Assembly (NCBI RefSeq): GCF_004010195.1
Contig: NC_057754.1
Span: 1,028,124 to 1,072,635 of the forward strand
Direction: 5' to 3'
Source of the DNA: Chiloscyllium plagiosum
Taxonomy: Eukaryota
Length of the DNA stretch: 44,512 nucleotides
In this document: positions 1 to 44,512 of the stretch, one piece after another
Position numbering within the stretch: the first letter of the stretch is position 1
Layout of the letters: every line of letters starts with the position of its first letter
The notes under the pieces: model-generated
The model's input: the letters and a program-made list of their open reading frames with translations, nothing else
What the model was told of the DNA's origin: nothing
The model's database searches: none
Position numbers and translations under genes: made by a program

Positions 1-1270
1 CCAAGAACCTTACCATTAGCCCAGTACTCTTTATTCCTGTTACTCCTTCCAAAGTGAATCACCTCACACTTTTCCACATTAAATTCCATTTGCCACCTCT
101 CAGCCCAGCTCTGCAGCTTATCTACGTCTCTTTATATCCTACAACATCCTTCAGCAATATCCACAACTCCACCGAACTTAGTGTCATCCACAAATTTACT
201 AACCTATCCTTCTATGCCCTTATCTAGGTCATTTATAAAAATTACAAATAGAAGTGGCCCCAAAACAGATTCTTGTGGTATACCACTAGTAAGTGAACTC
301 CAGGATGAACATTTCCCATCAACCACCACCCTCTGTCTTCTTTCAGCTAGCCAATTTCTGATCCAAACCACTAAACCACCCTCAATCACATGCCTCTGTG
401 TTTTGTGCAATAGCCTACCATGGGGAATCCTATCAAACACCTTACTGAAGTCCATATACACTATATCAACCGCTTTACCCTCATCCACCTGTTTGGTCAC
501 TTTCTCATAGAGCTCAATAAGGTTAGTAAGGCACGACCTACCCTTCACATACCACGTTGACTATCCCTAATCAACTGATTCCTCTTTAGATGATTATAAA
601 TCCTATCTCTTATAACCTTTACCCAAAACTGAAGTAAGGCTCACTGGTCTATAATTACCAGGATTGTCTCTACTCCCCTTCTTGAACAAGGGGATAACAT
701 TTGTTATCCTCCAGTCTTCTGGCACTATTCCTGTAGACAATGACTGCATAAAGATCAAAGCCAAAGGCTCTGCAATCTCCTCCCTGACGTCCCAGAGAAT
801 CCTAGGATAATTCTCATCTGGCCCAGGGGACTTATCTAATTTCACACTTTCCAGAATCGCAATCCCAACTAGTCTAATAATCAGTGTGAATAAAGATGAA
901 AAATATTTATTTAGCGCTTCCCCAATCTCCTCGGACTCAACGCACAACTTCCCTTTATTATCCTTGATTGGCCCTAATCTTTCTCTAGTCATTCTTTTAT
1001 TCCTGATATCCCTAGGAAAACCTGAAAGCTTTCTATATCTGCCAATGACTTCTCATATGTTCTCTCGGCTCTTCTTAGCTCTCTCTTTCGGTCTTTCCTG
1101 GCTAACTTGTAACTCACAAGCGACCTGAGTCTTCATGTCTCATCCTATCATATGCCTTCTTCTTCCTCTTGACAAGAGATTCAACTTGTTTAGTAAACCA
1201 CAGCTCCCTCGCTCAACAACTTCCTCGCTGCCTGACCGATAAATACTTAGAGGACATGCAGTAGCTGTCT
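1..1270 (-). mobile_element. CR1-clade LINE ORF2 (reverse transcriptase) fragment, frameshifted
   Basis: Translations [86 protein letters not shown]. Confidence 0.93.
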
Positions 1271-1689
1271 GAACAATGAAGGCTAAATGCCTTCTTAAGC
1301 ACCCTATCTACACGTGATATAACTTGAGAGAACAACGTACCTGAACCTGTAGGTCTCTGTGTTCTACAACAGTACCCGAGGCCCTACTTTTAATTGCATA
1401 AGTCCTGCCCTTGTTTGTGTTACCAAAGTGCAATGCGCCTGCCAATTCCTCTGTGGTATAACAAATCTGTGACCTCATTGTCCCAGGGTTGTTCACACAA
1501 GCTTTATAAAGCAATGTTTGATCCCGTTTTGCACAGGGATATCTCAGTTGATTAAATAGACAAACATTTTAAGGTGCGTTTTAAAGGAGAGACAGAGGTG
1601 GAAAGGGCTCAGGAGGGAATTCCTGGGCTTGGAGCCTCAAGCAGCTCAGGGCACAGTTGACAATTGCAGAATGATGGGAACAGGGTTAT

Positions 1690-1985
1690 ACTCAAAAGGT
1701 TGTAGGGCTGGAGGAGCTTACAGAGAGAGGGATGGATGCAGGGGCTACAGGAAGTGACAGAGATAGGGAGGGGGTGTAGGGACCAGAGGTGGTGACACAG
1801 ATGGGGAGAGATGTAGGGGCTGCAGGAGGTTACAGAGATAGGAAAGGGGTGTAAGGGGTTACAGAGGTAGGGAGGATGCAAGAAGGTGCAACAGAAATTG
1901 GAAGGGGTGTAGGAGCTGGAGAGGTTAGAAAAATAGGGAGGGGGGTAAGGGCTGGCGGTGGTGGGGTGGAGGCAAGTGAGACAGC
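1690..1985. repeat. Degenerate purine-rich tandem repeat of about 35 bp
   Basis: Recurring gtaggggctgcaggaggttacagagatagg; related sequence at about 21050-21210. Confidence 0.7.
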
Positions 1986-3803
1986 CATGTAAGGAATTTG
2001 CTAACAAGGATCAGAATTTTAAATTTATAAACTCAATTTAACACAGGAATACTTAGTGCAAGTTATGACAGGCAGCAGAGATTTGGAATAAGCTGCAGTC
2101 TATGGGAAATAGAAATGAGGAGCAAAGGCAAAACACAAGCAGATGCTGGAAATATGACAGAAAATCAAAAGCTGCTGGAAATATTCAGCAAGGTTTTCTT
2201 TATTATTTTCCAAGGGATGTTGGCATCTCTGGCCACCTCAAATCACCCCTTGAACTGAGTGTCTCACTCAGCCCATCTCACTGGATAGTTTACATTGTTG
2301 TGGGTCTGGTGTCATGTGTAGTCTGGACCTGTAAGGATGGCAGATTTACTCCCCATAAACTGATCAATGAACCCAATGGGTTCTTACAACAAATGATGAT
2401 GGCTCTGTGGTCACCAGCATTGGTGATTCGCTTTGAATTTATTACTACGCTGAATTTTAAACTCCACCAGCTGGAGTGGGATTGTCTTCAGAGTAACGTT
2501 CTGGGCCTTTGGATTACTAAGTCCAGCCACATTACCTCTGCACCACCGTTACCACAACAGTAGCATTATCGCAACAGCATCATGGGCAATATCTATGCAG
2601 AGAATCAAGAGCTAATGGGGATATTTATTATACAGCACGGAAACAGACCCTTCAGTCCAATTCATCCATGCCGAACAGGTTTCCCAAAGTGAACTAATCC
2701 CATTTGCCTGCATTTGGCCCATATCCCTCTAAACCTTTCCTATTCAGGGACCTGTCCAAATATCTTTCAGATATTGTAACTGTATCCACCTCTAGCACTT
2801 CCTCTGGCAGTTTGTTCCATATTAACATCATCCTCTGTGTGAAAATGTTGCCCCTCAGATCTTTTTAAAATCTTCCCCCTCTCACCTTCAACCTATGCCC
2901 TCTCATTTTGGATTCCCCTACCCTGGGGAAAAGACCTTATCTATGCCCCTCATAAACCTTTATAAGGTCACCCATCAGCCTCCCCGCTCCAGGGAAAATA
3001 GTCCCCAGCCTCTTCTTACAATTCAATCCGTCCACTCCCAGCATCAGTGGAGAGAAATCAGAGTTAAGATTTCAGGTTCAATGACCCCTCTTCAGAGCTG
3101 ATGGTAGCTAGGAGAAGGATGCTTTATTCCACAGAAGATAAGGTGGGGGGAGGGGGATAGTTAACAATAGGTGGAGATAGAGCCCAAAGAGACAGCAAAC
3201 CAGTTGGACAAAGGAGTGGATAAAGGTCACTGAGGTACTGTTCTTCCAACTTGCATGGAGTTTCACTGGAGTACTGCAGCAAGCCTGAGGCAGAGATGTT
3301 GGCCAGGCCACAAGGTTTCATGAAGCTGTGGTATGTGTTGGGAGCAAAGGAAGAATGGAGCAATGTGCCCCAGAGAAAACGGTCCCTGCAAAACATCGAC
3401 AAGGGACGGAAGAGAGGGGACTGTGTGTCTGGTGGCAGCATCCTGCTAGAGGTGGTGGAAATGGCAACTAATGATCCTATGGATGTGAATGCCGGTGGGA
3501 GGAGAAGGGGACCCTGTTTTTGTTGTGGGAAGTAAGGGAGGGGGTGTTGTCTGAAGTGACAGAGATGGGTCAGACCCAACTGAAGGCCCTGTCAATACAG
3601 TGCTGGAGAATCCTCAGTTGAGGAGGAAGGTGGCCATTTCAGAGGCCCCCTTGTCAACGCTGGCACGTCAGAATAGCTGCAATGGAGACACAGGAATTAG
3701 GAGAATGGAATACAATCTTTATAGGAAGCAGGGTTTGAGGCTGTATAGTCAAGTCGATGGGTATGTAAAGGATATTGGTCACCAGCCTATCTTGAGAAAT
3801 GGA

Positions 3804-3992
3804 CATGATTCGGAGATGCCGGTGTTGGACTGGGGTGTACAAAGTTAAAAATCACACAACACCAGGTTATAGTCCAACAGGTTTAATTGGAAGCACACTA
3901 GCTTCATCTGATGAAGGAGCGTCGCTCCGAAAGCTAGTGTGCTTCCAATTAAACCTTTTGGACTATAACCTGGTGTTGTGTGATTTTTAACT
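3804..3992. mobile_element. Short fold-back PLE-derived insert (family B) with a hammerhead motif in the loop
   Basis: 64-bp arms 3841-3904 / 3931-3994 with 1 mismatch; TSD TTGAGAAATGGA at 3792-3803 and 3993-4004. Confidence 0.8.
3905..3939 (+). ncRNA. Minimal type I hammerhead ribozyme motif (family B)
   Basis: CAU-CUGAUGA-A-GGAGC-guc-GCUCC-GAAA-GC-UA-GUG. Confidence 0.7.
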
Positions 3993-4602
3993 TTGAGAAA
4001 TGGAAACAGAGATATTGAGGATGGGAAGAGGAATCAGAAATGGACTAGGTGAAGGTAAGCGCAGTGTAGAAATTGGAAGCAAAATACATAAACTGTTCCA
4101 ATTCCAGACTAGGGAGGGAAGCAGCTGAGTTGGCGCTCAGCCTCCATAACATAGAAGTTCATACACCAGACAACAGCACCACTTGTCAGTAGGCTTGATT
4201 ACAAAGTCAGGGTTGGATCTGAGAGGACGGAGTGCATTCAGTTCAGAGGGAGATAGGTTGGAATGGGTAAGGGCAGGAAGGCAGACAAATTGAGGTGGAC
4301 CAGTGTCACAACGCTAATTTTTGATGAGCAGGTTGAGTACAGATAAAAGGCCAGAGGAAGGGTTCCAGGTGGAGGGACAGTGTTGGAGGTGGGTAAGGTT
4401 AACTCTGAAATCTCTCCAAATGCTGCCAGACCCGCTGGGTATTTTTTCAGCAATTTCTGTTTTTGATTCTAATTTCCAGCATCCACAGTTCTTTCAGTTT
4501 TTTTGTTTTCCCCCTTGTAGTCGAGTCCCCAAACAGTGGAAATAGTTTACCTTTATCTACCCTGTCATTTCTGGTTAATATCTTGATGACTTAGATCAGA
4601 GC

Positions 4603-5032
4603 AGAGTGGCATGATAGCTCAATGGAAACTACTGCCTCTCAGCGCCGGGGAGCCAGCTTCAAATCCAGCCTTGAGTGACATGTTCTCCCTGTGTCTGCGT
4701 GGGTTTCCTCCAGGTGCTCTGGTTTCCTCCCATAATCCAAAAGCGTGCAGGTTAGGAGGACTAGTTATGCTAAATTTCCGAGATTAGGGTGGTGCTGGAA
4801 AAGCACAGCAGGTCAGGCAGCATCCGAGGAGTAGGAAATTAGACGTTTGGGCAAAAGGACCCTTTTGCCTATGCTAAATTACCTACGCTTTCCAGGGATA
4901 TATAGGCTAGGTGGATTAGTCTTGGGAAATACAGGAATAATGTGCAGATCTGGGTGGGATGCTCTTTGGAGGTTTGGCATGGACTCAACGGGCTGAATGG
5001 CCAGCTTCCACATTTTAGGGATTCTATGATTC
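4603..5032 (+). mobile_element. HE1-like V-SINE interrupted by a family A PLE insert (4777-4869)
   Basis: V-domain tgtgtctgcgtgggtttcctccaggtgctctggtttcctccca; insert flanked by TATGCTAAATT at 4766-4776 and 4870-4880. Confidence 0.8.
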
Positions 5033-5304
5033 TCCCTTAAATCTTCTAAATCATAGGAAAAACATACATGATTTGTACAATCCCTCCTCACAACTTAGCC
5101 TCTGTTCAAGAAGAAAAATAGATGCAGATTATTTTAGCATGATCTCCAGCAACAATGCAAGGAACAAAGGGATTAAAGAAAATACGTTTCAAAAATCTTC
5201 TGGAATCTGCATACAGAAATTTCTGTCTGTAAACAGATTGACAATCAGAGGTCCCAGATTTAAATTGATTTGCTAAAGAAGCAAATGCAAGGAGAGGGAA
5301 AACA

Positions 5305-6210
5305 AATTTAAAGGTAGAAGACAGAGGGTGGTGGAGGAGGGTTGTTTTTCAGACTGGAGGCCTGTGACCAGTGGAGGATAGGCGCTGGGTCCTCTACTTT
5401 TTGTCATTTACATAAATGATTTGGTGTGAGCATAAGAGATATAGTTAGTAAGTTTGCAGATGACACCAAAATTGGAGGTGTAGTGGACAGTGAAGAAGGT
5501 TACCTCAGATTACAACAAGATCTTGATCAGATGGGCTGTTTGGCTGAGAAGTGGCAGATGGAGTTTAATTCAGATAGTGAAGAAGGTGTTTGGTATGCTT
5601 TCCTTTATTGGTCAGAGTATGGAGTACAGGAGTTGGGAGGTCATGTTGCGGCTGTACAGGACATTGGTTAGGCAACAGTTGCAATATTGCATGCAATTCT
5701 GGTCTCCTTCCTATCGCAAAGATGTTGTGAAACTTGAAAGGGTTCAGAAAAGATTTACAAGGATGTTGCCAGGGTTGGAGGATTTGAGCTATAGGGAGAG
5801 GCTGAATAGGCTGGGGCGTTTTTCCCTGGAGCACCGGAGGCTGAGGGGTGACCGTATAGAGGTTTACAAAATTATGAGGGGCATGGATAGGATAAATAGA
5901 CAAAGTCTTTTCCCTGGGGTTGAGGAGTCCGGAACTAGAGGGTATAGGTTTGGGGTGAGAGGGGAAAGATATAAGAGACCTAAGGGGCAACATTTTCACA
6001 CAGACGGTGGTACGTGTATGGAATGAGCTGCCAGAGGAAGTGGTGGAAGTGGGTACAATTGCAACATTTAAAAGGCATTTGGATGGGTATATGAATAGGA
6101 AGGGTTTGGAGGGATATGGGCCGGGTGCTGGCAGGTGGGACTAGATTGGGTCGGCATGGACGGGTTGGACCGAAGGGTCTGTTTCCATGATGTACATCTC
6201 TATGATCTAT
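5305..6210 (+). mobile_element. HER1/CR1-like LINE 3' fragment
   Basis: [65 protein letters not shown] and the family 3' tail. Confidence 0.92.
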
Positions 6211-6677
6211 AAATACTTTGCACACAGCGAACAGTTAGGCTTTGGAACAGTCTGCCTGGAGGTGGAGTGAAGGGCAGGATCAATTGAGGCATTCGAGAGA
6301 AGGCACTGGATAATTATTCGAACAGAGATGGACGGGCAAGGGTACTGGCAAGAAGCAGCAGGATATCAGCAGTAAGCAATGGTTTCAAGAGCTGGTGCAG
6401 GCACCATGGTCTGCACAGCCTCATGCCTCCATAGCACTTCCTTGATCAGAATGCAGATAAAGGATGTAATCTCTGAGCAGATAGATGTGACGAATATAGA
6501 GGGTAGCTAGCAGGTGCATGTAGAGTGGAAGGTTGGAAATATGGATAATAATCGTAAAATGCAGTTGGGTGACATCAACATGAAGCAAAATTTCTTTAAA
6601 AAGCTAGTGCTCCCCTGCACAGCAGAGTTCTTATAGTTAGAGAGATATATATAATAAAATATGGCTATGCATGATTG

Positions 6678-6747
6678 CCTAATAAGGAAGTAACAGGTTC
6701 ATTTTGGGCTCACGCCATCCCAATTGCGAGCTCTTGGCCATATATGG
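6678..6747. promoter_or_regulatory. Two consensus CArG boxes (SRF sites): CCTAATAAGG 6678-6687 and CCATATATGG 6738-6747
   Basis: Both match CC(A/T)6GG exactly, about 800 bp upstream of the cofilin TATA box. Confidence 0.65.
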
Positions 6748-6839
6748 CCAGAAGCTCTTCTCCAAAGGCAGCCATTGGCTACCTTCACTACAACCCTATC
6801 ACCACACAATCCTGAGGTAAATTTTAAAACGTCGCCTTT

Positions 6840-8320
6840 CCTCCACCCCCGCATTCGACGATTCAATGTCCCTCAGACCCGCCCGAGCAGCCACCTCCGT
6901 TATTTCCTAGCAAGATAGCGGATTCCGGAAAATAAAACAAAGATATCGGAAAAAAAACATGGCCGCCAACTCCTCCTCCTCCTCCTCGACGACGTCGTCT
7001 TCTCCTTCGCTCGGCTGGCAACCCCGCCTTTCCCAGCCGGTGCACCCTGGGAGCTGTAGTTCGGCGGCCCATCCAAACCAACGGCAGCGACCGATCCAGA
7101 AGACTCGCTTTCCCAGCGTCCATCGCCAGGCAGTGACGTGCCGGAGCAGCGACCTTTCACCCGCACTCAGCGGCTTGAGTGGCATCGGCGCTTGCGCAGT
7201 GGCTAACTGGGGGGGCGTGTTTTTTGAGCGCCCCGCTGCCCGCCGGGAGATGTAGTCCCGTGCGGAGGACAGCTGGGGGGGTGGTGGAAACACCATATTC
7301 ATTTTGTTTTCCAGAAAGAAACAAATCGACGGCCTCCAGCTGCGACAACAATAATAAAAAGTGGCGCTGCACACGAAAGGGTGGGAGCCGCGATTATGGA
7401 ATTGGGAGTGTGGGGCTGGGGAAGGTGATAAAATAACTGTCGAAGCCTGAGCAGAGGCCCCGCCCCCCTCCCGGCCACTCCTGCACATGCGCACGCAGCC
7501 GGCGTTGGGCTGCTTCCCGCCTTATAAAGGGGGGGTGGAAGGCGCGGCAAAGCTTTCTTCCCCTTTTTATTTCTTGTCGTTGTCAGACCGTGCGGAGCAG
7601 CCTTCCGGAGCGCCGGGTCCGTTGTCTGCAGAGGAGCTGCGTCCGTTACGTTTTTCCCTTCGCCTCTTCTGTTCTTCTCTTCTCCCCTCCCGACCGTTAG
7701 CCGAGTGGCGGCAGAGGAAAAGGAAAACTGGTCGAAAGCGAGCCGCGGTATTAAAAAATGGTGAGGAGAAAGAGAGGTTTTTATTTGTGGTGTTTATTTT
7801 TTTTTAAAGAAAAAGAGAAATTTCAGCCTTTTGTTCGTCTCGATTCCCCCCCCCCCCCCAAACGCGGCAGGCGACAACCGCGAGGGCGGTTAAAACAATG
7901 TCTCCCTTTTCTTCCGTTTGCAGCGGCTGTTCCCCCCCTTCCCCAGCCCCTTCCCGCCTTTCGCGTGGGGCGGCTGGGGGCTGAGCCGCGAGGGGGTGGC
8001 TTTTTATACCCGAGTGGACCCCTGCCACCGACTGCGAGGAGACCCCGTGGGACGCGATCCCCCCCCAGGTCCAATCAGAACGCCGGGTGTTTAATGTATT
8101 TGGGGGACCCCCCCCTCCCGAGGTGGTGTGGGGCGGCTGCGTTGGTTTGTTTTCAGTGCGGGCGGGCCCTCGCCCCAACTACGCTCCTCCGCCTTCCTTC
8201 TCTCTCCCTTCCCCCCCCCTCCCAACCAACAAACCTTGTGTGTTAAATCTCTAGGTTGACGTCCCCCCATTCCCCCGAGTTTTGCATTGTCTGGAATGGT
8301 CGGTCGGGTTATTATTTTTG
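6840..8320. promoter_or_regulatory. CpG island and cofilin promoter: GC box 7456-7467, NRF1-like TGCACATGCGCA 7482-7493, TATAAA 7523-7528, ZNF143-type motifs 7040-7060 and 7236-7258
   Basis: Sharp rise in CpG density around cofilin exon 1; motifs read directly. Confidence 0.85.
7758..7760 (+). CDS. CFL1: Cofilin exon 1 coding part (ATG only)
   Basis: aaaaaATG|gtgagg in a CpG island about 230 bp downstream of a TATA box; an ATG-only first exon is typical of ADF/cofilin genes. Confidence 0.85.
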
Positions 8321-11300
8321 TTACGTGTATCTTTTTCTTTGCTCCTGGGTCTGTCTGCCCGCCCCACCCTGGTAGAAAGTCCTGTTTTTTTTTATTCTCT
8401 GAATTCCGTTACCTCTGGGCATGTTTAGACTGTCTAGCGATCACTCCAGTGTCCTTGGGCTGATGAGAGTATGCAAAACATTGCTTTTTTTATTTTGCAG
8501 AAAAATGCATGTATTTTAACATCTGTAGCTTTATTCTCTCCCCAGTTTTTTTTTGCAAGATCTGGGCTCAGCCTGCAGAATTGCAGGGCGCCCTCCCGCA
8601 GCATTTAGCTGCACTCGCCTTCCATGCACACATCTTTAAAAAGAGGAAAACGACATTTTGTGACTGCTTCGAGGAGTTGGGTTTCAGTTAGGTGGGGTTT
8701 TGAGCTCACCTCAGTGAGACTTCGACTCTTCTCCTCTTGTGTTAAGAGCTGCCCAGATGTATCTCTGGGAATTTGGCGTAGCCAGTTGGTTTAAAAATGT
8801 GTTGCTGGAAAAGCGCAGCAGGTCAGACAGCATCTAAGGAGAATCGACGTTTCGGGCATAAGCCCTTCTTCAGGAATGGGAGTTCCTGAAGAAGGGCTTA
8901 TGCCCGAAACGTCGATTCTCCTTAGATGCTGTCTGACCTGCTGCGCTTTTCCAGCAACACATTTTTAAGCTCTGATCCCCAGCATCTGCAGTCCTCACTT
9001 TCTCTTAGCCAGTTGGTTCCCTATTCCTACCCTCCCCCAACAAAATAAAGCTCCCAGCTAACGAATTCTGATGCTTGCAGGATCTGTGTTTGGAGACTTT
9101 TGTCATTGGGGATGGTGATGGGACATGATTGACTGACTGGTTTTAAAATGGCTTTGGAGGAGGGGGGGAGGGAGAAAGAGAGAGAGAGGAGTAGTGGATT
9201 GCGCTCATATCTGTGCAGCCTAGTGGATTAGGGTTTGTGGGCACACAATGTGGTAAGGGTGTGGAGGTGAATAGAGGTTAATGTTTTCCTATGGCAGTAT
9301 CTAGGGTGCAGCAGAGTCCCGTGATCATCGGCAGTGCCTTTGATTAAAATTGAGCTCTTTTTGTTTTGAGCATCTGCTCGGTTTCCAGTGTAGCAGGCTG
9401 ACTTGATGTTCCACATCATCCTCCTGGATTTGCTGCCTTTTTTTCGTTTATGTAGAGATGCGTTGAAGAGTTGGCGAGGTATCTACAAATGGGTTCAGTC
9501 TCTGAATTGGCCACTTTTTTTTTGAGAAATTCTGGCCTGAATGTTAGACGAGGGGAGTAGGAGGTGTCTACATGGGGATGGTGAGTAAGCAGGGTATTGG
9601 TAGCTAGAGATTTTTTGTCGTTGCAAGCATTTCCTGTTGTGCGGTACTGGCCTCACCCTTTCCCCGTTGTCAGAGCTGCTTATTTAATGTGGGGCCAGGT
9701 CTGATTAGGCAAGAATCTAACTTTTTAAAACCTTCAGTGGAAATAACCCACATTCACTCTTGTGAAAGTGCTGTTTCCCTTCAGTTCTGCAAAGGCACTT
9801 AGTCACTTGATTAGTTTCTTTTTTTAAAAAAAACAGAAGTTACCTACTGAATACTTTGTAGAGGTTTGACGAGCACAGTCAGGGTGTCTGCACTGTTGTT
9901 GGAAAAATCAAAGTTTGTCTATGAATCGTGAGTTCTGAAATGCAGTGAAATTGAAACTTCAGCTGAAGTGTCAAATACTTTGCCTAATAAGGTCATTCTT
10001 AAAGCACTGAGTTGCCAAGTGAGATGTATTCATTGTTGGGTTTGACCTGCTTGAAGCCAGTTCCCCATTTCCTGGCCTTGCAATCGGTCCCTGTCGCAGT
10101 TTATTTATGCCCATGTCTGGGGTGGGAGAGTGGGCAGTGAAACCTGTTTATCTGCCTTTTAGTCTGTTCTATCTTGGAAAGAGTGCAACTGGCTAAAGTG
10201 GACAAGAATTATCAAGCTGTGCTCAGTTATTCCATTTAGTTGGCAATTTTCCTCAGTGGAGGGCTCTCAATGGGCATCCATCTGGCACCCAAAACTGCTT
10301 TCCTTGAATTCAGTCTGAGTTCCAAACCTCAACTCTCCTTTGATCTTCCATTGATTTGTGTGGAATCCATTAATTGGTTGTTTTTCTGTTGAGGAAGAAC
10401 TCTATTTTGCAGCCTCTTGTGGATTTAGGGGAGAATACCTAATAAATCTGCCCTCCACATCCTGTACCAAAGAAAATGAATCAAGCCATCCACTCTTCCT
10501 TCATTGCTGAAATTATCTATAAATCTCATCTGCACCATCTCCAGCGTGATCACAGCCTTCCTGTAATGATATATGACAATCCGTGTCTGTACTGGTGAAT
10601 GCAATAACATGCAAGAAATTTCCACCTGTCTTCCTGCCTCCCTTTGGCTGATCCCAGCTGTGAGCTGAATCAATTTGTTCAATCATGTTTCCACTTGTTG
10701 ATAGAAGTTCCAAACCTCCAGCTTGCATCCAGGAGAGTGCTGCATTCCTGAGCTGCTGCTGTGCCTGCGGGGGGAAAGTGAACGTGTATGGTCTGCTGAA
10801 GCTGAAAACAAGACTACACCAGCTTGTAGTCCCAACAGGTGGTTGTGAAGCAGGACCGTAAGAGACAGAAGCTGGGACAGTGATGGAGTGGAGTGGTGGG
10901 GTGGGAAGGAAGATGAAAAAGTCAAAAGGGGTAGTGTTGAGTTGGAATGTTGGATCTGGGATAAGGTTGGGGAGAGGGGAGATTGAATCGGTGTGATTGG
11001 AGGGTCCCAAGGCGGAAGCTGAGGTGTTCTTCCTCCCAGATGTCGAGTGACTACGACCTGTAGTGGAGGAGGTCCAGGGGTTGCATATCCTTGACAGAGT
11101 GGGAGGTGGGAGTTAGTGTTCACCAGTTTCCTAATTTCCCCCCCACTAACTTTTCCCAGATCCAACCTTCCAACTCTGTACTGCCCTCTTGAACTGTCCT
11201 ATCTGTCCATCTTCCTTCCCACCTATCAGCTCCACCCTCCTCAGATGCTACCTGACTGGCTGTGCTCTTTCAGCACCATACACTTATTCTTGTCATGCCT

Positions 11301-14300
11301 CTCCTTTCTGGATACCTGAAGTGGGTCCCCATTTAGTAGTGGTGCTGGGTCCACATCAGGATGGGGATGCTGCAGTGATAGAGGCAATGGTTGCCATTAA
11401 TCCCTAATTGCCTTCATGGTGAGCTGCCTCCTTGGAACTACTGCTGCTGAGCCACCCACAATGTTGTTAGAGGGGGAGTTGCTGAATTCTGACCCAGTCA
11501 ATGAATGCAGTGACCAAGACATAAGCAAGATAAGAGAAGCCTCTGCATAGGCAAAATGAGCTGCTAATTGCCTTGTTTTGAAACAGAATCTCAAAAGACA
11601 TATTCTCTTGGTGGTGTAGGGGGAAGAGACCAATAATCTGGTCCCATTTGCCAGCATATGGCCCATATCCCCCTCAACCCTTCCTATTCATGTACCCTAA
11701 CCCTTGTCCTTGTTTTGAAATAGAATGGTTCCTGGAGTTTGAAAGATGCCAAATGTAACCTCCTAATGAGGGAAAGACCAAATTGGGAGCTAAAGACCTG
11801 TTCTAGCATCAGTTATTTGCTAAAATGTATGACCAAAGTTGTGATGATGCTGGGGAGAATTCAGCATGGATTTATGAAAGGCAAGGATGTGCAGTATTCT
11901 CTTGTGGATTTATTTAAATGGCCAGATAACGGGATCCAGTGAGTGCTGGGTGTTTGGATTTTCAGAAAGTATTCGATTAGTATCAAGATTTTGATGAACA
12001 AAACTCATTCACATGAGAATGGGGGAATATACAGACTAGAATTGAAAGCTGTTTAACTGACAAACAGTGGGGAGAAACCAGTCATTAGGTTTGAGGCGAA
12101 GTCTGAACGCTTAGGCCTTGGCTACTTTGTTTCTCAATGATTGAGGAAAGGCAGGCACAGAGTATTCCAGGATGGTGAAGTTTCTGAGGAGCACCGTGTT
12201 TGATCAACTTGGTCCAAGTGGATTTTGCAATGGCTGCTTTAAAAACAAGAGTTGTGGGATCCAGAGGAATGTAACAAGTCTGATAGGAAAGTGCTCCCCC
12301 CAGGTCGTGGTTGGTGTTTGTGACTGAGAAGGTGTTTCCATTGGGATTCTGCAGGGCCTCCCTGCTTTGTGGTGTTAACCTAAATATACAGGGTACAATC
12401 AAGTTTACAAAACAAAAATGTTGGCATGTGCTTGACAGTGAGGAGAGAAGTCTGCCTTTATTGCAAAGACATGGGGGATAAAATAGGCAAGTGCACTTTG
12501 CCTTTATTTAAGGAGGCTATAATCCTTACCGTTCAGAGAAACTCACCAGGCTGAAATGGTTGGGCTGATGCTTTCAGCATTTAGAATGAAATATTGCGGA
12601 GGGTCTGTCACAGGATAATTGCTGAGAGGATGCTGCCTTTTAAGGGGTTCTTCTATTCACTTTCAGTGATCCTTTCTGCCAGTTTTGGTATCTGCATCAC
12701 CATTTTCTGTAGCAGATAGCTGGCTCAGCCTGTTAATCATTCCAGTTATCATTATCCTGTTCAGAGATGCTGGGTTAGTGAAGCTTTTTACCTCTGCTAA
12801 CACATGGTGGTATTAGTAAATCAGCATTCAATTAGAGGCTGGTTCCTAATAGCCTTTTCAGGAACCACATCTACCATCCCTGCCTGGTCTGGCCTACGTG
12901 TGACTCCAGACCCAAAGTAGTGTGCACTACTTTACCGTCTTCTGAAATGCCCAAACGAGACAGTGGGTTCAGAGGCAACTGGGGATAGGCAGCAAGTGCT
13001 GGGTAGCCCAGCCAGTGACAGTTGGGTGATCTGAAACCTGAGGAAATGCATGCACTTGTCTTTCCAGGCATCCGGTGTAGCAGTCTCCGATGAAGTCGTC
13101 TCCGTTTTCCAGAACATGAAAGTACGCAAATCATGCACCCTGGAGGAGACCAAGGGGAGGAAGAAGGCTGTCTTCCTTACATTGAATGACAAGAAAGAGA
13201 ACATAGTTGTGGATAAGGACAGGCAGATCACAGTTGGAGATTGCTTAGGAGGAGATGTTTCTGACCCTCTTGAAACTCTTGTTAAAATGCTTCCGCTTAA
13301 AGATTGCTGTTATATCCTTTATGATGCCTCCTTCGAGACCAAAGAAACAAAGAAGGAAGAGATAATTTTCATACATTGGTGAGTTCTAATTCATTCTTCT
13401 CTTATAAAGAGAGCCTGGACTATTGTAGGAATTTGAGGTGACCTGAAAGAATTTTATGAAATGAGGGGTATTCCTTAGGGTGGGGCATTTCAAGACTGGG
13501 GGCACATTTTTAAGGTGAGGAGAGGTTTTAAAAAGATGAGGCAAATTTTTAATACAGGCTGGTTTGTGTGTGGAATTAGCTGAGGAAATGGATGTGGGTA
13601 CAGTTACAACATTCCAAAGATATTTGGAGAAGTACAGAACAATATTGGTTATCCAAACATCGGTTATCTGAATTTCAGATTATTTGAACAAGATCTCAGG
13701 TCCTCTATAGCTTCCTTTGTTTACGATCAGTTATCTGAGCCAAATACTTCCCTGCCTGTCTTTTTGGGATAATCGATATTCTGTACATGGGAAAGGTTGA
13801 GGGATATGGGCCAGGAGCAGGCAGGTGGGACTAGTTTAGTTTGGGATTATGTTCACCAGCTTTTCAGCAATTCAAAAGCAACTCCTACTCCTAGGGAGAC
13901 GATGACATGGAACTTGCTCCCATGGGAAGTGGTTGAGGTGAATAATGTGGATAAATTTGAGGTCTGAATATCATGAGGGAGGGTGGAATGTGTTCAGTCT
14001 GGTGCCCTCCTCCATACAACTCTGGTATTAACAATGACTGCACATGTGTGCCCTGGTATGAAAAGTGGGAGGAAGGATAGTGCAGGATCCTTTTTTATTA
14101 TTAAAGACATTCACCATTATTATCTTGATTTTTCCAACAGGGCTCCTGATGATGCACCTATTAATCGCAAAATGATTTTTGCTAGCTCCAAGGAGGCTTT
14201 GAGGAAAAAGCTGTGTGGTATGGCTTTCTGCCTTGCAGAGATTTTAACATGCTGTCCTCTAATATTGAAGTCTTGAGGTCTGTGTCTGTCATTATTCTCA

Positions 14301-14895
14301 CATGGAGGGACACTGCAAAGACAATGGAATAAATTGCCTCCTGCATGGAATATCTATAGGTGTCTGCACATTTCCTGTATCCGCTGAGGGGGTGGGGTGT
14401 ACCAACTATTGAATGGAATGTTAAGATTCTGCAAGGTTTCCAGAGTGCAATCTTTTACTTAACCACAAAATGGAGGCTTCTGAACACCCTGGTGTGGTGT
14501 GATCTGAACCATGAGCAGCAGTTTCTAGGTTGGACCTGCATCCACCGGTGTTTGTGCTTTGAATCGTGGAGTTTTTACAGCCCATCTCCATGTTAATCAA
14601 ACATTTATCCATTCATGGGTGACAATGAATGTCAGTGCCTCCCTAGTCTCCTCTCACCTTCCTTGGCACCCTGAGATACATCTCACCTGGGCCTCTGCAC
14701 TTAGCTTCACGTGGGCTTGAATGGATACAGCATTATTTTAATATTGTGCAGCATGTTCTTAAACTGATCTGTTTTGTTGCAGGAGTGAAGCATGAGTGGC
14801 AGGTGTGTGCAATTGAGGACTTCTCAGACCGCAATGAACTGGCAGCAAAGCTGGGATCAGGCGTTATTGCACTTGAATCACAGAGAGTCATCTAG
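7758..14895 (+). CDS. CFL1: Cofilin (ADF/cofilin family), 4 coding exons: join(7758-7760,13068-13378,14141-14217,14783-14895), 167 aa; probable CFL1 orthologue
   Basis: Spliced translation MASGVAVSDEVVSVFQNMKVRKSCT...KGRKKAVF...[54 protein letters not shown]...KLGSGVIALESQRVI*. All introns GT-AG; exon sizes 3/311/77/113 fit the vertebrate cofilin layout. CFL1 rather than CFL2 rests on N-terminal ASGVAV and tail-to-tail linkage with SNX32; the KHEWQV segment is CFL2-like. Confidence 0.93.
8791..9005. mobile_element. Family A PLE-derived fold-back insert in cofilin intron 1, with a perfect 86-bp inverted repeat
   Basis: Arms 8791-8876 / 8883-8968, 6-nt loop; TSD TAGCCAGTTGGTT at 8779-8791 and 9006-9018. 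Confidence 0.88.
8883..8917 (+). ncRNA. Minimal hammerhead motif (family A), mirrored on - in the left arm
   Basis: UUC-CUGAAGA-A-GGGC-uuau-GCCC-GAAA-CG-UC-GAUU. Confidence 0.65.
9983..9992. promoter_or_regulatory. CArG box in cofilin intron 1 (CCTAATAAGG)
   Basis: Exact CC(A/T)6GG; the 13-mer TTGCCTAATAAGG is identical to 6675-6687. Confidence 0.45.
10850..11320 (-). mobile_element. Decayed PLE endonuclease-end fragment in cofilin intron 1
   Basis: Minus strand about 10998-11040 translates WEEEHLSFRLGTLQ, matching the PLE GIY-YIG C-terminal motif LEEQHLIFRLGTLQP. Confidence 0.7.
13068..13378 (+). CDS. CFL1: Cofilin exon 2
   Basis: tttccag|GCATCCGGT (ASG...) to CATTG|gtgagt; 311 nt. Confidence 0.96.
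13635..13783. mobile_element. Tc1/mariner-type (pogo/Tigger-like) MITE nested in a CR1 3' fragment in cofilin intron 2
   Basis: TA|CAGAA...TTATCC and GGATAA...TTCTG|TA terminal inverted repeats, TA duplication, 149 bp. Confidence 0.7.
14141..14217 (+). CDS. CFL1: Cofilin exon 3
   Basis: ccaacag|GGCTCCT ([18 protein letters not shown]) to TGTG|gtatgg; 77 nt. Confidence 0.96.
14783..14895 (+). CDS. CFL1: Cofilin exon 4 coding part
   Basis: gttgcag|GAGTGAAGCAT (G-VKHEWQV) to TAG at 14893-14895. Confidence 0.95.
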
Positions 14896-15641
14896 TGCCA
14901 GTCCAGCTTCCATGCGTGTCACATGCTGTGGGTTTTATGCTTGCAGAGTACCTTCAGTTTATGTATCTTCCCATCTGACTCTTGCTTTAACCTGTTTGTA
15001 ATTGGGACCTAACTAGAAAGTTCTGGGACAAAAAAAAAATCCAAGTACTGTTAATCAGGCAAGGAAGGGCTGTAGAGAGACTTGCTGCCAAAATTGTTTT
15101 CTCAAGGCCAGGCCTGATTGCAATGGAACAAGTCAGGCAGGGGAGAAAACCCACCACAATGCCTGAATATTAACTTGTTGCAATCATTCCATGCAATGTG
15201 ATCTTAATTCCAGTAGTTGGGAGATTTGACTGGCAAGTTGTAGGCGTACCTCGGCTTAAGACGTAGACATTTTTTAGACCATTAATCATGCGAACTTGAA
15301 TTGATTACTCTTTTGTCTCAATTTTTGCAAGTCTATACCCCACCCCCAAAACCCAGATGTCTTTCAGCTTCTGAATAATTCTGGTTTGATTGTCCTTTGC
15401 AGTTCATTCCATGTATCATTTCCCCACTTTTTTGTAAGCATTCCTGGACTTCTAACAAGATTTCTCCTGTGGTAAGGGCTGACGACTCAATCCCAACACT
15501 GCACAATCATGTGACCAACTTTGTTATTGGGGTGGGGTGGCAAGGATGACCAAGTCTGAATCATTGTGTTTTGCAGATGGTTAAGTGTTGGGAGGGATTT
15601 TGGGGCCTGACTAATGTGGAAGCAACATTGTTAATCCTTAA

Positions 15642-15647
15642 AATAAA
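15642..15647 (+). terminator. Cofilin polyadenylation signal AATAAA
   Basis: AATAAA about 750 nt after the stop, followed by U/GU-rich sequence (ctgtctcttgtatcgtgtg). Confidence 0.7.
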
Positions 15648-16746
15648 CTTAGTATAAAAATCCTGTCTCTTGTATCGTGTGCTTGAGGGGCCTTCATGTC
15701 TGAGGTAAGGAGCTTTCTCCTTAAAACCCTCTAAGGACAATGGTTGACTGGAAAAATCCTTCCATTGAATCTAGAGGGCAGTGGATGAGAAATGGGAACC
15801 CTATCTGAAAGGGCACAAGCTGATGAAATACCTGCCTGTTTTCTAGTAGGTCAGGGTAATCAACACCTACTGTTGTCTGGCACAGTGCTTCCTGGTAGTT
15901 ACTCCAGAATCATTTCTAGAAGAGTCCAGAGCAGAGAGTAACAGGTGCTACTTAGCCATTACAAGGTTGTGTTCCCATCAAGTTAGCAGCTAGGGTATAG
16001 GGCTGTCAAACTTTCCTGTCTTTACACAAACTTTGCTGATGGGGAAATTGTCCTGGCTAGCTAGCTGTCACTTTTCAATGTAACTCATTTTTCATGTTGA
16101 CCTTTTTAAAGAGTTGTATATAGAGCTTCACAGCCTCTTCCTGCTGTGGGAGAGCAGAACACACTTCCTGCTAGAAGGAAGTTTCAAAACCAGGCACGTG
16201 AAGTCTCTTTGAACCACCAGGTCTACATAGTGCCACTTATAGGACCTGTTAAAACACTGATTTTTGCACATCAGTATTTTAAGAGCCTGGCCTCTACAAT
16301 TGTTCAGGAACCATAACAAATTAACATTTACATTCTTCCTAGAAGTAGAAACCATGTACCTGTAGTTCTAAAGAAATCTTCCCCAGTGCCACATGCTAAA
16401 GCATAACCTCCCTGCTTCATTAAGTTTGTTTAGTGAGTGCATTCAAGCTCTGCAATCTCACCAGTGGTTTTAATTAGAATCATAATCACAGAAACAGAAC
16501 CTTTAGTCCAGCTTGTCCATACTGACCAGATATCCTAATCTGGTCCCCTTTGCCAGCACTTGGCCCATATCCCTCCAAATGCTTCCTGTTCATATACCGA
16601 TCCAGCTGCCTTTTCAATGTTGTCATTGTACCAGCCTCCACTTCTGGCAGCTCATTCCATGCATATACCACCCTCAAATGTTTGAGGGGGAGATCCTTTA
16701 AGCAGCACATAAAAGGGTCTGAGACAAATCAAATTTCTTGCTCAGT

Positions 16747-16752
16747 TTTATT
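16747..16752 (-). terminator. SNX32 polyadenylation signal AATAAA
   Basis: TTTATT on + strand about 1.26 kb beyond the stop codon. Confidence 0.65.
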
Positions 16753-18015
16753 TACAAAAGACAAAAAAAAAAATTGAAGACTGGAACTTAGGGAAGCTGC
16801 TAAAGGATTTGCTTAATTTCAGCCTTCAAACAATTACATTTCCACCCCCACAACCATAGTATCAGTCAATCTTGTGGCTTGTACCCTGCTTTGAGCCAGA
16901 CATTCCTCACTCCATCAACAAGACTTTAACATGAACGAACTTGATGCCTTCATACTTTGGTGCACTTACAGATCCAAATCAATTCAGCATTTTTTAAAAA
17001 ATTGAACATGACTGGACGTGAATCAAAAGGTTGGTGACTTAAAACTTGACAAACAATTCAGGATGGTTTCTCTCCTACTTCCTGAACCCCTCTGTGCAGC
17101 TGAATACAAAAACGAGTATTGTGAACTCAAATACTTTTTGGCAATGTTTATCCAGCTGGTAGACCATGACATTAGCTCAGTGCTCACTGAACTCTCCCTG
17201 TTCAGCTCCGCGGAGGTTTTACACATAATGGATATCAATGTCAAAAAAGGAACGTGTTCCATCAAACACTCCCAGGACAGAGATAGCACAGGGTTAGATA
17301 CAGAGTAAAGCTCCCTCTACACTGTTGCAAGTTGACAAGTACCCTCCAGTGATTTAATAACATTTTCAGAGTTGATGTTTTTGCTGTCAACTTGAGTTGC
17401 AATAGACTTAGCCTGCTCACATGACAACAGCAAGCAGAGTACTGTGAATGGTCACTGGCCACGCTGGGCTAGAAATCAAAAACAAGAGAACACACAGAAG
17501 GGGAGAGCACATGTGTGTGGGTAGGAGTGCTGACCATTATTAGCAATGCAGATCCTCAAGATGCACTGCAGTGGTCCCTGCACAAAAGCCACCATGGGGA
17601 AGAAACAAAAAACCAAAAACTCAGCTGGTTGGGGCTTGGCAAATCTACAAGGGCCTCAGGGATAGGAAACATTGGCCATAGTTTCCACTCAGGTAGTTCC
17701 TTCACAGGCCAGCCTGCAAATGAACCCCTCAGCCAAAATACACAGTCAGGGTGGGAGGGAGAGGAGAGACTGACACTGCAGGGACACCAGACTCCACAAC
17801 AGGTTTGAGGGGGAGACTACTCCAGGGGAGGTGGGGTCAGGCTTAGTAGACAGCAGTATCCCACAGTTTGTTTTCTCATCTATCCAAAAGGAACACCATT
17901 ATAAACATGAACAACAGTAATTTTCTTTAAAAAAAAAAGCTATGGAGATGGAAAAGGGTTGGCCCCTAACACATGGTCATCTCCAGACACTGTGTAGTGA
18001 AGCTGAAAGAAAATC

Positions 18016-18069
18016 CTACTGTTCCCCTCGCAATGAACTCAAGCAGTTCCTCAGTAGTAATAGGTTGGC
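18016..18069 (-). CDS. SNX32: SNX32 exon 13 coding part ([17 protein letters not shown])
   Basis: tttccag|GCC ... TAG. Confidence 0.93.
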   Translation of the reverse strand, partial: ANLLLLRNCLSSLRGEQ

Positions 18070-21000
18070 CTGGAAACAAAAAAAAAAGTATGAAAGTTAC
18101 TTCAAAATAAAAAAAAAAATGAAGTTTCAACAAATAAAGTTCCCCCAACAGCTTGAATTTATTCAGTGCATTCACAGTAAAACACCTTCAAAAAGACACT
18201 CCACAGGAGCTACTGGAATAATGTGCATGAGACACAGGTTAGGCAGTGGAATGAACAGGCTACTAATGGTGCAGCAACAATCCAAGGGTTGATAGAGGTT
18301 CCACAGATAGGAAGGGCTAAAAGGAAATTAAACATCCAGCAACCACACAAGGCCAACAAGCCCGAGAGATAGGCGCTAGCTCTCTGAATGGAGCAGAATA
18401 AACTTCATACCACATTCCACAAATTATTCATGTTGAGGCCAGTTTAATTTTGTTCTGGAATGTTTTAGAGTCAGATTCCAGCCCTTTAGGAAAACGTGTT
18501 GCATTTCATTGCCTTATGTATACAGTGAGACACTACTCAATAGTTTGAGCAGAGATTGGAAGGGGTCCAGTCTCAAGTCACCTCAATCATGTACCAACAT
18601 CCAATCCTCACCTACCTTTGCGTGTTTCAGCTCCAGCTCTGTCATCTCAATCATGTTCTTCCGAAAGGCAGAGACCCTGCGAATTTTAAAGTCGGAGAGT
18701 TCTATGGGCAGCAGGGAAAACAAATTGCGGCGGGGAAGGAAGGAAAGAAAAACAAAGTAAAACGGCCTTGTGAATAAAGTTACCCAGGACATGCACATTT
18801 CTGTAAATACTTTAACTGCGTCAGCCTCCTACAAAACCAGGGGGGGGGGGGGGAAGAAGGAAGAATAAAAAAAGGAAGAGGAAACAAAAAAAAAATCTTT
18901 ACCCCAGCTCAGGACATGTAGGAAACACAGCTACTTCCCACACAGAGACAGACTGACTGTTTTAAGGTGACAAGGAGGGATAGATCTCTTTCATAGAATC
19001 CCTACAGTGTGGAAACAGGCCCTTCGGCCCAACCTGTCCACACCAACCCTCAGACCCATTCCCCTACTCTATATTTACCCCTGACTAATGCACCTAACAT
19101 ACACATCCCAAACACGATGGGCAATTTAGCATGGTCAATTCACCTGACCTGCACAAACTTTGGATTATGGGAGGAAACCGGAGCACCAGGAGGAAACCCA
19201 TGCAGACACGGGGGAGAACGTGCGACAGACAGACAGACACCCGAGGATGGAATTGAACCCAGGGCCCTGGCGCTGTGAGGCAGCAGTGCTAACAACTAAG
19301 CCACCCATACCATCTCCTGACAGCCTGGCTGCCCCTCAGCACTGACCCTCATGACGGCTCAGGTTTTAAATTTGACTCTTGATTTTATGGTGGAGGGCTC
19401 AAGCAGCACCAAGGAGTGATGGGACAATATTGTCAGTCAGCCTGGCAAGAGATGTGACAGCATAGCATGGGCCCGACATCACTTGGTAACCATGGAAACA
19501 GTGAAAAAATCAACATCATACAGGGAAGTACTGGAGAAACTCAGCATAGACCGACAGAATTCAATGGGCTGGTAGGAGGCACTGGCCAGAGTAGCATTAA
19601 TGTCTGGGCTGTTAATCCAGAGACCTAGGTCACGTGCTGGGAACAGGCTCAAATCCTGCCACAGTAGATGGTGGGATTCAGATTCAGTATTAAAAAGGAG
19701 TTAGGGTTAGGCTGTCCTTAACTAGTCTAGCCTATAGGTGGCTGCAGACCCACAGCCATGTGACTGACTGACTGCTCCCAGGGATGGCCAGCAATGCCCT
19801 CATACTATCAATTAGAAAGGAAGTCACACAGGACTCAACGTCAGGTCGGTTTCTCACACAGGTGCTGCCAGACCCAGCTTTCTCCAGCACTCAGTTTTTG
19901 CTTCATGTTTCCAGTGTCTGCAGGATTGTGCCTTTCAGAATCAGATGTACAGCATGGAAACAGAGACCCTTGGGTCCAAACCTGTTCATGCTGACCAGAT
20001 ATCCCAATCTAATCTAGTCCCATTTGCCAGCACTTGGCCCATATCCTCCAAACCCTTCCTATTTATATACCCATCCAAATGCCTCTTAAATGTTGTATTG
20101 TACCAGCCTCCACCACTTCCTCTGGCAGCTCATTCCATACACGTACCACCCTCTGTGAAAGTTGCCCCTTGGGTCCCTCAGATCTTTCCCCTCTCACCCT
20201 AAACCTATGTCCTCTAGTTCTGGACTCCCCCCACCCCAGGGAAAAGACTGTCTACTTATCCTATCCATGCCCCTCCTGATTTTATAAGCTTAAGATCACC
20301 CCCTAGCCTCCGACGCTCCGGGGAAAACAGCCCCAGCCTGTTCAGCTTCTCCTTGTAGCTGAAACCCTCCAACCCTAGCAATATCCTTGTAAATCTTTTC
20401 TGAACCCTTTCATGTTTCACAACATCTTTCCAATAGGAAGGAGACCAGAATTGCACGCAATATTCCAACAGTGGCCTAACCAATGTCCTGTACAGCCGCA
20501 ACATGACCTCCCAACTCCTGTACTCAATACTCTGACCAATGTGAAAGCGCACGGATGAAGGTCCTATTTGAGGAACGGGTCAGGCTGCAGACAATGAATG
20601 GACGTGTGGGGTGGGGTGGGGGGTTTGGAGGTGGAGAGAAGGAATGTCGAGCCCTTTACCTTGCTTGGCTGATTCAGAGAGCTTTTCAAATTTTTGGCAG
20701 CAGCGTTGCTGATTAGTCTCAGCGTGTTTCACATCCTTGTTCTTCATGCGGGCCCGGTCCAGGGCTTTGTTGGCATTTTCATAATCCGACAGAGAGCGAG
20801 CTCTCCGGTACAATAGGTCCTGGGCAAGAAATTCACACAAACCTCACGTCATCCCCAAAGACTGACTCAAATCGAATAAAATGGGATCCTAAAGGCTTGG
20901 AGATTTTTGGTGGCGGTGGTGGGGATTGTTTGTCAGAGTTCCAGAGCACAAAGCAAGGTTTCAAATAAAAAAAAAAAGGAATTCTCAAATCTCCAGGCCT

Positions 21001-24000
21001 CCGGCAACTGGAGACACTGCCCCAGTGGTGGGGTGATGGGAATCAGTGGATGCTTAGGAGGCCGGGATTGGAGGGAGAGTCAGAGCTGCTGGGTTGTTGG
21101 GGCTGGAAGGGGTGACAGAGTTAGGGAGGGGTGTTACATGCAGGGGGCTAGAGGACGTGACAGGGGTAGGGAGGAATATGGGGTGCTGAGGGGCTGACAG
21201 AGACTGGGAGGGATGTACCTATGTATCTGCTGCCCCTTGTCCTTCTGGATGGAAGTGGCCATGGGTTTGGAAGATGCTGCCTGAGGATCTTTGGGGAGTT
21301 TCTGCAGTGTATCTTGTAGCTGGCACACACTGCTGCTACTGAGCGTCGGTGGGGAGGGAGTAGGTGTTTGTGGATGCGGTGCCAATCCAGGGCTGCCTTG
21401 TCCCTGGATGGTGTCGAGCTTCTTGTGTTGTTGGAGCTGCCCCCATCCAGGGGCAAGTGGGGAGTATCCCCTCACCCTCCCGAGTTGTGGGACAGGCTTT
21501 GGGGAGTCAGGTCGTGAGTTGCTCACAGGATTCCCAGCCTCTGGCCTGCTTTTGTAGCCACAATATTCATATGGGAAGCTTAATTCGATATCCCTAGGAC
21601 ACTGATATGGGCTGCCTCCGCAATAGTGGTGCTCAGGGAGAGAGGTGATACATATTGGTACAGACAGACAACAGAAGAAACTGGACACAACAAAAAGCAC
21701 TATTTTAAATCAGGAGTGTAGGGGCTGAGGGCCTGGGCGCATGGACGTCTGCCAAAGGTGGCAGGGGGAATACAGTCGGCGGTTAAAGCGAACTATACCC
21801 CGGGTAGGGACGGACACACACACACGGGAGAGAGGAATGTGTGGTGGAGACAGGTTGAACTCAGACAGAGGAGCATCGGCCGGTTATGTATATAGAAACT
21901 ACACCCTGGGTTTAAAAGAAAAGAGAATGGCACCAAGTTGTGATATGCAGAGAGCTAGAACACATGGGATGGGCTGAGTGGCCTTTTTTTTCCCTGCACT
22001 GTAGCAATTTGGTGCTGCTGTGTGGATATGGAATTGTTTTAGCAGGTGGACTAGGCATGAGGGAGAAGGGTTGACTGATAACAAGTAGGAGGGAGATTTG
22101 GTAGATGAAGGTAGGGTAGAGAAATGCCCCAGGTCAGGGTCAGCCCCTCCAGGAGGGAAGAGGGAGAGCCCCCACTCCAGGAAAGTGGCTGCACACCTCC
22201 CCCACCCCCTACAATTCTCAATCGCGTGGGAGACTTAAAGTTAAAAAAAAAACTGAAGTAAATGCTCTTTTAACATGAAGTTTTAAAACCACGTACAGAG
22301 GAACCTCAATTATCCGGCATTCAATGAATTGAACTGCGGATCATCCAGACAAGATCGCAAGGTCCCGACGCATGGCTAACTGTTACGTGGTGTTTAATTA
22401 ACCAAAATCTTCCCTACCCCTTGGATAAATCGGGTTTCCTCTGTACTTGCCTTTGCTGCTTGTGAATCCCTCATGTAATATCTTAACAAGTCAGAAAGTT
22501 TCAAGTCTTCATCAGATGCCACACGCCCTTCCAGTTTCTACAGAGAGAAAACAAAGGAATTAACTGGCTGAGTATTCTGAGAGATACAAGTTGCCATTGG
22601 CCAAACAAACAGCAAAAACTCATTCTTCTTACCCGAAGTTTCTCAAAAAGTTCTGCAAGTTTCAGAAAGTTCCTGCAACGAGAGAGAAAAGGGAGAGGAC
22701 AAGCAGAAAGTGAATGGGTTAGGTAATTTTGTGGTTTATTGTAGGAGAGACAGACAGCAGATCCAGCTCACTGCCTGCTCCAGAGACACAGCACTGAGCC
22801 AGTCACCTATCTGTCCTCAGAGGTGTGTGAATGTACAGCTAAAGCTACAAACAGCCCTAGTACTCCCCACCGAGCACGGCTGGACTCTCTTCCGAGGCCT
22901 GGGGGGAGGGGTGGAAGTGAGCATCTCTCTGATCACCACAGCATTGAGAAAGACTTCTGGCTTTAACAAAACTGGATGCATTCCAACTCAACAGAAGGTT
23001 AGATACAGAGTGAAACTGCTCCCTCTAGCGTACAGGGAATGTTAAACACTGGCTTCAGTACAATATGGAGAGACACCCCCCCCACCCCACCCCACTTCTC
23101 TTCACCAAATGTGGCAGCAAGATCTTGTAAAGACAGGTACAACTTTGCCATCAGGTGGATGTAGATATATTCCTCCTCCTCCCCTCCCCCCCCACTCCCT
23201 CAAGATGGCTCCTCCAGCAGCAGCTTGCTCCCTCAGCACCAACACCCACCCCACCGCCCCCTGACAGCACCTGGAAGAGGACTAATTCGCTCTGGGAGGC
23301 AGACAGGCAAGCAGGGGAGGCAATGGCCTGCTGGTATTATCACTGGCCTGTCAATCCAGAGAGCCAGGTAATGTCCTGGGGACTCAGGTTCGAGTGCCAC
23401 CATGGCAGGCGGTGGCATTTGGATTCAGTGAATAAAATCTGGAATCAAGAGGCTAGTGATGACCATGGTTGATTGTTGGAAAAAACCCCTTCAGAGAAGG
23501 AAACTGCCATCTTTACCTGGTCTGGGCCTACTGTGACTCCAGGCCCACAGCCCTCTGGGATGAGCAATAAATGGATGTCGGTTTGCTCACGGAGCTGGAA
23601 GGTTTGGTTTCAGACGTTGAGTCACCATACTGGGTAACATCAGTGAGCTTCCAGGTGAAGCACTAGTGGGAATGGCCTGCTTTCTGTTTGTGTGTCACCA
23701 AGGAAACCCAAACAGAGCAGACCATCCCACCAGTGCTTCATCCGGAGGCTCACTGATGTTACCCTAGTAGGGTGATGAAACCAAACCTTCCAGCTCAGCG
23801 AGCAAACCAACATCCAGAACCTCAAGCTGAGCTACAAACCTTCTCAAAACTCACTATGAGCAATAAATGCTGGCCTGGCCAGTGACACTCATCCCGCAAA
23901 TAAACAAAATATAGGTCACAGACAAGTACAGCTGGTCTCACCACTTAGTGCGCCAATTTAGAACAAAAAAAAATGTCCTACTTGCTAAGTGGGTTGGTGT

Positions 24001-27000
24001 CCAATGTTCCCAAACCAGATAAAGCAGAGGAGATTGGAATGTAATCTTCAGCGACATCTGTGGAGAGATGAGAGGGAGCAGACAAGCCAGGGTGAGACAC
24101 AAACAGGCCCTTAGCTCCCATTGCCAGATACAGTTCAGAGGTTGTAAAGATCATAGTGCGAGTGAGCCACAGAACATAGTCTTCCCCCAGTCTGCCACTC
24201 ACTGTTCACAAATAACCTTCAGAGCAACACTGAGTCTCAGTTCTACACGAGTGTACAGCACCCTACCAGTGTGACCACAAGACAGGGATAAGGCAGACCC
24301 TGCTTGATTGGCACCACACCCACTCCCTCCCCCCTCTGACGCTCAGTAGCAGCAGTGTGTACCATCTACAAGTTGCACTGTAGAAACTCAGAAGACCCTC
24401 AGGCAGCACCTTCCAAACCTAATTGATATTAGTGTCAAGCTTTTTTGTGGGGGAACGGGGGTGTTGCCTGATTAATCTAGAAGTGAAAATCTAGAACGCA
24501 CACCCCTACCCTCACCACCTCCTACCCCTAACCACCCTGTTGCAGAAGCTGTAGTGGGACAGGCTCAGAGGATCTGACAAATGGCCTCCTGTATAACAAG
24601 GAAATAAAGAGAAAAAAAAACACTCTTTCCAAGAGGGAGTCTGGAGTGAGGGGAGGTCAGAGCCCACAGATGATAAAACAGCTGAGGGAGGGCTGTTAGT
24701 GTACACGCGCAGCTTGGCGTTATAATACCAGAAAGTATTCAGGACAGCAGAGATCCTGGGAGTGAGTGAGCGAGCGAATGAGTGAGTGACTCCAGAGAAC
24801 CCACTTTTGTGTGAGCGGGTCTTTCTATCCGCCTTCAGCGTCGCATCCTTGACCCGATTGTGATACTCGATGAGGAAGGTCCTCTCGTGCTCAAAGAACT
24901 CGTCCACTTCCTGCAGGAGAAAGAGGATAAACGTTAGCGCGGTCTGTCAGAGCATTCAGGAAAAACTAGATCATCCCCTCAGGTACTCGAATGAACACAG
25001 GGGAGACCATAGGGGGCAAGGACTAAATCGCCAGGATAATGGGCCATGTGTCCTGGGAGTGTTTGATGGGATAAAACAGTGTAGTACTCTGTACCTGTTT
25101 GATGGGAGTGAAAAGAGAAAAATGTAAAAGGAAATTTAAACATTTTTGTTTTCGTTTCTCATTTCCAGCATCAGCAGTTATTTCCAGTTTTTTGTTCAAG
25201 GGAATTTACTTTCAGTTTACAAAGAGGGGAGAGGGAGAGTTATTGTGTTCAACATTTACAGATACTCTCTACAAGAAGTGATATATTAACTGAGCGGAGT
25301 TGCTGAGTTGGTTTCTCCAATATAAAAAGGAAAGATTGTGACAAGGTCAGATGTACCTTCATGCCAGAGATGCCAGTTATTATTGCTTCATCAGCGGTCT
25401 TCACAATGTTCTTTAGAAAACCACCCAGGATCTCCTTCCTATTCTTACCACGGACGCTCAGCTGTGGTTTAAACAAAGATTAAAAAAAAAAAAATCAGAG
25501 TTCAGGTTTTCCAGCTCATTTCCCCATCTCAGGGCACCCCAAAGTTTCACATCCAACAGAGGACTCTTTGGAGAGCACTCCCTGTTGTAAACTAGCAAAG
25601 CAGACACACACACCAATGGGAGTGAACCAGATCAGCTGGTTTTATTTGGTGGATGTCAGTTTCCTTCCCTAAAGGACATTAGTGAACTTGATGGGCTTTC
25701 CCCCAACCAAAACAATGAGATGCTTAATTCCAGACTTATTTTTAAAGAAAAAAAAAGATAATCCAAACTCCATCTTCCATAGCAGGATTCAAACTTGGGT
25801 CCCCAGACTGTTATCAGGGGATCTGGATCAACAGTCCATCGATTACACCATTGGACCGTTACTGGTCAGTGTGATGTTGGATCAAGGATTCCTACCCCAA
25901 GCTCAGTGGTGCTTACTCATTGCTGAGCCCACATCACCCTGAGCAGAGCTGTGCTACTTCAGTGCTGACCCTCATGACCTTGGAGGAGACAGAGCTTCCT
26001 AGAATCAGAATCCCTCATGTGGAAGCAGGCCATTTGGCCCATCAAGTCCATAACAACCGCCCCCCTCTACACTGCAACTTAGCATGGCTCATTCACCTAA
26101 CCTGCACATCTCTGTATTGTGGGAGGAAATCCACACAGACATGGGGGGGAAGAATGTGCAGAGTTTGCACACTCCGCAAGAGGGTGGAATTGAACCTGGG
26201 TCCCTGGCACTGTGAGGCAGCAGTGTTAACCACTGAGCATCCTCCTGGTTGGCACGATGCCTGATTGGAGGGGCTATGGGTAAAAAAGACAGGCAGAACA
26301 ATCCTGGGGAGTGGGAGGGAAAGGTGTACACCGCAGTGAGGGAACAGTTCTGTAAACCTGGGTTCGATGACAGCAGCAACGATGGAGGAATTAGTGAGGG
26401 AGATGTTGACCCCCCCCCACTCCCCAGCCAGGAAGCAGTTAGACCTACCTCCTGATCATACTCCAGAAATACGTAGAAATTGTGGTCCCCCCTTAGCTGC
26501 GGGTGAGCAGCAAGACGTTGCAGGAAGACCTCGTGCATGGCTACCGTCTTTTTAAAGATGGCCAGGTACTCCCTGTGAGGAGACAGGCAGAGAGAAAAAG
26601 ACAATAATTAGACAGAGTGCACGACAGAGCGAGGAAATAAAGGGTTTCGGGAGGAAAGAAAAAAAAAAGTCTTTAGCCAGAGAGCAGGGTGGAGGCTGAA
26701 CTCACTCACACGAAAGAGAATGGTCGAGGTGAATTGTGTCGGTAAAATAAGGCAAAAACTCAGCAAACTCACTAGGGCCATTGGGATGGAACGAGTGTGA
26801 GGGGAGGTTTGGGGAGATGATCAAGCAGGTGGAAGGTGGCAGCACGTGGGGAGTAAGAACAGCCGCTGCTGGGCTGAAGGGCCTCCTGCAAGAGGACATA
26901 GAATTGCTCCAGCACAGAAAGAGGCCATTCAGCTGACAGAATCTGTACTGACCCTCCAGTGGGCATCCTACCCAGATCCAGCCTTTCACCTTACCTGCAG

Positions 27001-30000
27001 ATCGCCACGTTATCATGACAAAATGGCCCTAGCCTGCGTATTCCTAGACTCTCAGGAATTCCCAAGAGGAGCATATTCGCATTTGGATATTTAGATGTGG
27101 GAAGGCCCCAAAGTTGGTTAGGCCACTTTTGGAATATTGTGTGCAATTCTGGTCTCCCTCTTATTGGAAAGATGTTGTGAAACTTGAAAGGATTCAGAAA
27201 AAATTTACAAAGATGTTGCCAGGATTGGAGGATCTGAGCTACAGGGAGAGGCTGAACAGGCTGGGGCTGTTTTCCCTGGAGCGTTGGAGGCTGAGGGGTG
27301 ACCTTATAGAGGTTTACAAAATTATGAGGGACATGGATAGGATAAATAGACAAAGTCTTTTCCCTGGGGTTGGGGAGTCCAGAACTAGAGGGCATAGGTT
27401 TGGGGAGAGAGGGGAAAAATATAAAAAGGGACCCAAGGGGCAACTTTTTTCCCCCAGAGGGTGGTACGTGTATGGAATGAGCTGCCAGAGGAAGTGGTGG
27501 AGGCTGGTACAATTGCAACATTTAAGAGGCATTTGGATGGGTATATGAATAGGAAGGGTTTGGAGGGATATGGGCCGGGTGCTGGCAGGTGGGACTAGAT
27601 TGGGTTGGGATACCTGGTCGGCATGGACAGGTTGGACCGAAGGGTCTGTTTCCATGCTGTACATCTCTAATGACTCCAATAGGTTAACACAAGAGGCTGC
27701 GGACAGGTAGGGGCCAGGGTGCGAGTGAGAGTCTATGAGAGGGTCAGCCCCAGAGAGTCACCCCCACCCCAGTCACTTACGATTCCAGCTCTTGCTTCAT
27801 CTTAGCAAACTCCTCCCGCGTCATGGACCCATCCCCCTCCCCAAGTTTCTGCAGTTTCTCCCGCGACGCGTCAAAGTTTGGTTTTGGAGGGGCAGGAGGA
27901 ATCTGGGGGGGGAAAAAAAAAACAAAACAATGTTTCAGTTGTTCAGGTGACAGCAAAGGAGACGCTGTCTTTCAGTGCATGGCGACTACTGGAAGGTGGC
28001 AGAATTCTCTGTCCATTGTACACAGGGCGATCCCAACTTCCTTCCAGCAGTGTGCCAATCACCCAGACAGACACTGCTCACGAAAGGCATTAGCCCCAGA
28101 GACAACCCCTCCATCCATAGACTGCCCCACTTCACTACCATAGGGTATAGGCAGCACTGGCCGGGTCAGCATTTGTTGCCTTTTCCCAACGGCCCAGAGG
28201 GCATTAAAGAGTTATCCACATAGCTGGGGGTCTGGAGACATGTACAGGCCACACCAGGTAAAGATGTCAGATATCCTTCCTTGAAGGACATTAGTGACCC
28301 AGATGGTTTCCACAACATGTGATGATGGGCTCATGGTCACTTAACTCCTCAAGGCAGGATTTATTTTCTGCCGTCACAGCATTCAAACTCCAGGTCTCTG
28401 GATTAACATCTACTGAAAATACCATTAGGCCGACACCTCACCCTACAGTGGGAGCTTTCCTCTGTATCCAACGCTGCGCTGTCCCTGTCCTAGCAGGGAG
28501 GGAGTGTAGAGGGAGCTTTCCTCTGTATCTAACCCTGTGCTGTCCCTGTCCTGGGAGTGTTTGATGGGGGACAGTGTAGAGGGAGCTTTACTCTGTATCT
28601 AACCCTGTCCTGGGATCTGTTGGATGTTAGACAGTGTAGGGGGAAGCTTTACTCTGTATCTAATCCAGTGCAGTCCCTGTCCTGGCAGTGGGACAGCGTA
28701 GATTAGATTCGATTCCCTACAGCATGGAAACAGGCCCTTCGGCCCAACAAGTCCACACCGACCCTCCGGAGTAACCCATCTAGACCCATTTCCCGCTGAC
28801 TAATGCACCTAATACTATGGGACCATTTAGCATGACCAATTCACCTAACCTGCACATCTTTGGACTGTGGGAGGAAACCGGAGCACCCGGAGGAAACCCA
28901 CGCAGACATGGGGAGAACGTGCAAACTTCACAAAGACACCCAAGGCTGGAATCGAACCTGGGACCCTGGTGCTGAGAGACAGCAGGGCTAACCACTGAGC
29001 TGCCTTGCCGTGTAAAAGGAAGCTTTACTCAGTATCCAACACTGTGCTGTCCCCTCACTGGGAACAGCACATACAGAGAACCAACAACATTTGAGCCCGC
29101 TGTATCTGGTGCAAGCTCCTGGCAGTCGCTCACTTACTATAATCCCAGCGTAATCCTCATTTTCCAAATACGCGTCATGAAGCCATATGAACTCTTCATG
29201 TTGCCGTACCACTGAGAACTCCGGCTGCTTGAAGTGAGCAAGATTCGTCTGAGACGGAGAGAGGGAGGAGAGAAATTAGTGCTGCCAAATGTGACACAAA
29301 GCAAGATCCCACATGCAGCAACATGGGAATGACCCTAAACATGTTGGTGGAGAAATGACATTGGCTCCAGAGAGAGAACCCTCCCCCACCCAGTGTGAGG
29401 CTCCAGTAATGGAGCCTGAAGGTGTCAATCTGTATCAAACTTTACCCAAGGCCAGAGGGCTCGGCCCTCAGACACTGTGGGGACCTGGGCCACCTACCCA
29501 GTCTTCCCCTTTGTACCTACCTTGGTGTGGACTGTAAATTTCACTTTGTCTCTCTCACTGACTGCATCAGAGATCTCCACTTGCAGTGAGGAATCTGTCT
29601 GTAGATCCACCGACATGGTCCTTGACTGTACAGAACAAAAACACACCGGAGACCCACATGGTCATTCTAAAAGATGACAGCAGACCTAAACAATCCTGGT
29701 CTTTCTCAGTGTATAATTTCAATTGCATCACACTAGAAACTTTTGCTATAAATTGGGTCTTACAATCTTATACTCCACAACCACCTGATGAAGGAGCAGC
29801 AGTCCGAAAGCTAGTGTTCCAAATAAATCTGTTGGACTATAACCTGGTATATAGTGTAGTGTAATTTTTAAAGGAGAAAAAGTGAGGGCTGCAGATGCTG
29901 GAGATCAGAGCTGAAAATATATGTTGCTGGAAAAGCGCAGCAGGTCAGGCAGCATCCAAGGAGCAGGAGACTCGACGTTTCTGGCGTAAGCCTGAAGGGC

Positions 30001-33000
30001 TCATGCCCAATACATCGGTTCTCCTGCTCCTTGGATGCTGCCTGACCTGCTGCGCCTTTCCAGCAACCCATTTCCAGCTAGTAGACACACACAGACAATG
30101 TATCTAACCCCATTCTATCCCTGTCCTGGGAGTGTTTCATTGGTGGGGGTACAGTGTAGAGTGAGCTTTACTCTGGATCGAACCCACCCTACATGAATAG
30201 CCGAGGTATGGAGGGATTATGGGAGTCAGCAGGAGGCAGCTGGGACTAGTTTAGTTTGGGGTTTAAATGGTCAGCATGGACTGGTTGGGCCGAAGGGTCT
30301 GTTTAATGTGCTGTGTGACTGTACACCTGGTGACTGCCGCCCAGGGGTCAAACAGGGTGCGGATGCGGTTAGGAAGGCATTGAGGTGACACTCCTGTCTG
30401 ACCAACACCCCCAACTCTCACGTGCAGATATTCAGGCACACAGTCCACCCCAGCTCACACATTTTTGCCACACCTACCCCCTCCCTTTCACACCCCTCCC
30501 CCCCAGTAGTTAAAAAAAAAAAAAGGAGAGTGATGTGGATTACCAGAGAACCTCTAGAGTGCACAAACCAAAAAAAACAAACATTCCCAGTCAGTGTCCT
30601 TTATCCTCACTGAACACAACCTCATCAATACTCTCTTCCGAAGATACAGAAGCTTAAAACACCAACAGGTTCAGGAACAGCTTCTTCCCTGCTGTTATCA
30701 GGCTGCTGAACCCCCAGACCTCTCTCTAACGTTGATCTCCCTCACCCACCCTGTACAGCTGTAACCCTGTAGGTTTCACTTTGTCCAAGTGCCCCACCAT
30801 CCATATGCCCTTATCTGCCTGTACTGCTCACTTTTCACTGTACACAGGACTACAGTAAATCTCTGCTCTCTCATTCACCAACCCACAGGTGAGACTGTAA
30901 TCACGGGCCAAACTCTAATGGCTTCCACAGATTGATGTAGTTAATCCTGTCCCAGGACATGGGCGGCTGCTGAGGTGGAGGATTTGTTGCCCGCCCCCAA
31001 TTGCCCCTCCACTATTTGGGAGGGCAGTCAAGAGGCAACCACATTGCTGCGACTCCATGCTCATGAAAGCCAGACTGGCTAATCTGTCCTCCCTAAAAAA
31101 AGGAAAAAAGGGCCCTGGGGACCCTGGTTAAAAACCAATAAAGGTTGTTATAATCACCATCACTGGCTTTCCATTCCAAATCTGACTGTTAAGATGTTCA
31201 CCATTACATTCCACCAACTGCCTGTAGCAGGATTTGAACTCTATATTCCTGTTAAACGGTGACGGGGCTTCCATGTTGGCCTGGTGGCTATTCACTGTAG
31301 GTCCTTTGCAGGGATGGGGTGTAGATGAGTCACAACATCCATCTGGCACTTGACATTTTGCCCCAAGAGTGTGCCAAGTCTCAGATGAACCAGTAGGGGT
31401 AAAACTAAAATAAAATGTGCCTCAGCGTTGAGAGAGAGAGAAGGAAAACAAAAGTTGAGCAGCTGTGGGCTCTACATACAACATCTTTGCTCTGATCAAA
31501 TCTCTGCTCACTTCATTGTTCTACTCTGTCAATAGAAGTTGTGATGTTTTGGTTTTTCCATCACAGAACATTAGCAGTTTATAGAGTCATTAGAGATGTA
31601 CAGCATGGAAACAGACCCTTCGGTCCAACCCGTCCATGCTGACCCAGATATCCCAACCCAATCTAGTCCCACCTGCCAGCACCCGGCCCATATCCCTCCA
31701 AACCCTTCCTATTCGTATACCCATCCAAATGCCTCTTAAATGTTGCAATTGTACCAGCCTCCACTTCCTCTGGCAGCTCATTCCATACACGTACCACCCT
31801 CTGCGTGAAAACATTGCCCCTTAGGTCCCTTTCCCCTCTCACCCTGAACCTATCCCCTTCAGTTCTGGACTCCCCAATCCCAGGGAAAAGACTTTGTCTA
31901 TTTTTCTTATCCATGATATATTTCCAAGTCAGGATGGGGGGGGGGGGGGCAAAAAATGGGGGGAGCTCCCAAACCCTTGTCCCTCTAGACTGGAGTGGCC
32001 GTGGGTTTGAAAGGTGCTGTCTGAGGACCCTTGTTGAATCTCCGCGGTACACCCTGCAGAAGGCGCACATTGCCACCACCAAACGTAGTGGGGGAGGGAG
32101 ATGACTTTATAAAATAATTAAATGTACATCACTGGTTGCCCGAACATTTATTGCCCATTCCTATTTGCCCCTCCAGAAGTAGGGGATTAATGATATGCCT
32201 TTTTTGATCTGCTGCAGTCCATGGGGTGTACAGACACCAGAGGGTTATAAGGGCAAGAGGTGCGGGATTTCAACTGTGAAAGAATAGCGATATATTTCCA
32301 AGTCAGGATGGGGAGTGGCTTGGAGGGAGGCTTGCAGGGGATGGGGCTCCCATGTATAGAATGGGATTGTTTTATATTTAGAACCCCTACAGTGTGGGAA
32401 CAGGCCCTTCGAACCAACTAATCCACACGAACCTTCCGAAGAATACCCCCGCCCCCCCAATCATTATCTATTACTCAATTTCCTGATGAAGGGCTTTTGC
32501 CCGAAACGTCGATTTTACTGTTCCTCGGATGCTGCCTGAACTGCTGTGCTCTTCCAGCACCACTAATCCAGAATCTATTACTCTATATTTATCCTGGAAG
32601 CAAACCCAGGTCCCTGACGCTGAGGCAACACTGCTGCCCTTGTCCTTCTAGATGGAAGTGGTCATGGGTTTGGAAACTGACATCTGAGGAGCCTCAGCAT
32701 ATTGCATCTCTCTCTAATGTAGGGCAGCTACCTAGGTACATCAGTCTTTTAGGTGAGTGCAGACCAAGAACTGGGTTACTCACAACCTATGGTTCCAGAT
32801 TCCGCAAATTAACCCCTACAACATCCCTCCCTGTCCCCCACATCTTTTTTTAAAAAAGGCTGTCAATTGTTCAGTCTCTTGAGCTAAAGAACAACAAAAA
32901 AGGAAAAGAAATTCTAATTAACTCAACACTTAGGATCTGAAAAATGTGGGAAAGGAAAGGAGACAGAGAGAAAAGCAGCAAAAACCAAAAACAGCATTTT

Positions 33001-34217
33001 TAAGGATGAGGTTTAAAAAAAAGCATTGCAAATGCAAGAGACACATTTTAAGTGAACATCCTTTTTTTCCCCCCAAAAAGGAAACCAAACAAACATTTTA
33101 AATACACCTACAACTGGCACAAAGCATTTAGAAGAGATGTACAAGGTGTTGCCAGGGTTGGAAGGTTTGAGCAGTAGGGAGAGGCTGAATAGTCTGGGAC
33201 TGTTTTCCTGAAGCATCAGAGGTTGAGGGGGGACCTTATAGCAGTTTATAAAAAATTATGACAGGCATGGATAGAGTAAAATAAACAGTTCTTTTCCCTA
33301 GGGTGGGAGAGGCCAGAACTAGAGGGCATAGGTTTAGGGTGAGGGGGAAAGATTTAAGAGGGGACCTAAGGGGCAACATTTTTCCATACAGAGTGTGGTG
33401 AGTATATGGAATGAGCTGCCAGGCAAAGTGGCAGAGGTTGATACAATTACAACATTTAAAAAGCATCTGGATGGGTACATGAATAGGAAGGAAGGGTTTG
33501 AGAGAGATATGGGGCAAGTGCAACTAGATTAATTTAGGATATTTGGTTGGCATGGACCAAAGGGTCTGTTTCCATGCTGTACATCTCTATAACCCTCTCC
33601 ATGTAAGTGCACATCCATTTTAAAAAGGTGCACCCTGTCTAAGACGTACCTACCACTTGTTCAATTTGAAAACAAAATGAATGGCTGGGGGGGCAAAGTG
33701 GAAGAGAGATATAAGCCTTGAGGCTGGAGGGATAACATTGCGAGAAGCAGGAGTTAATAGGGACACATTACAAATCCACAGGGCAAATGTTTAATTTGTT
33801 AAAAAAGAACACAACAAATCACACAGAAGCCAGACAGATGATGATCTGCAACAGAAAACAAACAACAGATACTGTGTCAGGAGGCAGCAGATGGAACAAT
33901 GACAAGGACTCAGAGAGAGGGTGGGGGTACACATTTTGTTTCTCTTGCTCAGCAATTACCAGAGGGACACCCAAATAGCAATACTTCAGAGAATAATCCA
34001 ATTTTTTTCCATTTGCCTTGCTAAGGAAACATTTAAAAAAAAGTTAGCACTGCCTTTCCACATCAAGCTGAGCAGCTTTCTGATTGCATAACAACACAAT
34101 CAGTGCAAAGGTAAATTTAAGATACCTTTTCAGAATGAATATGCAAGGACACAGCTTATAGCAGATAAGGTTTACCTTGTAGTCCTCCCCCTCAAACAGG
34201 TCTGTGCTCCCCTCCAT
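18016..34217 (-). CDS. SNX32: Sorting nexin-32 (SNX5/6/32 PX-BAR family), 13 coding exons, 405 aa
   Basis: Exon sizes 42,105,111,122,124,105,106,76,40,87,160,86,54 (1218 nt) splice in frame. SNX32-type segments: [82 protein letters not shown]. Confidence 0.95.
18616..18701 (-). CDS. SNX32: SNX32 exon 12 ([29 protein letters not shown])
   Basis: cccatag| ... AAG|gtaggt. Confidence 0.95.
18991..19305 (-). mobile_element. HE1-like V-SINE
   Basis: tRNA-like head (ggtggcttagttgttagcactgctgcctcacagcgccagggccctgggttcaattcc on -), V-domain and LINE-like tail. Confidence 0.85.
19940..20548 (-). mobile_element. HER1/CR1-like LINE 3' fragment
   Basis: ORF 20256-20552 [19 protein letters not shown]... 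plus 3' tail. Confidence 0.92.
20660..20819 (-). CDS. SNX32: SNX32 exon 11 ([53 protein letters not shown])
   Basis: tgcccag| ... G|gtaaag. Confidence 0.96.
21230..21600 (-). mobile_element. Fragment of a second CR1-like LINE family (also about 24290-24420, 31915-32350, 38310-38530, 39150-39635)
   Basis: Frameshifted peptides [36 protein letters not shown] recurring in the window. Confidence 0.7.
22296..22443. mobile_element. Tc1/mariner-type MITE, same family as 13635-13783
   Basis: TA|CAGAGGAACC...TTATCC and GGATAA...GGTTTCCTCTG|TA; TA at 22294-22295 and 22444-22445; shares internal ACAAGATC.C..GGTCC. Confidence 0.8.
22451..22537 (-). CDS. SNX32: SNX32 exon 10 ([29 protein letters not shown]), GC donor
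   Basis: tctgtag| ... AAG|gcaagt. Confidence 0.93.
22633..22672 (-). CDS. SNX32: SNX32 exon 9 ([13 protein letters not shown])
   Basis: gttgcag| ... CGG|gtaaga; 40 nt. Confidence 0.94.
23317..23905 (+). mobile_element. tRNA-derived SINE (second family; other copies about 2190-2560, 12865-13035, 19570-19820, 25655-25860, 28150-28430, 30950-31260), interrupted by the insert at 23574-23855
   Basis: A-box-like TGGCCTGCTGGT and B-box-like GGTTCGAGTGCC; body shared with the listed copies. Confidence 0.65.
23574..23855. mobile_element. Family C PLE-derived insert with inverted terminal arms and degenerate hammerhead cores
   Basis: TSD ATGAGCAATAAATG at 23560-23573 and 23856-23869; arms about 23574-23648 and 23748-23814. 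Confidence 0.72.
23982..24057 (-). CDS. SNX32: SNX32 exon 8 ([26 protein letters not shown])
   Basis: tccacag| ... AA|gtagga. Confidence 0.94.
24805..24910 (-). CDS. SNX32: SNX32 exon 7 ([35 protein letters not shown])
   Basis: cctgcag| ... AAAA|gtgggt. Confidence 0.95.
25357..25461 (-). CDS. SNX32: SNX32 exon 6 ([35 protein letters not shown])
   Basis: accacag| ... AAG|gtacat. Confidence 0.95.
26000..26238 (-). mobile_element. HE1-like V-SINE
   Basis: Same head and V-domain as 18991-19305. Confidence 0.78.
26449..26572 (-). CDS. SNX32: SNX32 exon 5 ([41 protein letters not shown])
   Basis: ctcacag| ... GAG|gtaggt. Confidence 0.96.
27114..27677 (+). mobile_element. HER1/CR1-like LINE 3' fragment
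   Basis: ORF 27114-27548 [19 protein letters not shown]... plus 3' tail. Confidence 0.92.
27781..27902 (-). CDS. SNX32: SNX32 exon 4 ([40 protein letters not shown])
   Basis: cccccag| ... TC|gtaagt. Confidence 0.96.
28440..28700. repeat. About 68-bp minisatellite, about 4 degenerate units
   Basis: Unit ggggacagtgtagagggagctttactctgtatctaaccctgtgctgtccctgtcctgggagtgtttgat. Confidence 0.8.
28700..29010 (-). mobile_element. HE1-like V-SINE
   Basis: Head, V-domain and tail ending in (agatt)n on +. Confidence 0.87.
29138..29248 (-). CDS. SNX32: SNX32 exon 3 ([37 protein letters not shown])
   Basis: gtctcag| ... ATA|gtaagt. Confidence 0.96.
29521..29625 (-). CDS. SNX32: SNX32 exon 2 ([35 protein letters not shown])
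   Basis: ctgtacag| ... AAG|gtaggt. Confidence 0.95.
29700..29870 (+). mobile_element. Family B PLE terminal-repeat fragment with hammerhead motif at 29782-29816
   Basis: CAC-CUGAUGA-A-GGA-gcagcag-UCC-GAAA-GC-UA-GUG followed by the family B tail. Confidence 0.72.
29872..30080. mobile_element. Older family A fold-back insert (imperfect inverted repeat, decayed hammerhead)
   Basis: gttgctggaaaagcgcagcaggtcaggcagcatccaaggagcaggag and its reverse complement. Confidence 0.8.
30630..30860 (+). mobile_element. Rex1/Babar-like LINE 3' end
   Basis: Translates RRYRSLK../[17 protein letters not shown]. Confidence 0.65.
31580..31915 (-). mobile_element. HER1/CR1-like LINE 3' tail
   Basis: Near identical to the tails at 5900-6210 and 27350-27677. 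Confidence 0.9.
32477..32572 (+). mobile_element. Family A PLE-derived insert in an HE1 SINE
   Basis: TSD ATCTATTACTC at 32466-32476 and 32573-32583. Confidence 0.8.
32480..32514 (+). ncRNA. Minimal hammerhead ribozyme motif (family A, intact core)
   Basis: UUC-CUGAUGA-A-GGGC-uuuu-GCCC-GAAA-CG-UC-GAUU. Confidence 0.72.
33125..33592 (+). mobile_element. HER1/CR1-like LINE 3' fragment
   Basis: Homologous to the other HER1 copies. Confidence 0.85.
34176..34217 (-). CDS. SNX32: SNX32 coding exon 1 ([14 protein letters not shown])
   Basis: gcagcaATGG start, AAG|gtaaac donor, phase 0 matches exon 2, at the edge of a CpG-rich region. Confidence 0.75.
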
Positions 34218-34269
34218 TGCTGCTCCTGGAAACTGGGAGGGCTCTATTCACCTCTGGGAGGTCCACAGT

Positions 34270-34845
34270 TCCCGACGAGGGGCGCGACCCCTCTTGTACC
34301 AACGCACGCCTCGTCGGCAGCCCGCCGTACCCCGCTCGGATTGGCCCTTACCCCGCGACGGCCACCGCCCTCGGTTCCGGTTGGTCCGGCACCGCGTCCA
34401 TCAGACAAATCCCACCCACTCCTTAAAGCGGACCCGCGACCAACGGAGATCAGCCGAAAGCGTTTGCTTTTTCTTTCCTTTTACTTTCGCCCCCCGAATG
34501 TCTTCCTGATTTTTGTTAAAAAAAAGAGTAAGCGGTTTCATTTACTTTCACGCTACTTCGGTACTTGAGACGTCGGGGCAGAGGGGGGGGGAAGGTAGAG
34601 GAGTAAGATCATATGATATCTGCTTTTATGTATCTCCTCAATAAACAGGTTGCTGAGGAGCAGCTCACAGATAAAAGAAGAACATTAGTTCATTTTCTCA
34701 GTTGGGGGACCTGGAGTTTGTTTTGCTTCTGACGGAGAGAAGTTTCCAGATTGAGCCCGCGGCTCCTTTAAGAGCGTCCGGTCACATGACCTTCGGGGAA
34801 AGGGCGGGAGATCGACAGGAGCTTCGCGGAGCCGGAAGTGCAACT
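34270..34845 (-). promoter_or_regulatory. SNX32 CpG-rich promoter and 5' region: GGTCACATGACC 34780-34791, GC box 34802-34808, ETS/GABPA CCGGAAGTG 34832-34840
   Basis: CpG-rich stretch immediately upstream of the SNX32 start codon; motifs read directly. Confidence 0.7.
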
Positions 34846-34910
34846 AATGTCATTGACCCTTATTCTTCCATCAATAACCCAACCCCTCATTAAATACCCC
34901 TCAATCTCCC

Positions 34911-36140
34911 TTAAATACCCTATATCCCCATTAAATACCCTATATCCCCATTAAATACCCTATATCCCCATTAAATACCCTATATCCCCATTAAATACCC
35001 TATATCCCCATTAAATACCCTATATCCCCATTAAATACCCTATATCCCCATTAAATACCCTATATCCCCATTAAATACCCTATATCCCCATTAAATACCC
35101 TATATCCCCATTAAATACCCTATATCCCCATTAAATACCCTATATCCCCATTAAATACCCTATATCCCCATTAAATACCCTATATCCCCATTAAATACCC
35201 TATATCCCCATTAAATACCCTATATCCCCATTAAATACCCTATATCCCCATTAAATACCCTATATCCCCATTAAATACCCTATATCCCCATTAAATACCC
35301 TATATCCCCATTAAATACCCTATATCCCCATTAAATACCCTATATCCCCATTAAATACCCTATATCCCCATTAAATACCCTATATCCCCATTAAATACCC
35401 TATATCCCCATTAAATACCCTATATCCCCATTAAATACCCTATATCCCCATTAAATACCCTATATCCCCATTAAATACCCTATATCCCCATTAAATACCC
35501 TATATCCCCATTAAATACCCTATATCCCCATTAAATACCCTATATCCCCATTAAATACCCTATATCCCCATTAAATACCCTATATCCCCATTAAATACCC
35601 TATATCCCCATTAAATACCCTATATCCCCATTAAATACCCTATATCCCCATTAAATACCCTATATCCCCATCAAATATCCTTTATCCCCATTAAATACCC
35701 TATATCCCCATTAAATACCCTAAATCCCCATTAAATACCCTAAACCCTCATCAAATTCCCTAAACCCTCATCAAATATCCTTTATCCCCATTAAATACCC
35801 TATATCCCCATCAAATACCCTATATCCCCATTAAATACCCTATATCCCCATCAAATTCCCTATATCCCCATTAAATACCCTATATCCCCATTAAATTCCC
35901 TAAACCCTCATCAAATACCCTATATCCCCATCAAATTCCCTAAATCCCCATTAAATACCCTATATCCCCATTAAATTTCCTAAACCCTCATCAAATACCC
36001 TATATCCCCATCAAATTCCCTAAACCCCCATCAAATACCCTATATCATCATCAAATTCCCTAAACCCTCATCAAATACCCTATATCCTCATCAAATTCCC
36101 TAAACCCTCATCAAATACCCTATATCCTCATCAAATGCCC
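34911..36140. repeat. 20-bp tandem satellite TTAAATACCCTATATCCCCA: 38 perfect copies (34911-35670), then variant units
   Basis: Read directly; degenerate continuation at about 36340-36450, 37725-38310 and 39640-40105. Confidence 0.97.
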
Positions 36141-36457
36141 CAAACATTTTCACACAGAGCTGCCAGAGAAAAGTACAGTTATCGCATTTAAAATATATTT
36201 GGATGGGTATCTGAGTAGGAAAAGTTTAGAGGGATATGGGCCAAATACAGGCAAATCGGATTAGTTTAGTTTGGGAAACTAGGTTGGCATGGACGAGTTG
36301 GACCGAAGGGTCTGTTTCCATGATGTTTGACTCTATAAGCCCCTATCAAATACTTTAAATCCCCATCAAACACGCAATGTCACCATCAAATACCTTAAAC
36401 CCTCATCAAACACCCAATATCACCATCAAATATCCTAAACCCGCATTAAATAGAATA

Positions 36458-37725
36458 ATCAGTGCTGCATCCACTGCTTTTCGTCATTTATATAAATGAT
36501 TTGGATGTGAACATAGGAGGTATAATTAATAAGTTTGCAGATGACATCAAAATTGGAGGTGTAGTGGACAGCGAAGAAGGTTATCTCAGAGTACAATGGG
36601 ATCTTGATCAGATGGGGCCAATGGGCTGAGAAGTGGCAGATGGGATTTAGTTTAGATAAATATGAGGTGCCCAGGCAAATCAGGGCCACACTTATACACT
36701 TAATGGTAAGGTCCTGGGGAGTGTTACTGAACAAAGACACCTTGGAATGCAGGTTTGTTTTTTTGTTGAAAGCCAAGTTTCAGCTGGAGAGGAGTGGGAA
36801 GAAGGCATTTGGTATGCTTGCCTTTATTGGTCAGAGCACTGAGTGTAGAAGTTGGTGGGTCATGTTGCAGCTGTACAGGATGTTGCTGAGGCCACTTTTG
36901 GAATATTGTGTGAAATTCTGACCTCCCACAGGAAGAATGTTATGAAACTTGAAAAGGTTTAGAAAGATTTACAAGGATGTTGCCAGAGTTGGAAGATGTG
37001 AGCTGTAGGGGAGGCTGAATAGGCTGGGGATGTTTTCCCTGGAGTATCAGAGGCTGAGGGGTGACCTTATAGGGGTTTATAAAATCATGAGGGGCATGGA
37101 TAGGATAAATAGACAAGGTCTTTTCCACAGGGTTGGGGGAGCCTAAAACTAGCGCGCATTGGCTTAGGGTGAGAACGGAAAGATTTAAAAGGGACCTAGA
37201 GGCAATTCTGTTCGCAAAGGATGGTGTGTGTGTGGAATGAACTGACTAGATTAGATCACTTACAGTGTGGAAACAGACCCTTTGGCCCAACACGTCCACA
37301 CCGACCCGCAATCCACCCATACCCCTACATTTGCCCCTTACCTAACACTACGGGCAATTTAGCATGGCCAATTCACCTGACCTGCGCATCTTTGGACTGT
37401 GGGAGGAAACCGGAGCACCCGGAGGAAACCCGCGCAGACACGGGGAGAATGTGCAAACTCCACACAGTCAGTCACCTGAGGTGGGAATTGAACCCGGGTC
37501 TCTGGCGCTGTGAGGCAGCAGTGCTAACCGCTGTGCCACCGACAGTGGAGGCTGGTTCAATGATAACATTTAACAGGCATCTGGATGGGGACATGAATAG
37601 GAAGGGTTTAGAGGGATATGGGCCAAGTGCTGGCAAATGGGATTAGATTAGGTTAGGATATCTGGTCGGCGTGGATGAGTTGGAGCCAAGTGTTTGTTTC
37701 TGTGCCGTACATCTCTATGACTCTA
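36458..37725 (+). mobile_element. HER1/CR1-like LINE fragment containing an antisense HE1 SINE (37246-37541)
   Basis: KFADDIKIGG, LYRMLLRPLLEYC and 3' tail; the SINE splits the VWNEL/VEAG region. Confidence 0.9.
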
Positions 37726-38534
37726 AATATCCCTAAACCCATATTAAATACTCTAAAGCCCAATCAAGTATCCTATATCCTCACCAAATATGTCCAACAC
37801 CCTATCAAATACCCCTAGGCCCCCATTATAAAGCTCCAAACACCATCAAATACCCTTAAACCCCCATAAAATACCTCTAAGCCCTGTCAAGTATCTCTCA
37901 ACTCTGTCAATTACCCTAAACCCTCATCAAATACAGCTAAATCCCATCAAATATCTCAATCCCCATTAAATACTGCTAAAACCCATCAAATTTCATAAAA
38001 CCCCCATCAAATGTCCCTAAACTCAATGAAATAACCCCAAACTCCATCAAATACTCTAAATCCTCATTGAATAACCCCAAACCCCATCAAATACCCTAAT
38101 TTATATCACTTCCCCATCAAATACCCTCAATTAGATTAGGATATATGGTCGGCATGGATCAGTTGGACTTTTTTCATGCTGTACATTTCTATGACTCCAT
38201 AAATACGCTTAAACACTGTCAAATATACCTAAATCCCCATCAAATACACACAAACCCCATTAAATACACCCACACACCATCCACACTCCTCAAAAACCCC
38301 CAACATTTTAAATTCTTTCATTGGATGTGGGCATCGCTGGATGGACCAGCACTTTGTTTCCTGTGCCTAATTGCCCCTTGAGAAGGTGAGGGTGAGCTGC
38401 CTTCTTGAACCTCTGCAGTCCATGTGCTGTGGGTAGACCCTTTGGGAGGGAATTCCAGGATTCCGACCCAGCCAGACTGAGGGAACGGTGAGATATTTCC
38501 AAGTCAGGAGGGTGAGTGGCTTGGAGGGGAACTT

Positions 38535-39110
38535 AGAACATAGAACAATACAACGCAGTATGGCCCTTCAGCCCTCGATGTTGCGCTGGGCTGTGAAATT
38601 AATCTGAAGCCCATCTAACCTACACTATTCTGTTCTTATCCATATGCCTATCCAATGACCATTTAAAAGTCCTTAAAGTTGGTGAGTCTACTACTGTTGC
38701 AGGCAGTGCGTTCCACAACCCTCCTACTCTCTGAGTAAAGAGACTACCTCTGACATCTGTCCTATATCTATCACCCCTCAATTTAAAGCTATGTCCCCTC
38801 GTGCTAGCCATCACCATCTGAGGAAAAATGCTCTCACTGTCCATTCTGTCTAACTCTCTGATTGTCTTATGTCTCAATTAAGTCAACTCTCAACCTTCTT
38901 CTCTCTGACGAAAACAGCCTCATGTCCCTCAGCCTTTCCTCGTAAGACCTTCCCTCCATACCAGGCAACATCCTAGTGATTCTCCTCTGAACCCTTTCCA
39001 AAGCTTCCACATCCTTCCTATAATGCGGTGACCAGAGCTGTACGCAATACTCCAAGTGCGGCCGCACCAGAGTTTTGTACAGCTGCAGCATGACCTTATG
39101 GCTCCGATCC
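38535..39110 (-). mobile_element. CR1-like LINE 3' fragment (distinct subfamily, AGAACAT tail repeat)
   Basis: LYKTLVRPHLEYCVQLWSPHYRKDVEALERVQRR, TRGHSFKL. Confidence 0.9.
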
Positions 39111-40194
39111 TTCTATCAATCCCTCTACCAATAAAAGTTCAACAAAACTTGCAGGGGGTGGTGTTCCCGTGTATCTGCCGCCCCCTTCTTTTCTAGATGG
39201 AAGTGGCCGTGGGTTTGGAAGGTGCTGCCTGAGGATCTTTGGTGAGTTTCTTGTAGCTGGTACACACTGCTGCTACTGAGCGTCGGTGGAGGGAGGGAGG
39301 GAGGGGGTGTTTGTGTGTGTGGGGCCAATCCAGCGGGGGCTGCTTTGTCCCTGGATGGTGTGGGGGGGGGGGGGGGTGTGGGGGGGGGGGGGGGGGGGGG
39401 GGGGGTTCAGTGATGGAAATGCCAATCAATGTCAAGGGGCAGTGATTAGATTGGTGCCACACAAATACCTTCACCAACAAGAGACAATGTTATTTGCCAC
39501 TTATTAGCCCAAGCCTGGCTATTGTCCAGATCTTGTTCCATTTGAACACAGACTGCTTCAGTATCTGAGGGGTGGTGAATGGTGCTGAACACTGTGCAAT
39601 CATCAGCAAACATCCCCACTTCTGACCTTATGATGGATCAACTCTCATCAAATACACCCAACCCCCCCATCATAAAGCCCCCCAGACTCTATCAGATATG
39701 CCTAAACTCCAGAATAAACCTCCTCTAACCTTTATCACATATCCCAAATCCCCAATATATTACCACCAAACGCCACCCACTGGTATCTAATCAAATATCC
39801 CCAATTTTCAGAAATTACCCCAAATTACATTAGATGGCTCCAGCTACATATCACATACCCCCAAACCTCATTGATACATCCAATCACATCATATAACTCC
39901 CAACTCCTCAGAAAATATCCCACAGCTGCCATCAGACAGCCTCCAAACCCCATCAAATACTTCAAGCTCCATCATAAACACCCAGCCTCAAAATATGTCC
40001 CCAATTATCCTCAAACTAAATTAGATAGCCCCACTCCCATTAAAACCCTTAAATGCCTTCCTATACCACCAAAACCCAGCAAATACCCCCTAATCTCAGC
40101 AAATACCAGGACTATGGCGTGACATGGGGATCAGTGCTGGGGCCACTGTTACTTAACAATAAATTTGAACAACTTAGAAAGGAAAAGTGATTGT

Positions 40195-40740
40195 ATATAG
40201 AGTCATACAACTGTACAGCACGGAAATAGACCCTTCAGTCCAACTCATCCATGCTGACCAGATATCCTAATCTAATCTAGTCTCATTTGCCAGCACTTGG
40301 CCCATATCCCTTTAAATTCCTGATGAAGGGCTCTGGCCTGAAACGTCGATTCTCCTGCTCCTTGGATGCTGCCTGACCTGCTGTGCTTTTCCAGCAACAC
40401 ACTCTCAACCCATATCCCTCCAAACCCTTCCTATTCATATACCCATCCAGATGCCTTTTAAATGCTGTAGTTATACCAGCCTCCACCACTTCCTCTGGCA
40501 GCTCATTGCACACACACATCAGCCTCTGCATGAAAAAGTTGCCCCTGGGGTCCCTTTTACATCTTTCCTCTCTCATCCTAAACCAATGCACTCTAGTTTT
40601 GGACTCTCCAACGCCTGGGAAAAAAACTTTATCCATTCATCCTATCCATGCCCCTGATGATTTTATAAACCTCTATAAGGTCACCCCTCAGCCTCTGAAG
40701 GTGCAGTGAAAATAGCCCCAGCCTATTCAGCCTCTCCCTT
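40195..40740 (-). mobile_element. HER1/CR1-like LINE 3' fragment with a nested family A insert (40312-40408)
   Basis: TSD CCCATATCCCT at 40301-40311 and 40409-40419; hammerhead core CTGATGA at 40320-40326. Confidence 0.88.
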
Positions 40741-41072
40741 TTGTTCCAACTTAAAATAAACTAAAGCCCTCACACATTGTTGACTGTAGCTGTCTTCAGT
40801 GCTCAGTACAAACTCTCTGCGAAAATCTTCCAGGATAAAATAGACATTTAAAGTGATAGTATAGTCGCAAAAGGTTGTAAAACCTCATTAAAACTGCGGG
40901 TAAACAAATGCCTCCAAACCACACCCCCCCCCCCTTACCCTGCTGCGTGAAGCCTAAAAAAATAGTGAAACTAAAACTATCTCACCCAATTTTTAACATG
41001 TGAAGTACAAATTACGTTTGAAGTCATACACTGTCACTCAATGTCATTGAAGGCAGATGAACTGGGTTTTTC

Positions 41073-41222
41073 TCACATTGCTGTTTGTGGGAGCTTGCTG
41101 TGCACTAACTGGCTGCTGGGTGTCCCACATTACGACAGCTGCTGCGCTTCAGAAATTCCTCGTGGGCTGAGAAGCGTTTTGGGGCGCCCTGCAGCGCTAT
41201 ATGAATGCAAGTTTTACTTTTT
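41073..41222 (+). mobile_element. DeuSINE (SacSINE1/AmnSINE1-like) 3' fragment
   Basis: cattgctgtttgtgggagcttgctgtgc...ggctgc...cattac...gcgctatatgaatgcaag resembles the Deu-domain end and tail. Confidence 0.65.
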
Positions 41223-41289
41223 GTCAGGATATTAAGAAGGGGAGGAATTGAGGTCCTTAAACTGAAACCAAACATCACATCATGATGTT

Positions 41290-42320
41290 TGTCATTGAAA
41301 TAAATGATTTGGGTGGGAATAAAGAAGGCATGGTTCGTAAGTTTGCAGACGACACCAGGACTGATGGCATAGTATACAGTGAAGAAGGGTTTCTAAGATT
41401 ACAAAGGGATCTTGATCAAATGAGTCAATGGACTGAAAAATGGTAAATGGAGTTCAATCTGGATAAATGTGAGGTGTTGCATTTTGGTCCAATAAACAAG
41501 GGCAGGGCTTTTTATGGTGGGGCCTTGGCTGGTGGTGTATGACAGAGGGATCTGGGGGTTCAGGTACATAATGCTTTGAAGTTTGCATCACATATAGACA
41601 GGAGGGTTAAGAAGGCATTTGGCACACTTACTCAGACCTTTGAGTACAGGGGATTGGGAACATCATGTTGGGGTTGTACAGGACATTGGTGTGGCCTCGT
41701 CTGGAATACCGTGCCCAGTTCTGGTCTCCCTGTTACAGGAAGGTTATTATTAAGCTGGAGAGGGTTCAGAAGAGATTTACCAGGATGTTGCTGGGAACGG
41801 AAGATTCAAGTTATAAAGAAAGGCTTGATAGGCTGGGACTTTTTTAACTGGAGTGTCGGAGGTTAAGAGGTGACCTTACAGAGGTTTATAAAACCATGGG
41901 GGGGCATGGATAGGGTTAATGGTAGTTGTCTGTTCCCTAGGGTGGGGGATTTCAAGAGTAGGGAACACATTTTTAAGGTGAGAGGGGAGAGAGATTTAAG
42001 AGAGACATGAGGGGCAAATCTTTTACCCAGAGGGTTGTTCGTGTGTGGAGTGAACTTCCTGAGGGAGTGGTGGGTGTGGGTCCATTTGGATAAGGACCTG
42101 GATAGGAAAGGACTGGAGGGAGATGGGCCAGGAGCAGGCAGCTGGGGCTAGTTTATGATTTGGAGATGCTGGTGTTGGACTGGGGTGTAAAAGTTAAAAA
42201 TCACACAACACCAGGTTATAGTCCAACAGCACTAGCTTTCGGAGTGACGCTCCTTCATCAGGTGGTTGTGGAGGACTGGTTGGGCTGAAGGGTCTGTTTC
42301 CGTGCTGTATGACTTTAAGT
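41290..42320 (+). mobile_element. HER1/CR1-like LINE fragment with a nested family B insert (about 42155-42275; hammerhead on - at 42230-42264)
   Basis: KFADDT, LYRTLVWPRLEY; minus strand CAC-CUGAUGA-A-GGAG-cguca-CUCC-GAAA-GC-UA-GUG. Confidence 0.87.
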
Positions 42321-43224
42321 GTTGTTTAGTTGGAGTGCTGGGTTTCAGACACAGGGAGGTCTCTCTGACCTACAGAGAAGGATTCAGTGCTGAGGCTGCT
42401 GGTGATGGATGGTTCGGCCACTGGAATTCACACCGATGCTACACCCACCTGCTGTCTCTTTGGAGTCCTCCTTCTGTCACGGCCCGTCATCTGTCTCTGT
42501 AGGTTACTCTCTCGAGCCTCCTGTTCTACCCCTGACTCCGCACTGGATCCACGACCTTTCCCGGTTCTGATAGAAGTTGTTGACCTGAAACTGAAATTGA
42601 AGTCTCTCTCGATGGGTCCCTGGGTTGAGCAGGTGGATCTGTGACTAGGGAGACAGGAAAATAGGCTGATGTTCTCTGTAGATATTCCCAGGGGGGGTGA
42701 GATGAACAGATGGTGATCTCATAACACAAATAACATTCACGTGTGGTTGACAGAATTGTTTCAGCGTAAAGGAGGCCATTCAGCTCATCGCATCTGTACT
42801 GGCTGGGCGCCCCTCCCCCCACACTCACAGACAGTACTTTCCAGACCCTAACCCCTCGAGTGAACCTCCCCCTCCCTCCCCCCACACTCTCAGACAGTAC
42901 ACTCCAGACCCTAACCCCTCAAGTCACTTGCTCTCATAGAAATGGAATGGTTGGTTACACCACAAAATCAAAACCAGGCAAAGCAAGAGGAAGTACATTT
43001 AATAAGAATTCTTGTCTCCTAAAATAAATGGTTTACTGGAGTTTTGATTTTCCATGGCATTTGCATGTGAACTCCTGTACCACTGCAGAAAGGTTGAGAC
43101 ATTCAGGTACTCTTGGATTACAGGAACCAGCAATGAGCTATCAACAATAAAATTTACTCCTTGGACCTTGAACCCTTCCACCCGGATAAAAAGAGTTCAG
43201 TACAATTGCATCTCTTCTACCTGT

Positions 43225-43436
43225 CATGATTTGGAGATGCTGGTGTTGGACTGGGGTTGTCAAAGTTAAAAATCACACAACACCAGGTTATAGTCCAACA
43301 GATTTATTTGGAAGCACACTAGCTTTTGAAATGCCGCACCTTCATCAGGTGGGTGTGGAGGAGCAGCGCTCTCAAAGCTAGTGCTTCCAATTAAACCTGT
43401 TGGACTATGACCTGGTGTTGTGTGATTTTTAACTTT
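43225..43436. mobile_element. Family B fold-back insert with decayed hammerheads
   Basis: Arms about 43262-43326 / 43374-43436; degenerate TSD tcttctacctgt / tcttctgccttt. Confidence 0.78.
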
Positions 43437-43624
43437 CTTCTGCCTTTTCCATTTTCTTTCTTTAGATTGGTGGCACTACACTGCCCATCATACTTATGCA
43501 CTGCCTTATTTTAATTCAGGCCTAGCCACAACGATGTACAGTCCTGAGAAATTCATGCCTTACTAAATTTGTATACTGGTCTCACCTAAATTTGTTTACA
43601 TTTCAGTTCACTGATGTGGCCTTG

Positions 43625-44290
43625 CATGAGCAAAGAGACCTTGGAGTGCAGGTTCATAGCTCCTTGAAAGTGGAGTCGCAGGTAGATAGGATAGTGAAGA
43701 AGGCGTTTGGTATGCTTTCCTTTATTGGTCAGAGTATTGAGTACAGGAGTTGGGAGGTCATATTGCAGCTGTATAGGACATTGGTTAGGCCACTGTTGGA
43801 ATATTGCATGCAATTCTTGTCTCCTTCCTATCGGAAAGATGTTATGAAACATGAAAGGGTTCATAAAAGATTTACAAGGATGTTGCCTGGGTTGGAGGAG
43901 GCTGTTTTCCTTGGAGCGCTGAGGCTGAGGGGTGACCTTATATAGGTTCATGAGGCGCTTGGATAAATAGACAAAGTCTTTTCCTTGCGGTGGAGGAGTC
44001 CAGAACTCGAGGGTATAGCTTTAGGATAAGAGGGGAAAGATATAAAAGAGATCTAAGGGGCAATTTTTTCACACAGAGGATGGTATGTGTATGGAATGAG
44101 CTGCCAGAGGGAGTGGTGGAGGCTGGTACAATTACAACATTTAAAAGGCATCTGGATGGGTACATGAATGGGAAAGGTTTGGAGGGATATGGGCCGGGTG
44201 CTGGCAGGTGGGACTAGATTGAGTTGGGATATCTGGTCGGCATGGACGGGTTAGACTGAAGGGTCTGTTTTCATGCTGTACATCTCTGTC
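43625..44290 (+). mobile_element. HER1/CR1-like LINE 3' fragment
   Basis: EQRDLGVQVHSSLKVESQVDRIVKKAFGML... plus tail. Confidence 0.92.
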
Positions 44291-44294
44291 AGAT

Positions 44295-44512
44295 GAATCT
44301 CCCCCTCCCCGCACATTGACAGACAATACATTGCAGACCCTAACTTCTCGAAGGAACCTCCCCCCCACACTCTCAGACAGTACACTCCAGACCCTAACCT
44401 CTCGAGTGAACCTCCCCTTCCCCCCCACACTCTCAGACAGATCACTCCAGATCCTAACCCCTCGAGTGAACCTCCGCTTCCCCCCCCACACTCTCAGACA
44501 GATCACTCCAGA
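44295..44512. repeat. About 60-bp tandem repeat running off the window (two further units at about 42812-42925)
   Basis: Unit ccccccacactctcagacagtacactccagaccctaacctctcgagtgaacctccccttc. Confidence 0.85.

Follow-up and report, generated by a model that had tools for sequence, protein, structure and literature searches.

A 189-bp fold-back with a minimal hammerhead motif in Chiloscyllium plagiosum is very probably a truncated terminal-repeat insertion of a Penelope-like retroelement

Introduction

What kind of sequence is the 189-bp fold-back at 3804-3992 of the window (the whole analysed stretch of 44,512 nucleotides from Chiloscyllium plagiosum), and does it leave the hammerhead motif at its centre free to act? 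The original prediction described a ribozyme core displayed in the loop between long inverted arms, and looked for its parent among Penelope-like retroelements (PLEs).

Minimal hammerheads (min-HHR) are described from the pLTRs of metazoan PLEs, where their cleavage is weak and confined to dimers (Cervera and de la Pena 2014, PMC4209133). Palindromes are reported at inverted PLE junctions (Arkhipova et al. 2013, PMC3846280), an inverted 5'-truncated copy with a one-sided tail of 30-40 bp is given as the norm for PLE insertions (Craig et al. 2021, PMC8557442), and duplications of 8-10 bp are described for them as well. For a PLE protein from Anolis, in vitro work describes cutting and extension of both target strands, two internal start sites, one at each edge of the tail, uncut RNA as the main template, and assistance of hammerhead cleavage by the element protein (Frangieh et al. 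2024, PMC11167929); the main text of that paper uses the word "inverted" once, of a blocking nucleotide, and does not deal with junctions. Our literature search found no paper on a shark PLE hammerhead of the present family, which Repbase, Dfam or supplements may list.

Structure of the insert and its target site

The hammerhead family of this insert is called family B, and a second one in the window family A. The features of the locus are as follows.

3232-3596, minus strand: target DNA, what is left of the ORF of another PLE (linker and endonuclease end), decayed and frameshifted, seen only with query P0003
3792-3803, no strand: left copy of the 12-bp target-site duplication, a perfect match to 3993-4004
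3804-3840, minus strand: PLE "tail" of 37 bp, at one end of the insert only, 68% A+C on the sense strand
3841-3904, minus strand: left arm, an inverted 5'-truncated element end that extends 6 nt beyond the predicted cut site, into GAAA
3902-3916, no strand: 7-bp palindrome centred on T3909, at the inverted junction
3905-3939, plus strand: minimal type I hammerhead, predicted cut after A3936
3905-3907/3937-3939, plus strand: hammerhead stem I, of the CAC/GUG type in copies
3908-3914, plus strand: hammerhead core CUGAUGA, followed by the extra A3915
3916-3920/3924-3928, plus strand: hammerhead stem II, GGAGC/GCUCC
3929-3932 and 3932-3935, plus strand: GAAA and the AGCU palindrome (stem III)
3931-3994, plus strand: right arm, a sense copy holding stem III, the cut site and the 3' strand of stem I
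3948-3988, plus strand: complete polyadenylation cassette, with ATTAAA at 3948-3953 (AATAAA in two other copies) and a GU-rich stretch downstream
3993-4004, no strand: right copy of the 12-bp target-site duplication, a perfect match to 3792-3803

Within the insert, which has no ORF, two copies of an element 3' end are joined head to head, one with the 37-bp tail and the other without it. The arms pair at 63 of 64 positions, with a sole mismatch at 3878/3957, so that the predicted 64-bp arms, like the perfect duplication, hold up on closer inspection. The left edge of the insert at 3804 is the distal 3' end of family B. The right arm stops at the proximal 3' end, 3992, and positions 3993-3994 are common to the arm and the target duplication.

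A single 453-nt contig from DNA run X13 (related organism B) matches 3566-3791 and 3993-4219 over 226 and 227 nt, with nothing between them and only one copy of the target; it is 97.6% alike (11 differences in 453). Because this contig carries the empty site with one target copy, the insert is a retroposed insertion accompanied by a duplication. The empty site joins both flanks, and the ORF remnant at 3232-3596 is therefore part of the target; as a candidate parent of the insert it was rejected. The decayed PLE remnant that received the insert spans 3048-3596 (minus strand) and approximately 4005-4420, the PLE origin of the right flank being judged by eye, and it carries a decayed hammerhead of its own, of a third type, near 3095 (minus strand).

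The insert shares with the insertions of endonuclease-bearing PLEs described in PMC3846280 and PMC8557442 the head-to-head truncated copy, the one-sided tail, the duplication and the junction palindrome. It differs in being only 189 bp long, in lacking an ORF, and in a duplication of 12 bp as compared with 8-10 bp in rotifer. The tail of 37 bp falls within the 30-40 bp range, and one-sided tails likewise occur in the fold-backs at 43225 (family B) and 8792-9003 (family A). We consider it very likely (probability about 0.9) that 3804-3992 is a single, severely 5'-truncated insertion of the pLTR (terminal repeat) of an endonuclease-bearing PLE. The class is not new: PLE end stubs of this kind have been known since 2013-2014, and family B is a further member.

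Other copies in the window

Further members of the two families, collected below, allow a comparison of how such ends are placed.

8792-9003, no strand: family A fold-back; arms of 86 bp, both strands with an intact hammerhead, extension at one side, duplication 14/15
10799-10853, minus strand: weak, decayed family B end, 78% over 42 bp (E 0.002-0.013)
29782-29871, plus strand: solo family B copy (motif 29782-29816) without a tail, stem II only 3 bp, abutting a family A fold-back
42155-42273, minus strand: solo family B copy (motif 42230-42264) with a tail, core intact, stem II 4 bp
43225-43436, no strand: second family B fold-back, decayed, tail at the left only, flanking repeat 9/10 identical

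Both solo copies keep the core and the CAC/GUG stem I, as had been predicted, and the 5-bp stem II seen at 3804 is shortened in each of them. The copy at 42155-42273 has a 15-nt deletion 3' of stem I and no clear duplication; it sits inside one copy of a LINE 3' end. The family A fold-back that adjoins the 29782 copy (29875-30073) is older and likewise displays no clear duplication. At 43225-43436, where decay had been noted from the start, the sequence turns out to be a fold-back itself, with the entire decayed hammerhead on the minus arm, a plus arm that begins at stem II, and a centre different from that at 3804. Hammerhead placement relative to the arms differs in all three placeable fold-backs (3804, 43225 and 8792). 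The arms ending at 42273 and 43362 share a stopping point some 12 nt upstream of the core.

In the weak copy at 10799-10853, the hammerhead was deleted between two short direct repeats. This copy lies about 130 bp downstream of a remnant of a PLE endonuclease C-terminus (10979-11035, minus strand). It may be either the parent's own end or a later insertion, and judged from its position gives a weak hint of ORF linkage.

Two 3' ends and the inverted junction

Loose ends of family sequences pile up at two places. The first pile, at 3804/3805, comprises at least 674 + 820 records in DNA run X2 and at least 487 + 654 in X13; the second, at 3839-3844, at least 507 + 480 (X2) and at least 450 (X13). 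From both piles the sequences continue into unrelated AT-rich flanks. Family B thus has two family-wide 3' ends, 35-40 nt apart, and these match the two outer ends of the insert, with 3992 mirroring 3843. The same arrangement of two 3' ends bounding an AC-rich tail, with AT-rich flanks, is described for Poseidon PAc of Anolis carolinensis (PMC11167929).

These ends suggest a way in which the insert might have formed. The GIY-YIG endonuclease of the parent would make a 12-nt staggered cut in the target, and reverse transcription on uncut element RNA would start at the two internal start sites of family B. Each strand of the staggered cut would prime one cDNA, one at the distal and one at the proximal site, and the two short cDNA ends would then join at the palindrome in the hammerhead core. 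The hairpin would be a by-product of insertion, which turns off the ribozyme of the 3804 copy. That the stubs record such a two-primer mechanism, one that would explain the inverted junctions and one-sided tails of PLEs and would have seeded the genome with many RNA hairpins, is a doubtful proposal. If it were true, there would be very many RNA hairpins of 60-90 bp with poly(A) signals on both strands, comparable to inverted Alus, and such hairpins would end host transcripts and feed A-to-I editing or small-RNA silencing. Two observations hint at this, the polyadenylation of family RNAs at 3965/3968 and the frequency of A>G and T>C changes in RNA run X21 (see below).

The same PLE origin could be combined with a different junction step, in which the inversion comes not from two primers but from self-priming (snap-back), with a single template or an antisense RNA as substrate. 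The 7-bp palindrome at the junction speaks for it, as PMC3846280 interprets such palindromes as signs of self-priming. However, the right end of the insert falls at the second 3' end cluster, for which a snap-back copy offers no obvious reason, and both strands were extended in vitro (PMC11167929). We consider self-priming less likely than not and treat it as a live rival for the junction step, the two-primer step being what we infer from the positions of the ends. A single base might carry a trace of the event. T3907 is peculiar to the 3804 copy, with C at this place in 92-97% of the family depth in 4/4 runs; it may derive from the inverted arm via the junction palindrome or, alternatively, from a point mutation.

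Uncut RNA templates

Run X21, raw single-cell poly(A) RNA of which about 2% was read, yielded 2476 reads on the insert region. Nearly all of them (99%) run on into other sequence, and because the unique flanks are at most 1.4 reads deep (0-1.4), the reads are to be ascribed to other family copies. Sense RNAs in this run carry A-runs after 3965 (336 reads) and 3968 (369 reads), which is 12-15 nt downstream of the hexamer that starts at 3948; these A-runs are probably untemplated. Uncut polyadenylated family B RNAs exist: read depth is the same on either side of the cut site (1012 vs 1023). No pile of read ends occurs at 3936/3937 or elsewhere, in a poly(A) library that would lose a 30-nt product.

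The sites of poly(A) addition lie some 30 nt beyond the predicted cut and short of either genomic 3' end; the template for insertion must therefore, we infer, have been a read-through RNA. The genomic copies point in the same direction. All six arms of the four clear family B insertions in the window run 5' past the cut site and none starts there, which indicates that the RNAs that were copied had not been cut. PAc displays the same use of uncut RNA as template and the same lack of read ends at the cut site (PMC11167929). Most likely, the hammerhead in the tandem pLTR RNA of the parent works only as an AGCU dimer or with help from the element protein.

Variable places in X21 are A>G or T>C changes in 35 of 102 cases, as compared with 15 of 83 in DNA run X2 (p=0.02) and 22 of 100 in X13 (p=0.06), in comparisons of unmatched individuals with paralogues mixed. 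In X17, a run whose RNA status is guessed, the count is 22 of 53. The excess in X21 is only a hint of A-to-I editing.

The position of the arms bears also on another class of hammerhead-bearing sequence. Non-LTR retrozymes were reportedly treated by Cervera and de la Pena in 2020. As non-autonomous elements based on circular RNA and delimited by hammerheads, they resemble the insert in being short, non-coding, PLE-derived and furnished with a type I hammerhead, and they have been found in one chondrichthyan genome, with a proposed origin from pLTRs (bioRxiv 10.64898/2026.07.22.740005). Family B is non-coding and very abundant as well, and the insert could be a monomer of such a retrozyme. In contrast to retrozymes, the insert is inverted and not tandem, and it is the PLE tail sites, not the cut site, that determine where it ends: head-to-tail tandems are found in 0/4 clear family B insertions in the window, and 0/6 arms begin at the cut. 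A retrozyme origin is improbable on these grounds.

Masking of the ribozyme by the fold-back

Whether the fold-back presents the ribozyme or hides it depends on where the arms end. The loop at 3905-3930 is 26 nt long and contains no more of the motif than CUGAUGA, stem II and the GA of GAAA. Everything from 3931 to 3939 (the rest of GAAA, AGCU, the cut site, the stem I 3' strand) is right-arm sequence. Because the right arm begins within GAAA, its pairing with the left arm takes in stem III as well as the cut site and the 3' strand of stem I.

The predicted fold of the whole insert has an energy of -117.7 kcal/mol (z -17.7), and in it positions 3933-3939 are paired to the left arm with a probability of at least 0.999. 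The hammerhead shape can be imposed at a cost of 17.4 kcal/mol in the whole insert as compared with 3.4 kcal/mol in the right arm alone. Transcription yields the left arm before the right, and by the time the RNA extends to 3940 the cut site is already paired (P 0.995). ViennaRNA assigns stem I a probability near zero in solo copies too (at most 0.0002), and for this reason the masking argument rests on the difference between 17.4 and 3.4 kcal/mol and on the pairing of the cut site. Cofolding of two copies returned no dimeric hammerhead, a shape that the program cannot model. In these models, the fold-back masks the 3' half of the hammerhead in any RNA that spans the whole insert, rather than displaying the core, and neither the cut site nor stem I is free to form in the predicted fold of a transcript of the 3804 copy. 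The proposal of a displayed ribozyme thus fails at its central point. The 3804 motif differs in this respect from the min-HHRs of PMC4209133, as it is masked by an inverted arm.

The insert could also be a functional mini-element, copied as a unit, whose fold-back exposes an active ribozyme in its loop. This would agree with the intact core and stem II in the loop, with the formation of stem II in the predicted fold, and with the recurrence of fold-backs in two families. It conflicts with the predicted fold, in which the arm captures the cut site together with stem III and the stem I 3' strand early on, with the different centres at 3804 and 43225, and with the family A hammerheads, which lie whole within the arms. 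An unchanged junction is also rare, as depth in X2 is 576 at 3903 and more than 200,000 at 3907, so that few contigs cross it. We regard a mini-element as very improbable.

The hammerhead motif as a member of the PLE type

The sequence at 3905-3939 has the CUGANGA...GAAA...UH core and the type I topology of the PLE minimal hammerhead. The extra base A3915 is present, the pair G3916-C3928 is G-C in 5/5 family B sequences, and the palindromic 15.2-16.2 element without loop 3 (AGCU) is invariant in the same five. An AGCU stem III in a minimal hammerhead of PLE type, distinct from that of family A, was part of the original prediction and is confirmed. On the minus strand of the insert, no hammerhead core was found.

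A strict descriptor (core, stem II of at least 4 pairs, 2-nt palindrome, UH, stem I of at least 3), composed after the motif was seen, matched 2 places in the window and nothing in any of 300 dinucleotide shuffles. With a relaxed descriptor there were 7 matches in the window (3 of family B, 4 of family A), to be counted as two independent families and not as seven events, as compared with 2 across all 300 shuffles. The motif is not a product of chance. The original prediction, which argued against chance from an architecture shared by families A and B, is right that the motif is non-random; the shared architecture is the generic pattern of PLE insertions.

In the five sequences available, stem covariation is not significant, its score being reached by 36/500 shuffles; 82% of stem cells are paired in their alignment, a value matched by 19/500 shuffles. 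No compensatory change occurs inside the stems of these five, and only the outermost pair changes on both sides. The letters of loop 2 vary in all 4 runs. A search of Rfam gave no hammerhead family at E<=1 and 8 matches, every one under its gathering score. Matches of the insert to microRNA and SRP families were rejected as reflections of long hairpins.

Compared with the min-HHRs of PMC4209133, the motif has the same type I order, CUGANGA with one extra base, G10.1-C11.1, no loop 3, palindromic 15.2-16.2 and a short stem I. Among the 56 rows of Fig. S3 in that paper, taken from a PDF with a displaced GAAA column, G15.2/C16.2 without a loop (AGCU stem III) occurs in 5 and a stem I containing CAC/GUG in 4. 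None of the 56 rows (0/56) is from a cartilaginous fish, and none (0/56) combines AGCU, a cut after A and the GGAGC/GCUCC stem II.

Link to PLE coding sequence

A scan of metagenome and viral contigs with the exact hammerhead pattern matched two metagenome contigs, L001 and L002, and returned 0 matches among the viral ones. L002 has a frame of 177 residues that includes a CxxxxCxxC linker and finishes in a GIY-YIG-type end; the hammerhead follows about 750 nt downstream on the same strand. This hammerhead is 92% identical to that at 3804 over 38 nt, with stem I lengthened to 5 bp. Two relatives of the L002 protein were found among 92 candidates (P0001 and P0002), and both are RT-plus-endonuclease proteins; P0004 was rejected as a PLE relative, being an unrelated repeat protein. 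The linker is kept in L002, P0001 and P0002 and is of the Neptune/Nematis type (CX2-5CxxC before GIY-YIG), although L002 is not the parent of family B. The L002 frame, the sole ORF linked to a near-identical hammerhead, differs in this linker from Poseidon, which lacks it. The endonuclease assignment of L002 is based on motifs and on the relatives P0001, in which GIY-YIG scores below the cut-off, and P0002; Pfam and NCBIfam gave no family for the endonuclease piece. Matches of the RT piece to NCBIfam toxin families were discarded as noise (12-14 bits against cut-offs of 650-725).

L001 bears the same hammerhead-containing repeat as L002, beside an inverted piece of PLE RT that is 49% identical to P0002. 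Inverted PLE pieces adjoin the same terminal repeat in both contigs (L002:1-109 and 983-1091, L001:99-449). With the window, L001 and L002 have only the 38-nt hammerhead in common; they represent, for this reason, a parallel family in another organism and not the parent. A tblastn search of the window with the L001 and L002 pieces, P0001 and P0002 gave nothing significant, and no ORF of family B's own parent joined to the repeat was found in the window. The original search for a PLE parent was well directed: a near-identical hammerhead lies 3' of a PLE endonuclease end in L002, from another organism.

A MITE or microRNA-like hairpin with a chance hammerhead-like string, as suggested by the long inverted arms, the duplication and a weak Rfam match to MIR860, can be dismissed as practically impossible, since the match (40.3 bits) lies far below the gathering score of 89, the 37-bp tail is one-sided, solo one-arm copies exist, and the motif is non-random and occurs in a PLE terminal repeat (L002).

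Implications and further features of the window

As it stands, the significance of the truncated PLE insertion is small, and its value is that of data. Clean insertions for which the empty site, both ends and the junction can all be read, as here, bear on how the inverted junctions of PLEs form. The uncut templates bear on whether the hammerhead cuts during transposition. There is also a warning in it: hammerhead counts in genomes of this kind include masked or dead copies.

The window holds several features of other origin. A cofilin/ADF exon lies at 13035-13382 on the plus strand (Pfam PF00241, E 1e-10) and a PX-domain exon at 26089-26607 on the minus strand (PF00787, E 7e-5). A probable further exon of a sorting-nexin-like gene, judged by eye and with no Pfam match, is located at 24512-24946 (minus strand). 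At 23572-23816 there is a 245-bp imperfect inverted-repeat element with an arm identity of 79% and no hammerhead match. A LINE 3' end, which we take to be CR1/L2-like, is present in many copies (5573-6213, 19943-20540, 27114-27679, 43690-44287 and others), the one tested having no Pfam match. A minisatellite with a 20-bp period extends over 34885-36145, with related arrays at 36336-36452 and 37724-38130.

Follow-up and report, generated by a model that had tools for sequence, protein, structure and literature searches.

A perfect 86-bp hairpin in cofilin intron 1 of Chiloscyllium plagiosum, very probably an inverted stub of a Penelope-like retroelement

Results

The cofilin locus and the architecture of its hairpin

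The window analysed here is the whole stretch of 44,512 nt from contig NC_057754.1 of Chiloscyllium plagiosum and contains a plus-strand cofilin gene. Its exon 2 matches the Cofilin_ADF family (Pfam PF00241) and, among known structures, the chains of cofilin-2 and cofilin-1 with E-values of about 5e-33 to 2e-32. Splicing across the joint 7760/13068 is supported by 49 raw RNA reads (run X21) as well as by contigs of runs X1 and X17. The original prediction placed a long hairpin in cofilin intron 1, and this is borne out by the exon 2 match and the spliced RNA reads. The hairpin lies about 1 kb inside this well-expressed gene and near a CpG island, with an observed/expected CpG ratio of 0.5–0.7. 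The following features are referred to throughout:

7758 to 7760, plus strand: start codon of cofilin, closing exon 1, from the sequence and the splice joint in RNA
7761 to 13067, plus strand: cofilin intron 1 (GT..AG), host of the insertion, skipped in RNA reads and contigs
8779 to 8791, plus strand: left copy of the target-site duplication (TSD), 13 bp, its final base common with the arm
8791 to 8876, minus strand: left arm, an inverted pLTR copy without tail, exact reverse complement of 8883–8968
8846 to 8873, minus strand: mirror hammerhead motif, the copy in the left arm
8877 to 8882, minus strand: loop, continuing the left arm into upstream pLTR sequence minus one base, as compared with long copy L088
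8883 to 8968, plus strand: right arm, a sense pLTR copy beginning at the common 5′ end point of the family, about 92 nt before the arm end
8886 to 8913, plus strand: minimal type I hammerhead with CUGAAGA at 8886–8892, a bulged A, a 4-bp stem II at 8894–8905 and GAAA at 8906–8909
8918 to 8932, plus strand: where the right arm carries the shared changes, namely a 6-nt loss at a short direct repeat, A8924 and T8932; the left arm has the mirror positions of the two bases at 8835 and 8827
8969 to 9005, plus strand: Penelope "tail" of 37 nt, on the right arm only, equal to the subfamily majority except for one common variant and the last base
9006 to 9018, plus strand: right copy of the TSD, 13-bp repeat
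13068 to 13378, plus strand: cofilin exon 2 (PF00241, E=1.7e-9; PDB cofilin-1/2)

The two 86-bp arms are exact reverse complements of each other around a 6-nt loop. They are bounded by the 13-bp direct repeat, and the 37 unpaired bases of the tail separate the right arm from the right repeat copy. Arms, loop and duplication were confirmed in the assembled sequence as they had been described, and BLAST comparison with the copies at 29872 and 40312 showed the same 6-nt deletion (GCTCCT) and substitutions in both arms. The RNA fold of the hairpin has a z-score of −23.3, with none of 200 shuffles equally stable. An Rfam scan gave only sub-threshold matches to miRNA precursors and SRP, which were rejected as chance matches caused by the long stem, and no match to a hammerhead family. 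A search for look-alike stretches in other genomes returned none.

Three further features of the window were recorded. Upstream of cofilin exon 1, positions 7000–8500 form a promoter region of the CpG-island type that includes a TATA-like box at 7523, and a long tandem array with a 20-bp unit occupies about 34750–36400. On the minus strand, at about 18500–29300, lie exons of a gene resembling a sorting nexin, in tail-to-tail arrangement with cofilin; its PX (E=0.0012) and Vps5 (E=0.059) matches both failed the cut-off. The human genes CFL1 and CFL2 have SNX32 and SNX6 as neighbours.

Identity of the repeat

The hairpin is very probably the hammerhead-bearing end (pLTR) of a GIY-YIG Penelope-like retroelement, present as a head-to-head stub. 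Right arm and tail have many relatives in the same genome, and the longer ones continue upstream into conserved pLTR sequence beside or downstream of pieces of a GIY-YIG ORF. The GIY-YIG domain in the adjoining ORF was found with a Pfam E-value of 1e-4, at the cut-off, and the corresponding protein piece has 93,240 first-look candidates in the genome. A C-x4-C-x2-C motif precedes GIY-YIG, a C-x2-C motif lies within it and the CCHH cysteines are present (L009/L332). A linker of the CX2-5CxxC type is described for Neptune and Nematis (PMC8557442), and linker and CCHH together agree with the Neptune/Nematis type, a tentative placement by motif. In the two long copies examined, the inner parts, where a telomerase-like RT domain would be expected, are N gaps.

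The insertion form described for EN+ Penelope-like elements consists of a 5′-truncated copy, an adjacent inverted copy and a tail of 30–40 bp at one end (PMC8557442), and the same form with a TSD is described for Pen2a_Av (PMC3846280). At the cofilin locus we find an inverted, 5′-truncated copy adjacent to the 5′ end, one 37-nt tail and the 13-bp TSD.

The motif made up of the subfamily arm end and tail has 3,565 exact matches, the first 100 of which (97 loci on contig C1) served as the sister sample. An inverted arm occurs at 53 of these 100 matches, and at 48 of the 97 loci it follows a short spacer (≤15 nt), with junctions varying between loci. Most sister hairpins are flanked by duplications of 13–17 bp, and N gaps hold long copies at 12 of the 100 matches. 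Genome-wide, 2,161 sites fit a hairpin-centre pattern with inner arms of 14 bp and a loop of up to 6. Because of these many like centres, the differing junctions and the flanking duplications, we regard the hairpin as a common by-product of the insertion process.

Among the first 50 of the 2,161 centre sites, 12 have perfect stems of at least 86 bp; 9 of these 12 belong to younger subfamilies and none to the subfamily of the cofilin hairpin, which is itself represented by only 1 of the 50. The idea that perfection is rare in the genome was therefore rejected. The shape of the cofilin hairpin is the ordinary Penelope insertion form and perfect long stems are common, but arms that share rare changes are unusual in its own subfamily.

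Many arms of L069–L165 start 88–93 nt before the arm end, immediately ahead of the hammerhead instead of at its cleavage position. The window contains other, more diverged copies of this Penelope end at 4789–4864, 29875–30073, 32480–32563 and 40316–40412, that at 29875–30073 being an older asymmetric hairpin.

A three-state marker dinucleotide allowed the two arms of one insertion to be compared. The states agree in 21 of 29 C1 hairpins, compared with 31% at random (5 hairpins with nearby indels were set aside). The arms carry different states in L075, L127 and six further hairpins, in two cases at both bases, and single-base discordances can be later mutations. These arm states point to a mixture of one-template and two-template events. 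The counts would fit priming on both target strands from two start sites bounding the tail (PMC11167929), the inner ends then being joined or folded back.

The hammerhead motifs

The motif at 8886–8913 comprises the CUGANGA and GAAA boxes, stem II, a UH site and a rudimentary palindromic stem III, which is loop-less; the cut is predicted after C8913. In the predicted fold of the full insert, each base of the hammerhead core is paired with a probability >0.99, and adopting the ribozyme fold would cost 47.7 kcal/mol. The proposed sequestration of the hammerhead by the duplex agrees with this predicted burial of the core. Its proposed consequence, the prevention of pre-mRNA cleavage, does not follow as well, the minimal type being expected to be idle as a monomer. 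Single minimal hammerheads of Penelope-like elements (PLEs) gave no detectable cleavage in vitro and dimers gave little (PMC4209133), so that no lock is needed, and the cofilin hammerhead is probably idle with the duplex adding little. The ribozyme of the anole element cut only with its protein and was dispensable for insertion in vitro (PMC11167929).

The window also contains another repeat family with a hammerhead, at 3879–3956, 29785–29813 and 42233–42261; in the copy at 3879 the motif is enclosed by perfect arms of 26 bp.

Read support and RNA data

The left junction, from the flank into the arm up to 8814, is present in contigs of the DNA runs X10 and X11, the X11 contig showing two flank differences to the assembly. 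The right junction is present in an X1 contig (8979–9444), and X5, which bears another organism label, leaves the flanks uncovered, an absence that is uninformative. Among the contigs of X10, X11, X5 and X1 at 98% likeness there was no single-copy piece across the loop or the deletion site of either arm, since sister copies swamp the arms. As no listed piece spans these sites, the exact identity of the arms is a property of the assembly.

In pre-mRNA the arms are predicted to zip into an 86-bp duplex, which would be an A-to-I editing substrate like any intronic inverted repeat pair. The Dicer products and DNA cruciform that had also been proposed are candidate outcomes. The raw RNA run X21 has zero depth in the unique intron flanks, and no read of X22 was placed. 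Because these flanks lack X21 depth, the A>G rows over the arms in X21 are assigned to variants of sister copies. An X1 RNA contig follows the intron to 8792 and continues with 29 unplaced letters, while the DNA contigs match on to 8814 (window 8792–8821). As a lead only, this break could reflect dense A-to-I editing of the A-run at 8793, skipping of the stem by reverse transcriptase, which is a known artefact class (PMC8240250), or another allele. The accessible portion of the open literature searched contained no report of arm-to-arm recopying, or of editing in sharks, for such stubs.

Changes shared by the two arms

The deletion had been taken as private to this hairpin. The 6-nt loss occurs at about 75 other places in the genome (43 others in one search and 33 others in a second, with one locus in both), so that it was rejected as a private feature on its own, and only the full combination of changes is unique. 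Most substitutions relative to 29872 and 40312 are subfamily markers. Three exact patterns found no donor with the full haplotype elsewhere in the assembly; requiring exact matches, they would overlook a donor that had since mutated within the searched sequence.

All 43 other deletion loci of the one search and 30 of the 33 of the second were examined. In 19 of 21 other hairpins with a partner covering the site the loss is one-armed, and in two (L197 and L199) it is both-armed; this script count includes the doubtful partners L032 and L202 and misses L188 and L194, one-armed by eye, and the ratio stands. The C>T change together with the subfamily arm end was matched exactly at 53 places. Thirty of these were examined; their backgrounds are mixed, and the change is one-armed in 10 of 10 hairpins among them.

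The subfamily of the cofilin hairpin is an older one. None of its 31 hairpins with at least 55 overlapping sites is perfect (95% upper bound 9%), 17 hairpins with a shorter overlap having been dropped. Their arms differ at 95 of 2,014 non-CpG sites and at 45 of 217 CpG sites. About 5.3 differences would be expected over the cofilin arm, and the probability of observing none is about 0.005, or 0.025 without CpG sites, under a Poisson model with one age assumed and for a locus that had been singled out for its perfection among thousands of hairpins. The two to three shared changes equal the load expected on one arm of such an age. All 8 CpG pairs of the hairpin are intact, and tail and TSD show no ageing, only about one change being expected there. 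The cofilin hairpin is thus an outlier in its own subfamily, with identical arms that share rare changes.

Discussion

As a single locus, the hairpin is transposon debris in an intron and matters little, being a stub of an already described kind. It had been argued that one arm was recopied from the other or that both came from one variant donor, and this logic survives the genome-wide control, the sharing of such changes being rare in the own subfamily. We tentatively favour, at slightly below an even chance, a probably inert Penelope stub whose arms were made identical after insertion by recopying of one arm from the other. The enzyme of the element would have primed both cut target strands from two start sites bounding the tail, and the inner ends of the two copies would have been joined. 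The insertion would then have aged like its subfamily, with one arm gaining the 6-nt slip and one or two substitutions, before quasi-palindrome correction, a template switch in the course of replication or repair, overwrote the other arm. The hairpin would be spliced out with the intron, and the explanation requires no function. In yeast, inverted repeats are perfected by template switching, which rises with high transcription (PMC3820800).

Several observations count against recopying, among them the unaged tail and duplication, the N gaps in which a donor could be hidden and, at L199, arms that look more like the product of a decayed donor. Two of three other perfect hairpins tested share markers of a donor lineage (2,168 and 167 matches; L256 and L220), and the proximity of the CpG island lowers the decay to be expected at this locus. 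General arm conversion in the subfamily was rejected, as shared CpG decay shows no excess (2 cases seen, 2.5 expected by chance); with decay at chance level, recopying is not general in the subfamily.

The next explanation, somewhat less probable, is a late insertion, in which a decayed copy of the older subfamily was mobilised recently and both arms came from one RNA, or the second arm from the first cDNA by fold-back. It would account for the intact tail, duplication and 8 CpG pairs, and agrees with the usual concordance of arms on donor markers, with the donor-lineage changes of L256 and L220 and with the perfect arms in younger subfamilies; self-priming has been proposed for inverted pLTRs (PMC3846280). 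L209 has the deletion and the C>T change, though it differs at other sites. At L199 (G000:C16:33920958-33923981), 257-bp inverted arms about 370 bp apart have shared deletions and CpG decay, with 6 differing sites; it looks like a decayed copy mobilised again, and fits a decayed donor. L238 (G000:C1:31161565-31162065), a perfect 86-bp hairpin of a young subfamily, carries in both arms an 8-nt loss found nowhere else in the assembly. Such a loss would result from a slip copied at insertion, and either this or later recopying explains it. However, an old decayed donor should persist in the genome, whereas the three exact searches found none; as long copies often lie in N gaps, the donor could be missing from the assembly. 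Moreover, the left junction was recovered from two DNA runs, of which one has flank alleles of its own, so that the insertion is not confined to the assembled haplotype; nor does fold-back by itself account for a perfect copy in so old a subfamily.

An unlikely alternative is a collapse during assembly or polishing, by which a real insertion with changes in one arm had its other arm filled from the first. With 101,977 contigs the assembly is fragmented, gaps occur in it at this Penelope family, the shared changes are one-armed nearly everywhere else, the diagnostic sites have no listed read or contig at single-copy depth, and the RNA contig ceases to match at 8792. The same assembly nevertheless retains arm differences in 31 of 31 subfamily hairpins and in 30 of 42 full two-arm hairpins, the arm is shorter than a usual read, and the first 23 bases of the left arm are matched by DNA contigs. 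Very improbable is selection for the hairpin, whether it silences a harmful hammerhead in cofilin pre-mRNA or yields a regulatory edited or small RNA: the predicted cost of about 48 kcal/mol for freeing the core, the position in a well-expressed gene and the lack of any arm-breaking change would suit it, but thousands of like hairpins arise as a by-product and decay freely, the minimal hammerhead type gave no detectable cleavage singly (PMC4209133), the anole one needed the element protein (PMC11167929), and nothing shows conservation in other species.

If the recopying that we favour is true, the locus shows that quasi-palindrome correction can act on an arm of 86 bp in a gene of a vertebrate, and thousands of dated members of the family would be available as test cases, also for asking directly whether transcription drives the process. 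A wider and more doubtful proposal is that arm-to-arm homogenisation takes place in the germ line at stubs within highly transcribed genes, the cofilin copy being a caught example. The thousands of datable hairpins would then serve as a natural vertebrate assay for template switching linked to transcription, with mixed arm haplotypes recording fold-back versus two separate cDNAs. The arm-haplotype counts also bear on the open question of how Penelope inverted ends are formed.

Comparison with known systems

Inverted Alu pairs are edited by ADAR, and in L1 twin priming two primings give an inversion. The cofilin stub resembles the former in its long intronic retroelement duplex, its own A-to-I editing being predicted. 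It resembles the latter in an inversion that would result from two primings, while the cofilin arms cover the same part of the element and belong to one insertion.

Non-LTR retrozymes (bioRxiv 10.64898/2026.07.22.740005) are likewise ORF-less, PLE-derived and equipped with a type I hammerhead. They form tandem arrays with at least two ribozymes in the same sense, whereas the cofilin stub is a single inverted pair and falls outside this definition. With the minimal PLE hammerhead (PMC4209133) the cofilin motif shares an intact core, a bulged base before stem II, a loop-less palindromic stem III and a short stem I. A tandem hammerhead dimer is impossible from the cofilin insertion because its partner copy is antisense.

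In quasi-palindrome template switching (PMC3820800, PMC8604942) an imperfect repeat is likewise perfected by arm copying, favoured by transcription; there the process was shown in yeast, while here it is inferred from one locus with an 86-bp arm. For PAc, a Poseidon element of the anole, RT is described as starting at two sites, one at each boundary of the tail, and as extending both target strands; this would give one tailed and one tail-less arm as at the cofilin locus. PAc belongs to a different clade by its linker motif, and the available part of that report does not treat the formation of inverted junctions (PMC11167929).

From the EN+ Penelope units (PMC8557442; Pen2a_Av, PMC3846280) the cofilin copy differs in containing no ORF sequence, in arms of only 86 bp and in rare changes shared by both arms without a donor found. 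It agrees with these units in the head-to-head pLTR pair, the single tail, the TSD and the link to an ORF with a C-terminal GIY-YIG domain.

Follow-up and report, generated by a model that had tools for sequence, protein, structure and literature searches.

Minimal hammerhead ribozymes (HHRs) with a palindromic stem III are a published trait of the terminal repeats of Penelope-like elements (PLEs). In metazoan PLEs these motifs carry a conserved unpaired base between positions 9 and 10.1, a G10.1-C11.1 pair and a palindrome at 15.2/16.2; most of them are single, probably derived from truncated PLEs, and activity is described as absent in monomers and low in dimers (Cervera and de la Pena 2014, PMC4209133), in a paper where the word ‘shark’ does not occur. 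A CX2-5CxxC linker in front of the GIY-YIG domain defines the Neptune and Nematis types (PMC8557442), and PLE insertions have been described with an inverted truncated copy and a 30-40-bp tail (PMC8557442; PMC3846280), as well as with inverted pLTRs, 8-10-bp TSDs and solo pLTRs (PMC3846280). For Poseidon of Anolis carolinensis (PAc), reverse transcription starts internally at two sites, which explains the tail, uncut RNA is the main substrate, and the hammerhead is protein-assisted (PMC11167929). Retrozymes, for their part, are defined as tandem HHR repeats (bioRxiv 10.64898/2026.07.22.740005).

We analysed a stretch of 44,512 nt of the Chiloscyllium plagiosum genome (contig NC_057754.1, positions 1,028,124 to 1,072,635; hereafter the window) around a 96-bp insert containing such a motif. 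With considerable confidence, we regard this insert as a 5'-truncated pLTR copy of an abundant Neptune-type PLE, and its insertion as the likely work of the RT/GIY-YIG protein of that element, acting by target-primed reverse transcription on uncut element RNA. The motif shares with the PLE minimal hammerheads of PMC4209133 the extra A, the palindromic stem III, the weak stem I and the location in a pLTR, whereas its stem II has 4 bp against the 7-8 bp of the Schistosoma families covered there. The parent resembles the EN+ PLEs of Neptune (or Nematis) type in PMC8557442 in having a single ORF with RT, Cys-rich linker and C-terminal GIY-YIG, and likewise shows partial-tandem pLTRs, heavy 5' truncation, an inverted truncated copy and an optional tail of about 35 bp; its copy number is very high by comparison (roughly 6e5 pLTR pieces). 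With PAc it shares two fixed 3' end classes (tailed and tail-less), a hammerhead near the ORF start and insertions that would come from uncut RNA. PAc, however, belongs to the Penelope/Poseidon clade and has an ORF that starts at stem II, while here about 150 nt separate the hammerhead core from the first in-frame ATG downstream of it. PLE pLTRs with such motifs were known already, as was the status of most genomic motifs as truncated leftovers, so that this is an ordinary ribozyme finding. What we add is that the truncated copies, or stubs, often begin just ahead of the motif, a position that may mark the start of the element's RNA.

The insert and its sister loci

The insert (32477-32572) is bounded by the 11-bp TSD ATCTATTACTC, an 11-mer found twice in the window; a sequence-only reading of this DNA had noted both the insert and an 11-bp TSD. 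We count offsets from C3 of CUGAUGA (window position 32483 = 0), and the predicted cut falls between +27 and +28.

32466..32476, plus strand: left TSD copy, 11 bp, read from the sequence
32477..32479, plus strand: AAT at the 5' junction, unlike the TSD and unlike the parent element; alignment with long copies begins at offset -3
32480..32572, plus strand: pLTR stub assigned to a Neptune-type PLE, offsets -3 to +89, with the short, tail-less 3' end
32483..32510, plus strand: minimal type I hammerhead, read from the sequence: CUGAUGA and an unpaired A, a stem II of 4 bp with the loop uuuu, then GAAA and the palindrome ACGU; cleavage predicted after C32510
32573..32583, plus strand: right TSD copy

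The core CUGAUGA-A-GGGC-uuuu-GCCC-GAAA-CG-UC is present as that reading had described it, with the extra A, the 4-bp stem II and ACGU, and so are the predicted cleavage site after GUC at 32510 and the weak stem I, in which UC/GA is followed by a U-U mismatch. The insert does not begin with CUGAUGA as had been stated, since the core starts at 32483 and is preceded by six nucleotides, the unmatched AAT and then TTC. From 32480 to 32572 the insert is 99% identical to the 3' end of an EN-linked copy (L013). The first 4 nt of the right TSD copy (ATCT) are identical to parent offsets +90 to +93, a possible priming microhomology.

The four loci that had been listed as sister copies are all related to the insert (81-87% identical), but 8791-9005 and 29872-30080 are head-to-head two-armed structures rather than simple sisters, and 4777-4869 and 29872-30080 lack an intact core. 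A full core is present in three of the five loci, namely 32477, 8791 (in both arms) and 40312 (with a G-U pair in stem II), and three of the four sister loci have a TSD; at 29872-30080 we looked for one and found none. To this list we add a rearranged piece at 10933..11278.

4777..4869, minus strand: related stub that starts inside the core (about +6), without CUGAUGA and without an intact hammerhead; 11-bp TSD 4766-4776 / 4870-4880
8791..9005: older-subfamily stub with two arms set head to head, each with an intact core, tail on the right arm and absent from the left; 12-13-bp TSD
10933..11278: older, rearranged fragment of this type of PLE, with an EN C-terminal fragment on the minus strand (11104-10979; tblastn E 1e-7) and a 3' UTR/pLTR fragment on the plus strand (blastn 76%)
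29872..30080: decayed two-armed stub adjoining a family B copy; left arm tailed and starting at about +9, right arm decayed, core truncated or decayed in both arms
40312..40408, plus strand: older-subfamily stub with its 5' end at offset -4 and an intact core with G-U in stem II; 11-bp TSD 40301-40311 / 40409-40419

The 40312 stub sits inside a piece of the dispersed, putatively CR1/L2-like repeat described below.

The parent element

A DNA search of the genome (3.56 Gb) returned 801 candidates, and the 40 that were scored are 98-100% identical across nearly the whole insert. Among the 29 best other copies, 21 run at least 14 nt upstream, into the pyrimidine-rich 3' UTR of the element or into unread sequence, and 8 start at -8..-2; 18 have a long 3' end (about +125, with an optional tail) and 11 a short one (about +90). 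A same-strand ORF piece lies upstream in 10 of these 29. This ORF encodes a Cys linker followed by a GIY-YIG domain (PF01541, E 3e-4, 21.3 bits against a curated cut-off of 22.6), and the linker, C-x3/4-C-x2-C (as CHHRNCKTC or CHRRNCKTC), fits CX2-5CxxC. The GIY-YIG piece alone gave 158,809 first-look candidates in the genome.

In one copy (L067) an RT lies in frame before the GIY-YIG domain, with stops, and is followed by UTR, motif and tail. The RT match is weak (PF00078, E 4e-3, below the curated cut-off), an Atlas comparison gives 0.96 to PF26215/PF00078 clusters, and a PDB sequence search with the RT piece gave no match. At most of 20 loci around RT matches the motif follows on the same strand after 1.2-2.1 kb, and the 5' ends of these loci form a ladder of truncations within the RT. 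In L152 two motifs on one strand are spaced by 3890 bp, which points to an element of about 3.9 kb with a pLTR at both ends. Near-full copies, found by walking 5', also carry the motif ahead of the ORF N-terminus, and two of them (L151 and L153) are partial tandems. None of the copies examined has an uninterrupted ORF (L155, for example, carries frameshifts and stops). In the 5' pLTR of three near-full copies (L140, L132 and L148) the frame of the ORF is open for about 55-60 codons ahead of the first ATG, through the hammerhead.

By the features tested, the parent is an EN+ PLE of about 3.9 kb with RT, a Zn-finger-like linker and GIY-YIG, and the linker motif, rather than a tree, would place it in the Neptune/Nematis type. 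The pLTR sequence at both ends of a PLE ORF, together with the 11-bp TSD, bears out the proposed link to a PLE and insertion by retrotransposition with the insert's own TSD. Young copies are nested in or beside older copies of the same PLE type at three loci (L067, L103 and L153).

Abundance and ends of the pLTR pieces

Our genome sample consists of 10-kb stretches taken at 120 round-number positions along large contigs (1,152,934 bases), a choice that was blind though not strictly random. It contains 199 pLTR pieces, or 173 per Mb (bootstrap 144-204), with the arms of a pair counted singly and some weak pieces perhaps belonging to related families; if the sample is representative, this density underlies the rough genome total given above, and the high copy number that had been suspected is evident. 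An opposite-strand partner lies within 700 bp for 81 of the 199 pieces. Their 3' ends are bimodal, at about +75..+95 and +120..+129. A clear TSD (at least 8 nt, exact) flanks 9 of 35 solo stubs, against 7 of 1190 controls.

Conservation and predicted folding of the hammerhead

Over the 1,152,934 sampled bases a descriptor of the core and stem II matched 79 times, whereas 20 shuffles yielded 69 matches in total, which places the motif far above chance. Features that the descriptor left out, namely the palindrome, UH and a stem I of 2 bp, jointly accompany 29/79 genomic matches and 0/69 shuffled ones, with the reservation that related copies are not independent events. An Rfam scan at E<=10 gave 12 matches, among which no hammerhead family appeared; the miRNA and SRP matches in that scan were set aside as fold-back artefacts of two-armed copies. 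The motif has the core CUGANGA ... GAAA ... UH with stem II closed by G10.1-C11.1, and an extra nucleotide between 9 and 10.1 is present in 78/82 descriptor matches (an A in 67), although the descriptor tried the extra-base form first. The 15.2/16.2 palindrome is ACGU in family A, to which the insert belongs, and AGCU in family B, and the ACGU self-duplex is predicted at -3.1 kcal/mol. Core, extra nucleotide, palindrome and pLTR location all agree with the earlier call of a minimal hammerhead of the PLE kind, here of type I. We take it to be likely self-cutting, though its activity is uncertain, as that reading also held. Nearest-neighbour folding favors other structures, but this model ignores tertiary contacts and so gives no verdict on the hammerhead; a comparison with copy L019 was set aside on account of a stem II change in that copy. 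The monomer has an MFE of -11.9, with the core paired with the cut site, against -7.2 for the imposed hammerhead, and the dimer has an imposed value of -13.3 against an MFE of -29.3.

We compared majority letters among four descriptor-defined families over all loci (A, 150 matches; B, 23; C, 9; D, 10). From A to D, the first pair of stem I is C-G, C-G, U-A and A-U and the second U-A, A-U, U-A and C-G, and stem II has four different sequences in these four families. Positions 15.2/16.2 are CG in A and GC in B, and look CpG-decayed in C and D. Stem covariation is seen between families only; stem II hardly varies within family A, and the covariation anticipated across its copies did not materialize.

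For family A we counted mismatches in the 106 of 199 pieces with an alignment spanning the core, a filter that favors intact cores. Outside CpG sites, mismatches number 43/1050 for the core, compared with 311/4215 downstream of it and 85/518 for loop II/N7. The CpG base of the core is mutated as often as other CpGs (22/102 against 45/204), and 58/106 cores are intact. Few core mismatches combined with ordinary CpG decay would fit a hammerhead that is selected in master elements and decays neutrally once inserted.

Stub 5' ends cluster ahead of the core

Because older subfamilies diverge upstream of -4 from a single young reference, we mapped 5' ends against subfamily-matched long partners. Such a close partner was available for 83 of the 199 pieces, of which 9 with a junction at an edge or in unread sequence were dropped, leaving 74; positions are uncertain by 2-3 nt, and paired arms are not independent. 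Within -60..+30, 29 of 63 5' ends fall at -5..-1, where 3.5 would be expected under uniformity, and solo copies alone place 11 of 25 there (p 3e-8). Public reads and contigs also contain ends at -4 beyond which the sequence varies, as well as junctions that lead from ORF positions back to -4/-5, with one to -14. An Inr-like YYATTCC sits at this 5' edge, is kept across subfamilies and coincides with the 5' strand of stem I. Our search of openly accessible main texts turned up no paper about this PLE family, and none reporting that 5' ends gather at the front edge of the hammerhead.

We take run-off at the 5' end of the RNA to be the likeliest cause of the cluster at -5..-1. Its main competitor, which retains substantial if minority weight with us, keeps the same parent PLE and would attribute the cluster not to an RNA end but to the self-complementary TTC...GAA patch, where the RT or second-strand repair might pause or fold back. 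The patch at the front of the core is indeed self-complementary in sequence, two-armed junctions fall at -9..+13 with overlapping arms, and palindromic junctions have been read as self-priming in PMC3846280. A fold-back, however, does not account well for solo copies, which without any inverted arm show the same cluster at -5..-2 (11/25), nor for tandem junctions from ORF or UTR positions, which also fall at -3..-5 (L140, and public reads and contigs).

Other signs of an RNA start were sought. Inspection of 5' junctions by eye for a cap-derived extra G revealed no consistent pattern. Long copies have no AG at -4, and we therefore rejected an intron with its 3' end there, the arrangement in Drosophila virilis. 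One public run (X22) gave no matching reads. In a poly(A) single-cell run (X21, a coded organism and maybe another species), about 1000 reads in both orientations show no pile-up of starts or ends, and 96% of the reads continue into unrelated sequence, a pattern that fits read-through of host transcripts and makes the run unsuited to mapping a start site or a short circular RNA. For D. virilis Penelope, the start site is placed upstream of an intron whose end coincides with helix I, rather than at helix I itself (PMC2377424; PMC4209133), which calls for caution about the run-off reading.

Under the preferred reading, that of a truncated pLTR copy made from uncut RNA, the PLE protein would nick the target and start copying inside the RNA at about +90. 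The RT would copy back across the hammerhead and stop at about -3/-4, where the template RNA most likely begins (the Inr-like YYATTCC). Second-strand repair would then leave the 11-bp TSD, or the cDNA might fold back at the stop point and give two-armed forms. The hammerhead may be selected only in active master elements, through weak, dimer- or protein-assisted cutting, and would be a passenger in the stub.

We tentatively extend this reading, in a form that we hold to be possible but far from secure, to the proposal that stubs are PLE ‘strong-stop’ products. Starting at its internal site within the mRNA's 5' pLTR, the RT would run off the capped 5' end at YYATTCC, and the cDNA end would be sealed (solo copies), folded back (inverted pLTRs) or transferred to another RNA position (partial tandems). 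If true, this would provide one mechanism for both pLTR regeneration and inversion, a step for which PMC2377424 sees no evident mechanism other than the forming of tandems. The stubs, in their hundreds of thousands, are of use as a fossil record: their fixed 3' ends and sharply clustered 5' ends yield a testable prediction about the start of PLE RNA and the origin of pLTRs and inverted ends.

Stubs as probable pieces of the PLE

The sequence-only reading had seen in these inserts a non-autonomous ribozyme family in its own right, moved by a PLE. Our results do not support this: the insert turns out to be the autonomous element's own pLTR, and the stubs form no clade of their own. Our tree holds 45 stubs and 20 long copies, 65 well-matched pieces in all (window copies included), over only 76 columns, which gives low resolution. 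The stub/long label changes 14 times on it, against 16.6 when labels are shuffled (39 of 500 shuffles are as low), and so the stubs do not make up a single lineage. Stubs and long copies share two sets of identical rows, while one old subfamily comprises 8 stubs and 1 long copy.

That proposal can be recast as a SINE- or retrozyme-like element, pLTR-derived, self-propagating and mobilised in trans by the PLE, which we consider improbable. It would suit the recurrent 5' end and fixed 3' ends of the stubs, their large excess over ORFs, the TSDs that some of them bear, the subfamily that is almost stub-only in our sample and the reported pLTR origin of animal retrozymes (bioRxiv 10.64898/2026.07.22.740005). 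It is opposed by the identity or near-identity of stubs to ORF-linked ends, among which they are mixed on the tree, and by the position of the stub core upstream of its own cut site, a permutation for which the RNA of a cleaved unit would need a circle. Nor were tandem arrays of the stub unit seen in the window repeat listing or the sampled piece tables. With animal non-LTR retrozymes the stubs share a pLTR origin, a type I hammerhead and the lack of an ORF, but retrozymes are tandem HHR arrays whereas the stubs are dispersed, single or head-to-head, and sequence-contiguous with an autonomous element. Neither retrozyme feature that we looked for in this material, tandem arrays or a separate lineage, was found in the stubs.

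That stubs are reverse transcripts of the 3' product of hammerhead cleavage is hardly credible, since the 32477 insert and most stubs hold the whole core upstream of the cut and 5' ends at the cut site (+27..+29), all of them in solo copies and slightly in excess there (3/25, p 0.048 against uniform), make up 3/63 over all copies (p 0.34). With 29 of 63 ends ahead of the core and only these 3 at the cut site, the stubs would derive from uncut RNA.

Other hammerhead families and features of the window

Family B occurs in the window at 3860-3990, 29782-29871, 42194-42264 and 43266-43432, with a GGAGC/GCUCC stem II, the AGCU palindrome and a CAC/GUG stem I; some copies are two-armed, and 2 of 23 have a weak tblastn link to an upstream GIY-YIG piece. 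Family C (at about 41095 in the window, minus strand, reverse-complement index 41417, and at L112, L115, L239, L247 and other loci) has a GGGUC/GACCC stem II and an AGUU/AACU stem I, is older and CpG-decayed, and resembles family A in its downstream part. In family D (L043, L190, L198, L216, L237, L254 and others) the extra base is a U, stem II is longer and stem I reads UCA/UGA.

The window probably overlaps a gene of the sorting nexin 32/5 type, to judge from a match of exon size with that protein's PX domain on the minus strand at 26092-26607 (E 1e-17). A long array of 20-bp tandem repeats lies at about 34750-36100. Another dispersed repeat, which we take to be CR1/L2-like, is represented by many 3' pieces and ORF fragments, at 5420-6214, 27023-27673, 36500-37716, 43664-44292 and elsewhere.
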